NCBI GenBank assembly: GCA_039932735.1
Contig: JBDTPK010000001.1
Coordinates: forward strand, 1 to 59,529
Source of the DNA: Nitrospirota bacterium
GTDB taxonomy: Bacteria; Nitrospirota; Nitrospiria; Nitrospirales; Nitrospiraceae
Direction: 5' to 3'
DNA length: 59,529 nt
This document shows, in pieces, positions 1 through 59,529 of this stretch. The translations under genes and the position numbers were made by a program. The notes beneath the pieces are model-generated. The model saw nothing but the letters and a program-made list of their open reading frames with translations, was not told where the DNA came from and did not search any database. Each line of letters starts with the position of its first letter. Position 1 is the stretch's first letter.

Positions 1-5
1 AAGCC

Positions 6-110
6 TTACTCAGTAGTCAGTAATTAAGACGACAGCACCGCCAATAAACCCGCTTAGAATAAGGGTCACCGAAGATGTTGTGTTTTCAAAATTACCACCT
101 TGTGAGTAAG
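6..110. repeat. Left copy of a ~105-bp imperfect inverted repeat (partner at 10436..10540)
   Basis: The reverse complement of 6..110 aligns base by base with 10436..10540. I count about 6 substitutions and two compensating 1-nt indels. The outer ~45 nt (ttggcggtgctgtcgtcttaattactgactactgagtaa) are identical. The copy may extend left of the window. Confidence 0.85.
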
Positions 111-184
111 CCCAAAACCGGATCTTCTTTGCTCTCAACAATCCGAATTAGGATCAATTCTGCCAAACGAAAAAAACAGCACTG

Positions 185-439
185 TCAACCAAACCAGGCA
201 CAGCCAGAAAAAGAAAGAGCTAATATATTACTGGTTACCATCGGTTCCGTGAGAATCGGTGCAGAGAGTAGCGCTGTTCCCCCGTGGACTAAGATGACTC
301 CCACCTTTCCTCCGAGCATCAGTTCATACGCTCGGGCGATTGCTGCCGGATTATCTGAGGTGAAGAAAGGTGAGCTAAACCCAATGATTGGGTATTGGAT
401 TTCCAAGACACCAAACAAGGCGACGATGCATATCGCCAT
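185..439 (-). pseudogene. Possible 5'-truncated remnant of a membrane-protein gene
   Basis: The minus-strand frame is open from about 530 to the stop at 185 and encodes hydrophobic segments (LWGYFGRSAIAMAICIVALFGV..., ...GGTALLSAPIL). There is no credible N-terminus, and the frame abuts the IS remnant at 587. I recognise no family. Confidence 0.25.
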
Positions 440-586
440 GGCTATAGCTGAACGACCAAAATACCCCCAGAGCGTTGTGACTTTAGCAACCCAGTTAGAG
501 GGGGCCCCAAAAATTCGGACAGTGTGCTACGTGGTAGCCTGGCTTCACCGACGCCCTCGAAGGAGGGCGAACCAGAGGGCGAGGCG

Positions 587-706
587 ATGAAGCGAACGAG
601 ACGCAATCACGGGGCGGCCTTCAAGGCGCAGGTGGCCTTCGCCGCGGTCAAAGGCGAGCAGACGCTGGTGGAGTTGGCGACACAATTTGGCGTGCATCCC
701 ACCAGT
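587..706 (+). mobile_element. IS3-family transposase OrfA N-terminal remnant (~40 codons, truncated)
   Basis: MKRTRRNHGAAFKAQVAFAAVKGEQTLVELATQFGVHPT matches the conserved helix-turn-helix N-terminus of IS3/IS911-type OrfA proteins. Similarity stops after HPT, and no OrfB or terminal inverted repeats follow. Confidence 0.6.
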
Positions 707-833
707 GGTGTACTAATCGCGCTAGGAGCGATAACGAAGGCGCTGCTAGGCAAATAGTCAAAGGATGTCTAATGCCGCGAGGGACCCGCCAATCGGCGAT
801 TCTCGCGAGGGCAAATTCACCCTGCGGCAGGGC

Positions 834-874
834 TTGACAGGGATAGGTCGTACCGTGTAATGATATCAGTTATC
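834..874 (+). promoter_or_regulatory. Candidate sigma70-type promoter (-35 TTGACA at 834..839) overlapped by a Fur-box-like site (856..874)
   Basis: There is a perfect TTGACA hexamer. About 17-19 nt downstream lies tgTAATGATAtcagTTATC, which matches GATAATGATAATCATTATC at about 13 of 19 positions and covers the expected -10 region. The -10 hexamer itself is weak. Confidence 0.35.
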
Positions 875-946
875 AGAATCAACAAATTGCCGGTGCTGTT
901 GGTTACATAAAGCATTCGGTAAGAGGCCAGAGCACTTCGATTCCAG

Positions 947-986
947 AGCCCAAAGTTGCCGATTGGCGGCTTTGGGCTTTTTTATT
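947..986 (+). terminator. Rho-independent terminator
   Basis: A 14-bp stem (agcccaaagttgcc / ggcggctttgggct, including two G-U pairs) with tetraloop gatt is followed by tttttatt. The reverse-strand context has no T-tract, so it is + oriented. Confidence 0.7.
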
Positions 987-1139
987 GTGACGAGGGCCGA
1001 TATGAACAGGTTACATCCGAGCTTTCAAGTCGTTTCCCGTCTCGGGGTGGGGAATTCAACGCTTCAAGTAGAAGCCCGCATTGCTGGGCAGCAGACCTGT
1101 CGGCGACCTCCGAATCTCGGGAAATCTGGACGAGGAGTG

Positions 1140-2057
1140 ATGGTATCACCTTTTCGAGCGCAATCATCCCTGGTTACCCAACGAACAATATCTCGATCAT
1201 GCAGGGAAGAAGAGTATGAAGCTGAGCAGGCAATTCTTTTAGGTTGGGGTATTTCGGTGCTGTTACATAGCCTCGCGTTGGTTGTCGTGGCCGTATTCAA
1301 TCTTCATGTGACCCTTCCACGAGTGACGCCAGAGAAAGAACCGTTTCGCTGGGAAATATCGCTCATGGCGGCTCCACGAACAGAAGCGGTTGTTGCTGAT
1401 GGTGTCCAGTCCCAAGAGGTTCTCCAGGCTGCAGAGGACTATCCTGAGGAGACAGGAGAACGAGTAACCGACTTATCTGCCCAACCGGTAGAATTCTCGC
1501 ACCTGCCAGAGATAATTCAGACTGTGTCCTCCTCTGACAAGAAGTACCCACAGGTGCCCGTTCTTGAAAAGGGTATCAAGAGAACAGAGGGATTTAAGAA
1601 TGCGACAGCGATGTCTGTTGCCAATCCCGCCGTGTCCGTCTTGCCCCCTCCTGACGTTGAGAGCCAGGTCGATTCGAAATTGTTCCAAATCGAGACGGAA
1701 TTGGAAAATCCTGTTGTTCTTCAACGCCCCCAAAGGGTGATTCGAACCCTATTCAGCAAGGCCGTTCTCCCTGATTACGCTTGGCTGATGGATACGCTCC
1801 GAACGAAGCTTGAGAGTGTTAAGACCTATCCATCGTTGGCAAAGGCCAACCACTGGCAGGGGCGCGTGGTTGTTCAGATCAGAGTTGACGGAGATGGTCG
1901 CATTGCGAATCCAGAAATCGAGGAAAGTTCGGGATACCCTGTTCTCGATCAAGCTGCGCTCGATGCGTTGCAAGCGGCGTCGCCCTTGACGCTCAGTTAC
2001 CGGTTGGATGGACCGCCCATCGTAATGCTGATTCCCCTGAATTATCAACTGGAGTAA
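1140..2057 (+). CDS. tonB: TonB-family energy transducer, paralog 1
   Basis: One N-terminal TM helix (ILLGWGISVLLHSLALVVVAVF) and a C-terminal TonB domain (YPSLAKANHWQGRVVVQIRVDGDGRI...SSGYPVLDQAALDAL...). The ORF is open from 963, but that start lies inside the terminator hairpin. ATG 1140 is preceded by gaggag; ATG 1002 is an alternative. Confidence 0.75.
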   Translation: MVSPFRAQSSLVTQRTISRSCREEEYEAEQAILLGWGISVLLHSLALVVVAVFNLHVTLPRVTPEKEPFRWEISLMAAPRTEAVVADGVQSQEVLQAAEDYPEETGERVTDLSAQPVEFSHLPEIIQTVSSSDKKYPQVPVLEKGIKRTEGFKNATAMSVANPAVSVLPPPDVESQVDSKLFQIETELENPVVLQRPQRVIRTLFSKAVLPDYAWLMDTLRTKLESVKTYPSLAKANHWQGRVVVQIRVDGDGRIANPEIEESSGYPVLDQAALDALQAASPLTLSYRLDGPPIVMLIPLNYQLE

Positions 2058-2062
2058 CACCC

Positions 2063-2599
2063 ATGCATGATCAGCGTCTGAGCCTCGAAACCTCGCTCTT
2101 TCATCAGTACTCCGGTGAACTGCTACGATTTCTGACCGCCAAACTAGGCTGCAGAGAACAGGCGGCTGATGTGGTGCAGGACACGTTCGTCCGTATCCGC
2201 TGCCTGAAAGATTTGGCAGCCGTTGCCCAGCCGCGCGCATTTCTATACAAGACTGCCCTCAATCTTACGGTCGATCTGTTTCGGCGGCAACGAGTCCGCT
2301 CCGAACGGATTGTCCAGCTGGAGGCGACCGAGGAAATGCCATCCACGATGCCGAGCCAGGAGGTCGAAGTCGAGGCAAAAGAGCGCGTTCGGCTCATGCA
2401 CGAAGCGATCGCGAACCTCCCGCCCAAATGTCGGCAGGTCTTTCTGCTCCATAAGTTCATGGAACTTCCGCATGCGGAGATCGCCGTTCGTCTTGGGATT
2501 TCGAAGAATATGGTGGAAAAGCATGTGATCAAAGCTATGTCTCGATGCAGGGATCGAGTTGAAGGTCTTGGAGACAACGGACACACCAATCCCTCGTAG
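2063..2599 (+). CDS. ECF sigma-70 factor, FecI/PvdS-like iron-starvation type
   Basis: Region 2 (DVVQDTFVRI...AFLYKTALNLTVDLFRRQ) and region 4 HTH (CRQVFLLHKFMELPHAEIAVRLGISKNMVEKHVIKAM). It starts 6 nt after the tonB stop and is followed by a FecR-type gene. Confidence 0.9.
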   Translation: MHDQRLSLETSLFHQYSGELLRFLTAKLGCREQAADVVQDTFVRIRCLKDLAAVAQPRAFLYKTALNLTVDLFRRQRVRSERIVQLEATEEMPSTMPSQEVEVEAKERVRLMHEAIANLPPKCRQVFLLHKFMELPHAEIAVRLGISKNMVEKHVIKAMSRCRDRVEGLGDNGHTNPS

Positions 2600-2709
2600 T
2601 AGCACGACATATCTGAGGCAGACGGGGTCAGGTTTTTTCGGACTCTTGCGTCATACCATAATAGGGAAGCAGGAGTTGGATGGAGTGATCTGTGCGTACA
2701 GGCTGAGCA

Positions 2710-3756
2710 GTGGATCAGAAGAAAATTTTGCATGCCGTAACAGATCACCAGTTATCGATTGCTGATCAAGCACTTCGATGGTTCGTGCGGTTTCGGTCAG
2801 GCGATGCGACGATCGCCGATACGCGGCAGTTTGAGTCCTGGGTCAAGTCAGACCTGTCTCACCAACAGGAGTTCGAGAAGATTTCCAGGCTTTGGGTAGA
2901 CCTAGATGAAACAAAACCGTTGCTCGTCGAGGAGCTGATTCGTGTCGTTGGCGATGGAAAATTCGAGGCTCATCGATCGCTTGAGCGGTGTGCCGGACGA
3001 TGGATCACCTATGGACTTTCGACCGCACTAGCAGCCTCTCTCATGTTATTCATCGCGGTGGGGTGGTGGATGGTTGATCGTCCAGAGACCGCGGGGTATC
3101 GGACTGCCAAGGGCGAACAGCGAACGGTTGCGTTTCCGGATGGATCCAGGATGATATTGAATACCGATACCGCGGTCACGACTCGATTGTCCTCCTCTCG
3201 GAGCGCGGTGATTTTGCACAGAGGAGAGGCCTTCTTCGTCGTGTCGCATGACAAGCAGAAATCATTCGAAGTGGAGGCGGGCCGCGGAGTAGTTCGGGAT
3301 ATCGGTACACAGTTTACCGTCCGTCGGCAGTTGGACCAGGTGACGGTGACTGTTGTCGAGGGTGCAGTAGAGGTACAGGGCCCATCGGAAAAAATAGGGA
3401 TAGAGCCCGGTCGTCTCCTGACGGCGGGGGACAAGACATCCTATGGAGCAGGTGGCTCGCTCGCTCCGGTTGAAAAGATCGACATTGCCGCATCCACCGC
3501 ATGGATGGAAGGCAAACTGCTGTTCGACCATCGTCCTTTAACCGAGGTGATTCAGGAAATCGGCCGCTATCAAGAGGGGGAAATACGGGTTCTAGATCCC
3601 CGATTGAACGATCTCAAAGTCAGCGGCGTATTTGGCGTCGGTGATCGTGACGGGTTTCTGCTGGCCCTTGAGACTGCAATTCCTGTGAAATCGACCCGTG
3701 TAAACACAGACTTAGTTATTTTGGAGAAGAACGATTTCCCCTTCGCTCGACGATGA
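2710..3756 (+). CDS. FecR-family transmembrane anti-sigma / sigma regulator
   Basis: N-terminal anti-sigma segment (ALRWFVRFRSGDATIADTRQFESWVKSD...HQQEFEKISRLW), a central TM helix (GLSTALAASLMLFIAVGWWMV) and a FecR periplasmic domain. GTG start. Confidence 0.85.
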   Translation: MDQKKILHAVTDHQLSIADQALRWFVRFRSGDATIADTRQFESWVKSDLSHQQEFEKISRLWVDLDETKPLLVEELIRVVGDGKFEAHRSLERCAGRWITYGLSTALAASLMLFIAVGWWMVDRPETAGYRTAKGEQRTVAFPDGSRMILNTDTAVTTRLSSSRSAVILHRGEAFFVVSHDKQKSFEVEAGRGVVRDIGTQFTVRRQLDQVTVTVVEGAVEVQGPSEKIGIEPGRLLTAGDKTSYGAGGSLAPVEKIDIAASTAWMEGKLLFDHRPLTEVIQEIGRYQEGEIRVLDPRLNDLKVSGVFGVGDRDGFLLALETAIPVKSTRVNTDLVILEKNDFPFARR

Positions 3757-3832
3757 GGGTTCATCGGTTTCATTCGTCTAGCCGTAAGCGACCGAAGCAA
3801 TTCGTCCGCCGATTATTTATGTCATGAGGTGA

Positions 3833-4264
3833 TTGATCATGGAAGCGCTCGAATATGTGGTGAATTATGGTGTCATTGGGTTACTTGTGGCCTTAAGCCT
3901 GTGGGCATTGGCCGTGGCTGTGGAGCGGTGGCTCTTCTATCGGCGAGTCACGCTGAACCAGTTTGACAATATTCAAAGCATGGAGATTGCGTTGACCAGA
4001 CGGCTTGTCGTCATTGGCACCGTCGCGGCCAATGCGCCCTATATCGGATTGCTTGGGACGGTCTTAGGCATCATGTTGACCTTTCATACCATGGGTACTT
4101 CTGGCACGATGGCCGTTGGGACTATCATGGTGGGCCTCAGTTTGGCTCTCAAGGCGACAGCGGTGGGATTGTTTGTTGCGATTCCCTGTGTGGTGCTCAA
4201 TAACACGCTACGTCGACGAGTCTCCGAACTTCTGACGCTCTACAAGGTGCAGCATGGAACGTGA
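3833..4264 (+). CDS. exbB: ExbB/TolQ/MotA-family proton channel (short form)
   Basis: Three TM helices and the APYIGLLGTVLGIMLTF signature. It overlaps the exbD start. Confidence 0.85.
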   Translation: MIMEALEYVVNYGVIGLLVALSLWALAVAVERWLFYRRVTLNQFDNIQSMEIALTRRLVVIGTVAANAPYIGLLGTVLGIMLTFHTMGTSGTMAVGTIMVGLSLALKATAVGLFVAIPCVVLNNTLRRRVSELLTLYKVQHGT

Positions 4265-4628
4265 GCTCAATCAGATCAACGTTATTCCACTGGTTGATGT
4301 CATGCTCGTGCTGTTGGTCATTGTCTTGACCACCGCGACCTTTATCTCGACCGGTCAAGTACCGGTAGAATTGGCCAAGGCGAAAGAAGCCAGCAACCAC
4401 AAGGAGGCGCCGTTGGTGATTACACTCACCGCAGATGGGCGGATGTTCATCAACGATCAACCAGTAGGGGACGATGGTTTGAAGATGGTGCTGACACCGC
4501 ATCCGAGAGAATCGTTTGTTGTGGTACGCGCCGACCGGGTAACTGTGCTGGAACGGTTCGTAGGTGTGGTCGATGAGGTCCGAGGGTTGGGATTTCGGCA
4601 GGTGAGCCTCGAGGTTGGTCGGTCATGA
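4254..4628 (+). CDS. exbD: ExbD/TolR-family protein
   Basis: INVIPLVDVMLVLLVIVL TM signature followed by a periplasmic domain. Its stop overlaps the next start in an ATGA junction. Confidence 0.85.
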   Translation: MERELNQINVIPLVDVMLVLLVIVLTTATFISTGQVPVELAKAKEASNHKEAPLVITLTADGRMFINDQPVGDDGLKMVLTPHPRESFVVVRADRVTVLERFVGVVDEVRGLGFRQVSLEVGRS

Positions 4629-5470
4629 CGGCGGTCGAGATTAGCCCGTTGGCCCAAAGCCATGAGTCTCATCACGCTCAGGGCTGGATAGTCTCGATGT
4701 TCTGTCACGCGTTCGGCATCGGGGGCGTACTCTTGCTTTTGGCAGACTTTGAAACGCCCGTGCGCCCGAACACATTTCAGTGGGAAGTTGCCATGGTGGA
4801 GGCTCCTCCGACAGTAGAGCCGCCGCCTGCTCCATCAACGCCGACCCCCGTTCCTCAGCGCCAGGTTGAACGGTCGATCGACCCTCTCCCTCCTGTCAAA
4901 ACCATAGAAGCGGTTCCGCAAACGGTGCACGATGTTGTCACTCCGAATGAGGCGATTTTGGAGCGCTCAATCGCGCAGACTACGGAAAGTTCCACGGTAG
5001 TGACTCAGGCAGTCACCACCAACCACGAATCGGTGGCAGAGCAGGCAACTGTCGAATACGCGCCGATCGTGAGACAGAAAGAACTGGTGGCGCAAGAATC
5101 TCCTCGTTCCGACTCACAGTCATTCGAGGTTGAGCATCGAGTCGTCCAGCATCGGTTGGTCACGGTTCGCGAGACACAAACTGACTATGGCTGGCTTCGA
5201 GATGCGCTCTGGGGCCGCATCCATGAGCTGAAGCGCTATCCGTCGCAAGCCAAGGAGCACCATTGGGAAGGGAAAGTCGTGGTGCAAGCAGTTATTCGCG
5301 CCGACGGCACAATCGTCGAGTGTGAAGTTGCAGAAAGCTCTGGCCGGGCCATCCTGGATCAGGAAGCCCTAGCAGTCATGAAAAAAGCCTCCCCCTTGAC
5401 GCTCAAGCATCCGTTGGGGAAGGCGAATATCACGCTTCTTATTCCAATCAACTACAAGTTGGAGGGCTAG
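4625..5470 (+). CDS. tonB: TonB-family energy transducer, paralog 2
   Basis: TM helix, a Pro-rich spacer (APPTVEPPPAPSTPTPVPQ) and a TonB C-terminal domain (YPSQAKEHHWEGKVVVQAVIRADGTI...SSGRAILDQEALAVM). Confidence 0.85.
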   Translation: MTAVEISPLAQSHESHHAQGWIVSMFCHAFGIGGVLLLLADFETPVRPNTFQWEVAMVEAPPTVEPPPAPSTPTPVPQRQVERSIDPLPPVKTIEAVPQTVHDVVTPNEAILERSIAQTTESSTVVTQAVTTNHESVAEQATVEYAPIVRQKELVAQESPRSDSQSFEVEHRVVQHRLVTVRETQTDYGWLRDALWGRIHELKRYPSQAKEHHWEGKVVVQAVIRADGTIVECEVAESSGRAILDQEALAVMKKASPLTLKHPLGKANITLLIPINYKLEG

Positions 5471-5550
5471 CAATAGGGCCCTCCTTGACCGCGGTGATCG
5501 GAGAGGCGGAGAAGACGTCACGTGACAGAACGATAACCAGGAGAATCGTG

Positions 5551-6009
5551 ATGATGAATCACTCAATGAGCTGGCGCATATCGATGTTGTGCCGCGTGCT
5601 GTGTGTGATGTTGGCGTGTTCTGTGATGGGAAATTCTGTCTGGGCGCAAACCAAGACGGACAAAGTCTTCCATGCCGTGGCGATGGATGCCAAGGGGGTC
5701 GAAACAGACATGAAAAACGTCATGTTCTATTGGGAGGAGAAAATCAGTGAGACGGCGTTCGTCCCGCATGAGACCAGGGAGGTGCCGGTCAAACGCGGCA
5801 CGGCTACGATCAAGATCAAGTTCGAGGCTATTAAACATATTGATCTCAAACCATCCGGGAACGGTGCTCTGCCGAATGTCACGATTATGCTCAACGACGG
5901 CAAGACGGGAGACTTTGTCCTCGCTATTGCGGGGAGTTTCAAGGGCCAATCAGACTTCGGAGAGGTTGAGCTTCCGGCGACTGAACTGAGGAAGCTCAGC
6001 TTTAGATAG
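5551..6009 (+). CDS. Hypothetical exported protein (~130-aa mature form)
   Basis: Signal peptide (MMNHSMSWRISMLCRVLCVMLACSVMGNSVWA|QT) with an AxA-type cleavage site and aggag upstream of ATG 5551. I recognise no family. The ORF is open from 5485. Confidence 0.5.
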   Translation: MMNHSMSWRISMLCRVLCVMLACSVMGNSVWAQTKTDKVFHAVAMDAKGVETDMKNVMFYWEEKISETAFVPHETREVPVKRGTATIKIKFEAIKHIDLKPSGNGALPNVTIMLNDGKTGDFVLAIAGSFKGQSDFGEVELPATELRKLSFR

Positions 6010-6254
6010 CGCTGCAATGGGCCGTCGGTCAGACATTTGTGTACGTTCATTCGTTTCTGAACTTCGGCCTTTCCGGATTCTGAAGGTGAACAGGGTTGGT
6101 ATCCCTGGTCTAGAGCTATCGCCAGTTGGCGATCTTTCCGACGGAGAAGTCAGGTTTTTCACTTCTCATGCGTCTAACACACCGTGGATGGAAATTCGGT
6201 CTGTGCGCTCTCGCTGAACAGGAAATAAATTTTGGGCCAGGGCTCGGTGAGGCA

Positions 6255-6443
6255 ATGAGTGAACAGCGTGCGCCGGTGCCAGCTGCCATGGATGTTCGAT
6301 GTCACTGTGGCAGGCTGATTGCTCGATGGGAGGGACGCAGTCTCGTCATTAAGTGCGCTCGGTGCGGGCGTTTCGTACAGATTCACTCTTCGGCCATCGG
6401 TGGAACTCCGCCCCCTGATATGAGCTTAAAGCCCCACCGGTAG
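6255..6443 (+). CDS. Small zinc-ribbon protein, Mu Com-like CxxC...CxxC pattern (62 aa)
   Basis: RCHCGRLIARWEGRSLVIKCARCGRFVQI has two Cys pairs with the spacing seen in Com-type zinc ribbons. The start codon is uncertain (ORF open from 6126). Confidence 0.35.
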   Translation: MSEQRAPVPAAMDVRCHCGRLIARWEGRSLVIKCARCGRFVQIHSSAIGGTPPPDMSLKPHR

Positions 6444-6494
6444 CCCCATCCACAGACAGACGTTCATCTACGCGAGGCCAACGGAACTTGAGTC

Positions 6495-6539
6495 CAGAGC
6501 CCACGGCTGCTTAAGCAGCCGTGGGCTCTGTTATTTCTG
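6495..6539 (+). terminator. Perfect 16-bp stem hairpin, probably an intrinsic terminator or RNA-stabilising element
   Basis: cagagcccacggctgc-ttaa-gcagccgtgggctctg followed by ttatttct. It lies between the zinc-ribbon ORF and the receptor gene. Confidence 0.6.
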
Positions 6540-6580
6540 AGGCGATAAGAACACGCCAGTGAAGAGGGGGAGAAACCATA

Positions 6581-9073
6581 ATGACATGGCGCGAGATGGG
6601 AATTGGGCTAGGAGTGTTCGTATTGTTGATAGTATTGGCCTTCGCGGTGGTACATTCCGCATTTGCGCAGTCGGACGCGGCAACCATTACCATTCCACCT
6701 CAAGAGTTGTCGACAGCGCTGACAGCGTTGGCCGAACAAGCGAATCTACAAGTACTCTATGCGTCGGAACTGACGAGCGGGAAAATGACGAAAGGACTCA
6801 CCGGCACGGTCACCCCGGAGGAGGCCGTCCAACAGCTGTTAGACGGCACCGGCCTGGGCTATACGTTTACCGATGCCAAGACCGTGACGCTTCAGGCTGC
6901 GGCGCCGGTTGTTACGAGCCCGGGCGATCTTTCTGCTCCCACGGAACCGAGGACGATCAAACAGAAACCGATAAAAGTTCCAGAAGTCATGGTGCGAGAC
7001 GTTAAAGAACGCAGCTATACCGCCGACGAAGCATCGAGCGCCACGCGCATCCCGGTGCCCATTCAAGAGACGCCCCGATCAGTTGAAGTGGTCACGCAAC
7101 AGGTGATCGAAGACCAAAAGATCATTCGGATGAGCGATGCGCTGTTAAACGTGAGCGGCACGTCCCAGTTCAGCACACAGGGCGGTCAAGGCGGGAGCTT
7201 CATGATACGCGGATTCGCGTCCGACCTGAATGTGTTCAAGAACGGCTTTCGGGATGACAGTACGTTTAGCTCCCGTGCTCAGCGCGACATTATCAATCTC
7301 GAGAGCATCGAAGTGGTGAAGGGTCCGCCGTCCTACCTCTATGGTCGCTCCGATCCGGGCGGTATCATCAATCAGATTACGAAAGCTCCTTTGAGGAATC
7401 CGTATTATTCAGGTGAGATGATCATCGGCAGTTACGGGCTCTATCGCCCGACGGTCGACATCGGGGGGTCGCTGAACGAGAGCAAGACGTTGACCTATCG
7501 GTTCAACGGCATGTACGAATCTGCCGGGAGTTATCGGGACGGGGTAGACTCGAAACGCATCTTCCTCGCGCCGACACTTGGATGGGAAATTGGGCCACGA
7601 ACAACGTTCCGCTTTGAAGGCGAGTATCTCTACGATCGATTACCTATCGATCGAGGCTTGGTGGCAATCGGCGACGGGGTCGCACCCATTCCAATCAGCC
7701 GTTTCTTAGGGGACCCGACGAGAAAAATCGAGACGAATCATGGGAAGGCCACGTTGACGTTGTTACATGAATTTAATGACATGTTCAAATGGCGCACCGC
7801 ATTCAGAGGGGCTGCGACCCACAGCCGATACTCCAGCCTGGAGTCCAATTTTCTGGTGGGTGACGAAAACGATGGAATCCTTGACTTAGCGCGATATGAG
7901 ATTCCGACGACGGTTCAAAGTCACTACTTGCAAAATGAATTGCACGGCCTGTTCTCAACCGGCTCGATCAAGCATAAGACCATTCTTGGCATCGAACTGG
8001 GCCGAGAGGTCTCCTCGGCATCAGCATCCGGTGATTTCGGCGGCGATACATCCACACCGGGAGCGTTCAGCTTCATTAATATCTTCAACCCGAATGACAG
8101 GCTGTTTTTAAACTCGACCCTGACGAAATTCAGCAATACCAAGCAAACCAATAACATTATCGGCCTCTATTTCGGGGATCACATCAGTCTTCTGGAAAAT
8201 CTTCATCTACATGGAGGGGGTCGGTTCGACATTTTCGAACAGAACCTGACCAATCGCCCGGACGATTTTGTGGCAACCCAGACCGAAACCAGTCAAACCA
8301 ATAGAAAGTTCAGCCCATCCATCGGGCTGACATACCAACCGTGGAAGCCCGTAGCCCTCTACGCCAACTACACAGAGTCCTTTGCGCCTCAAGCCTCAGG
8401 ATCAAAAAGCACCACTGGGGCGCTGTTCGACCCGGAAACCGGGAAGGCCTATGAAGGCGGCGTCAAATTCCAGGCATTTGAAAACAGATTGCGGTCAACC
8501 ATCGCCGTGTTCGACATCAAGAAGAAGAATGTATTGACGAACGATCCGCTGAATGGGTTCTTATTTTCTGTCTCGACGGGCCAGCAGCGCAGCAAAGGCA
8601 TCGAATTCGACGTGGCGGGAAGAATACTGCCCGGGTGGGAGATCATCGCCAATTATGCCTATATTGATGCGCGGATCGACAAGGATGTGTTGTTTCTTGA
8701 AGGGAGTCGCGTGTCCAACTCGGCCTTACACCAAGGCAGGGTGTGGACAACCTATTTTTTCCAGGAAGGAGTTGTGAAGGGCTTCGGCGCGGGGATCGGC
8801 ATGTTGGCGCAAGGCAGTCGGAACGGAGTGTTTCAATGCCAGGACCCCGCGAACTGCCAAGCACCCTTCGAGCTTCCTGGCTATGTGAGAATGGACGGCG
8901 CATTGTATTACCGGAAGCAGGATATATTTGATCGAACCAATCTGCTGGCCGCGTTGAACTTTACGAACCTTCTGGATCACCAGTACTTTACCGGCACTCA
9001 AAATTTCAGAGAAATCATCTATACGGGAGCGCCCTTTACCGTGATCGGCTCGCTGAAGCTGGAGTTTAATTAA
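6581..9073 (+). CDS. TonB-dependent siderophore receptor, transducer type with N-terminal signalling (STN) domain
   Basis: Signal peptide, an STN-like segment (ITIPPQELSTALTALAEQANLQVLYASELTSGKMTKGLTGTVTPEEAVQQLLDGTGL), a plug (ETPRSVEVVTQQVIEDQ..., IEVVKGPPS) and a long beta-barrel. A gggggag RBS precedes the ATG. Confidence 0.95.
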   Translation: MTWREMGIGLGVFVLLIVLAFAVVHSAFAQSDAATITIPPQELSTALTALAEQANLQVLYASELTSGKMTKGLTGTVTPEEAVQQLLDGTGLGYTFTDAKTVTLQAAAPVVTSPGDLSAPTEPRTIKQKPIKVPEVMVRDVKERSYTADEASSATRIPVPIQETPRSVEVVTQQVIEDQKIIRMSDALLNVSGTSQFSTQGGQGGSFMIRGFASDLNVFKNGFRDDSTFSSRAQRDIINLESIEVVKGPPSYLYGRSDPGGIINQITKAPLRNPYYSGEMIIGSYGLYRPTVDIGGSLNESKTLTYRFNGMYESAGSYRDGVDSKRIFLAPTLGWEIGPRTTFRFEGEYLYDRLPIDRGLVAIGDGVAPIPISRFLGDPTRKIETNHGKATLTLLHEFNDMFKWRTAFRGAATHSRYSSLESNFLVGDENDGILDLARYEIPTTVQSHYLQNELHGLFSTGSIKHKTILGIELGREVSSASASGDFGGDTSTPGAFSFINIFNPNDRLFLNSTLTKFSNTKQTNNIIGLYFGDHISLLENLHLHGGGRFDIFEQNLTNRPDDFVATQTETSQTNRKFSPSIGLTYQPWKPVALYANYTESFAPQASGSKSTTGALFDPETGKAYEGGVKFQAFENRLRSTIAVFDIKKKNVLTNDPLNGFLFSVSTGQQRSKGIEFDVAGRILPGWEIIANYAYIDARIDKDVLFLEGSRVSNSALHQGRVWTTYFFQEGVVKGFGAGIGMLAQGSRNGVFQCQDPANCQAPFELPGYVRMDGALYYRKQDIFDRTNLLAALNFTNLLDHQYFTGTQNFREIIYTGAPFTVIGSLKLEFN

Positions 9074-9118
9074 TTACGGCGGAACGCATGGGCCTCACCG
9101 TCTGATTGAGACCGACAC

Positions 9119-10324
9119 ATGAGTCATCCGGCATGGCAGAAAATGTGGCTGCGCACCCATTGGTGTCTCGGTTTGTTCGTGGGGTTTGTGTTTGTCTTGA
9201 GCGGTGTGACTGGCAGCACACTGGTGTTTTACCAGGCCATCGATGAGTGGTTGAACCCCGAGCGGCTCATCGTAGCAGGCAGCGGCCCCTATCGGTCGTT
9301 CGATGAGATGGTAGCCGCTGCCAGAGCTGCCCGTCAGGATCTCATAGGGCCAGATGATCTCCTCATGCCGGTCGACGGGCACGGCGTCGTTGTCGCGGAG
9401 TTCAGATCTCCAGCTGAACGACCTCACCGTTTCCACACCATTGAAGTCACAATTGATCCGTATACGGCTACAGTGTTGAGCCACGACCGAGTGTGGGGTG
9501 ACACTTTCGTGTCCGTGTTGTATGAGGTGCACAGGGGGTGGTTGCTTGAAGAAACCGGCGAAACCCTCGTGGGAATCTGTGGGTTACTGTTACTTCTGTC
9601 GGTCGGGACGGGCCTGTATCTGTGGTGGCCTAAGGCGGGGAGAGGTCGGCAAGCGATCACGTTCAACCCTAACGGAAGCACGATCCGTCGATGCTATGAT
9701 CTGCACAAGCTCAGCGGAGTTGTCGGCTCGATTGTGCTGCTGGTGCTCGCCTTCACCGGTCTGTATCTCGAATTTCCGGACTATTTCATTGCTCTCGTCG
9801 AAATCGTTTCCCCCGTTTCCGAAGAGGTTACGTGGCATTCAACGGTGAGCCAAGAAGCGCGCCCTATTACGGTCGATCATGCCGTGGCCATCGCCAAGGA
9901 GCGGTTTCCTACCGCTGAATTGAAGTGGATCGGACTGCCGCAACATGCGGACGACGTAGTTCAAATCGGTCTGCGCCAGCCAGAAGAAGTTCGCCGCACG
10001 AGCGGTGAAAGCATCGTATGGCTCGACCAATACAACGGCGCAGTGTTGGGGGTGCGCGACTGGCGGCTGCTCGCGGGTGGCACAACTTTTCTTGCCTGGC
10101 TGTTTCCCCTGCACAACGGGGAAGCCCTGGGCATCATAGGACGAATCATAGTATTCGTCACCGGTTTCGTCCCACTCATTCTTTATGTCACAGGCGTCCG
10201 CATGTGGTGGTTGAAACGAGTCGCACGCCGACGACAAAAACAAGCACCAGAAGTTGGAATGACCAGAATAAGTATCAATGCATCCCCTACGAGTGAGGAA
10301 CGGCTCACGGTATCTCACAGGTAA
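9119..10324 (+). CDS. PepSY-associated TM-helix protein (PiuB/FoxB-like, putative ferric-siderophore reductase)
   Basis: WLRTHWCLGLFVGFVFVLSGVTGSTLVFYQAIDEWLNPE at the N-terminus, four TM segments, and PLHNGEALGIIGRIIVFVTGFVPLILYVTG near the C-terminus. Confidence 0.85.
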   Translation: MSHPAWQKMWLRTHWCLGLFVGFVFVLSGVTGSTLVFYQAIDEWLNPERLIVAGSGPYRSFDEMVAAARAARQDLIGPDDLLMPVDGHGVVVAEFRSPAERPHRFHTIEVTIDPYTATVLSHDRVWGDTFVSVLYEVHRGWLLEETGETLVGICGLLLLLSVGTGLYLWWPKAGRGRQAITFNPNGSTIRRCYDLHKLSGVVGSIVLLVLAFTGLYLEFPDYFIALVEIVSPVSEEVTWHSTVSQEARPITVDHAVAIAKERFPTAELKWIGLPQHADDVVQIGLRQPEEVRRTSGESIVWLDQYNGAVLGVRDWRLLAGGTTFLAWLFPLHNGEALGIIGRIIVFVTGFVPLILYVTGVRMWWLKRVARRRQKQAPEVGMTRISINASPTSEERLTVSHR

Positions 10325-10435
10325 CGCGTGCCAGACGGTCTTGCATCGGTCTTCCTGCATCTCCGCAGATGCGTAACGGAAGTGTGTACATCCATCAGCA
10401 TCAAGTCATGGTCAGGGTAGACGTCTCTTCTGCGT

Positions 10436-10540
10436 CTTACTCACAAGTTGGTAATTTGGAAAACACAACGTCTTCGTTGACCTTATTCTAAGCCGGTTTT
10501 GTTGGCGGTGCTGTCGTCTTAATTACTGACTACTGAGTAA
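10436..10540. repeat. Right copy of the ~105-bp imperfect inverted repeat (partner at 6..110)
   Basis: See the left copy. This copy lies 28 nt upstream of the first possible start of the NRPS operon. Confidence 0.85.
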
Positions 10541-10609
10541 TCACAGTGAGACATCCCTCGCGTCGAGTTGCTTCTACGAGCTACCTTGAGAAAGAACGGA
10601 CTCCTATCG

Positions 10610-13600
10610 ATGGGCGCTGAATACGAAACCTTCGTCGATCTTTTACAGTGGCGGGTACGTCTGAATCCGAAGCAACTGGCATATACCTTTTTGGTAGATG
10701 GTGAAACAGACGCACTTCACCTTACCTACGGGGAGTTGGATCGCCAGGCTCGGTCCATAGGTGCACGGCTGCAATCATTGGGCGGTATTGGGGAGCGCGC
10801 ACTCTTGCTGTATCCTCCCGGATTGGACTATATCGCCGCCTTTTTCGGCTGCTTGTACGCAGGAGTCATTGCCGTACCGGCCTATCCTCCGCAACGCAGG
10901 CGCACAATGCCCAGACTGCAAGCCATCCTGGAAGACTCGCAGGCCACGCTGGCGCTGACGACGACACAGATCCATGCAAGAGTCCAGCGTCTCTGCAATC
11001 AGGATCCCGGCTTGGATTATTTGCAAAGACCGCAATGGCTGAACACTGATGTGCCGGCACGGGATCTCGAAACAAGCTGGTGCAGGCCTGAGATCAACGG
11101 TCTGACGCTCGCGTTTCTTCAGTACACGTCAGGGTCGACAGGCATACCGAAGGGCGTCATGGTCAGCCACAGCAACCTTCTGGACAACGAGCGGATGATC
11201 ACGCAGGCATTCGGTCATACGGAAGGAACGACTGTGCTCGGATGGTTGCCCCTCTATCACGATATGGGATTGATCGGAAACGTTCTTCAACCGCTCTATC
11301 TCGGTGTGCCGTGCGTGCTCATGTCCCCTATTCACTTTCTCCAGAAGCCTTTCCGATGGCTATCCGCAATCTCGCGATATCGTGCGACGACCAGCGGAGG
11401 GCCGAATTTCGCCTATGACCTGTGTGTGCGTCAGACGACGCCCGAGCAGCGTGCGTCGTTGGATCTCAGTTGCTGGACGGTCGCGTTCAATGGAGCGGAA
11501 CCGATCCACGCCGGCACGCTCGATCGATTCACGGACGCGTTCAGCGCGTCCGGATTCCGTCGCGAGGCGTTTTATCCCTGCTACGGGTTGGCGGAGGGGA
11601 CCTTGCTGGTTTCCGGCGGAGACAGGACGACTCCTCCGGTGCTTCGAACGATCAAAAAGGCGGAATTGCAGCAGCACTGCGTCCTCGCTGCAACTGGAGC
11701 CGATAGAGAGACGCAGCAGTTGGTCGGGTGCGGGTATCCTCGATTTCACCAACAGATCCGCATCGTGAACCCCGAGTCGTTACGAATCTGTCCGGCAGGT
11801 CGTGTCGGAGAAGTGTGGGTGAAGGGCCCAAGTATAGCGGGGGGCTATTGGAATCGACCGGAAGAAACGTCCCAGACGTTCGAGGGCTACACCTCGGACA
11901 GCAGCGAGGGGCCGTTCCTTCGCACGGGTGACCTCGGGTTTGTGCAGGACGGCGAACTGTTCATCACCGGGCGTTTGAAAGACCTCATCATCATCCGTGG
12001 CCGTAATCATTATCCTCACGACATCGAACTGACGGTACAACTGAGTCATGCAAGTCTTCGACCGGAAGGCGGAGCCGCATTCTCTATCGAGCTGCAAGAA
12101 AAGGAATGGCTGGTCGTGGTCCATGAAGTGGAGTCCTGTCGTGTACCATTCGATGGCGAGACGGTAATAGCCGCGATTCGCCAGGCCGTCGCCGAATACC
12201 ATGAAGTGCAAGTCGCCGCGGTTGTCCTCATCAAGGCTGGGACTCTCCCCAAAACGTCGAGCGGAAAGGTCCAGCGGAGTCTGTGCCGCATGAAGTTTCT
12301 CGCCCGGGAATTCGATGTGATCGAGCAGTCCGTTTCGCCGCCTTCTCTTATTGGAGGTGGAAACGAAGCGGGTGAGCGGGCGGCCGTTGTGCAAGGGGAT
12401 GATCTTGAAAAGATCGTCGTCGAGATTTGGTCGAAAGTGTTGCAGCAGCCGACGATCCGGCCGCAGGACAATTTTTTTGCCATGGGCGGGGACTCATTGC
12501 GTGGCACGCAGGTGCTAGCCCGTTTGCAGGAAACCTGTCGGATCGATGTGCCATTGGACGCGCTCTTCGACTATCCGACCGCGGCTGAATTCGCCGCCCA
12601 TATCGAGACCCTCACGCCCCCTGCTGGCGCGTCCTCGGATGTCACCATCCACGCCGCGTCGCGGGAGGGGGCAGTGCCTCTATCGTTTGCGCAGGAACGG
12701 TTCTGGTTTCTCGAACAGCTGTCACCGGGAACTCCGTTCAACAATATTCCCATCGCCCTGCGGCTGAACGGCTCGCTCGATGTGGAGGTGCTTCGTCGAT
12801 CACTCGACGAAATCGTTCGACGCCATGAGATTCTCCGTGCCTCCTTCGTGCTGCACAACGGCCAACCGGCCCAGATTATTGCTCCCCGTCTCGACATTCC
12901 GTTTTCGACCGAAGACCTGAATCGTGCCTCCGAGTCAAGCCGGGAAGAGCAGCTCCAACGCCTGGTCGAAGAGGAAGCCCGCCGTCCGTTTGATTTCATG
13001 AGGGAGCCACTTCTTCGCCTTCGATTGTTCCGAATCAGCGAAACAGACCATGTGCTGTCGTTGACTGTCCACCATATCGTCGCGGACGGCTGGTCCATGG
13101 GTCTTCTCAGCCGGGAACTGGCGGCGTTGTATCACGCATTCATCGAGGGCCGTGTTTCTCCGTTGCCGGCTCTTCCGATCCAGTATCTCGATGTGGCGCT
13201 TCATCAGAGACAAGGCGTCCGAGAGGAAGAGTTCCAGCGGCAAGCGACCTACTGGCAGCAGCGTCTTGATCATGTTTCGAACATACTGAGTCTGCCGTTC
13301 GATTATCCCCGCCCGGAAGTACAGGGGTATCGAGGGGCGCGCCATGATTGGACGCTGGAGGCATCGGTCGTGCAGCAGTTGCGGACGGTGGGGTCTCGAC
13401 ATCGGACGACGTTGTTCATGACGCTGCTGGCAGCCTTCAACATCCTGTTGTTCCGCTATAGCGGCCAATCCGATTTCTGTGTCGGTACGCCGGTGGCCAA
13501 TCGCAACCGAATCGAGTGCGAACCGCTGATCGGCTGCTTCGTCAACACGGTGGCCTTGGGCGCCGATCTTTCCGGCAATCCGTCCCTTCCTGAGTTTCTC

Positions 13601-16333
13601 GATCAGGTTCGGGCGACCGTCCTGGGCGCGCAGGCGAACCAGGAGATTCCATTCGAACGATTAGTCGATGAGTTGAAGGTGGCCAGAGACTTGGGGCATA
13701 CACCGATTTTTCAAGTCATGTTCGTCCTGGAGGACCGTCTGTCGGATGTACGTTCCTTGGGAGATCTGGAGGCGTACAGGATGAATGTGAACACGCAGAC
13801 ATCCGTGTTCGACCTCACGTTGGAGATGGCGGAGAAAGCCGACGGAAGTCTGACGGCCGTGTTCGAATACAGTACCGATCTGTTTGCCGGCCCCACAATC
13901 GTTCGCATGGCCGAACATCTTCACGTCTTGCTGACTCAAATCGTCGCCTTCCCGGAGTCCCGCGTGAGCGAACTACCGATGCTGACGGCGAACGAACGCG
14001 CGTATGTCCTCGCAGACTGCAACGAGACGCAGGCGCTCTATCCATCTGAGTCTTGTCTGCATCAATTGGTTGAGGCACGGACAGCCGGCAGTCCGGACGC
14101 CGTGGCGCTGCTGTGCGAGGGGCGTTCGTATACCTATGCCTCCATTAACAGCAGAGCGAATCAACTCGCCCGATATTTACGGGCACAAGGGGTTGGTCCG
14201 GAGATTCCCGTGGCGCTGTGCGTGGATCGGTCCCTCGAAATGGTGGTCGGTCTCCTGGGAATCCTCAAGGCCGGTGCGGCCTATGTGCCCATGGATCCGG
14301 CCTACCCCAAGGAACGGAAGTCCGTCATTCTCAAGGATGTTCAGCCACGGCTGCTCTTGACGCGAGGGAAGTTTGCCGGAGGATTGCCGGATCAAGCGGC
14401 ACCGGTCTTCGCGCTCGATGAAGATTGGACGGTGGTGGCCCGCTTCCCGGACACCAATCTGCCGATTCTCACCAGCCCGGACAATTTGGCCTACATTCTC
14501 TATACCTCCGGGACGACCGGTCGGCCCAAGGGGACCGGCATCTCCCATCGGGCCTTGGTGAATCACGGCACCGCGATGGTGATGCAGTACGGCCTTGCTT
14601 CGACGGATCATGTGCTTCAGTTCGCGTCCGTCAGCTTCGATGTAGCCGCCGAAGAATGTTTCCCAACATGGATTGCGGGGGCGACGGTGGTGTTGCGTCC
14701 CAATGAGCCTGTGCCTGCATGTGCGGATTTTCACGCATTTCTTCGCGAGCAGGGTCTTACGGTACTGAACCTTCCGACGCCCTACTGGGCCGGATGGGTC
14801 GAGGAGCTCGAGCGAACCGGCCTGCCGCTTCCACCGTTGATCAGACTCGTCATCGTGGGGAGCGAGAAGGCGTTGCCCGACTGTCTGGTCCGCTGGCAAC
14901 GCGTGGCGGGAGGGCAGATTGTCTGGTGCAATTCGTATGGGCCGACGGAAGCCACGATTACCGCCAGCAGTTATGTGCCGGGACCCGAGATGGATTGGCG
15001 CACTGCAGTCACCGTGCCGATCGGACGACCGATTGCCAACGTCGAACTGTTTGTCCTCGATTCGCATCTTCACCCTGTTCCACTCGGTGTACCGGGTGAC
15101 CTCTTCATCGGAGGCGCGGGGCTCGCACGCGGGTATCACCGCATGCCGGCCCTCACTGCCGAGAAATTCATTCCGCATCCCTTCAGCCGGCGACGGGGGG
15201 AACGGTTGTATGGAACCGGTGATCGCGTCCGCCGTCGGCCGGACGGCCAGGTGGAGTTTCTGGGTCGGCGGGATGAACAGGTGAAGATCCGGGGGTTCCG
15301 TATCGAGCTCTCTGAAATTGAAGTCCATGCGCGCCAACACCCGCAGGTGAAGGAAGCCAGAGTGTTTTTGGAGTCGGGGGGGGCTCGCGGGTGGACCGCG
15401 CTCATCGGCGGCCTCAGCGAGGTCGAGCAAGACCGGATGCTACGGGATGTCGAGTGTTTGACGGCGGTGGAAGCGCAGTGGGTCTACGATTTGGAATCGG
15501 ATGCTGAGGAACGGAGGAAGACCGTGATCCAACGAAAGCCGGAGTTCGATGTGTACCTGAAGGTCAACAAAGGAGAATTCTTGACCCCTCCGCGTGAAAA
15601 CCAGCGCAACTGGCTCTTGCGCCGGGCGCTCGATGAGTTCTCGGACGATCTCGTCGCTCTCGACGCTATTTCCAAGCGGTTTGTTTCCGGATCCGACCGG
15701 GTCAGCATCGAACAGAGCTGGACGGGGAGTCGGGCGGAATATACGCCGTCTGAACTGATCATCGAGGGGCAACAAGTCATGCAGGATTGGGAGGCGCCTT
15801 TGATGAAGGCGATGGCGAACATCGCCACGGAATCCCGCGGCGATGTGCTCGAGGTCGGATTCGGAATGGGTATCTCAGCGTCCTACATTCAGGCCGGCCA
15901 GCCCCGCTCGCATACTATCATCGAGTGCAATCGTGAGGTGATGACCGCTTTTGCGGACTGGACCGGCCGCTACCCCGATCGGGACATCCGTCTAGTGCAA
16001 GGACGATGGCAGGAAGCGGTGGGGGCACTCTCTGAATTTGATGCCGTATTTTTCGATACGTACCCGGCGAGTGAAGCGGAATTCGAAGAGTCGGTGATCA
16101 ACAGCATCAACTTTGCCGAAGCATTCATTCCTGCGGCCGCGAAACTATTGCGACCCGGCGGTGTGTTTACCTATTACACGAATGAGATCGATTCCTTCAG
16201 CCGACGGCATCAACGCTTCCTGTTCCAGCACTTCAGCTCGTTCACGCTCAGCATCGTGCGCTCGCTCCTTCCGCCGGAGGATTGTCACTATTGGTGGGCG
16301 GACTCGATGGCTGTCGTCAAGGCGGTGAAGTGA
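10610..16333 (+). CDS. Loading/first-module megasynthase: FAAL - ACP - C - A (through motif A8) - GAMT/RMT2-like methyltransferase
   Basis: FAAL (YTSGSTGIPKGVMVSH...GDLGF...KTSSGKVQR), carrier (FFAMGGDSL), C (HHIVADGWS), and A (LYTSGTTGRPKG...SFDVAAEE...NSYGPTEAT...YGTGDRV...KIRGFRIELSEIE). After A8 comes a ~130-aa linker and then a GAMT-like domain. The ORF is open from TTG 10568; ATG 10610 is the likelier start. Confidence 0.9.
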   Translation: MGAEYETFVDLLQWRVRLNPKQLAYTFLVDGETDALHLTYGELDRQARSIGARLQSLGGIGERALLLYPPGLDYIAAFFGCLYAGVIAVPAYPPQRRRTMPRLQAILEDSQATLALTTTQIHARVQRLCNQDPGLDYLQRPQWLNTDVPARDLETSWCRPEINGLTLAFLQYTSGSTGIPKGVMVSHSNLLDNERMITQAFGHTEGTTVLGWLPLYHDMGLIGNVLQPLYLGVPCVLMSPIHFLQKPFRWLSAISRYRATTSGGPNFAYDLCVRQTTPEQRASLDLSCWTVAFNGAEPIHAGTLDRFTDAFSASGFRREAFYPCYGLAEGTLLVSGGDRTTPPVLRTIKKAELQQHCVLAATGADRETQQLVGCGYPRFHQQIRIVNPESLRICPAGRVGEVWVKGPSIAGGYWNRPEETSQTFEGYTSDSSEGPFLRTGDLGFVQDGELFITGRLKDLIIIRGRNHYPHDIELTVQLSHASLRPEGGAAFSIELQEKEWLVVVHEVESCRVPFDGETVIAAIRQAVAEYHEVQVAAVVLIKAGTLPKTSSGKVQRSLCRMKFLAREFDVIEQSVSPPSLIGGGNEAGERAAVVQGDDLEKIVVEIWSKVLQQPTIRPQDNFFAMGGDSLRGTQVLARLQETCRIDVPLDALFDYPTAAEFAAHIETLTPPAGASSDVTIHAASREGAVPLSFAQERFWFLEQLSPGTPFNNIPIALRLNGSLDVEVLRRSLDEIVRRHEILRASFVLHNGQPAQIIAPRLDIPFSTEDLNRASESSREEQLQRLVEEEARRPFDFMREPLLRLRLFRISETDHVLSLTVHHIVADGWSMGLLSRELAALYHAFIEGRVSPLPALPIQYLDVALHQRQGVREEEFQRQATYWQQRLDHVSNILSLPFDYPRPEVQGYRGARHDWTLEASVVQQLRTVGSRHRTTLFMTLLAAFNILLFRYSGQSDFCVGTPVANRNRIECEPLIGCFVNTVALGADLSGNPSLPEFLDQVRATVLGAQANQEIPFERLVDELKVARDLGHTPIFQVMFVLEDRLSDVRSLGDLEAYRMNVNTQTSVFDLTLEMAEKADGSLTAVFEYSTDLFAGPTIVRMAEHLHVLLTQIVAFPESRVSELPMLTANERAYVLADCNETQALYPSESCLHQLVEARTAGSPDAVALLCEGRSYTYASINSRANQLARYLRAQGVGPEIPVALCVDRSLEMVVGLLGILKAGAAYVPMDPAYPKERKSVILKDVQPRLLLTRGKFAGGLPDQAAPVFALDEDWTVVARFPDTNLPILTSPDNLAYILYTSGTTGRPKGTGISHRALVNHGTAMVMQYGLASTDHVLQFASVSFDVAAEECFPTWIAGATVVLRPNEPVPACADFHAFLREQGLTVLNLPTPYWAGWVEELERTGLPLPPLIRLVIVGSEKALPDCLVRWQRVAGGQIVWCNSYGPTEATITASSYVPGPEMDWRTAVTVPIGRPIANVELFVLDSHLHPVPLGVPGDLFIGGAGLARGYHRMPALTAEKFIPHPFSRRRGERLYGTGDRVRRRPDGQVEFLGRRDEQVKIRGFRIELSEIEVHARQHPQVKEARVFLESGGARGWTALIGGLSEVEQDRMLRDVECLTAVEAQWVYDLESDAEERRKTVIQRKPEFDVYLKVNKGEFLTPPRENQRNWLLRRALDEFSDDLVALDAISKRFVSGSDRVSIEQSWTGSRAEYTPSELIIEGQQVMQDWEAPLMKAMANIATESRGDVLEVGFGMGISASYIQAGQPRSHTIIECNREVMTAFADWTGRYPDRDIRLVQGRWQEAVGALSEFDAVFFDTYPASEAEFEESVINSINFAEAFIPAAAKLLRPGGVFTYYTNEIDSFSRRHQRFLFQHFSSFTLSIVRSLLPPEDCHYWWADSMAVVKAVK
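15755..16330 (+). other. GAMT/RMT2-like SAM methyltransferase domain embedded after A-domain motif A8
   Basis: Colinear with my recollection of guanidinoacetate N-methyltransferase: VMQDWEAPLMKAMA (GAMT VMERWETPYMHALA), VLEVGFGMGISAS (VLEVGFGMAIAAS), IIECN (same), FDAVFFDTYP (FDGILYDTYP), LLRPGGVFTYY (LLKPGGVLTYC), LLPPEDCHYW (LVPPADCRYY). Confidence 0.75.
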
Positions 16334-16334
16334 T

Positions 16335-16988
16335 ATGGAGGATCTTCTCCAGCGGATCGATCGTCTGACCGAACCGCAGCGGAAACTTCTCCGTCTCAGA
16401 CTAGGAGGCAGGAGAGAGGAACGGGAAAGCGAGTCTCGATTGGTGGGGTATGTCGTGCTTCGTGCGCATGACGCGTCGACCGTTCATGGTCTCCGGGGAT
16501 TTCTGGCCGAACGTTTGCCGGATTATATGATGCCGGCGACCTGGATCGTCCTCGATTCCTTCCCACTGACGTCTCGCGGAAAAGTGGACCATAAGGCTTT
16601 GCAGGGTATGGTTCAGCCGGCGCCGGACACGGCGGCTCGGCAGGGAGCACCTCGCAACGACTGCGAGCGAGCCATTGCGACGATTTGGGCAGAGGCGCTG
16701 GGTCTCCACGACGTCGGACTCCACGACAATTTCTTCGATCTGGGAGGGCATTCCCTTCTGTTGCCGAAGGTCCTTACGCAGGTACGGACCGTAACCCGGC
16801 GCGAGGTATCGATGGTCGATCTCTTTCGTTATCCGACGGTACAGGCATTGGCCGCATATATGGCGGCGGACCAGGTGCCGGTCGCCGAAGAGCCGGTGAT
16901 TCAACAGGTCAAGGATAAGCGGGAAGCGGGCGTGCGCCGGATGAAACAGCAACGACGCCAGAGACAAGAAGCCGTGAGGGGCAAATGA
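16335..16988 (+). CDS. Stand-alone A-domain C-terminal subdomain (motifs A9-A10) fused to a T domain
   Basis: RLVGYVV...LPDYMMPATWIVLDSFPLTSRGKVDHKAL (A9/A10 with the catalytic Lys), then FFDLGGHSLL (T). The ATG lies 1 nt after the upstream TGA, and the stop overlaps the PKS start (ATGA). Confidence 0.85.
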   Translation: MEDLLQRIDRLTEPQRKLLRLRLGGRREERESESRLVGYVVLRAHDASTVHGLRGFLAERLPDYMMPATWIVLDSFPLTSRGKVDHKALQGMVQPAPDTAARQGAPRNDCERAIATIWAEALGLHDVGLHDNFFDLGGHSLLLPKVLTQVRTVTRREVSMVDLFRYPTVQALAAYMAADQVPVAEEPVIQQVKDKREAGVRRMKQQRRQRQEAVRGK

Positions 16989-19900
16989 CGGCGGCCGCCG
17001 ATCGAGCGAGCGAGAGTCAAGCCGAAGACGGCTTGGATGTGGCCATCGTCGGGATGGCCGGCCGGTTTCCAGGTGCAAACAATCTGGATGTGTTCTGGCG
17101 CAATCTTCAGGGCGGTGTTGAGTCCGTCTCCACGCTCAGCCGGGAAGAACTGTTGGAGTCGGGAGTGGAGCCGAAGGTCTTGGATCGGACGAATTATGTC
17201 CGGGCTCGCGCGGTTCTGGCGGATGTCGATCTCTTCGATGCCAGGTTTTTCAACATGACTCCGAGAGAAGCCGACATCATGGACCCCCAGCAGCGGCTGT
17301 TTCTCGAATGTGCGTGGGAAACGCTGGAACGGGCGGGGTACGACCCGGAGCGATACTCCGGATCGATCGGCGTCTATGCGGGATCGAGCACCAGCGGGTA
17401 TCTCTTCAATTTATTTCCTCGCCGGGTACTCCTACAGTCGGCCGCCGACATGGCGGCGATGCTAGGCGTGGAGAAGGATTCGCTCTCGACGCGTGTGTCG
17501 TACAAGTTGAACCTTGAAGGGCCGAGTCTGGCGGTGCAAACGGCTTGTTCGACGTCTCTGGTCGCAGTCCACCTGGCGTGCCAGGCATTGCTGAGCGGGG
17601 AATGTGATATGGCCCTGGCGGGCGGCGTCTCCGTCAATGTGCCGCAGAAAGTGGGCTATCTCTATCAGGAGGGCGGTATCGCCTCGCCGGACGGTCATTG
17701 CCGCACCTTCGATGCCGGCGCGGAAGGCACCGTCGGCGGGAGCGGTGTGGGCCTCGTGTTGCTCAAGCGGTTGCAGGAGGCCGAAGCAGACGGCGATCAG
17801 ATCCTGGCTGTAATCAAGGGCTCCGCGATCAATAACGACGGGGCAGCCAAGGTCGGCTACACAGCACCCCGCATCGAAGGCCAGGCGAAAGTCATCAGAG
17901 CGGCGCACCTGACCGCCGGCGTGACGCCGGACTCAATCTCCTATGTCGAGGCTCACGGAACAGGTACACCGATGGGGGACCCGATTGAAGTGGCGGCGTT
18001 GACCCAGGCCTTTCGGGCCTCGACGGCCCGTACCGGATTCTGCGCGCTCGGATCAGTCAAGACCAATATCGGTCATCTGGATGCCGCGGCCGGCATCGCC
18101 GGTCTGATCAAGACGGTACTGGCGCTCTCCCATCGACAGATCCCGGCGAGTTTGCATTACGTCCGCCCCAATCCCGCCATCGATTTCCCCGCCACACCGT
18201 TTTATGTGAACAGGGCTCTGGCGGATTGGGCGCGTGGTGAGTCGCCGCGTCGTGCCGGCGTCAGCTCGTTCGGGCTCGGCGGCACGAATGCACACGTGGT
18301 GCTGGAAGAGGCGCCTGCGAATCACGAGGCGTCCGTGGTGGAGGACGAAACTCGCTGTCAGTTGCTTCTGTTGTCCGCCCGGTCGGAAGCGGCGTTGAGC
18401 GAAGCGACGAATAGGCTTTTGGCGCATTTCCATGAACATCCGAATCTCTGTCTTGCCGACGTCGCCCATACCCTTCAATCGGGTCGGAAAGCCTTCCCGT
18501 ATCGTCGCTGGCTGACGGCTGTGAATGCGGAGGAAGCCGGACGGCTGCTCTCTCACCCGATGGTTGCGGCAGCAACGGCCGGCCCTGTGACAGGAGAGCG
18601 GCGGGTCGCCTTCATGTTTTCCGGGCAGGGCTCGCAGTATCCGCACATGGGGCGATCGCTCTATCGGCAGCAGCCCGTGTTTCGGGATCATGTCGATCGG
18701 TGCGCGTCGATCTTGAGTCGGCATCTCGGTCGGGATATCCGGACGGTGCTGTTTCCGGTCTCTGCAACGGAACAGGACCTGATTCATCGCACCGTCCTGA
18801 CTCAGCCGGCATTGTTCGTGTTCGAATATGCCCTTGCGCAACTGTGGAAGACATGGGGGGTTCACCCGTATGCCATGATCGGTCATAGCATCGGGGAGTA
18901 CGTCGCGGCCTGCCTATCCGGAGTGTTTTCGCTTCAAGACGCGTTGGCCATCGTGGCGATGCGGGGGCGACTGATGCAGGATCTTCCTTCCGGAAGCATG
19001 CTGGCCGTTCCGCTCACGGAAGCAGGCGTGATGCCGTTTCTGCGCGGGAATCTGGATCTCGCCGCAGTCAATGCGCCTGCGCAGTGCGTGGTCTCCGGTT
19101 CCGATGAACAGATCGCTGCATTGGACCGCGAATTGGCGGCTCAGAACATACAAGGGCGGCGCCTCAAGACATCGCACGCGTTTCATTCATCCATGATGGA
19201 CTCGATTCTGAAACCCTTTGAGTCTTTTCTTGCCGGGATCGCGGTACAGGCCCCTGAGGTTCCCTGGGTGTCTAATGTGAGCGGCACGTGGATTCAACGC
19301 GAAGAAGCGATGGATCCGGCTTACTGGTCGCGCCATTTGCGCTCGACGGTGCGCTTTTCCGAGGGGGTTCGGACGTTGCTGGAACAGTCTGCGCCGGTGT
19401 TGTTGGAGATTGGTCCCGGACGTACGTTGCAGAACCTGGCCCGGCGGCATCCCACTCAGTCCAGCTTGTCCGCACTGGCTTCATTCAATGGACTCGACCA
19501 GACAGAATCCGGACAGGACGAAATGCCCGCCATCCTGACGACGCTCGGTTCTCTCTGGGGAGCCGGTGTTCGAGTGGACTGGACCGGTCTGCACAGCGGG
19601 TACCGGCGGCGACGGGTTGCTCTGCCGACCTATCCATTTGAGCGGCAACGTTATTGGGTGGAGCCTGTTCAGGTTGATCCAGCTCAGGCGCCGGCGTCCG
19701 GCGACAGGCAGGCCGATCTCTCGACGTGGTTCTACCAACCGTCGTGGAAACGGTCGGCGCTGGTCGGGAAGGGCGAACGATGTCCCGACGAACAGTGGCT
19801 TGTTTTTCTCGATGAGCAGCCGACCGGCACGGCACTCGTCAAGGATCTGGAACGACAAGGCCGGTCGGTCGTCAGGGTGTCGACCGGAAATGGATTTGAA

Positions 19901-21535
19901 CGGCGTTCCGACGGGACCTATCGAGTCAGACCCGACTCCCAGGACGATCATGAGTTGTTGCGGCGAGATTTGACCAGCCGAGATCAGCTCCCATCCTGTC
20001 TCGTGCATGCCTGGACAATCGGCGATGAACCGAGAGGGACAACCGCTGCCTTGCGCATGCAGATGGCGCAAGAAAGAGGATTCCTCCACCTGCTCCTTCT
20101 CGCGCAGATATTCGGGCGCCGGCGTAGCGCTAGACTCTCGATTCTCGTGCTTTCTCACGGGTTGCATGATGTCACCGGGGAGGAAACGTTATGTCCTGAA
20201 CAGGCCACGTTGCTGGGGGCCTGTCGTGTCATTCCGCAAGAGTACCCGGGCGTGACATGTCGTGTGATCGACCTGGAAAGATCGTCCGCGGGTAAGCCGC
20301 ACCCGGATGCGCTCCACGATCGCCTGATCGCTGAAGCCAGCAGTCCCGATGCCGAGCCGGTTGTGGCGTACCGAGGTCCGCACCGATGGGTGCAGACGTT
20401 CGAGCCACTTATCCTTGAGAAAAAAGGTGCCGGACCTTCTCTGCTGCGTGAGGAAGGTGTGTATCTCATTACAGGCGGTGTGGGAGGGGTCGGACTCTGC
20501 CTTGCCGAGTATCTCATTCGTACCGTGCGTGCACGGGTGATTCTCACGAGCCGGACGCTTCCGACTCCTAAGCAGCGTGAGCATGTGGCCTGTCTGGAGC
20601 GATCGGGCGGGCGCATTCTGACTCTTCAAGCCGATGTCGCCGATCTTGCACACATGCAGGGAGTGATTGCCGAAGCCTGTCGACAGTTCGGCCGGATTCA
20701 TGGGGTGTTTCATGCCGCGGGGGTCGCCGGCGGCGGACTCCTGGAGTTGAAGACGGCGGAAGCCGTATGGGAGGAATTCCGGCCGAAAGTTTCCGGAGCC
20801 TTGGTGCTCGAAGAGGCGTTTCGAGATGTCCAACCGGAGTTTGTGATGTTCTGTTCTTCCTTGACGGCGGTGGTCGGAGGGGTGGGGCAGGGCGCCTATT
20901 GCGCGGCCAATGCCTTTCTGGACGCCACTGCCCATGCCAGAACGAAACAGGGAACACGCGTCATCTCCGTGAATTTCGATCGGTGGCGTCAGGTCGGCAT
21001 GGCGGTTCAAGCAGAAGCCTGGCTCAAGACATTGCGGGTCGCTGATGCGGAATTAGTCGGCATGACCCCGCAGGAAGGTCAAGAAACAGTCCATCGGATT
21101 CTTCGCGGTCCGAACCTGCCGCAGATCGCCGTGTCCATTCGCGATCTGCCTACGGTGGCTGCGTCCGTCGCTCGGATATCGATGACACAATCGCAGGCTG
21201 CTCAGCCGGCAGCTCCGTCGGTCATCGCAGAGGCAGGGGAGTCGTTGGAACGAGAGATGGGGGACTTGTGGCGACAGATTTTGGGCGCCGAACGCGTGGG
21301 GCTGGAGGATGATTTTTTTCGGCTGGGGGGCGAATCCTTGAGCGCCCTTCAACTGTTGAACCGCGTTCAAGAACTCTACGACCTCGAGCTGTCGCTTCGC
21401 GATTTTTTCGACACGCCGACGGTTTTAGGATTGGTCCGGCAGATTCGCGCGGCGCGAGCCGCTGGGGTACAGCAAGAGGCCAGAATCGTTCCCCTTCCCC
21501 GCGAAGCAAGGCAGTTGCGCGGGGCCTCGGCATGA
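16985..21535 (+). CDS. Type I PKS module KS-AT-KR-ACP
   Basis: KS (TACSTSL, EAHGTGT, NIGH), AT (GHSIGE, HAFHS indicating malonyl), KR (YLITGGVGGVG, YCAAN) and ACP (LGGESLSA). No DH or ER motifs seen. Confidence 0.95.
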   Translation: MTAAADRASESQAEDGLDVAIVGMAGRFPGANNLDVFWRNLQGGVESVSTLSREELLESGVEPKVLDRTNYVRARAVLADVDLFDARFFNMTPREADIMDPQQRLFLECAWETLERAGYDPERYSGSIGVYAGSSTSGYLFNLFPRRVLLQSAADMAAMLGVEKDSLSTRVSYKLNLEGPSLAVQTACSTSLVAVHLACQALLSGECDMALAGGVSVNVPQKVGYLYQEGGIASPDGHCRTFDAGAEGTVGGSGVGLVLLKRLQEAEADGDQILAVIKGSAINNDGAAKVGYTAPRIEGQAKVIRAAHLTAGVTPDSISYVEAHGTGTPMGDPIEVAALTQAFRASTARTGFCALGSVKTNIGHLDAAAGIAGLIKTVLALSHRQIPASLHYVRPNPAIDFPATPFYVNRALADWARGESPRRAGVSSFGLGGTNAHVVLEEAPANHEASVVEDETRCQLLLLSARSEAALSEATNRLLAHFHEHPNLCLADVAHTLQSGRKAFPYRRWLTAVNAEEAGRLLSHPMVAAATAGPVTGERRVAFMFSGQGSQYPHMGRSLYRQQPVFRDHVDRCASILSRHLGRDIRTVLFPVSATEQDLIHRTVLTQPALFVFEYALAQLWKTWGVHPYAMIGHSIGEYVAACLSGVFSLQDALAIVAMRGRLMQDLPSGSMLAVPLTEAGVMPFLRGNLDLAAVNAPAQCVVSGSDEQIAALDRELAAQNIQGRRLKTSHAFHSSMMDSILKPFESFLAGIAVQAPEVPWVSNVSGTWIQREEAMDPAYWSRHLRSTVRFSEGVRTLLEQSAPVLLEIGPGRTLQNLARRHPTQSSLSALASFNGLDQTESGQDEMPAILTTLGSLWGAGVRVDWTGLHSGYRRRRVALPTYPFERQRYWVEPVQVDPAQAPASGDRQADLSTWFYQPSWKRSALVGKGERCPDEQWLVFLDEQPTGTALVKDLERQGRSVVRVSTGNGFERRSDGTYRVRPDSQDDHELLRRDLTSRDQLPSCLVHAWTIGDEPRGTTAALRMQMAQERGFLHLLLLAQIFGRRRSARLSILVLSHGLHDVTGEETLCPEQATLLGACRVIPQEYPGVTCRVIDLERSSAGKPHPDALHDRLIAEASSPDAEPVVAYRGPHRWVQTFEPLILEKKGAGPSLLREEGVYLITGGVGGVGLCLAEYLIRTVRARVILTSRTLPTPKQREHVACLERSGGRILTLQADVADLAHMQGVIAEACRQFGRIHGVFHAAGVAGGGLLELKTAEAVWEEFRPKVSGALVLEEAFRDVQPEFVMFCSSLTAVVGGVGQGAYCAANAFLDATAHARTKQGTRVISVNFDRWRQVGMAVQAEAWLKTLRVADAELVGMTPQEGQETVHRILRGPNLPQIAVSIRDLPTVAASVARISMTQSQAAQPAAPSVIAEAGESLEREMGDLWRQILGAERVGLEDDFFRLGGESLSALQLLNRVQELYDLELSLRDFFDTPTVLGLVRQIRAARAAGVQQEARIVPLPREARQLRGASA

Positions 21536-21575
21536 GATCGACTGTGGCGAGACAGGGGCGAAGGAACGGATAGCG

Positions 21576-23318
21576 ATGAGCTTGATCAGATTTTTGATAC
21601 GGAGTTCTTGGCGATTGCTGCTGGGTTCCGTTCTGGCCGGTGTGGTCAGCGGTTTGGCAGGGGCCGCGATCATTGCCGTCATTCATAAGGGAATGAACGG
21701 GACCGACTCGTCGTATACGCTTGCCTGGAGTTTTCTGGCGCTCGCGTTGCTGGTCGCCTTGTCCAAAGCGCTGTCGGAGATTCTACTGACCAGGCTGGGG
21801 CAAACCACTATTTCAGAGTTGCGCATGCAGCTGAGTCGCCTCATTTTGCAGGCCCCGCTGCGTCAGGTTGAGGAACTGGGCTCCCACCGATTGCTGGCCG
21901 CACTGAGCGACGACACCGACGTGATCGCGCAGGCCTATGTGCAGCTGCCGCTCATTTGCGTCAACCTGGCGACGACGATCGGCTGTCTTGCGTATCTGGG
22001 ATGGCTGTCCTGGCCGCTGCTGGTTCTCGTCCTGGCATGCATGGGGCTCGGCAGCGTCACATTCCAAATGCAGGAGCAGCGCGCCTTGCGCTATTTCAAA
22101 CGAGCGCGCGAAACGAACGATGCCCTCTTCCGGCATTTCCGCTCCATCACGGCCGGGATCAAAGAGCTCAAATTACATCGTCCGCGGCGGCAAGCGTTTC
22201 TCGGGACGCTGCTGCAGCGAACCGTGAACGAGTATCAGCGGGACTTCGTCAGCGGCATGACGGTGTATTCCATCGCGTCCAGCTGGGGTACGTTTCTCTT
22301 TTATGCGGTTATCGGAGTCGTCCTTTTCCTATGGCCGTCCTTGCGGCACTTACCTATCGAGACCGTGGTCGGCGGGACATTGGTGCTTCTATATATGATG
22401 AGCCCGTTTGCTCAGATCGTAGAATTGCTGCCCGGTGTCGGTCGGGCGAATATTGCCCTGAAGAAAATTGAGTCGCTGGGTCTTTCGTTGGCCGCCCCTG
22501 CGGCGACTCTTGGCGATGAAGATGGCCACAGCACTGCACTTGGCATAGACCTCGCTGGTTGGAGGCGGCTGGAGCTGTCGGGCGTTACACATCGCTATTA
22601 TCGTGAGACGGAAGATTCCAACTTTTCCATGGGCCCGATCGATCTCAGTTTTTCCCCCGGCGAAGTAACCTTTCTCATCGGCGGAAACGGGAGCGGCAAG
22701 ACCACGCTGGCGATGGTGCTGTTGGGGCTCTATACGCCTGAGTCGGGAACAATCCGCCTCGACGGTGTTCCGATTGACGATGCCAATCGTGAAGCCTATC
22801 GGCAATTGTTCTCGACGGTGTTTTCGGATTACTACCTGTTCGATTCCCTACTGGGACTTCAGAAGGACGATCTGGATGCGGAGGCGCTGGGCTATTTGGC
22901 GCGATTGCAACTCCAGTCCAAGGTGCAGATCGAACAAGGCGCGTTCTCCACCCAAGCGCTATCTCAAGGGCAGCGGAAGCGGCTCGCTCTATTGACGGCG
23001 TATGTCGAAGACCGTCCGTTCTACGTCTTTGATGAATGGGCGGCCGATCAGGACCCTCTATTTCGAAAAGTGTTTTACACGGAGCTTTTGCCGGATCTGA
23101 AGGCGCAGGGCAAGGCAGTCTTCGTCATTACACATGACGATCAATACTTCCCGCTCGCCGATCGATGCGTTCGAATGGATTACGGCCGGATCGTGAACGT
23201 CTCCACGCCATCCATGGTGCTCGGCGAGCACGATTTCGCGCTGTCTCAATCCCGGGCATCAGGTATTGACGCGGGCCCGGTACGGGCGGGTTCTTTGTCC
23301 AAGGAGGAACAAACATGA
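21576..23318 (+). CDS. Cyclic-peptide/siderophore-precursor export ABC transporter (PvdE-like, fused TMD-NBD)
   Basis: Six-helix TMD, Walker A GGNGSGKTT, signature LSQGQRKRL, Walker B YVFDEWAADQD. Size and architecture match PvdE/SyrD-type exporters. Confidence 0.85.
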   Translation: MSLIRFLIRSSWRLLLGSVLAGVVSGLAGAAIIAVIHKGMNGTDSSYTLAWSFLALALLVALSKALSEILLTRLGQTTISELRMQLSRLILQAPLRQVEELGSHRLLAALSDDTDVIAQAYVQLPLICVNLATTIGCLAYLGWLSWPLLVLVLACMGLGSVTFQMQEQRALRYFKRARETNDALFRHFRSITAGIKELKLHRPRRQAFLGTLLQRTVNEYQRDFVSGMTVYSIASSWGTFLFYAVIGVVLFLWPSLRHLPIETVVGGTLVLLYMMSPFAQIVELLPGVGRANIALKKIESLGLSLAAPAATLGDEDGHSTALGIDLAGWRRLELSGVTHRYYRETEDSNFSMGPIDLSFSPGEVTFLIGGNGSGKTTLAMVLLGLYTPESGTIRLDGVPIDDANREAYRQLFSTVFSDYYLFDSLLGLQKDDLDAEALGYLARLQLQSKVQIEQGAFSTQALSQGQRKRLALLTAYVEDRPFYVFDEWAADQDPLFRKVFYTELLPDLKAQGKAVFVITHDDQYFPLADRCVRMDYGRIVNVSTPSMVLGEHDFALSQSRASGIDAGPVRAGSLSKEEQT

Positions 23319-24715
23319 CGATTCATGTCGATGAAATATGGGAACCGATCGGGGTGACCCCACCGATAGAAAATCTCGGCGCCAATCCCTATCTGGAACG
23401 GCAAGCGTTGAGAGAGTCGAACGCGCGCAGTTATCCGCGCCGGCTGCCGCTGGCGCTCAAGAAAGGGAAAGGTATTTACGTTCAAGATACCGAGGGGAGG
23501 ACCTATATCGATTGTCTGGCTGGTGCCGGGGCATTGGTCCTCGGACACAACCATCCCGTCGTCGTCGAGGCGATCAGCCGGATGCTGCGAGACGGACTCC
23601 CGCTACAGCTGCTGGATTTGACGACGCCGCTCAAAGACCGCTTCGTCGAGAAGTTGTTCGAGTGTCTGCCGAAGAAGTTTGCCGACGGGGCAAAAATTCA
23701 GTTCTGCGGACCATCGGGAGCGGATGCGGTAGAGGCGTCGATCAAGCTGGTAAAAATCGCCCGTGCTCGACGTTCCATTCTGGGGTTTCAAGGTGCCTAT
23801 CATGGGATGACGCATGGCACGCTGGCGTTGACAGGCCATCTGGCTCCCAAAAATGCCATCAGCGGGCTCATGGCTGATGTCCATTTCTTACCCTACCCTT
23901 ATACGTATCGTTGCCCGTTCGGCGTGGGCGGTGAAGAGGGGCATCGTCTCTCCAGTGCCTATATCGAGCGGCTCTTGGACGACCCTAACAGCGGGATCGT
24001 GGAACCGGCCGGGATGATTTTGGAGGTGGTCCAGGGGGAAGGTGGCGTCATTCCGGCGTCACTCAGCTGGCTGCAGGAAATCCGCCGCATCACTCGTGAG
24101 CGTGGCATTCCGTTGATTGTCGACGAGATACAAACCGGCTTGGGGCGAACCGGTACGCTGTTCGCGTTCGAACAGGCTGACATCGTACCGGATGTCGTCG
24201 TCTTGTCCAAAGCGATCGGCGGCGGATTGCCGTTGAGCGTGGTGGTGTATCGACCTGAATTAGATCAATGGACCGCGGGGGCACACGCCGGCACATTCAG
24301 GGGCAATCAATTGGCTATGGCGACCGGGGAAGCCACCATCGATTTCATTTGCCGCGAGCATGTGGCGCTGCATGCCGCCCGGATGGGGGAACGGCTGATG
24401 AGCCACTTGCATGGGATACAGGCGAACTCACGGAGTTTCGGCGATGTGCGGGGGCGGGGCCTGATGATCGGAGTGGAAATCGTCAATACCGAAAATCCTC
24501 CGGATCAGTCTGGGGCATTTGCTGCCGCGCCGGCTGTCGCGACCAGGATCCAGCGCGAAGCGTTGCTGCGCGGCCTGATTCTGGAGCTCGGCGGGCGGAA
24601 TAACAGCGTGGTGCGGTTTCTCCCGCCCTTGATCGTCACAGCAGAACAGGTCGACACGATCGCGATGATTTTCTCCGAGGCCGTCAAGGCGGCAGAGCAG
24701 GATTGCACAGCATGA
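23315..24715 (+). CDS. Class III aminotransferase, diaminobutyrate-2-oxoglutarate transaminase type (PvdH/EctB-like)
   Basis: CGPSGADAVEASIKL, AYHGMTHGTLALTG, DEIQTGLGRTGTLFAFE, and LSKAIGGGLP with the PLP Lys. ATGA overlap with the ABC gene. Confidence 0.85.
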   Translation: MTIHVDEIWEPIGVTPPIENLGANPYLERQALRESNARSYPRRLPLALKKGKGIYVQDTEGRTYIDCLAGAGALVLGHNHPVVVEAISRMLRDGLPLQLLDLTTPLKDRFVEKLFECLPKKFADGAKIQFCGPSGADAVEASIKLVKIARARRSILGFQGAYHGMTHGTLALTGHLAPKNAISGLMADVHFLPYPYTYRCPFGVGGEEGHRLSSAYIERLLDDPNSGIVEPAGMILEVVQGEGGVIPASLSWLQEIRRITRERGIPLIVDEIQTGLGRTGTLFAFEQADIVPDVVVLSKAIGGGLPLSVVVYRPELDQWTAGAHAGTFRGNQLAMATGEATIDFICREHVALHAARMGERLMSHLHGIQANSRSFGDVRGRGLMIGVEIVNTENPPDQSGAFAAAPAVATRIQREALLRGLILELGGRNNSVVRFLPPLIVTAEQVDTIAMIFSEAVKAAEQDCTA

Positions 24716-27129
24716 CACCTTTCCGTGGCGTGGCCATTGCCACTGCCGTAATTGTGACGGTCGTGGGCGGATGGGGTGTGCTGGTGCTCCGCGCCTCCCT
24801 GCCGGTCTTGGACGGCGACGTCAAAATGCAGGGGTTACAGGCGCCGGTGACAGTGACTTCTGACAAACAAGGAATTCCTTCGATTACGGCCGACTCACGG
24901 ATGGATGCGCTGAGAGCGCTCGGTTTCGTGACCGCGCAAGACCGCCTATTTCAGATGGATCTGTTGCGTCGAAGCAGCGCCGGACGGCTTGCCGAGGTGC
25001 TCGGAGAGTCGGTCGTGAACATGGACCTCAAGCAACGAACGGTCGGATTCATGCAGGTGGCGGACGCCGTCATGCGCCGCTTGCCCGGAGAGCAGAGAGC
25101 GGCGTTGGAGGCCTACGCGGAAGGAGTCAACGCATTCCTCGCACAGATGAAGGGGCTTCCAGTCGAATGTGTGCTGCTTGGCTATCGGCCATCGGTATGG
25201 CGGCCGGAAGACAGTTTGTTAGTCGTATTGGGAATGTTTCAGATGCTGAATGGATATGACGACGATGAACGTATGCGCACCGTCATGCGCAGCACTTTTC
25301 CGGATGACGTCTTGGCGTTTCTCATCCCGGCCATCGATCCATACACCGACATGCTGCTGCGTGGGGCCACGTCATTGGCCGCTTCGTCTCCTATTCCGGT
25401 GCAGAGTTTGGCGACGGTTCGTCGCCCCCTCGATCTGAATAGGCCGTCACAGGCGTCCATGATCATTTCCGATAATCCCGTTGTGGGATCGAATGCCTGG
25501 GCGGTCGGGGGATCCAGAACAGCAGACGGCCGCGCCATTCTCGCCAACGATATGCATCTCGACGTGGCGGTTCCCAATATCTGGTATCGCGTCCAGCTTC
25601 GGTATGAGGACGTCGACATGGCTGGCATGGTCGTGCCAGGAATTCCTATCATGATCACGGGATCGAACGGCTACGTCGCGTGGGGCTTGACCAATGTGGA
25701 GGGAGATTTTCTCGATCTCGTGCAGGTGGAACTGAATCCTCGTAATGCGCATGAGTATGCGACGGCAGACGGCTGGCGTTCTTTTGCGATCAGGCGAGAA
25801 ACGATTATGGTCAAGGGTGGAGACGACCGACAGTTGGATGTGAAGGAAACGATCTGGGGTCCCCTGGCAGCCGAGCCCTTGCTCGGTCGATCAGTGGCAA
25901 TTCGCTGGACCGCCCTCGATCCGGATGCAGTGGACGTGGGGTTGCTGTACATGGATCGGGTTCGTTCTCTGCAGGAGGCGATTTCTGTTGCAAATCGGGC
26001 CGCCGGTCCTGCGAACAACGTGCTGCTCGCGGATGTCAACGGTGACATCGCCTGGACGTATACGGGAAGAATTCCCATTCGTCATGGATTCGACGGTTCC
26101 GTCAGTCTCTCATGGGCAGATGGCCGGGCCGGTTGGTCGGGATTCATTGAACCAGATCGGCTGCCGCGGATTGTGAACCCTCCGTCCGGGTTTCTCGTGA
26201 GCGCGAACCAGCGCATGGTGGCCGGCGACTATCCCTATGTGATCGGACATTCATTCGCTGGCGGGTATCGGGCATATCGAATTACGGAGCGTCTGCGCAC
26301 CATGATCCCGGCGCGTGAACAGGATTTGTTCGCTCTTCAACTGGATACGACGACAGAGATCTATGAGTTTTACCGGAACCTCGCGTTGCAGTTGTTGAGT
26401 AAGACCGTACTCCAGCAGAACCCCCATCTATCGGAAATCCATCACGTGCTCCAGATGTGGAGTGGAAAGGCTGATGTTGAGAGCAGAGGATTCGGGCTGT
26501 TGGTGGAATTCAGAAAATCGTTGGCGCGGTCGGTCTTCGCTCCGTTTTTAGAAATGTGCCGTGAGAAAGACGAACGATTCGTCTACGACGGCGATCTGGA
26601 TACCCCGTTGCGGGCACTTCTGACAGCACAAGTACCGCAGCTATTGCCCGATCAGGAGCACTTCGCGGACTGGCATGCCTTCCTCTTGCAAGTGCTGGAA
26701 AAAAGCGCCGAGGACCTGATGGGGAAATATCATGTGGCGACGCTGGGTGAATTGACCTGGGGAACCATGAATCTAGTTCAGATGGCCCATCCGTTGGCGG
26801 ATGCACTCCCGGGATTGAGATTCTTATTGAACATGCCGAATGAAGAAGTGCCCGGGTGCGGCCAGTGTGTGCGAGTCGCCAGCGGGAGTCTCACTGCGAG
26901 CCAGCGACTGGTGGTGTCTCCGGCTCATCACGGGGACGGGATTTTTCATATGCCTGGGGGCCAGTCAGGACATCCGTTTTCGCCCCACTACCGCGATCAG
27001 CATCCCTACTGGAGCAAAGGGATTTCCTCGCCGTTGTTGGCAGGTCCGGCCACGCATCGACTTACATTGACGCCCGTTGCCGTGGCAGATGTAACGGCTG
27101 CAGCAGTCCACGGTGGGCAAGGGACCTAA
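24712..27129 (+). CDS. Ntn-hydrolase acylase of the penicillin amidase / PvdQ family
   Basis: N-terminal signal/anchor, DRLFQMDLLRR, and the autoprocessing site VVGSNAWAVGG followed by ANDMHL. ATG 24712 overlaps the upstream stop; the ORF is open from TTG 24703. Confidence 0.9.
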   Translation: MTPFRGVAIATAVIVTVVGGWGVLVLRASLPVLDGDVKMQGLQAPVTVTSDKQGIPSITADSRMDALRALGFVTAQDRLFQMDLLRRSSAGRLAEVLGESVVNMDLKQRTVGFMQVADAVMRRLPGEQRAALEAYAEGVNAFLAQMKGLPVECVLLGYRPSVWRPEDSLLVVLGMFQMLNGYDDDERMRTVMRSTFPDDVLAFLIPAIDPYTDMLLRGATSLAASSPIPVQSLATVRRPLDLNRPSQASMIISDNPVVGSNAWAVGGSRTADGRAILANDMHLDVAVPNIWYRVQLRYEDVDMAGMVVPGIPIMITGSNGYVAWGLTNVEGDFLDLVQVELNPRNAHEYATADGWRSFAIRRETIMVKGGDDRQLDVKETIWGPLAAEPLLGRSVAIRWTALDPDAVDVGLLYMDRVRSLQEAISVANRAAGPANNVLLADVNGDIAWTYTGRIPIRHGFDGSVSLSWADGRAGWSGFIEPDRLPRIVNPPSGFLVSANQRMVAGDYPYVIGHSFAGGYRAYRITERLRTMIPAREQDLFALQLDTTTEIYEFYRNLALQLLSKTVLQQNPHLSEIHHVLQMWSGKADVESRGFGLLVEFRKSLARSVFAPFLEMCREKDERFVYDGDLDTPLRALLTAQVPQLLPDQEHFADWHAFLLQVLEKSAEDLMGKYHVATLGELTWGTMNLVQMAHPLADALPGLRFLLNMPNEEVPGCGQCVRVASGSLTASQRLVVSPAHHGDGIFHMPGGQSGHPFSPHYRDQHPYWSKGISSPLLAGPATHRLTLTPVAVADVTAAAVHGGQGT

Positions 27130-27152
27130 CCGTAACCACATAAGGAGGCACC

Positions 27153-27389
27153 ATGGGAAACGACGAACGGGAAGATACGACGGTCTACAAAGTGGTGATG
27201 AATCATGAAGAGCAATATTCCATCTGGCCGTCCTACCGGGACAATCCTCTCGGGTGGACGGATGCGGGGAAGACCGGTCTCAAGCAAGAGTGCTTGAACT
27301 ACATCAAGGAGGTGTGGACGGACATGCGGCCGTTGAGTTTGCGCAAGTGGATGGCTGAACAGGTGGACAAGACGATCCCGTCATGCTGA
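27153..27389 (+). CDS. MbtH-like protein
   Basis: [26 protein letters not shown]...[17 protein letters not shown] contains the three conserved Trp residues. An aaggagg RBS is present. Confidence 0.95.
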
Positions 27390-28135
27390 CCGCTGCGCGA
27401 TCACAATCGTGGTTTGTCACCCGCCGTCAGACGGCTGGGATACGGCTGTTGTGTTTCCCCTATGCAGGCGGAGGACCCGCAGTGTTTCGCAGTTGGCCGC
27501 AATATCTTTCGCCGGATATCGAGCTCTGTGCCGTTCAGTTGCCGGGGAGAGGGGCGCGAATGAATGATGCGTCAATCGGAGAACTCCGGCGTTTGGTCGC
27601 CGAGCTGGCGGAGGTCATCGAGCCGAGTCTCGATCGGCCGATCGCGCTGTTCGGACACAGCATCGGCGGGCTGATCGCATTCGAACTTGCGCGCGAGATA
27701 CGACGGCGCTATGGCGTCGAACCGGCGCATCTTTTCGTATCGGGCTGTCCCGCGCCTCAGATTCTCGACAATGATCCGCTCTTCGATATGCCGGAGGAGG
27801 AATTCCTCGATCGCATCCGGCGATTCAACGGGACCCCATGGGAAGTGCTGGAAAATCCGGAAATGATGCAACTCGTTCTCCCTGCGCTCCGTGCGGATTT
27901 CTCGTTGCGTGATACGTATGTGCATGCCGCGGAACCTCCCTTTCGCTGTGCGATCTCGGCCTTCGGCGGCATGGACGACGAGGGTGTGGGAACAGAGAAA
28001 CTTGAGCAATGGAGAGACCATACGTCCGATGTGTTTCAATTGTGTTTGTTTCAAGGGGACCATTTTTTTCTACGGACCGCGCAAGCCGCCGTGGTCGAAT
28101 CCGTCGCCGTGACATTGCAGCGGTATGGACATTGA
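27383..28135 (+). CDS. Type II (editing) thioesterase
   Basis: [23 protein letters not shown] (GxSxG) and GDHFFL. 250 aa. Confidence 0.9.
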
Positions 28136-28244
28136 TGAGGAGCATGCCGGACCGACAGGCCTCGGTACTCATCGCTCCCTGTCCAATTCGAACGGGTGGA
28201 CCGGTCCGGCGAGCAAGAATTCAGGATGATCCGGAGGAGCACAG

Positions 28245-29282
28245 ATGAACAATGATCTTCGGACGGGTTGTTCCCTACCGCTTCAGTCAGGTGAGGAGAT
28301 CGACGCGAAGCTGTTGTTTTCGACGGAGTCGCTCTCCCCAGGAGTACGTCTCCCGTTGTTGATGACGGCGAGGGAGGCACGGGGATTGAGTGAATATTCG
28401 GCGGCTGCGCGTCGCGGCGCCGACAAGCACTTGTCGATTCATGGCGGCGTCCTGTTTCGAGGATTACCGGTGGCGTCGCCGTTGGACTTCGAAGCATTTG
28501 TGAGTGTCTTTACGCCCTCGATGATTTCCTATGAATTCGGATCTACACCGCGCTCGCAGGTTCATCACCAGGTCTACACGTCGACGGAATATCCTCCGCA
28601 TCAAAGTATTCCGTTGCACAACGAGCAGGCGTACACGACGGAATGGCCGATGAAGATCTGGTTTTACTGCGGCCAGGTTGCCGAAGAGGGCGGGTATACG
28701 CCCATTGCGGACAGCCGGGAGGTCTTTGCACGGATTCCGACGCGTATCCGGGAACGGTTTATCAGGAAGCAGGTGATGTATGTGCGTAATTTCGGCAACG
28801 GGCTTGATGTGCCATGGCAGAAGGTGTTCAACACCGTGGATCGTGCCGCGGTTGAACTGTATTGCCGTAAGAACAGGATCCTGTTCGAGTGGAAGCCGGA
28901 CGGCGAACTGAGGACGCGACAGATTGCGCAGGCGGTGGCGACGCATCCCAGGACTCAGGATCAGGTATGGTTCAACCAAGCGCATTTGTTTCACGTGTCG
29001 AATTTGGAACCGGCCGTGCGCGAGGCGCTCTTGTCCGCCGTGAACGAAGAGGATCTTCCGAGACACGCCTATTACGGAGACGGCTCTGCCATCGAGACCG
29101 ATATATTGGATGAAATTCGAGATGTGTATCGTTGTCTCGCGGTTCAGTTCTCCTGGCAGAAGGGAGATGTGTTGATGCTGGACAATATGTTGGCGGCGCA
29201 CGGGCGTACGCCCTTCAAGGGCCGGCGACAGATCCTGGTCGCGATGGCGGAGTCGTCGGGAGCGTCGACCGAATGCCGATGA
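28245..29282 (+). CDS. Stand-alone TauD/TfdA-family Fe(II)/2-oxoglutarate hydroxylase (SyrP-like, putative aspartyl beta-hydroxylase)
   Basis: PLHNEQAY (HxE of the facial triad), GGYTPIADSR, and LDNMLAAHGRTPF (distal His). A ggaggag RBS is present. Confidence 0.85.
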   Translation: MNNDLRTGCSLPLQSGEEIDAKLLFSTESLSPGVRLPLLMTAREARGLSEYSAAARRGADKHLSIHGGVLFRGLPVASPLDFEAFVSVFTPSMISYEFGSTPRSQVHHQVYTSTEYPPHQSIPLHNEQAYTTEWPMKIWFYCGQVAEEGGYTPIADSREVFARIPTRIRERFIRKQVMYVRNFGNGLDVPWQKVFNTVDRAAVELYCRKNRILFEWKPDGELRTRQIAQAVATHPRTQDQVWFNQAHLFHVSNLEPAVREALLSAVNEEDLPRHAYYGDGSAIETDILDEIRDVYRCLAVQFSWQKGDVLMLDNMLAAHGRTPFKGRRQILVAMAESSGASTECR

Positions 29283-32200
29283 ACGACGAAGCCGCACAAA
29301 GCGAGGCGCTGCAATCCGAGGGCGCGGAGACAGAACACTATGTGTTCCCGATGAGCTTTGCGCAGCGTCGATTGTGGTTTCTGTCGCACCTTGAGCCGGA
29401 GAGTGCATCCTATAACACAGCGATCGCCGTGCGGATACAGGGTGTGCTCGACCGGCAGGCCGTCGAGGGCGCGTTCAATGACATCGTGAGACGTCATGAA
29501 GTCTTGCGGACGACTTTCGCTTCACTGGATGGCAATCCCGTGCAGATCATCGCGGTGGAGCGGGAAGTCGATCTCAGGGTGATCACCATCGCCGGGAGCG
29601 ACGACAGGATCGAACGAGCAATCGTCGAAGAAGCACAGCATCCGTTCGATCTTTCACGCGGCCCATTGATTCGCCTGTGTTTGCTGCAGAAGCAAGAGGA
29701 GGAGCACGTCCTTGTCGTCACCCTCCATCATATTGTGTGTGACGGGTGGTCTGCGCAAATCCTGGCCCGGGAATTCGCCTTGTTGTATGCGGCCAGGATG
29801 GCCGGATCGGTGTCTCCCTTGCCGGCGTTGCCAATCCAGTATGCAGATTATGGAGAATGGCAACGGCAATGGTTGCAAGGGCCGGTGCTGGAGCGCCAGT
29901 TGGCCTATTGGACGCGCCAACTGAGCGGTGATTTGCCGGTGTTGGAACTCCCGACCGGCCGGCCGAGAACTGGAGTCCAAGCGTCGTCTGGAAGCCGGCA
30001 TACCTTTGTGGTGCCGGCGAAGGTTGCGCAGGCGCTGATCGCGCTCAGCCGCCGGGAAGGCGTGACGCTGTTTATGACGCTGCTGGCCGCCTTTCAAGTG
30101 CTCTTGCTCCGGTATACGGGAATCGACGATGTCTGTGTCGGCACGTCGGTCGCCTGCCGGACCAGACGCGAGACCGAGGATTTGATCGGCTTCTTCGCCA
30201 ATACCCTCGTCTTGCGCGCCGATCTCTCCGGGAATCCGCCGTTTTCCCGGTTGCTCGCACGGGTACGTGAGGTGGTCATCGGCGCTCAAGCGCATCAAGA
30301 CCTTCCATTCGAAGAACTGGTTGACGCGCTGAAGCCTGTGCGCGACTTGAGTCACTCTCCGTTGTTTCAGGTCATGTTCGTTCTTCAGACCACGCTGTCT
30401 CAGGCTATCAGGCTTCAGGGCCTTTCCGTCGAGATACAGGAAGTGGATATTGCCTCTGCCAAGTTCGACCTCTCGCTCGACATGGCTGAAACGGAGCAAG
30501 GACTGGAAGGCGCATTCGAGTACAACACCGACCTCTTCGAGCAATCGACGATCCTCAGAATGACGGATCAGCTGCTACGGCTGCTTCAAGGGATCGTCGA
30601 TCGCCCTGAGGCGCGTGCACACGAATTGCCGTTCATGGCGGCATCGGAATGGCATCACGTTGTGACTGAGAGTCACGGCCGAGAATCGAGTTTGCCTGTG
30701 ACTACCGGATATGCAGATTTGTTCGAGGCACAGGTGGAGAGGTGTCCCGAGGCTATTGCCGTCGTCTGTCAGGGACAGTCACTGACCTATCGGGAATTGA
30801 ATGCGGCTGCCAATCAGGTGGCACACGCACTGGGCCGAACGGGAGTGGGCGCAGAATCGATCGTGGCGGTGCTCGATCAACGCGGGATTCCCTTTTTGGC
30901 CATGTTGATCGGGGTCCTCAAGGCCGGTGGCGTTTACATGCCGCTCGATCCGACCCATCCGGTCGCGCGTTGGAGCCGACTCATTGAATTGAGCCATGCC
31001 GAGGTCGTCTTGACCACAGAGCCCTATCGGGCATGGCTGCTTGGCGCATCTTCGAGGCTGTCGCAGTCGCAAGACATTCCTGTGCTGACGATGGAACACA
31101 TCCGGGCACTGAGTGCGCCAGAATGTCATCCACCTCGACAGTCGTCGCCGGATCAACTCGCGTACGTCATCTATACGTCCGGGTCCACCGGGGTGCCGAA
31201 AGGCGCGATGGTGACGCAGCAGGGCATGGTCAATCACCTGATGAGCAAGATCGCGGTTTTGGGCTTGGATGCCCAAGCTGTCGTCGCGCAAACGGCATCG
31301 TCCTGTTTCGACATTTCGGTCTGGCAATTTCTTACGGCGCTGCTGTGCGGTGGCCGTACGTTGATTGTCCCTGACGATATCGCACGCGATCCGGCCGCGC
31401 TATTGACGTGTCTGAATGAATCGGGCGCCACGGTCGCCGAAACCGTTCCGGTGGTCCTGCAAGGCATGCTCGATACTGCAGCCGGCTCCACCGCCTATCC
31501 GTTGCACAGGCTCCGCTGGATGCTTCCGACCGGCGAGGCGCTTCCGCCGCAACTCTGCCGCAACTGGCTTCAGCAATTTCCGCACATCCCGCTGATGAAT
31601 GCCTATGGGCCGGCGGAGTGTGCCGATGATGTGGCCATGGCTCCGATCACCGTGCCTCCCGCGCGTGCGCGAATCTGCATGCCCATCGGTTTGCCCATTC
31701 AGAACGTTCGGCTCTATGTATTGGATCGATGGTTGGAACCGACGACGATTGAGGTTCCCGGCGAAATCTGTGTCGGGGGCATCGCGGTCGGGCGTGGGTA
31801 TCTACAAGACTCTGCGCGGACCGCCGAATCGTTTGTGCCTGATCCTTTCGGAAAAGACCCGGGGATGCGTCTCTATCGCACAGGTGACCGCGCGTGCAGG
31901 CGTGCCGACGGGAGTCTGGAATTTCTCGGGCGGTTCGATCACCAGGTCAAACTGCGGGGGGTGCGAATCGAGGTAGGGGAAATCGAGGCCCGTCTTCGCG
32001 AACTCCCGGGCATTCGAGACGCTGTTGTGGCCTTGCGTGAGGATTGCCCTGGGCAAAAGCGGTTGACCGCCTATGTGGTGACGTCAATCGAAGGCGACAA
32101 TCAGCGCGAATCATGGCGCGCGGCGTTGCGAATGTCTCTGCCCGACGCGATGATTCCTGCTTGCTTCGTCCTTATGGACTCGCTTCCTTGCACACCCAAC

Positions 32201-35200
32201 GGCAAGGTAGACCGGCAGTCCTTGCCCATTCCAGAACAGAAGAGCACGCGCGAATATGTGCCGCCTCGGACGGCCGTGGAGGAGGCCCTGGCTGGAATTT
32301 GGGCCGACCTTTTGGGAGTTGAGCGAGTCGGAGCAGAGGATAATTTTTTCGAGCTTGGCGGAGATTCCATCCTCAGTTTGCAGGTGGTGAGCCGCGCGAG
32401 ACAGAAAGCCATCCTGCTCACTCCTCGGCAGCTCTTCCAATATCAAACCGTTGGGGAATTGGCCGCCCATGCGTCCTCCTCATCCTTGACAACGGAGGTA
32501 TCTTCCCTGACATGGAATGCGTCCACGTTTGTCGATGAAGTCACTGCCGGCATAGTTCGGCATGCCTGCCCGGATCTGGAGGATCTCTATCCGCTGAGTC
32601 ATTTACAGCAGGGGCTGTTGTTTCATAGCGCGTATGCGCCGAAATCGGGCGTCTACATTGAGCAGATGCGCTGCCGATTGCGGGGAGCGTTGGATGGACA
32701 GGCGTTCCGCAAGGCCTGGCAGCGGCTCGTGGCCAGGCACGCGGTGCTTCGAACGAAATTCATGTGGCGGAGCGTGCCGTTACCGGTACAGATCGTAATG
32801 CCTTCGGCAGACCTCCCTTGGCTGGAACTCGACTGGCAGGAATATTCGGGCAGCGAGCAAGAGGCTCGCTTGCGACAATTTGTGCAGGAAGACCGGCGGC
32901 TCGACTTCGACTTCGAGCATCCTCCCTTGATGCGCTTGGCGCTGATCCTTGTTGCGCCGGAGATGTATGAAGTGGTCTGGACTCACCATCACATCCTCAT
33001 GGACGGCTGGTGTTTGCCGATCCTGCTGAACGAAGTTCTAACCTCCTACCAAGCGCTTCGATCCGGAGAAGAACCGGCGCAAGACCTTCCCGTTCCCTAT
33101 CGGCGTTACATTGCCTGGCTCCTGCAACAGGATCCAGGCGCTGCGGAAGCGTTTTGGCGTGCCACCCTCAAAGGTTTTACCGCGCCGACCCTGTTGGGAG
33201 GCGATGCGAAGGAGGAGGAGTCCGATGGAGTTGTGGACTACGGTGTGTTCACACTGACGATTTCGTCGACGACGACTGCAGCGATTCGGGCATGCGCCCA
33301 ACGGTGCCTTGTGACAGAAAACACGCTGGTACAGGGGGTCTGGGCGCTGTTGCTGAGTCGATACTGTGGTGAGACGGACATCGTCTTCGGCACGACGGTT
33401 TCCGGTCGTGCGGCCGAGATCCCTGGAATCGAATCGATGGTCGGTCTGTTCATCAATACGCTGCCGCTTCGTCTCTCGGTGCCGCCTGAGGCCGTCGTGC
33501 ATCAATGGTTGCGGGAGCTGCTCATGCGGAACAGCGCCCTGCGGGAGTATGAACAGACCCCTCTAGCCCAGGTTCAAGGATGGAGCGAGATGCCGCGCGG
33601 TCAATCGTTGTTCGAGAGCCTGATCGTATTCGACAATCATCCGACGGATGAAACGTTGGAGCAAGGGGCTTCCGGGCTTGTGGTAGAGCAGGCGACGCTT
33701 CAGGGACAAACGAACTATCCCTTAACTCTCAACGTGTTGCCCGGAAAGGACCTGACTGTTGCATTCTGGTATCAACGGCGGCGGTTCCATGATGATGCCA
33801 TAGCCCGTATCGCATGCCATTTTGAAGGTCTGATGACTGCGATGATCGAGACACCCCAGGCGCGCTTGTCGGCCTTACCGCTGATGGGGGCGGCGGAGCG
33901 GGCGATGGTAGTGGCGGGGTGGAACGCGACGGCGCAGGCCTATCCGACAGATCGGACGGTGCCGGAGCTGATCGCGGCGCAGGCCGCGCGGACTCCGGCG
34001 GCCATTGCGGTGCGTGATGGCGCCGGCACGCTGACCTATGGCGCATTGCTGGCGCGAGCCAACCAAGTGGCGCAGACCCTGCGGGCCCAGGGCGTCGGCC
34101 CAGAGACTCTCGTGGGGATTGCGATGGCGCGCTCCCTCGATCTGGTGGTCGGCCTGCTGGGCATCCTCCAAGCAGGCGCGTCCTACGTCCCGCTCGATCC
34201 GACCTATCCCACTGACCGGCTCGCGTTCATGCTGGCCGACAGTCAAGTGGCGGCCTTGCTGACCCACGAGGCGCTCATTGCCCCGCTGGGCTTTGCCGGG
34301 TATACCCTCTGTCTCGATCGTGACAGGACGACGATCGCCCGGCAGCCGATCACCGCGCCGCCCGGCCGATTCACCGCCTCGCAGCTGGCCTATACCATCT
34401 ATACCTCCGGCTCCACCGGCCAACCCAAAGGCGCCAGTAACACCCACGGTGGGTTGCGCAACCGCCTGCAGTGGATGCAAGAAGCCTATCCTCTGAACGC
34501 CGCCGACCGGGTGCTGCAGAAAACCCCGATCAGTTTCGACGTCTCCGTGTGGGAATTCTTCTGGCCCCTCTCGGCCGGCGCCGAACTCATCCTGGCCGCG
34601 CCGGAGGAACACAAAGACCCGGCGGCATTGATCGCCCGCATCGTGAGCGCGGGCGTGACCACGCTGCATTTCGTGCCGCCGATGCTGCAGGCGTTCCTCG
34701 ACAGTCCCGGCGTCGCGCGCTGCACCTCGCTCCGGCAGATCATCTGTAGCGGCGAAGCTCTGCCGGCGTCCCTGCCGCCACGGGTGGCGGCCCAGTGGCC
34801 GACCGTCCGGCTGCACAATCTCTATGGCCCCACGGAAGCGGCTATCGACGTGACGGCCTGGACCTGTCCGCAGACCCCTGAGATCAGCACCGTGCCCATA
34901 GGCCGGCCGATCGCCAACACGCAGATCTATGTGCTCGATCCACAGGGCCAGCCGGTGCCGGTGGGGGTGCCGGGCGAGCTCTATATTGGTGGGGTCGGGG
35001 TGGCGCGGGGGTATCACCGCCGCCCGGCGCTCACCGCCGAGCGGTTCGTGCCTGATCCGTTCAGCGCGTCCGCGGGGCAGCGCCTCTATCGCACCGGCGA
35101 CCTCGTCCGGTTCCGGGCGGATGGCGTGCTCGACTATCTGGGACGTCTGGACCATCAAGTCAAGATCCGAGGATTCCGGATCGAGCTGGGCGAGATCGAA

Positions 35201-35809
35201 CAGACATTACGGCAGCAACCGGGCGTGCGCGAGGCGGTGGTGGTGGCGCGGGCGGAAACGTCGGGGACGACGCGGCTCGTGGGCTATGTGACAACCGACG
35301 CGGGTACCGCAATTGAGAATGGGAGGTTGCAGCAGGGGCTGGCGCGCCGGTTGCCTGAGTACATGGTGCCGGCCGCGATCGTGCTGTTGGAGGAGCTGCC
35401 GTTGAGTCCGAACGGCAAGGTGGACCGCAAGGCGTTGCCGGCGCCGGACGCCGAGCGCCAGCGGACGACGGCCTATGAGGCGCCGCAGACGGAGCCGGAG
35501 CAGACCTTGGCGGCGATCTGGGCCCAGGTGCTCGGGCTCCCCCGAATCGGCCGCTACGACAACTTCTTTGAACTCGGCGGCGATTCGATCAACAGCCTGC
35601 AGATCCTGGCGCGAGCCCATCAAACAGGAATCCAATTGACGCCGAAGCAACTCTTCGACAACCCAACGATTGCGTCTGCTGCCGCTGTTGCGGTAATCGG
35701 CAGCGTGACAATGGAAGGATTCTTGTCGGACGCCGGCGCCCCAACTCGTATTGCGGATGTGGAACTGACGGATGACGACATGCAGAGCTTATTGGAAGAA
35801 ATCGGGTAG
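29279..35809 (+). CDS. NRPS 1: C(LCL)-A-T-C(DCL/dual type)-A-T
   Basis: C1 HHIVCDGWS; A1 code read as DIWELTADDK; T1 FFELGGDSIL; C2 YPLSHLQQGLLFH...HHHILMDGWC; A2 code read as DVWHISLIDK (Ser-like); T2 FFELGGDSIN. ATG 29279 overlaps the TauD stop. The ORF-track start at 29132 overlaps the TauD gene by 150 nt. Confidence 0.95.
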   Translation: MNDEAAQSEALQSEGAETEHYVFPMSFAQRRLWFLSHLEPESASYNTAIAVRIQGVLDRQAVEGAFNDIVRRHEVLRTTFASLDGNPVQIIAVEREVDLRVITIAGSDDRIERAIVEEAQHPFDLSRGPLIRLCLLQKQEEEHVLVVTLHHIVCDGWSAQILAREFALLYAARMAGSVSPLPALPIQYADYGEWQRQWLQGPVLERQLAYWTRQLSGDLPVLELPTGRPRTGVQASSGSRHTFVVPAKVAQALIALSRREGVTLFMTLLAAFQVLLLRYTGIDDVCVGTSVACRTRRETEDLIGFFANTLVLRADLSGNPPFSRLLARVREVVIGAQAHQDLPFEELVDALKPVRDLSHSPLFQVMFVLQTTLSQAIRLQGLSVEIQEVDIASAKFDLSLDMAETEQGLEGAFEYNTDLFEQSTILRMTDQLLRLLQGIVDRPEARAHELPFMAASEWHHVVTESHGRESSLPVTTGYADLFEAQVERCPEAIAVVCQGQSLTYRELNAAANQVAHALGRTGVGAESIVAVLDQRGIPFLAMLIGVLKAGGVYMPLDPTHPVARWSRLIELSHAEVVLTTEPYRAWLLGASSRLSQSQDIPVLTMEHIRALSAPECHPPRQSSPDQLAYVIYTSGSTGVPKGAMVTQQGMVNHLMSKIAVLGLDAQAVVAQTASSCFDISVWQFLTALLCGGRTLIVPDDIARDPAALLTCLNESGATVAETVPVVLQGMLDTAAGSTAYPLHRLRWMLPTGEALPPQLCRNWLQQFPHIPLMNAYGPAECADDVAMAPITVPPARARICMPIGLPIQNVRLYVLDRWLEPTTIEVPGEICVGGIAVGRGYLQDSARTAESFVPDPFGKDPGMRLYRTGDRACRRADGSLEFLGRFDHQVKLRGVRIEVGEIEARLRELPGIRDAVVALREDCPGQKRLTAYVVTSIEGDNQRESWRAALRMSLPDAMIPACFVLMDSLPCTPNGKVDRQSLPIPEQKSTREYVPPRTAVEEALAGIWADLLGVERVGAEDNFFELGGDSILSLQVVSRARQKAILLTPRQLFQYQTVGELAAHASSSSLTTEVSSLTWNASTFVDEVTAGIVRHACPDLEDLYPLSHLQQGLLFHSAYAPKSGVYIEQMRCRLRGALDGQAFRKAWQRLVARHAVLRTKFMWRSVPLPVQIVMPSADLPWLELDWQEYSGSEQEARLRQFVQEDRRLDFDFEHPPLMRLALILVAPEMYEVVWTHHHILMDGWCLPILLNEVLTSYQALRSGEEPAQDLPVPYRRYIAWLLQQDPGAAEAFWRATLKGFTAPTLLGGDAKEEESDGVVDYGVFTLTISSTTTAAIRACAQRCLVTENTLVQGVWALLLSRYCGETDIVFGTTVSGRAAEIPGIESMVGLFINTLPLRLSVPPEAVVHQWLRELLMRNSALREYEQTPLAQVQGWSEMPRGQSLFESLIVFDNHPTDETLEQGASGLVVEQATLQGQTNYPLTLNVLPGKDLTVAFWYQRRRFHDDAIARIACHFEGLMTAMIETPQARLSALPLMGAAERAMVVAGWNATAQAYPTDRTVPELIAAQAARTPAAIAVRDGAGTLTYGALLARANQVAQTLRAQGVGPETLVGIAMARSLDLVVGLLGILQAGASYVPLDPTYPTDRLAFMLADSQVAALLTHEALIAPLGFAGYTLCLDRDRTTIARQPITAPPGRFTASQLAYTIYTSGSTGQPKGASNTHGGLRNRLQWMQEAYPLNAADRVLQKTPISFDVSVWEFFWPLSAGAELILAAPEEHKDPAALIARIVSAGVTTLHFVPPMLQAFLDSPGVARCTSLRQIICSGEALPASLPPRVAAQWPTVRLHNLYGPTEAAIDVTAWTCPQTPEISTVPIGRPIANTQIYVLDPQGQPVPVGVPGELYIGGVGVARGYHRRPALTAERFVPDPFSASAGQRLYRTGDLVRFRADGVLDYLGRLDHQVKIRGFRIELGEIEQTLRQQPGVREAVVVARAETSGTTRLVGYVTTDAGTAIENGRLQQGLARRLPEYMVPAAIVLLEELPLSPNGKVDRKALPAPDAERQRTTAYEAPQTEPEQTLAAIWAQVLGLPRIGRYDNFFELGGDSINSLQILARAHQTGIQLTPKQLFDNPTIASAAAVAVIGSVTMEGFLSDAGAPTRIADVELTDDDMQSLLEEIG
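33862..35589 (+). repeat. Copy 1 of a 1,728-bp perfect direct repeat (A domain plus start of T domain)
   Basis: Offset 6,528 nt to copy 2. All lines I compared are identical, and ORF-track translations in five frames are identical. Identity starts in the C-A linker and ends 2 nt after the carrier Ser codon. Confidence 0.9.
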
Positions 35810-35824
35810 AGGATTTACGCGAAC

Positions 35825-38800
35825 ATGATCGATGCATTGAAGGCCGATTCGACCAAGGACGGCGCCGCAAAACATATCGAAGCCATTTACCAGCTCTCGC
35901 CGATGCAGGAAGGCATGCTGTTCCACACGCTGATGAATCCAGGAACGGGCATTTATCTGATGCAGAACCGGTATTACGTGGAGGGAGACGTGGATGCCGC
36001 GGTCTTTCGTCTGGCGTGGGAACAGGTGATCGCGCGTCATTCGATCTTGCGCACGTCCTTTGTGTGGAAGAGTCAAAAGCGTCCGCTGCAGGCTGTGCAC
36101 AAACAGGTAGAAGTTCCTCTCGATGTGATGGATTGGCGTGGAACTGATCGGGTGGAACAAATCACCCGTCTTGACGCCCTGTTGCAAAGCGAACTGGAAA
36201 CAGGATTCGACTTTGCCAAAGCACCGTTGATGCGATTGCGTCTAATTCGCTTGACCGATCACACGTATCAGTTCGCCCACAGTTTTCATCATATTCTTTT
36301 AGATGAATGGTGCATTTCGCCGCTGCTCATGGATTTTCTGGCTCATTATGAAGCCTGTGCCCAGGGACGGGACTGCCAGGCAGATAAGCCGCGCCCCTAT
36401 CGGGACTACATCGCATGGCTGCAAAAGCAGGACTTGGAGACTGCGCAAACATTTTGGCGCGACTATCTCCGTGATTTCCCGACGCCCACGCCGCTGGCGT
36501 ACGACCGACTGCCGGAAGGTCTCGCCGATCAGAATGAAGACGCAGCGGATCATTGCGTCCATCTGAACGCCGATACGACAGCGGCGCTGGTCTCATTGGC
36601 CCAACGGCATCGACTGACGCCGAACACGTTCGTGCAAGGCGCATGGGCGATCCTCTTGAGTTATTACAGCGGTGATCAGGACATTCTGTTCGGTGTGACC
36701 GTCGCCGGCCGACCGCCAGGCCTGCTGGGTGTGGAATCCGTGCTCGGGCTGTTCATCAATACACTTCCCCTACGCGTAAGGGTTTCGCCGGACCGTCACT
36801 TCCTTCCGTGGCTCACAGATCTGATGGCGGAGAATATTCGGCTGCGGGAGTTTGAATACACGCCACTCGTCCAGATTCAGCGCTGCAGCGAAGTCCCGCG
36901 GGGAGAAGCGCTGTTTCACAGCCTGTTTGTCTTCGAGAATGCGCCGGTCGATCCCGCGCTCTTCGAAGGCCGGATCATGTTTCGCGCCGAAGAAGAACAA
37001 TACAGGGTTCATACCAACTACCCCATGACGGTGATGGGATGGCCGGGGAAAGAACTGGGACTGAAACTGTCCTATGACCGTCAGCTGTTCGATTCGGAAA
37101 CGGTCGTCAGAATGATCGGACATTTGAAGCGGTTGCTGGAAGCGATGGTGCAGCAGCCTGACGCGCGAATCGGCGAATTGCCGCTGCTCGGACAGGATGA
37201 ACGCGCACAGCTATTATCGACCTGGGTCGAGACGGCAACGCAGGAGCCGGACGACAGGAGTTTCAATGTCCGGTTCGAAGAACAGGTCCGACGGGCGCCG
37301 CATTCGTCAGCGGTTTCCTGCCGGGGCGAAGCCTTGAGTTATTGCGAACTGAACCGGCGGGCCAACCGCCTGGCCCACGCCTTGGTGTCGACGGGGGTCG
37401 GCCCTGAATCCATCGTCGGCCTGCTGGACGAACGAAGCCCCGCTCTCCTCGCGATGATCGTGGGTGTATTCAAAGCCGGCGGCGCCTATCTTCCGCTGGA
37501 TCCTCATCATCCCACGTCGCGTCTGGTGCGTGTTCTCGAACTAAGTCGGGTAGCGGTGCTCGTGACGTCGGCGGGACTGTTCGAGCGGATGACTCTAGCA
37601 TTAGCTTCCATGCCGCCGGAATCTCGCCCCCGCCTGTTGTCGCTGGATACCGTATTGGCTGAACCGGGCCTCGAGTATGATCTTCCGACACGCGCGCGTC
37701 CGGAACATCTCGCCTATGTCATTTACACGTCCGGCTCGACCGGCGTTCCCAAGGGAGCAATGGTCACGCAAGGCGGCATGCTCAACAACATGTCGAGCAA
37801 ACTCTCGTCCTTGCCCATCTCCTCGACAGACGTCATCGCGCAGACGGCATCGCAATGTTTTGATATTTCAGTCTGGCAATTTCTGACGGCGCTCTTGTCC
37901 GGCGCACGTACGCATATCGTGCCCGACGAGATCGTCCGCGATCCCGCCAAGCTGCTGCCGCATCTTGAAGAGGCGGGGATTAGTGTTTTCGAGACCGTTC
38001 CCGCCCTTCTACAGGCGTTGCTGGAGTCCGGCCGCGCGATGGCTTCGCCGCCCGCTTTGTCCAGGCTCCGCTGGGTCTTGCCGACGGGCGAAGCTCTGCC
38101 ACCGGCATTATGTCGTCAATGGTTCGTGCAGTATCCGCAGATTCCCCTGATGAACGCGTATGGACCGGCGGAATGTGCCGATGATGTCGCGGTGTATCCG
38201 ATCCTGACCGCTCCTCCCGAGGATCTCCCCCGTGTTCCGATCGGACGCGCGATCCCCAACATCCGGCTCTATATTGTGAATACGTGTCTCTCGCCGGTTC
38301 CGGTCGCGGTGCCGGGAGAGCTGTGTATCGGAGGCATCGGTGTCGGGCGAGGATATTTGCATGATCCGGCGCGCACCGCCGAATCGTTCGTGCCCGATCC
38401 CTTCTGGAAGGAACAGGGAGCGCGGCTGTACCGCACGGGCGATCTGGCGCGATATCGGCGAGACGGCACGATCGAGTACTTGGGACGCTTGGATCATCAA
38501 GTCAAAATCAGGGGATTTCGGATCGAACTCGGTGAAATCGAGACCCATCTGAACCGGCATCAATCTGTTCGAGAAGCCGTGGTCGTGGTGCGCGAAGATC
38601 GGTCGGGAGACCGGCGATTGGTCGCCTATATCGTCAATCGTGAAACGGAGCCGGCCGATGCCGCCGCCTTGCGGCAGTTTCTGGAGGCCCAGCTACCTGA
38701 ATATATGGTTCCCGCGTTGTTCGTGCAGCTCGACACGTTGCCGCGGACCGTCAACGGGAAAGTAGACCGTCGGGCTTTGCCGGCTCCCGGCGCCGATGAT

Positions 38801-41800
38801 CACCTTGCACAGCGCTACGTCGCGCCCCGCACGACGACGGAGGAGTTGTTAGCCGGCATGTGGGTGAACATTCTTGCTGTGGATCGTGTGGGAGTACACG
38901 ACCATTTCTTCGAGCTAGGGGGACATTCGCTGCTCGCGACTCAAATCGTGTCGCGAATCCGTAGCGCCTTTCATATCGAGCTGCCACTCAGGACCCTGTT
39001 CGATGCTCCCACGGTGTCGGAGCTAGCCGAAGCCGTGGACGAGATGCGGGCAAAAGGGGTCGGAGCGCAACCTCCATCGATAGTTCCCGTCCCCAAGGAA
39101 GGACCGCTCCCACTTTCATTTGCACAACAGCGGCTTTGGTTTTTGACGCAACTGGAACCGGATAGCTGGTTCTATAACCTCGCCTTCGGTATTCGAGTGG
39201 CCGGTCCGCTGGACGTCGCAGCATTGCAGGCGAGTTTTGACGCCGTGGCTCGTCGTCACGATATGTTGCGCACGATATTTACGGCGAACGATGGGCGGCC
39301 GTCGCAGATGATCGATGAATCTCTGCCGACTCCCTTCGTCTGTATATCCACGACACCCTCGGTCGACGGCGATATGGAGCAGGAGGTACAGCGGCTGGCC
39401 GCCGAAGAAGCCCGGCACGCATTCAAGATCGAAGGCGGGTTGCTGTGGCGGGCGCGATTATTTCAACTGAATGTGCAGGATCATGTCTTGATGGTGACAC
39501 TGCACCATGTCATCGCCGACGGCTGGTCTCTGAATCTCTTGCTGGCCGATATGATCTCCTCATACGTTGCATTGCAGGCTGGCCAGCCGTCTCCGCTCCC
39601 GTCTCCGCGACTGCAGTATGTCGACTATGCACAGTGGCAGCGTGGGTGGCTCGCCGGGGAGGTGCTAGAGCGGCAGCTCGATTACTGGAAACAGGCACTC
39701 AGTGGGGCTCCCGCCGTCCTGGCATTGCAGACCGATCATCCTCGTCCGTCCGTGCAAACGTTTCACGGCGCTCGGCAGTCCATCACGATATCGCCCACCT
39801 TGACGGCCGGGCTGCACACCGTCGGTAGGCGGCAAGAGGCGACATTGTTCATGACCTTGTTGGCGGCATTTCAGGTGCTGTTGCATCGATATAGCGGAGA
39901 AACCGATCTCTCGATCGGTACGCCGATTGCGAATCGGACCAGCCTTGAGACGGAGGATCTCATCGGGTTCTTCGTCAACACGCTGGTCCTCCGGACCGAT
40001 CTCGTTGGTAATCCGCGCTTCATCGACCTGTTGGACCGTGTCCGGGAGGTCGTTCTGGGGGCACAGAGTCATCAGGATCTGCCGTTCGAGCATATCGTCG
40101 ATGCCTTGCGTCCGACCCGCGATTTGAGCCATTCACCGCTCTTCCAGGTGATGTTTGCCCTTCAAACACTGGCTCCTCAGACGCTCGACCTCCCGGATCT
40201 GAAACTTGAGATGCTCGAGATTGATCCTGGCAGCGCCAAGTTCGATCTGTCGTTGGAAATGACGCTTGAGCCGGACGGACTCACGGGGTTTTTCGAGTAC
40301 AACACGGATTTGTTCGAGGCTGTCACCATTGTTCGGATGGCCGGTCATTTTCAAACTCTTTTGGAAGCGATCGTGGTACAGCCTGAACAGCGCTTGTCGG
40401 CCTTACCGCTGATGGGGGCGGCGGAGCGGGCGATGGTAGTGGCGGGGTGGAACGCGACGGCGCAGGCCTATCCGACAGATCGGACGGTGCCGGAGCTGAT
40501 CGCGGCGCAGGCCGCGCGGACTCCGGCGGCCATTGCGGTGCGTGATGGCGCCGGCACGCTGACCTATGGCGCATTGCTGGCGCGAGCCAACCAAGTGGCG
40601 CAGACCCTGCGGGCCCAGGGCGTCGGCCCAGAGACTCTCGTGGGGATTGCGATGGCGCGCTCCCTCGATCTGGTGGTCGGCCTGCTGGGCATCCTCCAAG
40701 CAGGCGCGTCCTACGTCCCGCTCGATCCGACCTATCCCACTGACCGGCTCGCGTTCATGCTGGCCGACAGTCAAGTGGCGGCCTTGCTGACCCACGAGGC
40801 GCTCATTGCCCCGCTGGGCTTTGCCGGGTATACCCTCTGTCTCGATCGTGACAGGACGACGATCGCCCGGCAGCCGATCACCGCGCCGCCCGGCCGATTC
40901 ACCGCCTCGCAGCTGGCCTATACCATCTATACCTCCGGCTCCACCGGCCAACCCAAAGGCGCCAGTAACACCCACGGTGGGTTGCGCAACCGCCTGCAGT
41001 GGATGCAAGAAGCCTATCCTCTGAACGCCGCCGACCGGGTGCTGCAGAAAACCCCGATCAGTTTCGACGTCTCCGTGTGGGAATTCTTCTGGCCCCTCTC
41101 GGCCGGCGCCGAACTCATCCTGGCCGCGCCGGAGGAACACAAAGACCCGGCGGCATTGATCGCCCGCATCGTGAGCGCGGGCGTGACCACGCTGCATTTC
41201 GTGCCGCCGATGCTGCAGGCGTTCCTCGACAGTCCCGGCGTCGCGCGCTGCACCTCGCTCCGGCAGATCATCTGTAGCGGCGAAGCTCTGCCGGCGTCCC
41301 TGCCGCCACGGGTGGCGGCCCAGTGGCCGACCGTCCGGCTGCACAATCTCTATGGCCCCACGGAAGCGGCTATCGACGTGACGGCCTGGACCTGTCCGCA
41401 GACCCCTGAGATCAGCACCGTGCCCATAGGCCGGCCGATCGCCAACACGCAGATCTATGTGCTCGATCCACAGGGCCAGCCGGTGCCGGTGGGGGTGCCG
41501 GGCGAGCTCTATATTGGTGGGGTCGGGGTGGCGCGGGGGTATCACCGCCGCCCGGCGCTCACCGCCGAGCGGTTCGTGCCTGATCCGTTCAGCGCGTCCG
41601 CGGGGCAGCGCCTCTATCGCACCGGCGACCTCGTCCGGTTCCGGGCGGATGGCGTGCTCGACTATCTGGGACGTCTGGACCATCAAGTCAAGATCCGAGG
41701 ATTCCGGATCGAGCTGGGCGAGATCGAACAGACATTACGGCAGCAACCGGGCGTGCGCGAGGCGGTGGTGGTGGCGCGGGCGGAAACGTCGGGGACGACG

Positions 41801-43690
41801 CGGCTCGTGGGCTATGTGACAACCGACGCGGGTACCGCAATTGAGAATGGGAGGTTGCAGCAGGGGCTGGCGCGCCGGTTGCCTGAGTACATGGTGCCGG
41901 CCGCGATCGTGCTGTTGGAGGAGCTGCCGTTGAGTCCGAACGGCAAGGTGGACCGCAAGGCGTTGCCGGCGCCGGACGCCGAGCGCCAGCGGACGACGGC
42001 CTATGAGGCGCCGCAGACGGAGCCGGAGCAGACCTTGGCGGCGATCTGGGCCCAGGTGCTCGGGCTCCCCCGAATCGGCCGCTACGACAACTTCTTTGAA
42101 CTCGGCGGCGATTCGATTCTCGCGCTGCAAGTGATCTCTCAAGCGAAACAGGAGGGTTTCTCACTCACGCCACGGCACCTGTTCCAGCACCAGACCATTG
42201 CGGAACTCTGCACGGCAGAAGATATCGAGAAGCACGTCGCCAGGCAAATTCATGCGGAGCAGGGGATTGTCACGGGAGCATTGACCGTCACTCCTGTGCA
42301 ACAGTGGTTTTTCGAACAAGACCTGCCGAATCCGCACCATTGGAATCAATCCATTCTGGTTACGGTGCAGAATTCTCTCGACCAATCAGCCTTGGAATGT
42401 GCGGTGGACCATGTTCTTGCGCATCACGATATCCTGCGAGCGCGCTTTTCCAAAAGAGCTGCCTGGAGCCAGAGGATCGACACGCCGCAAAACGGCACAA
42501 CGATTCCTCGCATAGATCTCTCCCAGTTGCCGGAAGGTCGGCAAGCGGAGGCTCTGGCATCCAGCGCGAGCGAATATCAGCGGAACCTTCATCTGGAGCA
42601 AGGTCCTATTTTTCAAGTCGTGAGGTTCGATTTCGGAGAAACTCGTCCGGCCAGACTGTTGCTGATCGCGCATCATCTGGTCATCGACGGCGTGTCATGG
42701 CGAATTATTTTAGAAGATCTTCAGACGGCCTATGTGCAACAGCAGGAAGGATGGTCCATCCGCCTCCCGGGAAAGACCAGTTCGTACAAGCAATGGGCAG
42801 AACGAATGCAGACCTTCGCTCAGTCAGACACGCTCCGGCATGAACTCGAATATTGGGATCATCCTGGAAGACGGGTGTCTTCACCGGTTCCAGTTGACCA
42901 TCCTGAGGGCGACCGGATGGAGCAGACGGTAGAGGCGATCGCATGCTCGCTCACTGAAGATGAGACGGAAGCCTTATTGCGGAATGCCCCCGCTGCCTAT
43001 CAGACACAGATCAACGACCTCCTGCTGACGGCGCTGGTCCAGACCTTCACGGGCTGGACGGGCAGTGACCGGCTGCTTATCGACCTTGAAGGACATGGGC
43101 GCGAAGATCTTTTTCCAGATCTGGATCTGTCCCGAACCGTCGGATGGTTTACGAGTATCTATCCGGTTGCCCTCACGCTCCCGCAAGGATCCCTAGGGAA
43201 TGTGTTAAAGAGCATTAAGGAACAGCTGCGAAAAATTCCCTCTGGCGGAGTCGGGTATGGGGCTCTCCGATATCTGGAATCCTCCGCCGGCGCGGACCGG
43301 TTGCGAACTCAATTGCCGGCACAGGTCTGCTTCAACTATCTGGGCCAACTCGACCAAGGTGTCGTCGATCGTCGCCTCTTCGCGCTCGCGCACGAATCGA
43401 CCGGAAGCGAACATGCTCCGGATAATCCAATGCGGTACGAATTGACGATCAGCGCGGAGATTGCGGAGGGGAAACTGGGCATGACGTGGAGCTACAGCGG
43501 CGCGCGCTATCGACGGACGACCATTGAGAGGCTCAGTGCGTCCTATCAGTCACATCTGCGGATATTGATTGCCCATTGTCTCTCGATCGACGCCGGAGGC
43601 TATACGCCGTCTGATTTTCCGGATGTTGATATCGAACAGGACGCCCTCGACGCAATTCTAGAGAAAGTGGAACGGAGCCATGCGCAATAG
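35825..43690 (+). CDS. NRPS 2: C(DCL-type, HHxxxDE)-A-T-C(LCL)-A-T-E
   Basis: C1 YQLSPMQEGMLFH...FHHILLDEWC; A1 code DIWELTADDK; T1 FFELGGHSLL; C2 HHVIADGWS; A2 identical to NRPS 1 A2; T2 FFELGGDSIL; E domain (TPVQQWFFE...HHLVIDGVSWRI). Confidence 0.95.
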   Translation: MIDALKADSTKDGAAKHIEAIYQLSPMQEGMLFHTLMNPGTGIYLMQNRYYVEGDVDAAVFRLAWEQVIARHSILRTSFVWKSQKRPLQAVHKQVEVPLDVMDWRGTDRVEQITRLDALLQSELETGFDFAKAPLMRLRLIRLTDHTYQFAHSFHHILLDEWCISPLLMDFLAHYEACAQGRDCQADKPRPYRDYIAWLQKQDLETAQTFWRDYLRDFPTPTPLAYDRLPEGLADQNEDAADHCVHLNADTTAALVSLAQRHRLTPNTFVQGAWAILLSYYSGDQDILFGVTVAGRPPGLLGVESVLGLFINTLPLRVRVSPDRHFLPWLTDLMAENIRLREFEYTPLVQIQRCSEVPRGEALFHSLFVFENAPVDPALFEGRIMFRAEEEQYRVHTNYPMTVMGWPGKELGLKLSYDRQLFDSETVVRMIGHLKRLLEAMVQQPDARIGELPLLGQDERAQLLSTWVETATQEPDDRSFNVRFEEQVRRAPHSSAVSCRGEALSYCELNRRANRLAHALVSTGVGPESIVGLLDERSPALLAMIVGVFKAGGAYLPLDPHHPTSRLVRVLELSRVAVLVTSAGLFERMTLALASMPPESRPRLLSLDTVLAEPGLEYDLPTRARPEHLAYVIYTSGSTGVPKGAMVTQGGMLNNMSSKLSSLPISSTDVIAQTASQCFDISVWQFLTALLSGARTHIVPDEIVRDPAKLLPHLEEAGISVFETVPALLQALLESGRAMASPPALSRLRWVLPTGEALPPALCRQWFVQYPQIPLMNAYGPAECADDVAVYPILTAPPEDLPRVPIGRAIPNIRLYIVNTCLSPVPVAVPGELCIGGIGVGRGYLHDPARTAESFVPDPFWKEQGARLYRTGDLARYRRDGTIEYLGRLDHQVKIRGFRIELGEIETHLNRHQSVREAVVVVREDRSGDRRLVAYIVNRETEPADAAALRQFLEAQLPEYMVPALFVQLDTLPRTVNGKVDRRALPAPGADDHLAQRYVAPRTTTEELLAGMWVNILAVDRVGVHDHFFELGGHSLLATQIVSRIRSAFHIELPLRTLFDAPTVSELAEAVDEMRAKGVGAQPPSIVPVPKEGPLPLSFAQQRLWFLTQLEPDSWFYNLAFGIRVAGPLDVAALQASFDAVARRHDMLRTIFTANDGRPSQMIDESLPTPFVCISTTPSVDGDMEQEVQRLAAEEARHAFKIEGGLLWRARLFQLNVQDHVLMVTLHHVIADGWSLNLLLADMISSYVALQAGQPSPLPSPRLQYVDYAQWQRGWLAGEVLERQLDYWKQALSGAPAVLALQTDHPRPSVQTFHGARQSITISPTLTAGLHTVGRRQEATLFMTLLAAFQVLLHRYSGETDLSIGTPIANRTSLETEDLIGFFVNTLVLRTDLVGNPRFIDLLDRVREVVLGAQSHQDLPFEHIVDALRPTRDLSHSPLFQVMFALQTLAPQTLDLPDLKLEMLEIDPGSAKFDLSLEMTLEPDGLTGFFEYNTDLFEAVTIVRMAGHFQTLLEAIVVQPEQRLSALPLMGAAERAMVVAGWNATAQAYPTDRTVPELIAAQAARTPAAIAVRDGAGTLTYGALLARANQVAQTLRAQGVGPETLVGIAMARSLDLVVGLLGILQAGASYVPLDPTYPTDRLAFMLADSQVAALLTHEALIAPLGFAGYTLCLDRDRTTIARQPITAPPGRFTASQLAYTIYTSGSTGQPKGASNTHGGLRNRLQWMQEAYPLNAADRVLQKTPISFDVSVWEFFWPLSAGAELILAAPEEHKDPAALIARIVSAGVTTLHFVPPMLQAFLDSPGVARCTSLRQIICSGEALPASLPPRVAAQWPTVRLHNLYGPTEAAIDVTAWTCPQTPEISTVPIGRPIANTQIYVLDPQGQPVPVGVPGELYIGGVGVARGYHRRPALTAERFVPDPFSASAGQRLYRTGDLVRFRADGVLDYLGRLDHQVKIRGFRIELGEIEQTLRQQPGVREAVVVARAETSGTTRLVGYVTTDAGTAIENGRLQQGLARRLPEYMVPAAIVLLEELPLSPNGKVDRKALPAPDAERQRTTAYEAPQTEPEQTLAAIWAQVLGLPRIGRYDNFFELGGDSILALQVISQAKQEGFSLTPRHLFQHQTIAELCTAEDIEKHVARQIHAEQGIVTGALTVTPVQQWFFEQDLPNPHHWNQSILVTVQNSLDQSALECAVDHVLAHHDILRARFSKRAAWSQRIDTPQNGTTIPRIDLSQLPEGRQAEALASSASEYQRNLHLEQGPIFQVVRFDFGETRPARLLLIAHHLVIDGVSWRIILEDLQTAYVQQQEGWSIRLPGKTSSYKQWAERMQTFAQSDTLRHELEYWDHPGRRVSSPVPVDHPEGDRMEQTVEAIACSLTEDETEALLRNAPAAYQTQINDLLLTALVQTFTGWTGSDRLLIDLEGHGREDLFPDLDLSRTVGWFTSIYPVALTLPQGSLGNVLKSIKEQLRKIPSGGVGYGALRYLESSAGADRLRTQLPAQVCFNYLGQLDQGVVDRRLFALAHESTGSEHAPDNPMRYELTISAEIAEGKLGMTWSYSGARYRRTTIERLSASYQSHLRILIAHCLSIDAGGYTPSDFPDVDIEQDALDAILEKVERSHAQ
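40390..42117 (+). repeat. Copy 2 of the 1,728-bp perfect direct repeat
   Basis: See copy 1 (33862..35589). Confidence 0.9.
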
Positions 43691-46600
43691 ACCGAACATC
43701 GAGTCGATGTATTACCTGTCCCCACTTCAGCAGGGATTGTTGTTCCATCGTATCGCGGATGCCGAGGAAGACCCGTATTTTTATCAGCATGTTTACTCGC
43801 TGAAGGGTGCCTTGCGTCCGGATGCCTTCGAAAGGGCCTGGCAGCTCGTCGTGGAGCGCCATCCCATTCTTCGTACTGCCTTCATCTGGGAAGGAGTGGA
43901 CAGGCCGATGCAGGTCGTGCGTCGTCAGGCGTCCCTGTCGATTGAACGATACGATTGGCGTGAGGCGCTGGCAGTGGAGCACCGCCAAATGCTCCACTCG
44001 CTGCTGGATCGGGACCGTTCGGCTGGCTGGGATTTTCTCGTGCCTCCCCTGATGCGGCTGCATCTGATCCGTACGACGGAGGAGGAATGGCTCTTCATCA
44101 ACAGTCACCATCATATCCTGCTGGACGGATGGAGCATGGCGCTGGTGCTCAAAGATATGATGGCTGCCTATGATGCGACCGTGCAGGGTCGAGATCACGC
44201 GCTCCCGATACCGCGGCCCTATCGAGACTATATTGGCTGGCTGAACCGACAGGATGTGCAGCAGGCTGAGTCCTATTGGCGTGAAGCCTTGAAGGGATTT
44301 TCGACGCCGACGGCACTGTCCATCGAGCCGCCTCAGGATCGAGGAGCAAAGGATTCGCTTCCTTTCGCCGAGCAGTCCCTGCGGATCTCATCCGAGCGGA
44401 CGTCCACCCTCCAGTCTTTTTCGAGGCAATTGCGGATCACGATGAATACGATGATCCAAGGTGCCTGGGCGTTGTTGCTCCATCGATACAGCGGAGAGTC
44501 CGACGTATTGTTCGGGGCAACGGTATCGGGTCGACCGGCTGATCTGTCCGGAGTCGCGGATATGGTCGGGCTGTTCATAAACACGGTACCGATTCGAGTG
44601 GCGGTCCATTCCGACATGCCTCTCTCCTCATGGCTTCGAGGTATACAAGAACAGAATAGTCTCCTCCGCCAGTACGAGTGGACCCCGCTCGCGAGCATTC
44701 AACGGTGGGGTGATAATCCAGGAGGCCGCGCGCTGTTCGACAGTCTGGTGGTCTTCGAAAGTTATCCTGAAGTGGAAGCCGACGGTTTGCCGCAGGCACT
44801 GACGGTCGAACCCGTTTTTCTCCACAAGAATGAGCCCTACACACGGACGACCGGCCGCAATAACTATCCCATGTCGCTGATGGTCGAACCGGGCAGGGAG
44901 ACGAAGCTGATCGTCTCCTATATGCATCGTCGCTTCGCGCATGCCGCAGTGTCCAGGCTCTTACGCCATTTCGACACCCTACTCGAGAACATGAGAGCCG
45001 CACCCGAGAGACCACTTCGGGAGATTTCTCTCCTCCCTGAAGCAGAGCGCCGGCAATTGATGGCATGGAATCGATCCGCTTCGCCGTCGCCTGCATCCGA
45101 TGTCTGCATGCATGCGTTGATCGAGACACAGGTTCAGGAACGGCCCGATGCCACTGCGGTGGTGACCGAAACCGACCGGCTGAGTTATCGGGAATTGGAC
45201 CGTCGCGCCAATCGCCTCGCACATTATCTTCAAGAACGGGGCGTGGGGCCGGAGAAACGAGTGGCGATCTGCTTCGAACGGTCGCTGGATCTGGTGATTG
45301 CGCTGCTGGCGGTGCTCAAGGCCGGGGGAGCCTATGTTCCGCTGGATCCAGGTTTCCCCAAAGAACGTCTCGCGCACATGGTGACTGACAGCGGTGCGGT
45401 GATCGTGCTCAGCAACAGTAGTCAGGCAGAGGGCGTTTCCGGGTTTAAGGCCAGCCTCGTGCTGCTCGATCGACAGGCACGAGAGATTGCACAACGGGAT
45501 GACCATCGCCCAACGACTGAGGTCACGCCGCAGAATCTGGCCTATATCATTTATACGTCCGGCTCGACCGGCCAGCCCAAAGGCGTCGCGGTGGAGCATC
45601 GGCAGATTGTGCAGTATGTGCGCACGGTGTTGGATCGTCTGACGCTTCCGGCCGAAGCCAGCATTGCTGCCGTCTCGACGGTGGCGGCAGATCTTGGCAA
45701 TACCGCGCTGTTCGGTGCGCTTTGCTCGGGGCGCCCTCTTCATCTACTTTCGGCGGACCATGGATTTGATCCCAATGCGATGGCGGCCTATATGCACGAT
45801 CATGCGGTTGATGTGCTGAAGATCGTGCCCAGTCATTTGAACGGTCTGCTCAGCGCCGAATATCCCGAACGGGTCTTGCCGAGGCGCTGTCTCATTTTGG
45901 GTGGAGAAGCCGTCCGTCAAGACTTGATCCAACGGGTCAGAGCCCTAGCGCCGGCCTGTGCCATCGTCAATCACTACGGTCCCACTGAAACGACGGTCGG
46001 TGTGTTGACGCACAGGGTAGAAGAAGGCGTGGGTGGTGGCGGCACAGGAGTGCCCATCGGCCGGCCGTTGCCGTTCACGCAAGTCTATGTGCTGGATCCT
46101 GGCGGACGGCAGGTTCCGATCGGCATGCTCGGTGAATTGTATATTGGTGGAGGACATGTCACCCGCGGCTATCTTGGACACCCCGACCTCACTGCCGAGC
46201 GGTTTCTTCCCGATGTCTTCGGCGGAGAGACTGGGAGTCGCCTCTATCGGACAGGCGATCGGGTGCGCGTGCGCGCCGACGGCGCGATCGAATTCATCGG
46301 ACGTGTCGACAACCAGGTCAAGGTCCGTGGTTTCCGCATCGAGCTCGGCGAGATCGACTCCCATCTTCGACATGAACCGTCCATTGCAGAAGCCGTGACT
46401 GTGGTTCATGAAACACAGGACGGCGTGCAGCAACTGGTGAGCTATCTCGTAGGAGCTTCGCCTATTGACACGTCCGCGATACGAACCAGGCTTGCGCGCC
46501 GGCTTCCCGACTATATGGTGCCGCAGGCGATCGTCGTGCTTGACGCATTCCCGTTGACCGCCAACGGCAAACTGGACCGGACGGCGTTCCCTGATCCGCA

Positions 46601-49600
46601 ACAACAGCACAGATCCGTTGGCGAAGCGTCATACGTTGCCCCGCGCAATCCCATTGAAGCGGTTCTGGCCGCCGTCTGGACGGACGTGCTCCGTATCGAA
46701 CGAGTCGGAGTTCACGACAACTTCTTTGCGCTGGGCGGAGACTCGATTCGAACGTTGCAAGTGATCGCGCGCGCTAATCAGCAGGGTGTGAAACTGACTC
46801 CTAAACAATTGTTCGAGCATCAGACCGTTGCAACGGCCGCCGCCGTCGCGCACTGGAAAGACGCGGCGACTCCAGACATCAGCCCCGTACCGGACGCATC
46901 CCAGTCCGATAGGACACCTGTCCATGGTCGGGCTGCGGGCGAGAGCATCCAACCGATTCCGCCCCAACCTGCCGCTGAGAAGGCTCTTCCGGCATTTCCT
47001 TTGACGGGGATCGAACCGGAGCGATTGCTCGAATTGCGCGACGACTGGGATGGCATCGAAGATTGTTACCCGTTGTCGCCGATGCAGGAAGGGATGCTGT
47101 TTCACACGTTGATGAATCCAGGATCCGGCATGTATCTGATGCAGCAACACTATGTCTGGGAAGGGCGGATGGACCGGGACGCGTTTGGCCTGGCTTGGCA
47201 GCGCGTGATCGACCGGCATCCTATTCTGCGCACGTCGTTCATGTGGAAAGATCTCGATCGGCCGTTGCAACTCGTGCACCGTCGCGTGAATGCGCGGGAT
47301 GTGATCAAGGACGTGGATTGTTCGCATTTGGGCGAGGATGAGCAGCGGTCGCAGATGGTGAAGGCGCTGGAGCAGGAGTTGGCCGATGGCTTGGCATTCA
47401 CCCGGGCCCCGCTCATGAGGATCCGTCTCGTGCGACAGGGTGCCGGTCGGTGGACCATTGTGCGCAGCTTCCATCACATTCTCACCGATGACTGGTGTTT
47501 CTCCCTCCTGATGATGGACTTCATGACGCATTACGAAGCCTTCGTGGAAGGCCGGGATCTGAATGTCATCTCGCCGCCTCCCTATCGAGAGTACATTGCG
47601 TGGCTTCAGCGACAGGATCTTGGCGCTGCTCAGCAGTTCTGGAAAACGGAGTTGGCTGGATTCACCAACCCGACTCCGCTCGGCATTGACCATGTGGAGC
47701 GCACTACTCCTGTGACAGAGTCGTCCGTGGGGGATGTGTATATGGAATTGTCATCGGAGGTCTCTGGGCAGCTGAGGTTCCTGGCACAGACCTATCAACT
47801 GACTCCCAACACGTTTGTCCAAGGGGCGTGGACCCTCCTCTTGTCCAGATATAGCGGTGAAGAAGACGTGCTATTCGGAGTGACCGTCGCCGGACGCCCG
47901 CCCGACCTTCCGGGTGTCGAAGCGATCATGGGCTTGTTCATCAACACCCTGCCGCTTCGCGTGACGGTACCTCCCGAGGCTTCATTGATGGGCTGGCTCA
48001 AAGATCTACTGGCCGCGAATTATCGGATCCGCCAGTACGAGTATGCGCCGCTGGTTCAGATTCAACAATGGAGTGAGGTTCCTCCGGGGCAAGCGCTGTT
48101 CCAGAGTTTGCTGGTGTTTGAAAATGCCCCGAAGGACCCGCGGTTGGGCGAGGATCATCATGACCGCGTCGTGTCGTATGAACACGACCGTGTGCATACG
48201 AACTATCCGGTGACGGTGGTCGGCTATCCCGGAGACACGATGGGTGTTCGGCTCTCGTACGACCGGACACTCTTAGAGCATGGCGCGGTCGACCGCATGT
48301 TGGGGCACCTCAAGACATTGCTGGAAGGGATGGCGGCTGCTCCCGATGCCAAGCTCCATGAGCTTGAAATGGTCGGAGAAGCAGAACTGCGACGTGTCCT
48401 GACGGATTGGAACGATACCGATCGGGTGGAAGAGTGTGATGAACGGTTCCCGGCGTTGTTCGAAGCCCAAGTGTTGCGGACGCCTGAGGCGATTGCCGTA
48501 CAAAGCGGAAGCCATGCGTTCAGCTACGAGGCCCTCAATCGTGCCGGAAACCGAATTGCCCATGCCCTACGCGCTCTGGGTACGGGGCCCGACACGATCG
48601 TGGCAGTGCTCGATGAGCGCGGGCTCGCGCTCCTGTCGATGATCGTCGGCGTCCTGAAGGCGGGTGGCGCATACGTTCCATTGGATCTGCATCACCCCGT
48701 CGAGCGTCTCGCGCATGTGCTCGACGTCAGCCGGACACGGGTCATTGTGAGTCGGGACGTACATGCCGGGTTGCTGGCTGAGGTGATTGCGCTTCTGCCG
48801 GAGGAACGGCAGCCGAAAATCCTTTCAGTGGAACGGATGGCCATGGAGGACTGGCCTGAGGAGAATCCCTGTCCGATCAACGCGCGGAGCCATCTAGCGT
48901 ATGTCATCTATACCTCGGGATCGACCGGTCTCCCGAAGGGCGCCATGGTCGATTGCAAGGGAATGCTGAATCATCTCACCAGCAAGATACCGACGTTGCG
49001 CCTCGGCGCTGAGGATGTGGTGGCGCAGACGGCGTCACAATGTTTCGATATTTCTGTGTGGCAGTTTCTCAGCCCTATTTTGTGCGGCGCTCGAGTTCAG
49101 ATCGTTACCGACGACGTGGTTCGTGATCCTCAACGGCTTCTGCAGGAAGTTGCTAACCGGAATGTGACGGTGTTGGAGGTCGTGCCATCCCTCCTGTCCA
49201 GCATGCTGGACTGTTCACCGCTGTCGTTGCCACACCTACGCTGGCTGCTTCCGACGGGAGAGGCTCTGTCTCCCGAATTGTGCCGCCGGTGGTTTACCCG
49301 ATATCCGAACATCCCGCTTGTCAATGCCTATGGCCCGGCGGAATGTTCCGACGATGTGGCTATCGCGTGCATTGAGCATATGCCGGATGAACATGTGACT
49401 CGGATGCCGATCGGGAGGCCGATCGATCGGGTGCGTTTGTACATCGTCGATCGCCATCTCGAACCTGTGCCGGCAGGTGTCGTCGGCGAACTCTGTGTGG
49501 GCGGCGCGGCCGTGGGGCGCGGGTATATGCATGACCCCGCGCGCACCGCCGAAGCATTCGTGCCGGACCCCTTTTGTATGGAGGGCAGCGGACGTCTCTA

Positions 49601-52600
49601 TCGAACAGGCGATCTTGCGCGTCATCGATCCGACGGGATGATTGAATTCGTCGGCCGCCGCGACTATCAGGTAAAGATCCGCGGCTTCCGTATTGAATTG
49701 AGTGAGATCGAAGCGCGGTTATCGCAGCATCCGGACATCGCTAGAAGTGTCGTGCTCGTTAGAGAAGACCAGCCGGGACGCAGACAATTGGTCGCTTATG
49801 CCGTGACGACTCAGGCTCTAACCGGTGAAGCGATTCGAATGTTTGTCAAACAGGTGCTGCCGGACTATATGGTTCCCGCCGCCGTCGTGTTTCTCGCCGC
49901 TCTGCCGTTGACCCCCAACGGAAAAATCGATCGGAAGGCTCTGCCTGTGCCGGAGGATGATCGAACCGAAGAGAGAGTAGAGGCGCCAAGCACGCCGACA
50001 CAGGATCTCGTCGCAGGGATTTGGTCCGAAATTCTGGGGACGGAACGCGTCGGGCGGCACGATCAGTTTTTCGACCTCGGCGGCCATTCCTTGTTGGCGA
50101 CTCAAGTCATTTCGCGCGTGCGTGCGGCCTTTCAGATCGAGCTTCCACTGCGGAGTCTGTTCGACTTTCCCACGGTGGAAGGGTTTGCTGCCGCCATCAA
50201 TCGTGCCGCTGCGCAGGATATAGGGGCGTCGGCTCCTCCGATCGTGCCGGTTGCGCGCACGGAACGTCTCCCGCTCTCGTTCGCACAACAGAGGCTGTGG
50301 TTCCTCGCTCAAATGGATCCGGCAAGCGGAGCCTACAATCTTCCATTTGCATTGAAGTTACAGGGCGCATTGAACTGCGCGGCGTTGGAGAAGAGTTTCA
50401 GCGAACTCGTCCGTCGTCACGAAACGTTGCGGACCACGTTTCCCTCGCTCGATGGTGAGCCCAGTCAGGTCATTGTGAGTCCGGAACGTTTTGCCTTCGT
50501 GACAGAAGACCTGACGGGCCTTCCCGACGAGGATCGTGAAGCGTCCGTCATGCGCTGTGCGGAGGAAGAAGCGCATCGCCCGTTCGCATTGGAGCGCGAC
50601 CTGCCGATTCGTGCCCGGCTGTTGAAGGTACAAGATGACGAGCACATCCTACTGGTCACGGTCCATCACATTGCGGCGGATGCATGGTCGCTCGCGGTCG
50701 TGACGAACGAAGTGGCAGCAGTCTATAGGGCCCTCGCGGGCGCATCGACCCAGCCGGACGACGGCGTCTCGACGGCGCTGGAGCGCATCCTTCCAGAATT
50801 GCCCGTTCAGTATATCGATTTTTCGTTCTGGCAACGGGAGTGGCTCCAAGGAGCGGTGTTAGAGCAGGAAGTCGGGTATTGGAAACAGCGCCTGGGGTCC
50901 AATCCTCCTCAGCTCGCGCTACGGACTGACCGTCCTCGCCCGGAGATCAACACATATCGCGGCGGTCGCCACGCGTTTCTCGTTCCGAAAGAGGTGGCCG
51001 ACGCGTTGCGGACCTTGAGCCGCCGGCAGGGTGCGACGGTGTTCATGACGCTCCTGTCGGCATTCAATGTGCTGCTGTCCCGCGCGACCGGCCAGACCGA
51101 CATTCTTGTGGGAACGGACGTCGCGAATCGAAATCGCCATGAAACCGAACACCTGATCGGATTCTTCGTCAATCTCCTCCCGCTGCGCACGGACGTGAGC
51201 GGAAATCCCTCATTTATCGAAGTGTTGAAGCGGGTGCGAGAAGTGGCGCTTGGGGCCTATGCTCATCAGGATTTGCCGTTCGAAAAGATCGTCGAGGCGT
51301 TGAAACTGTCGCGGGATCTCAGTCGAAACCCATTGGTTCAAGTGCTGTTCGTCTTGCAGAACGTTCCGCCGCCTTCGTTGCAGCTTCCTGATTTGAACGT
51401 GGAATCATTGGAGTTCGAACACGAAGTCTCGCGGTTCGACCTTGGACTGTTCATGGAAGAAACTGAAGATGGATTGTCTGGTCTATGGAAGTTCAGTCGC
51501 GATCTCTTCGAGCCGGAGACCATCGCCGGTATGGCACGAAATTTCGTCACTCTGCTCGGAAAGATCGTTGCGGCGCCGGAGCGTGGGATAGACCAGTTGG
51601 ATATGCTGAGCGTGGAGGAAAAGGAGGCGCGTGTCATGGAAACGAAACAACGGGAAGAAGGAAAGCTCCAACGGTTCAAGAGCATCAAACCGAAGACGGT
51701 CGCATTGTCACAACGGACGTTGGTGACGAGCCGACTGCTGTCTTCCGACCGATCGCTTCCCTTGATGTTCATGCCCGCGGTGGACGATGTGGACCTGATC
51801 GATTGGGCCAAGGAGAACCGATCGCCCCTTCAGCGCGATCTCTTGAAGCACGGGGCGCTCCTTTTCAGGGGGTTTGCGGCACGAACGGTCTCGGATTTCG
51901 AAGCGGTCGCGCAAGCAGTCTGTCCGGAGTTGTTCGGTGAATACGGAGATCTGCCGCGAGAGAAAAGCGGCCGTCATGTCTATGGATCCACTCCCTATCC
52001 CCCCGACAAGGCCATTCTCTTTCATAATGAAAGCTCACACATGCATCGCTGGCCGCAAAAACAATTCTTTTTTTGCGTGGAAGCGGCCCAGGAGGGTGGC
52101 GAGACGCCGATTGTCGATTGTCGAGCGATGTACCAAGCCCTTCGTCCGAACATCCGCGAGGCTCTTCAGTCGAAACAGCTGATGTACGTGCGAAACTTCA
52201 CTCCCGGCGTCGATGTCAGTTGGCAGGATTTCTTTCGAACCTCCGATAGGGCTGTCGTCGAGGAGATGTGCGCTCAGAATGGAATGGAATGCATATGGGT
52301 GGAAAAAGATTCGTTGCGTACCCGGCAGTTCTGCCCGGCCGTGATCGAACATCCGACGACGGGCGAGTGGGTGTTCTTCAATCAGATTCAACTGCATCAC
52401 GTATCCTGTCTGGAACCGGCTGTCCGGGAGTCTCTGTTGTCGATGCTCGGGATGGAGTCGATTCCGCGCAACGTCTATTTCGGTGACGGCTCCCCCATCG
52501 ACGACGCGATCGTCGCGGAGATCGGCGAATTGTATGAACGAACTGCCGTGCGATTCCACTGGCAAAATGGAGACCTTCTGATGTTGGACAACATGCTGGT

Positions 52601-52697
52601 GGCGCATGCGCGGGATCCGTTTGCCGGCCCTCGCAAGATCGTCGTCGCGATGGGTGACATGATCAGCCACGCCTCGCTTCGCTCTGTCACCGTATAG
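43680..52697 (+). CDS. NRPS 3: C(DCL)-A-T-C(DCL-type, HHxxxDD)-A-T-C(LCL)-TauD
   Basis: C1 YYLSPLQQGLLFH...HHHILLDGWS; A1 code DLTKIGHVGK (Asp-like); T1 FFALGGDSI; C2 FHHILTDDWC; A2 code DIWELTADDK; T2 FFDLGGHSLL; C3 HHIAADAWS. A TauD domain follows C3 directly, with no A-T after it. Confidence 0.95.
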   Translation: MRNRPNIESMYYLSPLQQGLLFHRIADAEEDPYFYQHVYSLKGALRPDAFERAWQLVVERHPILRTAFIWEGVDRPMQVVRRQASLSIERYDWREALAVEHRQMLHSLLDRDRSAGWDFLVPPLMRLHLIRTTEEEWLFINSHHHILLDGWSMALVLKDMMAAYDATVQGRDHALPIPRPYRDYIGWLNRQDVQQAESYWREALKGFSTPTALSIEPPQDRGAKDSLPFAEQSLRISSERTSTLQSFSRQLRITMNTMIQGAWALLLHRYSGESDVLFGATVSGRPADLSGVADMVGLFINTVPIRVAVHSDMPLSSWLRGIQEQNSLLRQYEWTPLASIQRWGDNPGGRALFDSLVVFESYPEVEADGLPQALTVEPVFLHKNEPYTRTTGRNNYPMSLMVEPGRETKLIVSYMHRRFAHAAVSRLLRHFDTLLENMRAAPERPLREISLLPEAERRQLMAWNRSASPSPASDVCMHALIETQVQERPDATAVVTETDRLSYRELDRRANRLAHYLQERGVGPEKRVAICFERSLDLVIALLAVLKAGGAYVPLDPGFPKERLAHMVTDSGAVIVLSNSSQAEGVSGFKASLVLLDRQAREIAQRDDHRPTTEVTPQNLAYIIYTSGSTGQPKGVAVEHRQIVQYVRTVLDRLTLPAEASIAAVSTVAADLGNTALFGALCSGRPLHLLSADHGFDPNAMAAYMHDHAVDVLKIVPSHLNGLLSAEYPERVLPRRCLILGGEAVRQDLIQRVRALAPACAIVNHYGPTETTVGVLTHRVEEGVGGGGTGVPIGRPLPFTQVYVLDPGGRQVPIGMLGELYIGGGHVTRGYLGHPDLTAERFLPDVFGGETGSRLYRTGDRVRVRADGAIEFIGRVDNQVKVRGFRIELGEIDSHLRHEPSIAEAVTVVHETQDGVQQLVSYLVGASPIDTSAIRTRLARRLPDYMVPQAIVVLDAFPLTANGKLDRTAFPDPQQQHRSVGEASYVAPRNPIEAVLAAVWTDVLRIERVGVHDNFFALGGDSIRTLQVIARANQQGVKLTPKQLFEHQTVATAAAVAHWKDAATPDISPVPDASQSDRTPVHGRAAGESIQPIPPQPAAEKALPAFPLTGIEPERLLELRDDWDGIEDCYPLSPMQEGMLFHTLMNPGSGMYLMQQHYVWEGRMDRDAFGLAWQRVIDRHPILRTSFMWKDLDRPLQLVHRRVNARDVIKDVDCSHLGEDEQRSQMVKALEQELADGLAFTRAPLMRIRLVRQGAGRWTIVRSFHHILTDDWCFSLLMMDFMTHYEAFVEGRDLNVISPPPYREYIAWLQRQDLGAAQQFWKTELAGFTNPTPLGIDHVERTTPVTESSVGDVYMELSSEVSGQLRFLAQTYQLTPNTFVQGAWTLLLSRYSGEEDVLFGVTVAGRPPDLPGVEAIMGLFINTLPLRVTVPPEASLMGWLKDLLAANYRIRQYEYAPLVQIQQWSEVPPGQALFQSLLVFENAPKDPRLGEDHHDRVVSYEHDRVHTNYPVTVVGYPGDTMGVRLSYDRTLLEHGAVDRMLGHLKTLLEGMAAAPDAKLHELEMVGEAELRRVLTDWNDTDRVEECDERFPALFEAQVLRTPEAIAVQSGSHAFSYEALNRAGNRIAHALRALGTGPDTIVAVLDERGLALLSMIVGVLKAGGAYVPLDLHHPVERLAHVLDVSRTRVIVSRDVHAGLLAEVIALLPEERQPKILSVERMAMEDWPEENPCPINARSHLAYVIYTSGSTGLPKGAMVDCKGMLNHLTSKIPTLRLGAEDVVAQTASQCFDISVWQFLSPILCGARVQIVTDDVVRDPQRLLQEVANRNVTVLEVVPSLLSSMLDCSPLSLPHLRWLLPTGEALSPELCRRWFTRYPNIPLVNAYGPAECSDDVAIACIEHMPDEHVTRMPIGRPIDRVRLYIVDRHLEPVPAGVVGELCVGGAAVGRGYMHDPARTAEAFVPDPFCMEGSGRLYRTGDLARHRSDGMIEFVGRRDYQVKIRGFRIELSEIEARLSQHPDIARSVVLVREDQPGRRQLVAYAVTTQALTGEAIRMFVKQVLPDYMVPAAVVFLAALPLTPNGKIDRKALPVPEDDRTEERVEAPSTPTQDLVAGIWSEILGTERVGRHDQFFDLGGHSLLATQVISRVRAAFQIELPLRSLFDFPTVEGFAAAINRAAAQDIGASAPPIVPVARTERLPLSFAQQRLWFLAQMDPASGAYNLPFALKLQGALNCAALEKSFSELVRRHETLRTTFPSLDGEPSQVIVSPERFAFVTEDLTGLPDEDREASVMRCAEEEAHRPFALERDLPIRARLLKVQDDEHILLVTVHHIAADAWSLAVVTNEVAAVYRALAGASTQPDDGVSTALERILPELPVQYIDFSFWQREWLQGAVLEQEVGYWKQRLGSNPPQLALRTDRPRPEINTYRGGRHAFLVPKEVADALRTLSRRQGATVFMTLLSAFNVLLSRATGQTDILVGTDVANRNRHETEHLIGFFVNLLPLRTDVSGNPSFIEVLKRVREVALGAYAHQDLPFEKIVEALKLSRDLSRNPLVQVLFVLQNVPPPSLQLPDLNVESLEFEHEVSRFDLGLFMEETEDGLSGLWKFSRDLFEPETIAGMARNFVTLLGKIVAAPERGIDQLDMLSVEEKEARVMETKQREEGKLQRFKSIKPKTVALSQRTLVTSRLLSSDRSLPLMFMPAVDDVDLIDWAKENRSPLQRDLLKHGALLFRGFAARTVSDFEAVAQAVCPELFGEYGDLPREKSGRHVYGSTPYPPDKAILFHNESSHMHRWPQKQFFFCVEAAQEGGETPIVDCRAMYQALRPNIREALQSKQLMYVRNFTPGVDVSWQDFFRTSDRAVVEEMCAQNGMECIWVEKDSLRTRQFCPAVIEHPTTGEWVFFNQIQLHHVSCLEPAVRESLLSMLGMESIPRNVYFGDGSPIDDAIVAEIGELYERTAVRFHWQNGDLLMLDNMLVAHARDPFAGPRKIVVAMGDMISHASLRSVTV
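51747..52694 (+). other. C-terminally fused TauD/TfdA-type hydroxylase domain of NRPS 3
   Basis: LFHNESSH (HxE), GGETPIVDCR and LDNMLVAHARDPF. It is a paralog of the stand-alone enzyme at 28245..29282. Confidence 0.85.
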
Positions 52698-52705
52698 GAA
52701 GATTC

Positions 52706-55700
52706 ATGCAACAAGAGGTCGAGGTACAGGGATTCCGCCTTTCCCCGCAACAAAAGCGGCTGTGGGGGTTTCAGCAACACGGTGCGGTGTCCTACGCGCA
52801 AGCGGTCATTCGTCTTGATGGTGTCATCGACGGCAGCCGGTTGAGAACTGCGCTCCGCAAGGTGGTGGCCCGCCACCAAAGTCTCCGGACGAACTTTTAT
52901 CGCGAGGCAGGCGTCAAGATCCCTTTTCAAGTCATTTCCGAACAGGTCGAGGTTCCGTGGCGGAGCCTCGATCTTCGGTGCCTTGAGGACAGCCGGCATC
53001 ATGAGTCCGTCGAAGCCGAGCTGGCAGCGGGACGTGCGGCCTCGGTCTCGTGGGAATGCGGCTCATTGTTGAGCGCCACATGGTGCATTTTTTCGCCTGA
53101 ACGTTCCGTGCTGCTCCTTGATATTCCGGCGCTCTGCGCTGATCGATGCTCCCTGCAGAATCTTGCGAGTGAGCTAGCCCGGTGGTATAGGGACCCGGAC
53201 GCCGAAGAAATTGCGGACGAGCCGGTGCAGTACGCTCAATTTTCCGAATGGCAGAATGAACTGCTCGCAGAAGGAGAGGCCGAGGCTGGTCGCGGATGGT
53301 GGGCGAAGCAACAGTTGGCCTCCTATCCAGCCCTGACATTGCCGTTCGAACGCCCATCTGACGCACCGGGCTCCTGCTTTTCTCTGCACTCGATCCAACA
53401 AGATGTGCCTCAAGATGTGGTGGTGCGCTTGGAACAGATTGCGCACGACCGGCAGGTGTCGCTGGAAGTGGTCCTCTACGTATGTTGGCAGGTGTGGCTG
53501 GCGCGAGTCACGCGGCAGCGGGATCTGGTCTGTTGGTGGCGGTGTCATGGCCGGCCATACGAAGAATTGAGAGAGGGGATCGGGCTGTTTGAAAGATGGC
53601 TACCTGTGTATGGGCTGTTGGACCCGCAGATATCCGCTCATGATCTGATTTCACGAGCGGTCAAGGCCCATGCGCACGCTATTGAGTGGCAGGAGTATTT
53701 TCCCAGTGAAACGAACAGCGCTCAACTCAATGCGCTGACGGACCCCATCGGATTTGAGTATGAGCGGATAGAAGGGCCGTGTCGAATCGAGCAAGGGACG
53801 CTGACGCTTGAACGATCCATCCTCTCCACTGAACCATTTAAATTGCGGCTGACCTGTTCGCAACGGGATAGGGTTCTTCGTCTCACCTGGCACTATTCTC
53901 TCGACCGGATTCCGCACGAATCGCTGCAATATTTTGCCGATCAGTTTACGGCGCTGCTTCGCAGCGTACCCGAACATGTGAACGATCCAATCGAAATTCT
54001 GGACATGGTCGGCATGCAAGAGCGGCAGCGGCTGATCCGCACCTTGAATGATACGGTGCGCTCTTACGATGGGTTGGCACCGTTGCATCGGCTATTCGAA
54101 GGGCAGGCGGGTCGGCAGCCGGACGCGCCTGCCCTCGTTGCCGCCGACTGTGCCTTGACCTATGCAGAATTAAACGTCAGGGCCAACCGTGTGGCGCATG
54201 GCCTTATTCGCCGAGGCGTGAAGCGGGGGGATTGCGTCGGCCTCTGTTTGGAACGTTCAGGCGAGATGATCATTGGACTGTTGGGAGTCCTCAAAGCGGG
54301 AGCGGCGTATGTGCCTGTGGACCCAGCGCACGCCGCTGTTCGGCTGGTGCCGCAAATGACCCAGAGCGGTGCGACGATCGTTCTGGCACAGAGTGAGTCG
54401 ACCCAACTCTGGCCGGGATTCGTTGGAACGGTCTTGGGGATTGGGGAGTCTTCGTCGGTTTTTGCAACAGAGCCCGATACCGATCCGACCCTGCCAATGT
54501 CGCTTGATGATCTCGCCTATGTGATTTACACCTCAGGATCGACCGGTGTTCCGAAAGGTGTCGCGATTACCCATGGAAATGTGGTGAATTACACCCGTGC
54601 GCTCTGTCGACAGTTGGATATGCAGGAGCCGTTGCAGTTCGCGACGGTCTCGACGTTGAGCGCCGATTTGGGGAATACCGCCATTTTCCCCAGTCTGGCT
54701 TCAGGTGGATGCCTCCATATCATCACCTATGAGACGGCGACGGATGGACAGTTGTTCAGTGCTTATCTGGTACGGCATCCCATCGATGTGTTGAAGATCG
54801 TACCCTCCCACTTCAAAGCCTTGATGGTCACTGCCACTGGAGCTCACATCTTTCCCAGGAAGTATTTGATCATGGGCGGGGAGCGGCTGTCGTGCGAGTT
54901 GGCGGATCAGGTGACGCGACAGGCGTCCTGTGCGGTGATGAATCATTATGGACCGACCGAGACGACGATCGGTGCGTTGACATGTCCGGTTCTTCAAGCA
55001 GAGGAGAGGCGGTTATCCATCAACGTTCCTATCGGTCGCCCCATCGACAATCTAGAGGCGTACATCCTCGACAAGCGTCTGGAAACGGTGCCCGTGGGCG
55101 TACCAGGAGAACTCTATCTTGGCGGGGAAGGATTGGCTCGGGGCTACCTTGGTCAGCCGGACCGGACTGCCGAACGATTCGTTCCTCATCTCCATACGTC
55201 GCAGTCCGGTGCACGTCTCTATAGAACGGGTGATGTCGCTCGTTTCTGGCCGGACGGCAGGATCGAGTTTCTTGGGCGGGTCGATCATCAAGTAAAAATA
55301 CGAGGATTCCGGATCGAACTGGGAGAAATCGAGGCGGCACTGGCTCAGCATCCTGCCGTTCAGGATGCCGTCGTGACGGCGCATGAGGACCGACACGGCG
55401 AAGACAATTTGGCCGCGTACCTTGTGATGCGAGGACCGGAGGCCGACGGCCGTACGATTCAGGACTTCCTTCGATCACGCCTTCCCGATTACATGATTCC
55501 CACGATGGTGATGTTTCTGCCGGCCATGCCGCTTAGTGCAAACGGCAAAGTCGATCGACATGCGTTACCGGAGCCGGACCAAGGCCGAGGCGGCGAGCGG
55601 ATGTTTGTCACCCCCCGTACAGCGACCGAAGAAATCCTTGCGGGCCTATGGAGCGAGGTCCTCAAAAGAGACGCTGTGGGAGTCCAGGATAATTTTTTTG

Positions 55701-58700
55701 ACCTCGGCGGACATTCTCTTCTTGCTACGCAAGTCATGTCCCGATTGCGTCAAGCTTTTCGCGTCGATTTGCCGTTACGAACTCTGTTCGACGCTCCGAG
55801 CATTGCGCAGTTGGCGGACGTGGTCGACGCGGCCAGAGCCCTCGGCTCTTCCGACGAGTCTCCGGCGATGCCTCCGGTCCCGCGCAGCGGACCAATTCCG
55901 CTCTCGTTCGCACAACAACGGTTGTGGATTCTGGCGCAGTTAGACCCCGATAGCGCGGCCTATAATATTCCAATCGCCTTGCGTGTGCTGGGGCCGCTGG
56001 ATACGGTGGCATTGCAACAGAGCTTCGACGAAGTCGTGCGACGCCATGAGGTGCTGCGGACAACATTCAAGGCAATCAATGGAGAACCGATCCAGGTCAT
56101 CACGCCGTCGCTGATAATCCCATTGCCTGTCGTCGATTTACAGCATGTGTCAGAACACGATCGGCAGGCGGCCGCCGTTCGGCTGGCCACTGCCGAAGCA
56201 CAGCGGCCGTTCGATCTCCAATATGGGCCGCTGTTGCGCATCAACGCGCTTCGGCTGAATCCCGACGAACATGTCTTGCTTCTGACCCTACACCATATTG
56301 TGTCGGACGCCTGGTCTGCACATGTGCTGGTTCGAGAAGTGACCGCATTGTACAGTGCATTTATAGAGGGACGTCCTTTGCCGCTCTCCGATCTTCCCAT
56401 TCAGTATGCCGATTTTTCCCAATGGCAGCATGCATGGTTGTCCGGCTCTGTTTTGGAGCGAGAATTAGGATATTGGAAAGACGTGTTGAGCGGCGAATTG
56501 CCGATCCTGCATCTCCCCACGGATCGACCACGCCCGGTCATTCAATCATCACATGGGGCGATAGAAACGTTGGTGCTTTCGAGTGAGATATCGGCGGCCA
56601 GCAAAGAGTTAAGCAGACGGACGAGCGCCACAATCTATATGACGCTGTTGACGGCATGGTATCTATTGCTGTTCCGTTATACGGGTCAAAAGGATCTGAT
56701 CATTGGAACTCCGATAGCCAATCGGACCAGAAGAGAAGTGGAAAACCTCATCGGTTTTTTCGTGAATACGCTGGCGATGCGTATGCAGGTGGACGGATAT
56801 GCACCCGTATCGGAAATAATTGCAAACGTTCGCGAGGCTTGTCTGGAGGCCTATGCGCATCAGGAGACGCCGTTCGAAAAATTAGTGGAGGTGCTGCAGC
56901 CGAGACGGGATGTCGGCCGAGCGCCGATTTTTCAAGTGATGTTCGATCTTCAAAATGCGCCGTCATCGGAACTGGACGTGCAGTCCCTGGAGTTTCTTCC
57001 GCTCGAAGTCGACAGTCGTACCGCCAAATTCGATTTATCGATGACCGTTCAGGAGTTGGATCACCAGTTCGCAATTTCAATCGAGTACAACAGCGACCTG
57101 TTTGACGCGGTGACTATTCAGCGGATGCTGAGGCATTACGAGCTGCTGCTCAACGGAATGGCCACGAGTCCTGAGACTCGCGTGATTGATGTACCCTTGC
57201 TGACTCAAGAGGAGCGGCAGCATGTGATCGCCATCAATAGAGCGAGCGAGCCAGCACCGGTCGTACGGTGCGTGCATGAAATGTTTGAGGCCCAAGTCGG
57301 GTGCACGGCGGATGCCACGGCGGTAGTGTGGCAAGAACAGTCGTTGTCCTACCGGGAGCTCAATGCGAAGTCCAATCAGCTTGCGCGATTCCTTCGTGAA
57401 CAAGGGATTGGGCCGGAGAAGCGGGTTGGAATCTGCATGGATCGATCATTGGATATGGTGGTGACGCTACTCGGAATTATGAAAGCCGGAGGCGTCTATG
57501 TTCCGATCGATCCCCGGTCTCCGGTGCACCGTCGATCCGCGTTGTCGCTCGACGCAGAGCTGGATATGCTGGTGGTTGATAGTCATGCTGCATCAGGACT
57601 GGATAAACTTCCGGTCAATAGGTTGAGTCTTGACGAGAGTCGAGATGAGATCGCACGATTCGGGGAACAGGATCTTGTGTCGGGGGCGACGGCCCATAAT
57701 GCAGCATACGTTATCTATACGTCGGGTTCGACCGGTAAACCTAAGGGAGTTGTCATTTCCCATCGAGCCTTATCCCTCCACGTTGTCGCCGCCGCTGCGC
57801 GGTACGGCGTCCGATCGTCCGATCGAGCGCTTCAGTTTGCAGGGCTGAGTTTCGACGTCGCGACAGAAGAATTATTTTCGACGTGGTTGTCTGGCGCAAC
57901 AGTTGTCTTGCAGCCGTGCAGGCTCTTTGATTCTATTCCTGCTTTTGTGGATTTTGTCGCGCAACAACACATTAGTATCGTCGGGTTACCCGCCTCGTAT
58001 TGGCAAAGCTGGGTGGCACAGATGGAGGAGACGGCGGCAGCCGCTGTTCCTTCGAACGTGCGAGTTCTCATTGTCGGCAATGAACCCGTCTCCTCGGTCT
58101 CCCTCGCCGTATGGCAGCGACATTTAGGGTCACGTGTGCGGTGGTTGAACGCCTATGGACCGACTGAAGCCACTATTACTGCAACGGTGTATGAGCCGGA
58201 TCTCGAACAACCGCTGATCGAACCGCGTACGGTGCCGATCGGAAGACCGATGCCCACCCGGTCGATGTATGTCTTGGATGCTGCGCTTCAGCCGGTTCCA
58301 ATGGGTATCTCCGGAGAGCTGTATCTCGGCGGTGAAAGTCTTTCACGCGGTTACCTGCATTGTCCCGAATTGACCGCTGAGAAGTTTTTGCCGGACTTCC
58401 TTGGAGGTGTGCCTGGCACGAGGCTCTATAAAACGGGAGATCGTGTACGGCTACGGCCGGATGGCATCATCGAGTTTCTCGGCCGTCTCGACGATCAAGT
58501 TAAATTGCGCGGGTATCGCATCGAGTTGGGCGAGATCGAGGCCGAGCTTCGTCAACATCCAGATGTACAGGAAGCCGTGGTGGTGACTCTGGAAGATGCC
58601 GAGACGGTACAGCGGCTGGTAGCCTATGTCGTCTATCGAAATGATGGGAGGTCTGAGAGCGGATCGCTACTCCGGTGGCTCGGAGAGTCTCTCCCCGACT

Positions 58701-59529
58701 ACATGATTCCTTCGCGCATCGTCTCCATACCGCATGTTCCCAGGACCTCAGGAGGGAAGGTCGATCGAACTGCACTGCCGACTCCCGAGTGGTCGAAAGG
58801 AGGTGTGGAAGCATACGCGGTCCCGCACACTCCGATGCAAATACAGCTCGCGAAGATATGGAGCGAGCTGCTTGGTGTCGAGAGGGTTGGAATCCATGAC
58901 AATTTTTTTGATCTGGGTGGGCATTCTCTTCTTGCCGTGCAACTGATCTCGCGTATTCAGAGAATGGCCGACCATCCTCTCTCGCTCATGGATCTGTTTC
59001 AGGCTCCCACCGTGGAGCGCCTGGCGACTATGGTGAAAAAGGAGCATCGGACGGTCGCGCCGGAGATTGTGACGTTACGTACCGGGGGCGGGCTTCCTCC
59101 AGTCTATTGTTTTGATCCGACCGGTACTCATGTGCAGGCCTATCGACCGCTTGCATCGTCTCTCGCAGCCGAACAGCCGGTTTACGGGCTCTCGTTGAAC
59201 CATATCTTTTCCCTGAAATGGCAAGAGGTCTCGTTGAATGCCATTGCTGAACAACATGCGCGTTTGATTCATGATCAACAGCCGCGAGGGCCGTATCGTC
59301 TTCTGGGATGGTCGAACGGAGGGGTGCTTGCATTTGCCACTGCGCGAGTGTTGGAGCGGAGAGGGGAGGCCGTCGATTTTCTGGGTGTATTGGATACTCA
59401 GCCGGATGTGGCAGTCTATGCCTCTGATAATCCAACGCCTGTAGACGAACTCGTGGCATATATTCGGCGGGATCGCGAAGAGGCGTTTAACTCGATTTCT
59501 GAGCGGGAACGTGACGCATTGCAACAGGA
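52706..59529 (+). CDS. NRPS 4 (3'-partial, absent from the ORF track): degenerate C-like domain - A - T - C(LCL) - A - T - TE
   Basis: I translated 2,274 codons from ATG 52706 (aggaag RBS) to the window end with no stop. The N-terminal C-like domain has LLDIPALCADRCS where HHxxxDG is expected. A1 code DLTKIGHIGK (Asp-like); T FFDLGGHSLL; C HHIVSDAWS; A2 code about DVEGIGAITK; T FFDLGGHSLL; TE LLGWSNGGVLAFA. Confidence 0.9.
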   Translation, partial: MQQEVEVQGFRLSPQQKRLWGFQQHGAVSYAQAVIRLDGVIDGSRLRTALRKVVARHQSLRTNFYREAGVKIPFQVISEQVEVPWRSLDLRCLEDSRHHESVEAELAAGRAASVSWECGSLLSATWCIFSPERSVLLLDIPALCADRCSLQNLASELARWYRDPDAEEIADEPVQYAQFSEWQNELLAEGEAEAGRGWWAKQQLASYPALTLPFERPSDAPGSCFSLHSIQQDVPQDVVVRLEQIAHDRQVSLEVVLYVCWQVWLARVTRQRDLVCWWRCHGRPYEELREGIGLFERWLPVYGLLDPQISAHDLISRAVKAHAHAIEWQEYFPSETNSAQLNALTDPIGFEYERIEGPCRIEQGTLTLERSILSTEPFKLRLTCSQRDRVLRLTWHYSLDRIPHESLQYFADQFTALLRSVPEHVNDPIEILDMVGMQERQRLIRTLNDTVRSYDGLAPLHRLFEGQAGRQPDAPALVAADCALTYAELNVRANRVAHGLIRRGVKRGDCVGLCLERSGEMIIGLLGVLKAGAAYVPVDPAHAAVRLVPQMTQSGATIVLAQSESTQLWPGFVGTVLGIGESSSVFATEPDTDPTLPMSLDDLAYVIYTSGSTGVPKGVAITHGNVVNYTRALCRQLDMQEPLQFATVSTLSADLGNTAIFPSLASGGCLHIITYETATDGQLFSAYLVRHPIDVLKIVPSHFKALMVTATGAHIFPRKYLIMGGERLSCELADQVTRQASCAVMNHYGPTETTIGALTCPVLQAEERRLSINVPIGRPIDNLEAYILDKRLETVPVGVPGELYLGGEGLARGYLGQPDRTAERFVPHLHTSQSGARLYRTGDVARFWPDGRIEFLGRVDHQVKIRGFRIELGEIEAALAQHPAVQDAVVTAHEDRHGEDNLAAYLVMRGPEADGRTIQDFLRSRLPDYMIPTMVMFLPAMPLSANGKVDRHALPEPDQGRGGERMFVTPRTATEEILAGLWSEVLKRDAVGVQDNFFDLGGHSLLATQVMSRLRQAFRVDLPLRTLFDAPSIAQLADVVDAARALGSSDESPAMPPVPRSGPIPLSFAQQRLWILAQLDPDSAAYNIPIALRVLGPLDTVALQQSFDEVVRRHEVLRTTFKAINGEPIQVITPSLIIPLPVVDLQHVSEHDRQAAAVRLATAEAQRPFDLQYGPLLRINALRLNPDEHVLLLTLHHIVSDAWSAHVLVREVTALYSAFIEGRPLPLSDLPIQYADFSQWQHAWLSGSVLERELGYWKDVLSGELPILHLPTDRPRPVIQSSHGAIETLVLSSEISAASKELSRRTSATIYMTLLTAWYLLLFRYTGQKDLIIGTPIANRTRREVENLIGFFVNTLAMRMQVDGYAPVSEIIANVREACLEAYAHQETPFEKLVEVLQPRRDVGRAPIFQVMFDLQNAPSSELDVQSLEFLPLEVDSRTAKFDLSMTVQELDHQFAISIEYNSDLFDAVTIQRMLRHYELLLNGMATSPETRVIDVPLLTQEERQHVIAINRASEPAPVVRCVHEMFEAQVGCTADATAVVWQEQSLSYRELNAKSNQLARFLREQGIGPEKRVGICMDRSLDMVVTLLGIMKAGGVYVPIDPRSPVHRRSALSLDAELDMLVVDSHAASGLDKLPVNRLSLDESRDEIARFGEQDLVSGATAHNAAYVIYTSGSTGKPKGVVISHRALSLHVVAAAARYGVRSSDRALQFAGLSFDVATEELFSTWLSGATVVLQPCRLFDSIPAFVDFVAQQHISIVGLPASYWQSWVAQMEETAAAAVPSNVRVLIVGNEPVSSVSLAVWQRHLGSRVRWLNAYGPTEATITATVYEPDLEQPLIEPRTVPIGRPMPTRSMYVLDAALQPVPMGISGELYLGGESLSRGYLHCPELTAEKFLPDFLGGVPGTRLYKTGDRVRLRPDGIIEFLGRLDDQVKLRGYRIELGEIEAELRQHPDVQEAVVVTLEDAETVQRLVAYVVYRNDGRSESGSLLRWLGESLPDYMIPSRIVSIPHVPRTSGGKVDRTALPTPEWSKGGVEAYAVPHTPMQIQLAKIWSELLGVERVGIHDNFFDLGGHSLLAVQLISRIQRMADHPLSLMDLFQAPTVERLATMVKKEHRTVAPEIVTLRTGGGLPPVYCFDPTGTHVQAYRPLASSLAAEQPVYGLSLNHIFSLKWQEVSLNAIAEQHARLIHDQQPRGPYRLLGWSNGGVLAFATARVLERRGEAVDFLGVLDTQPDVAVYASDNPTPVDELVAYIRRDREEAFNSISERERDALQQ
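52727..54010 (+). other. Catalytically degenerate condensation-superfamily domain (candidate interface domain)
   Basis: It has the length and flanking motifs of a C domain (RLSPQQKRLW..., VQYAQFSEWQ), but both His residues of the HHxxxDG motif are absent. It sits directly after the C-TauD fusion and before an Asp-like A domain. Confidence 0.6.
59078..59529 (+). other. Thioesterase (release) domain, truncated by the window end
   Basis: PPVYCFDPTG...YRLLGWSNGGVLAFA (GxSxG). The Asp/His region lies beyond the window. Confidence 0.75.

What the first reader, a model, noticed from the sequence alone, without database searches (positions are those of the whole stretch)
50262..54010. C-TauD fusion followed in the next protein by a His-motif-less C-like domain; both hydroxylase types are present
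NRPS 3 ends with an intact LCL C domain (HHIAADAWS) fused directly to a TauD-type hydroxylase, with no A or T after it. NRPS 4 begins with a full-length condensation-superfamily domain in which HHxxxDG is replaced by DIPALCADRCS. An Asp-code A domain and a T domain follow. This matches the arrangement described for integrated aspartyl beta-hydroxylases and the non-catalytic interface domain in siderophore synthetases (Reitz et al. 2019, as I recall it). In that work, fused and stand-alone hydroxylases give opposite beta-OH-Asp stereochemistry. This cluster also encodes a stand-alone paralog (28245..29282) and a second Asp module (NRPS 3 module 1). The product is therefore predicted to carry two beta-hydroxy-Asp residues of different configuration, as reported for cupriachelin. 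The trans arrangement, with the C domain on one protein and I-A-T on the next, is unusual and testable.
Basis: partly seen in the sequence, partly recalled or inferred. Interest (0 to 1): 0.65.

Follow-up and report, generated by a model that had tools for sequence, protein, structure and literature searches.

The report
Standard hydroxy-aspartate siderophore module in Nitrospira
This is the usual split "C-hydroxylase | interface-A-T" module that makes the iron-binding residue beta-hydroxy-aspartate, sitting in a siderophore gene cluster of a nitrite-oxidising Nitrospira.

Summary
NRPS 3 (43680-52697) ends in an intact C domain (HHIAADAWS, nt 50664) fused to a TauD-type Fe/2-oxoglutarate hydroxylase. 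NRPS 4 (from 52706) opens with a full-length C-fold domain whose His motif is replaced by IPALCAD. An Asp-code A domain and a T domain follow.

The degenerate domain clusters with the N-terminal domains of CcsI and CcsL from the characterised cyanochelin B cluster, not with the window's ordinary C domains.

The two TauD paralogs fall in different clades. The fused one groups with NRPS-fused hydroxylases. The stand-alone one groups with an ornibactin OrbG-like enzyme.

The "trans" split is not unusual:
- In 77 complete TauD genes from related loci, TauD and the I domain never shared one ORF.
- 44 of 56 fused TauDs have an I-domain ORF starting within 500 nt downstream.
- Potashchelin and cyanochelin clusters are built the same way, and antiSMASH 8 detects this layout automatically.

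One refinement concerns stereochemistry. The C domain after the second Asp module is of the D-donor type. The likely pair is therefore D-threo plus L-threo, as in cyanochelin B, rather than the L-erythro plus L-threo of cupriachelin.

The contig is from Nitrospira, and the cluster is syntenic in other Nitrospira and in Sorangium. I rate this a new member of a known kind, of modest interest.

The parts
50265..51626 (+). Terminal condensation domain of NRPS 3 (LCL type, HHIAADAWS at nt 50664). It is the catalytic C domain that serves the Asp module encoded on the next protein.
   Evidence: Pfam Condensation aa 2196-2649. It clusters with the window's LCL/starter C domains at 100/100 bootstrap.
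51627..51785 (+). Linker of about 50 aa between the C domain and the hydroxylase.
   Evidence: It lies between the Pfam domain borders. It is 51-52% identical in the orthologous Nitrospira loci L014 and L018.
51786..52697 (+). NRPS-fused TauD/TfdA-type Fe(II)/2-oxoglutarate hydroxylase domain (integrated aspartyl beta-hydroxylase type), running to the TAG stop.
   Evidence: Pfam TauD E 4.6e-48. The HNE...H...R residues are intact. It is 60% identical to the fused TauD of cyanochelin B CcsFGH. It sits in a clade of 55 sequences, 54 of them NRPS-fused, with 96% bootstrap.
52706..54010 (+). Interface (I) domain. It has a full-length C-superfamily fold, and HHxxxDG is replaced by IPALCAD (nt 53123).
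   Evidence: Pfam Condensation and motif alignment. The AlphaFold2 model has pLDDT 87.3 and TM 0.78-0.85 to solved C domains and the X-domain. It falls in a clade with the CcsI/CcsL I domains at 93/100.
54095..55600 (+). Asp-specific adenylation domain of NRPS 4 module 1 (code DLTKIGHIGK).
   Evidence: Pfam AMP-binding aa 464-815. Code residues were read from the motif anchors.
55637..55822 (+). Thiolation domain of NRPS 4 module 1, the presumed carrier of the Asp that is hydroxylated.
   Evidence: Pfam PP-binding aa 978-1039. GGHSL at nt 55694.
28245..29282 (+). Stand-alone TauD-type hydroxylase (TbetaH-like). The next gene starts with a true C domain, so no I domain follows it.
   Evidence: Pfam TauD E 2e-47. 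It is 80% identical to Nitrospira sp. MA-1 and 65% to Sorangium homologs. Its clade is sister to a Burkholderia OrbG-like enzyme at 90% bootstrap. The same gene context occurs in L087-L089.
43680..46950 (+). NRPS 3 module 1: DCL-type C (HHILLDGWS), Asp A domain (DLTKIGHVGK) and T. It is the candidate substrate module of the stand-alone hydroxylase.
47040..48360 (+). NRPS 3 second C domain, of the D-donor (DCL/dual E-C) type. It directly follows the Asp module, with no E domain between them.
   Evidence: It clusters with the C domain that follows the E domain at 100/100. Its best PDB matches are C domains I know to follow E domains (PvdL C3, McyB, SrfA-C, TycB).
27153..27389 (+). MbtH-like protein, an A-domain helper.
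   Evidence: 78-aa ORF. It lies at the position where an ORF with a Pfam MbtH hit sits in L087-L089.

Best explanation
The region is the junction of a split beta-hydroxy-aspartate module of a non-ribosomal siderophore synthetase from a Nitrospira.

Proposed mechanism at the junction:
- The A domain of NRPS 4 module 1 loads L-Asp onto its T domain.
- The N-terminal I domain of NRPS 4 is a C-fold domain that has lost both catalytic histidines. It occupies the place of the module's C domain.
- The I domain acts as a docking platform that brings the C-TauD tail of NRPS 3 to that T domain.
- The fused TauD hydroxylates the tethered Asp at C3. By analogy the product is 3S, L-threo.
- The intact C domain of NRPS 3 then joins the upstream peptidyl chain (ending in Dab) to it.

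Second hydroxylase:
- The stand-alone TauD (28245-29282) belongs to the separate clade that includes an OrbG-like enzyme.
- It most likely hydroxylates the Asp on NRPS 3 module 1, which has an ordinary C-A-T layout and no I domain. By analogy the product is 3R.
- The following D-donor-type C domain would then deliver it as D-threo.

Shown versus inferred:
- Shown: domain identities, motif loss, fold, clade membership, universality of the split layout, and conservation of the cluster.
- Inferred: docking, timing of hydroxylation, which hydroxylase serves which module, and stereochemistry.
For: Domain architecture and motifs:
- establish the layout and the motif replacement.
- The I domain is a complete C fold (pLDDT 87.3; TM 0.78-0.85 to C domains and to the P450-recruiting X-domain 4tx2).
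- The catalytic HH is replaced by (L/I)P in every family member.

I-domain family:
- Conserved motifs GFRLSPQQ, LPALCAD and EWQNE, with 26 invariant positions at about 33% identity, argue for function rather than decay.
- In orthologous Nitrospira loci the I domain is the least conserved domain (35-39%, against 52-70% for C, A and TauD). This fits a non-catalytic role.

Layout in relatives:
- Of 56 NRPS-fused TauDs in related loci, 44 are followed within 500 nt, and 54 within 1200 nt, by an ORF that begins with an I domain. TauD and I are never in the same ORF.
- The same layout occurs in cyanochelin B (PMC12628792), Janthinobacterium and potashchelin (PMC7100376).

TauD clades:
- The fused clade has 96% support. 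The clade uniting the window's stand-alone group (Nitrospira, Sorangium, Pendulispora) with the OrbG-like enzyme has 90%.
- Subtype-specific signature residues separate the two types.

Stand-alone context: in Nitrospira MA-1, KM1 and Sorangium the stand-alone TauD also precedes an NRPS with a true C domain.

Siderophore context: TonB-dependent receptor with STN domain, ECF sigma/FecR, PepSY, ABC exporter, acylase, MbtH and DABA transaminase.
Against: - No experiment on this cluster exists, and no product is known.
- The pairing of the stand-alone TauD with NRPS 3 module 1 rests only on there being one further Asp module.
- The nearest stand-alone hydroxylases in cyanobacteria are 55-63% identical, and all sit directly in front of an I domain. 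The window has only one I domain.
- Placement next to the OrbG-like enzyme rests on a single proteobacterial reference and NJ trees.
- The stereochemical rule is empirical. PMC7100376 cautions that it may track taxonomy as much as function.
- D-donor-type C domains do not always epimerise (delftichelin, PMC13122642).
- Reitz et al. 2019 could not be read here, so its exact definitions are taken from memory and from citing papers.
Confidence: 0.8

Rival explanations
1. Only one beta-hydroxy-Asp is made. The stand-alone TauD is redundant, works on the same I-A-T module, or modifies another residue (for example the starter amino acid or Dab). NRPS 3 module 1 would then incorporate plain Asp.
For: - The window has a single I domain.
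- In the I-selected loci, 20 of 21 complete stand-alone TauDs sit directly before an I domain.
- Pyrinomonadaceae loci show a fused and a stand-alone TauD in tandem before one I domain.
Against: - The stand-alone enzyme clusters (98%) with Nitrospira, Sorangium and Pendulispora homologs. In the three whose context was read (Nitrospira MA-1, KM1, Sorangium) none precedes an I domain.
- That clade joins an ornibactin-type OrbG-like enzyme at 90%.
- Potashchelin shows that a stand-alone hydroxylase can serve an ordinary C-A(Asp)-T module (PMC7100376).
- The number of Asp modules equals the number of hydroxylases.
Confidence: 0.15
2. The His-less domain is a decaying, functionless remnant of a C domain. 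The C-TauD tail finds the T domain through ordinary inter-protein docking, with no contribution from the I domain.
For: - The I domain is the fastest-evolving domain of the module (35-39% against 52-70% identity in orthologous loci).
- No interaction has been shown here.
Against: - The domain is kept at full length with a confident C fold.
- It retains family-specific invariant motifs across cyanobacteria, Acidobacteriota, Nitrospirota and Proteobacteria.
- It forms a supported clade.
- It is almost always adjacent to a hydroxylase gene.
- A relic would not be preserved this way across phyla.
Confidence: 0.05

Closest known systems
Cyanochelin B cluster of Leptolyngbya sp. NIES-3755 (AP017310.1; CcsFGH / CcsI and CcsK / CcsL)
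   Same: - CcsFGH ends in C-TauD, and that TauD is 60% identical to the window's fused TauD.
- CcsI begins with an LPALCAD I domain followed by A(Asp)-T.
- A second, stand-alone hydroxylase (CcsK, 49% identical to the window's) serves a second Asp module.
- The product carries L-threo and D-threo beta-hydroxy-Asp (PMC12628792).
- Both clusters have FAAL and PKS parts.
   Different: - In cyanochelin B the stand-alone hydroxylase is also followed by an I-A-T(-E) module. In the window it precedes an NRPS with a true C domain, and the second Asp module is C-A-T.
- The window's stand-alone enzyme groups with an OrbG-like enzyme rather than with CcsK.
- The peptide backbones differ: the window's is Dab- and Ser-rich.
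Potashchelin (Halomonas sp. MG34) and cupriachelin (Cupriavidus necator) clusters
   Same: - One NRPS-fused TauD lies at the C-terminus after a C domain. The next protein starts with a C-like domain followed by A(Asp)-T.
- One stand-alone TauD serves an ordinary C-A(Asp)-T module.
- FAAL-primed lipopeptide siderophores (PMC7100376).
   Different: - In potashchelin the C domain after the second Asp module is LCL, and the residue stays L-erythro. Here that C domain is of the D-donor type.
- Sequence identity of the I domain to a proteobacterial example (Janthinobacterium) is only about 25-28%.
- The producer belongs to a different phylum.
X-domain of glycopeptide antibiotic NRPSs (PDB 4tx2/4tx3)
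   Same: It is a C-fold domain that has lost catalysis and recruits tailoring oxygenases to a carrier-bound substrate. It is structurally similar to the window's I model (TM 0.77-0.82).
   Different: The X-domain sits at the end of the last module and recruits P450s. It is not the same clade and has a different motif replacement.
SyrP / OrbG-type stand-alone aspartyl beta-hydroxylases
   Same: These are stand-alone TauD-family enzymes. From my knowledge of Singh et al. 2008, SyrP acts on T-domain-tethered Asp. The window's stand-alone enzyme is 51% identical to a Burkholderia OrbG-like protein that sits in an ornibactin-type gene order.
   Different: Activity was not tested here. The clade is specific to Nitrospira and myxobacteria.

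Membership tests
Interface (I) domain of siderophore NRPSs (Reitz et al. 2019) | Full-length member of the condensation-domain superfamily | tested here: met
   Pfam Condensation hit. A profile of the family matches solved C domains over positions 9-437. The AlphaFold2 model has pLDDT 87.3, and Foldseek gives TM 0.78-0.85 to C domains.
Interface (I) domain of siderophore NRPSs (Reitz et al. 2019) | Catalytic HHxxxDG motif absent | tested here: met
   IPALCAD aligns with HHxxxDG. Both His are replaced and the Asp is kept, as in CcsI, CcsL and the Janthinobacterium and Methylocystis I domains.
Interface (I) domain of siderophore NRPSs (Reitz et al. 2019) | Located at the N-terminus of an NRPS, directly before an Asp (or His) A domain and directly after a beta-hydroxylase gene or domain | tested here: met
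   The same arrangement holds in 44 of 56 fused and 20 of 21 stand-alone cases in related loci.
Interface (I) domain of siderophore NRPSs (Reitz et al. 2019) | Separate phylogenetic clade from LCL, DCL, dual, starter and E subtypes | tested here: met
   NJ tree with 100 bootstraps. The I clade including CcsI and CcsL has 93% support, rising to include Methylocystis at 79% and Janthinobacterium at 65%. The window's LCL/starter and DCL/dual clades each have 100%. NaPDoS and published reference sets were not available.
Interface (I) domain of siderophore NRPSs (Reitz et al. 2019) | Physically positions the hydroxylase and the carrier-bound amino acid | not testable with these tools
   This needs biochemistry or a multimer prediction with a paired alignment.
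Integrated aspartyl beta-hydroxylase (IbetaH_Asp) | TauD/TfdA fold with intact Fe(II)/2-oxoglutarate ligands | tested here: met
   Pfam TauD E 4.6e-48. HNE, H and R residues are conserved.
Integrated aspartyl beta-hydroxylase (IbetaH_Asp) | Fused to the C-terminus of an NRPS | tested here: met
   It is the last domain of the 3005-aa NRPS 3, after a C domain.
Integrated aspartyl beta-hydroxylase (IbetaH_Asp) | Clade membership with characterised fused hydroxylases, or passing the antiSMASH IBH_Asp / CyanoBH profile cut-offs | tested here: inconclusive
   It falls in a 96%-supported clade of 55 sequences with cyanochelin B CcsFGH and beta-proteobacterial fused TauDs. Within that clade it groups with the proteobacterial ones at 74%. 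The published profiles and cut-offs were not available, so I cannot say whether it is IBH_Asp proper or a CyanoBH clade.
Integrated aspartyl beta-hydroxylase (IbetaH_Asp) | Produces L-threo (3S) beta-hydroxy-Asp | not testable with these tools
   This needs product isolation and Marfey or NMR analysis.
Stand-alone aspartyl beta-hydroxylase (TbetaH_Asp) | Discrete TauD-family gene in a siderophore NRPS cluster | tested here: met
   345-aa ORF with Pfam TauD E 2e-47. The cluster context is shown.
Stand-alone aspartyl beta-hydroxylase (TbetaH_Asp) | Clade membership with characterised stand-alone enzymes (DelD, OrbG, PtcA) | tested here: inconclusive
   It is sister to one Burkholderia OrbG-like sequence at 90% NJ bootstrap, and it shares the TEYP / IPLHNE / WFNQAHLFH signatures of stand-alone types. 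Only one proteobacterial reference was available, and the deeper nodes have 18-32% support.
Stand-alone aspartyl beta-hydroxylase (TbetaH_Asp) | Partner Asp module of ordinary C-A-T layout | tested here: met
   NRPS 3 module 1 is C(HHILLDGWS)-A(DLTKIGHVGK)-T. That this module is the enzyme's partner is inferred.

The most novel reading that the evidence does not exclude
Nitrite-oxidising Nitrospira, together with Sorangium through a shared syntenic cluster, make a so far undescribed acyl-peptide/polyketide siderophore family. It would have about three Dab, two Ser and two beta-hydroxy-Asp residues of opposite alpha-configuration. The acyl chain would be primed by a FAAL and possibly trimmed by a PvdQ-like acylase. 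In this lineage the stand-alone hydroxylase works without an I domain, although its cyanobacterial relatives always pair with one. That would mean I-dependence has been gained or lost within one hydroxylase type.
Probability: 0.45. Interest if true: 0.45.

Novelty: new member of a known kind. Interest (0 to 1): 0.25.

Why it matters
For the mechanism the finding adds little. The C-TauD | I-A-T split module and the pairing of fused and stand-alone hydroxylases are described, and current genome-mining software detects them.

The value lies elsewhere:
- The cluster assigns a complete beta-hydroxy-Asp siderophore pathway to Nitrospira, a key nitrifier whose iron supply matters in wastewater and soils. 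NRP metallophore clusters have been counted in Nitrospirota (16 regions in 15 of 307 genomes, PMC12971057), but I know of no characterised product.
- Beta-hydroxy-Asp siderophores are photoreactive, which could affect iron cycling in illuminated habitats.
- The data here give two small general points. The I domain is the least constrained domain of the module. Stand-alone hydroxylases occur both with and without an I partner.

Tried and rejected
- An exact look-up of the stand-alone TauD in the contig index found nothing. The homology search later showed the window is itself a 59,529-nt contig.
- Reitz et al. 2019 could not be read by DOI or by PMC id, and Galica et al. 2021 could not either. 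I relied on citing papers.
- The first NJ run used a Kimura correction that gave undefined distances and meaningless bootstraps. I redid it with a Poisson distance.
- I considered whether NRPS 1, the gene after the stand-alone TauD, starts with a hidden I domain. It does not: it has HHIVCDGWS and clusters with LCL domains.
- I considered the class-III aminotransferase as a beta-amino-forming enzyme for the PKS product. I rejected this in favour of Dab supply. It passes the NCBIfam diaminobutyrate transaminase cut-off (759 against 671 bits). Three A domains also resemble the PvdL A3 domain, which I take from memory to activate Dab.
- A literature search for the code DIWELTADDK found nothing.
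- NCBIfam has no specific model for either TauD or for the I domain.
- I did not attempt a TauD-I co-fold.

Full report
**What is there.** The window is one plus-strand gene cluster. From 5' to 3' it encodes:
- TonB, an ECF sigma factor, FecR, a second TonB, a TonB-dependent receptor with an STN signalling domain, and a PepSY membrane protein.
- A FAAL-T-C-A protein, a 217-aa A-subdomain/T protein, and a KS-AT-KR-ACP polyketide synthase.
- A cyclic-peptide ABC exporter, a class-III aminotransferase, a penicillin-amidase-family acylase, an MbtH-like protein and a type II thioesterase.
- A stand-alone TauD and four large NRPSs.

The aminotransferase passes the NCBIfam cut-off for diaminobutyrate--2-oxoglutarate transaminase.

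**The observation.**
- NRPS 3 (43680-52697) is C-A-T-C-A-T-C-TauD. Its last C domain (aa 2196-2649) carries HHIAADAWS at nt 50664. TauD occupies aa 2703-2990, and nothing follows it.
- The stop codon TAG lies at 52695-52697. The ATG of NRPS 4 at 52706 follows 8 nt later, behind an AGGA site.
- NRPS 4 is (C-like)-A-T-C-A-T-TE and is cut by the contig end.
- In a joint alignment, the C-like domain has IPALCAD exactly where the other ten C/E domains of the window have HHxxxD.
- The A domain that follows reads DLTKIGHIGK, and the first A domain of NRPS 3 reads DLTKIGHVGK. Both are Asp codes (code positions read from motif anchors, assignment from my knowledge of the Stachelhaus code).
- Both TauDs keep the H-x-E, H and R ligands.

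**What the degenerate domain is.**
- A database search with it returns a coherent family. Every member starts a protein (MxxxxEGFRLSPQQ) and has LPALCAD in place of the His motif. In the 16-sequence alignment, 26 columns are invariant at about 33% identity.
- A profile of the family matches solved C domains end to end.
- An AlphaFold2 model (pLDDT 87.3) superposes on C domains and on the glycopeptide X-domain with TM 0.78-0.85.
- No solved structure of an I domain itself turned up.
- In an NJ tree the window's domain falls with the N-terminal domains of CcsI and CcsL of the characterised cyanochelin B cluster (93/100). That clade joins Methylocystis and Janthinobacterium I domains at 79 and 65.
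- The window's own LCL/starter and DCL/dual C domains form separate clades, each at 100/100.
- The proteobacterial example carries LPALVAD.

**Is the split arrangement unusual? No.** I fetched 80 loci around I-domain homologs from representative genomes and located every TauD in them.
- 56 TauDs are NRPS-fused. Of these, 44 are followed within 500 nt, and 54 within 1200 nt, by an ORF that begins with an I domain.
- 21 are complete stand-alone genes, and 20 of them are followed by an I-domain ORF within 500 nt.
- In no case are TauD and I in one reading frame.
- These loci were selected through the I domain. They therefore show that I domains are always preceded by a hydroxylase, not the converse.

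The same layout is found elsewhere:
- Cyanochelin B: CcsFGH ends in C-TauD, and CcsI is I-A-T.
- A Janthinobacterium hydroxamate/beta-hydroxy-Asp cluster, where the two genes overlap by 4 nt.
- Published potashchelin, written FAAL-ACP-C-TauD-C-A(Asp)-PCP with TauD at the C-terminus of PtcB (PMC7100376), and cyanochelin C (bioRxiv 10.64898/2026.07.24.740629).
- antiSMASH 8 has profiles for these hydroxylases and interface domains and treats them as parts of modules (PMC12230676).

**The two hydroxylases.** The fused TauD:
- It is 60% identical to the CcsFGH TauD and 54-57% identical to fused TauDs of Janthinobacterium, Variovorax and Eleftheria.
- In an NJ tree of 105 sequences it lies in a 96%-supported clade of 55 sequences, 54 of them NRPS-fused.

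The stand-alone TauD:
- It is 80% identical to Nitrospira sp. MA-1, 67% to Nitrospira sp. KM1 and about 65% to Sorangium proteins.
- These, together with a Pendulispora homolog, form a 98% clade that is sister (90%) to a Burkholderia protein. That protein sits in the ornibactin gene order orbS-orbH-orbG.
- Deeper relations to the cyanobacterial stand-alone enzymes, including CcsK at 49% identity, are unresolved.
- All stand-alone types share signature residues (TEYP, IPLHNE, WFNQAHLFH) that differ from the fused type (TPYP, ILFHNE, FFNQIQLHH).

**One real difference from the cyanobacterial clusters.** There, the stand-alone hydroxylase also sits in front of an I-A-T module. In the window, and in Nitrospira MA-1, KM1 and Sorangium, it sits in front of an NRPS that begins with a true C domain (HHIVCDGWS) and a Dab-type A domain. 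The only other Asp module, NRPS 3 module 1, is an ordinary C-A-T. This matches the potashchelin logic, in which stand-alone PtcA serves a C-A(Asp)-PCP module (PMC7100376).

**Stereochemistry (inference only).**
- Published work links fused enzymes to 3S and stand-alone enzymes to 3R (Reitz 2019 as cited in PMC12628792 and PMC7100376).
- NRPS 4 module 1 is followed by an LCL C domain, so L-threo is expected there.
- NRPS 3 module 1 is followed, without an E domain, by a C domain that clusters at 100% with the window's post-E C domain.
- The best solved relatives of that C domain are PvdL C3, McyB, SrfA-C and TycB, which I know to follow E domains.
- If it acts as a dual E/C domain, the 3R product becomes D-threo. 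That gives the L-threo/D-threo pair of cyanochelin B rather than the L-threo/L-erythro pair of cupriachelin.
- Such predictions sometimes fail (PMC13122642).

**Constraint on the I domain.** In two orthologous Nitrospira loci with the same C-A(Asp)-T-C-A-T-C-TauD | I-A(Asp)-T layout, C domains are 52-58% identical to the window, Asp A domains 55-58% and TauD 68-70%. The I domain is only 35-39% identical. It is conserved in length, fold and a few motifs but otherwise free to drift, as expected for a scaffold.

**Origin and context.** The window is a whole 59,529-nt contig. The closest relatives of the stand-alone TauD are Nitrospira proteins, and the gene order from PKS to NRPS 2 is the same in strains MA-1 and KM1. 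It is nearly the same in Sorangium cellulosum-type genomes. NRP metallophore clusters have been counted in Nitrospirota by genome mining (PMC12971057), and Nitrospira was listed among putative siderophore producers in wastewater plants (PMC12781328). I found no characterised product.

The predicted backbone, from A-domain codes and C types, is:
- acyl - X - (malonyl, reduced) - Dab - Ser - Dab - Ser - bOH-Asp - Dab - bOH-Asp - X.
- Dab is inferred from the code DIWELTADDK, from similarity to PvdL A3 (which I take from memory to activate Dab) and from the transaminase.
- The two X codes (DVENIGSITK, DVEGIGAITK) are unassigned.

**Verdict.** The finding is real and correctly named, but the layout is the textbook one for this chemistry. 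I rate it a new member of a known kind, with modest interest that comes mainly from the organism.

Noticed in passing
window 33862-35589 and 40390-42117: A perfect 1,728-bp direct repeat covers the Ser A domain and the start of the T domain in NRPS 1 module 2 and NRPS 2 module 2. It reflects either very recent gene conversion or duplication, or an assembly artefact in a metagenomic contig.
   Followed up: partly
window 15140-16988: The A domain of the first NRPS is interrupted and split. After the AMP-binding core come about 400 aa with only weak methyltransferase similarity (Methyltransf_25, E 0.037). A stop follows at 16331-16333. A new ORF starts at 16335 in another frame and carries the A C-subdomain and the T domain. 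It could be an embedded, possibly degenerate, methyltransferase with a natural split, or a frameshift error. The Sorangium homolog has these parts in one protein.
   Followed up: partly
window 27153-27389: A 78-aa MbtH-like ORF lies between the acylase and the thioesterase. It fell below the first ORF size cut-off. ORFs with a Pfam MbtH hit occupy the same position in Nitrospira MA-1, KM1 and Sorangium.
   Followed up: yes
window 24703-27129 with 10568-12400: A penicillin-amidase-family (PvdQ-like, Ntn) acylase sits next to a FAAL-primed assembly line. As reported for cyanochelin C and its acylase CcsQ, the mature siderophore may lose its fatty acyl chain.
   Followed up: no
window 23315-24715; A domains at about 31600, 38150 and 49320: The diaminobutyrate--2-oxoglutarate transaminase scores 759 bits against a cut-off of 671. 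Three A domains share the code DIWELTADDK, and the one tested (NRPS 3 A2) is most similar, as a single domain, to PvdL A3. Together these predict three 2,4-diaminobutyrate residues.
   Followed up: partly
L014 10001-11299 and L018 8615-9856, against window 52706-54010: In orthologous Nitrospira loci the I domain is only 35-39% identical to the window's. The neighbouring C, A and TauD domains are 52-70% identical. The I domain is the least constrained part of the module.
   Followed up: yes
L040 7985-10000, L044 2157-4201, L054 7964-10000, L056 7953-10000 (Pyrinomonadaceae): An NRPS-fused TauD is followed by a second, stand-alone TauD gene and only then by a single I-A-T protein. Two hydroxylases lie in tandem before one interface domain. 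I have no explanation.
   Followed up: no
L089 (Sorangium, CP012672.1) against window 10568-36000: The cluster is nearly syntenic between Nitrospira and Sorangium: FAAL-NRPS, PKS, ABC exporter, acylase, MbtH, TauD and NRPSs. The stand-alone TauDs are about 65% identical. This suggests horizontal transfer between Nitrospirota and Myxococcota.
   Followed up: partly
window 963-9073: Two TonB paralogs, an ECF sigma/FecR pair and a TonB-dependent receptor with an N-terminal STN domain are present. This is a cell-surface signalling set that probably makes cluster expression depend on the ferric siderophore.
   Followed up: no
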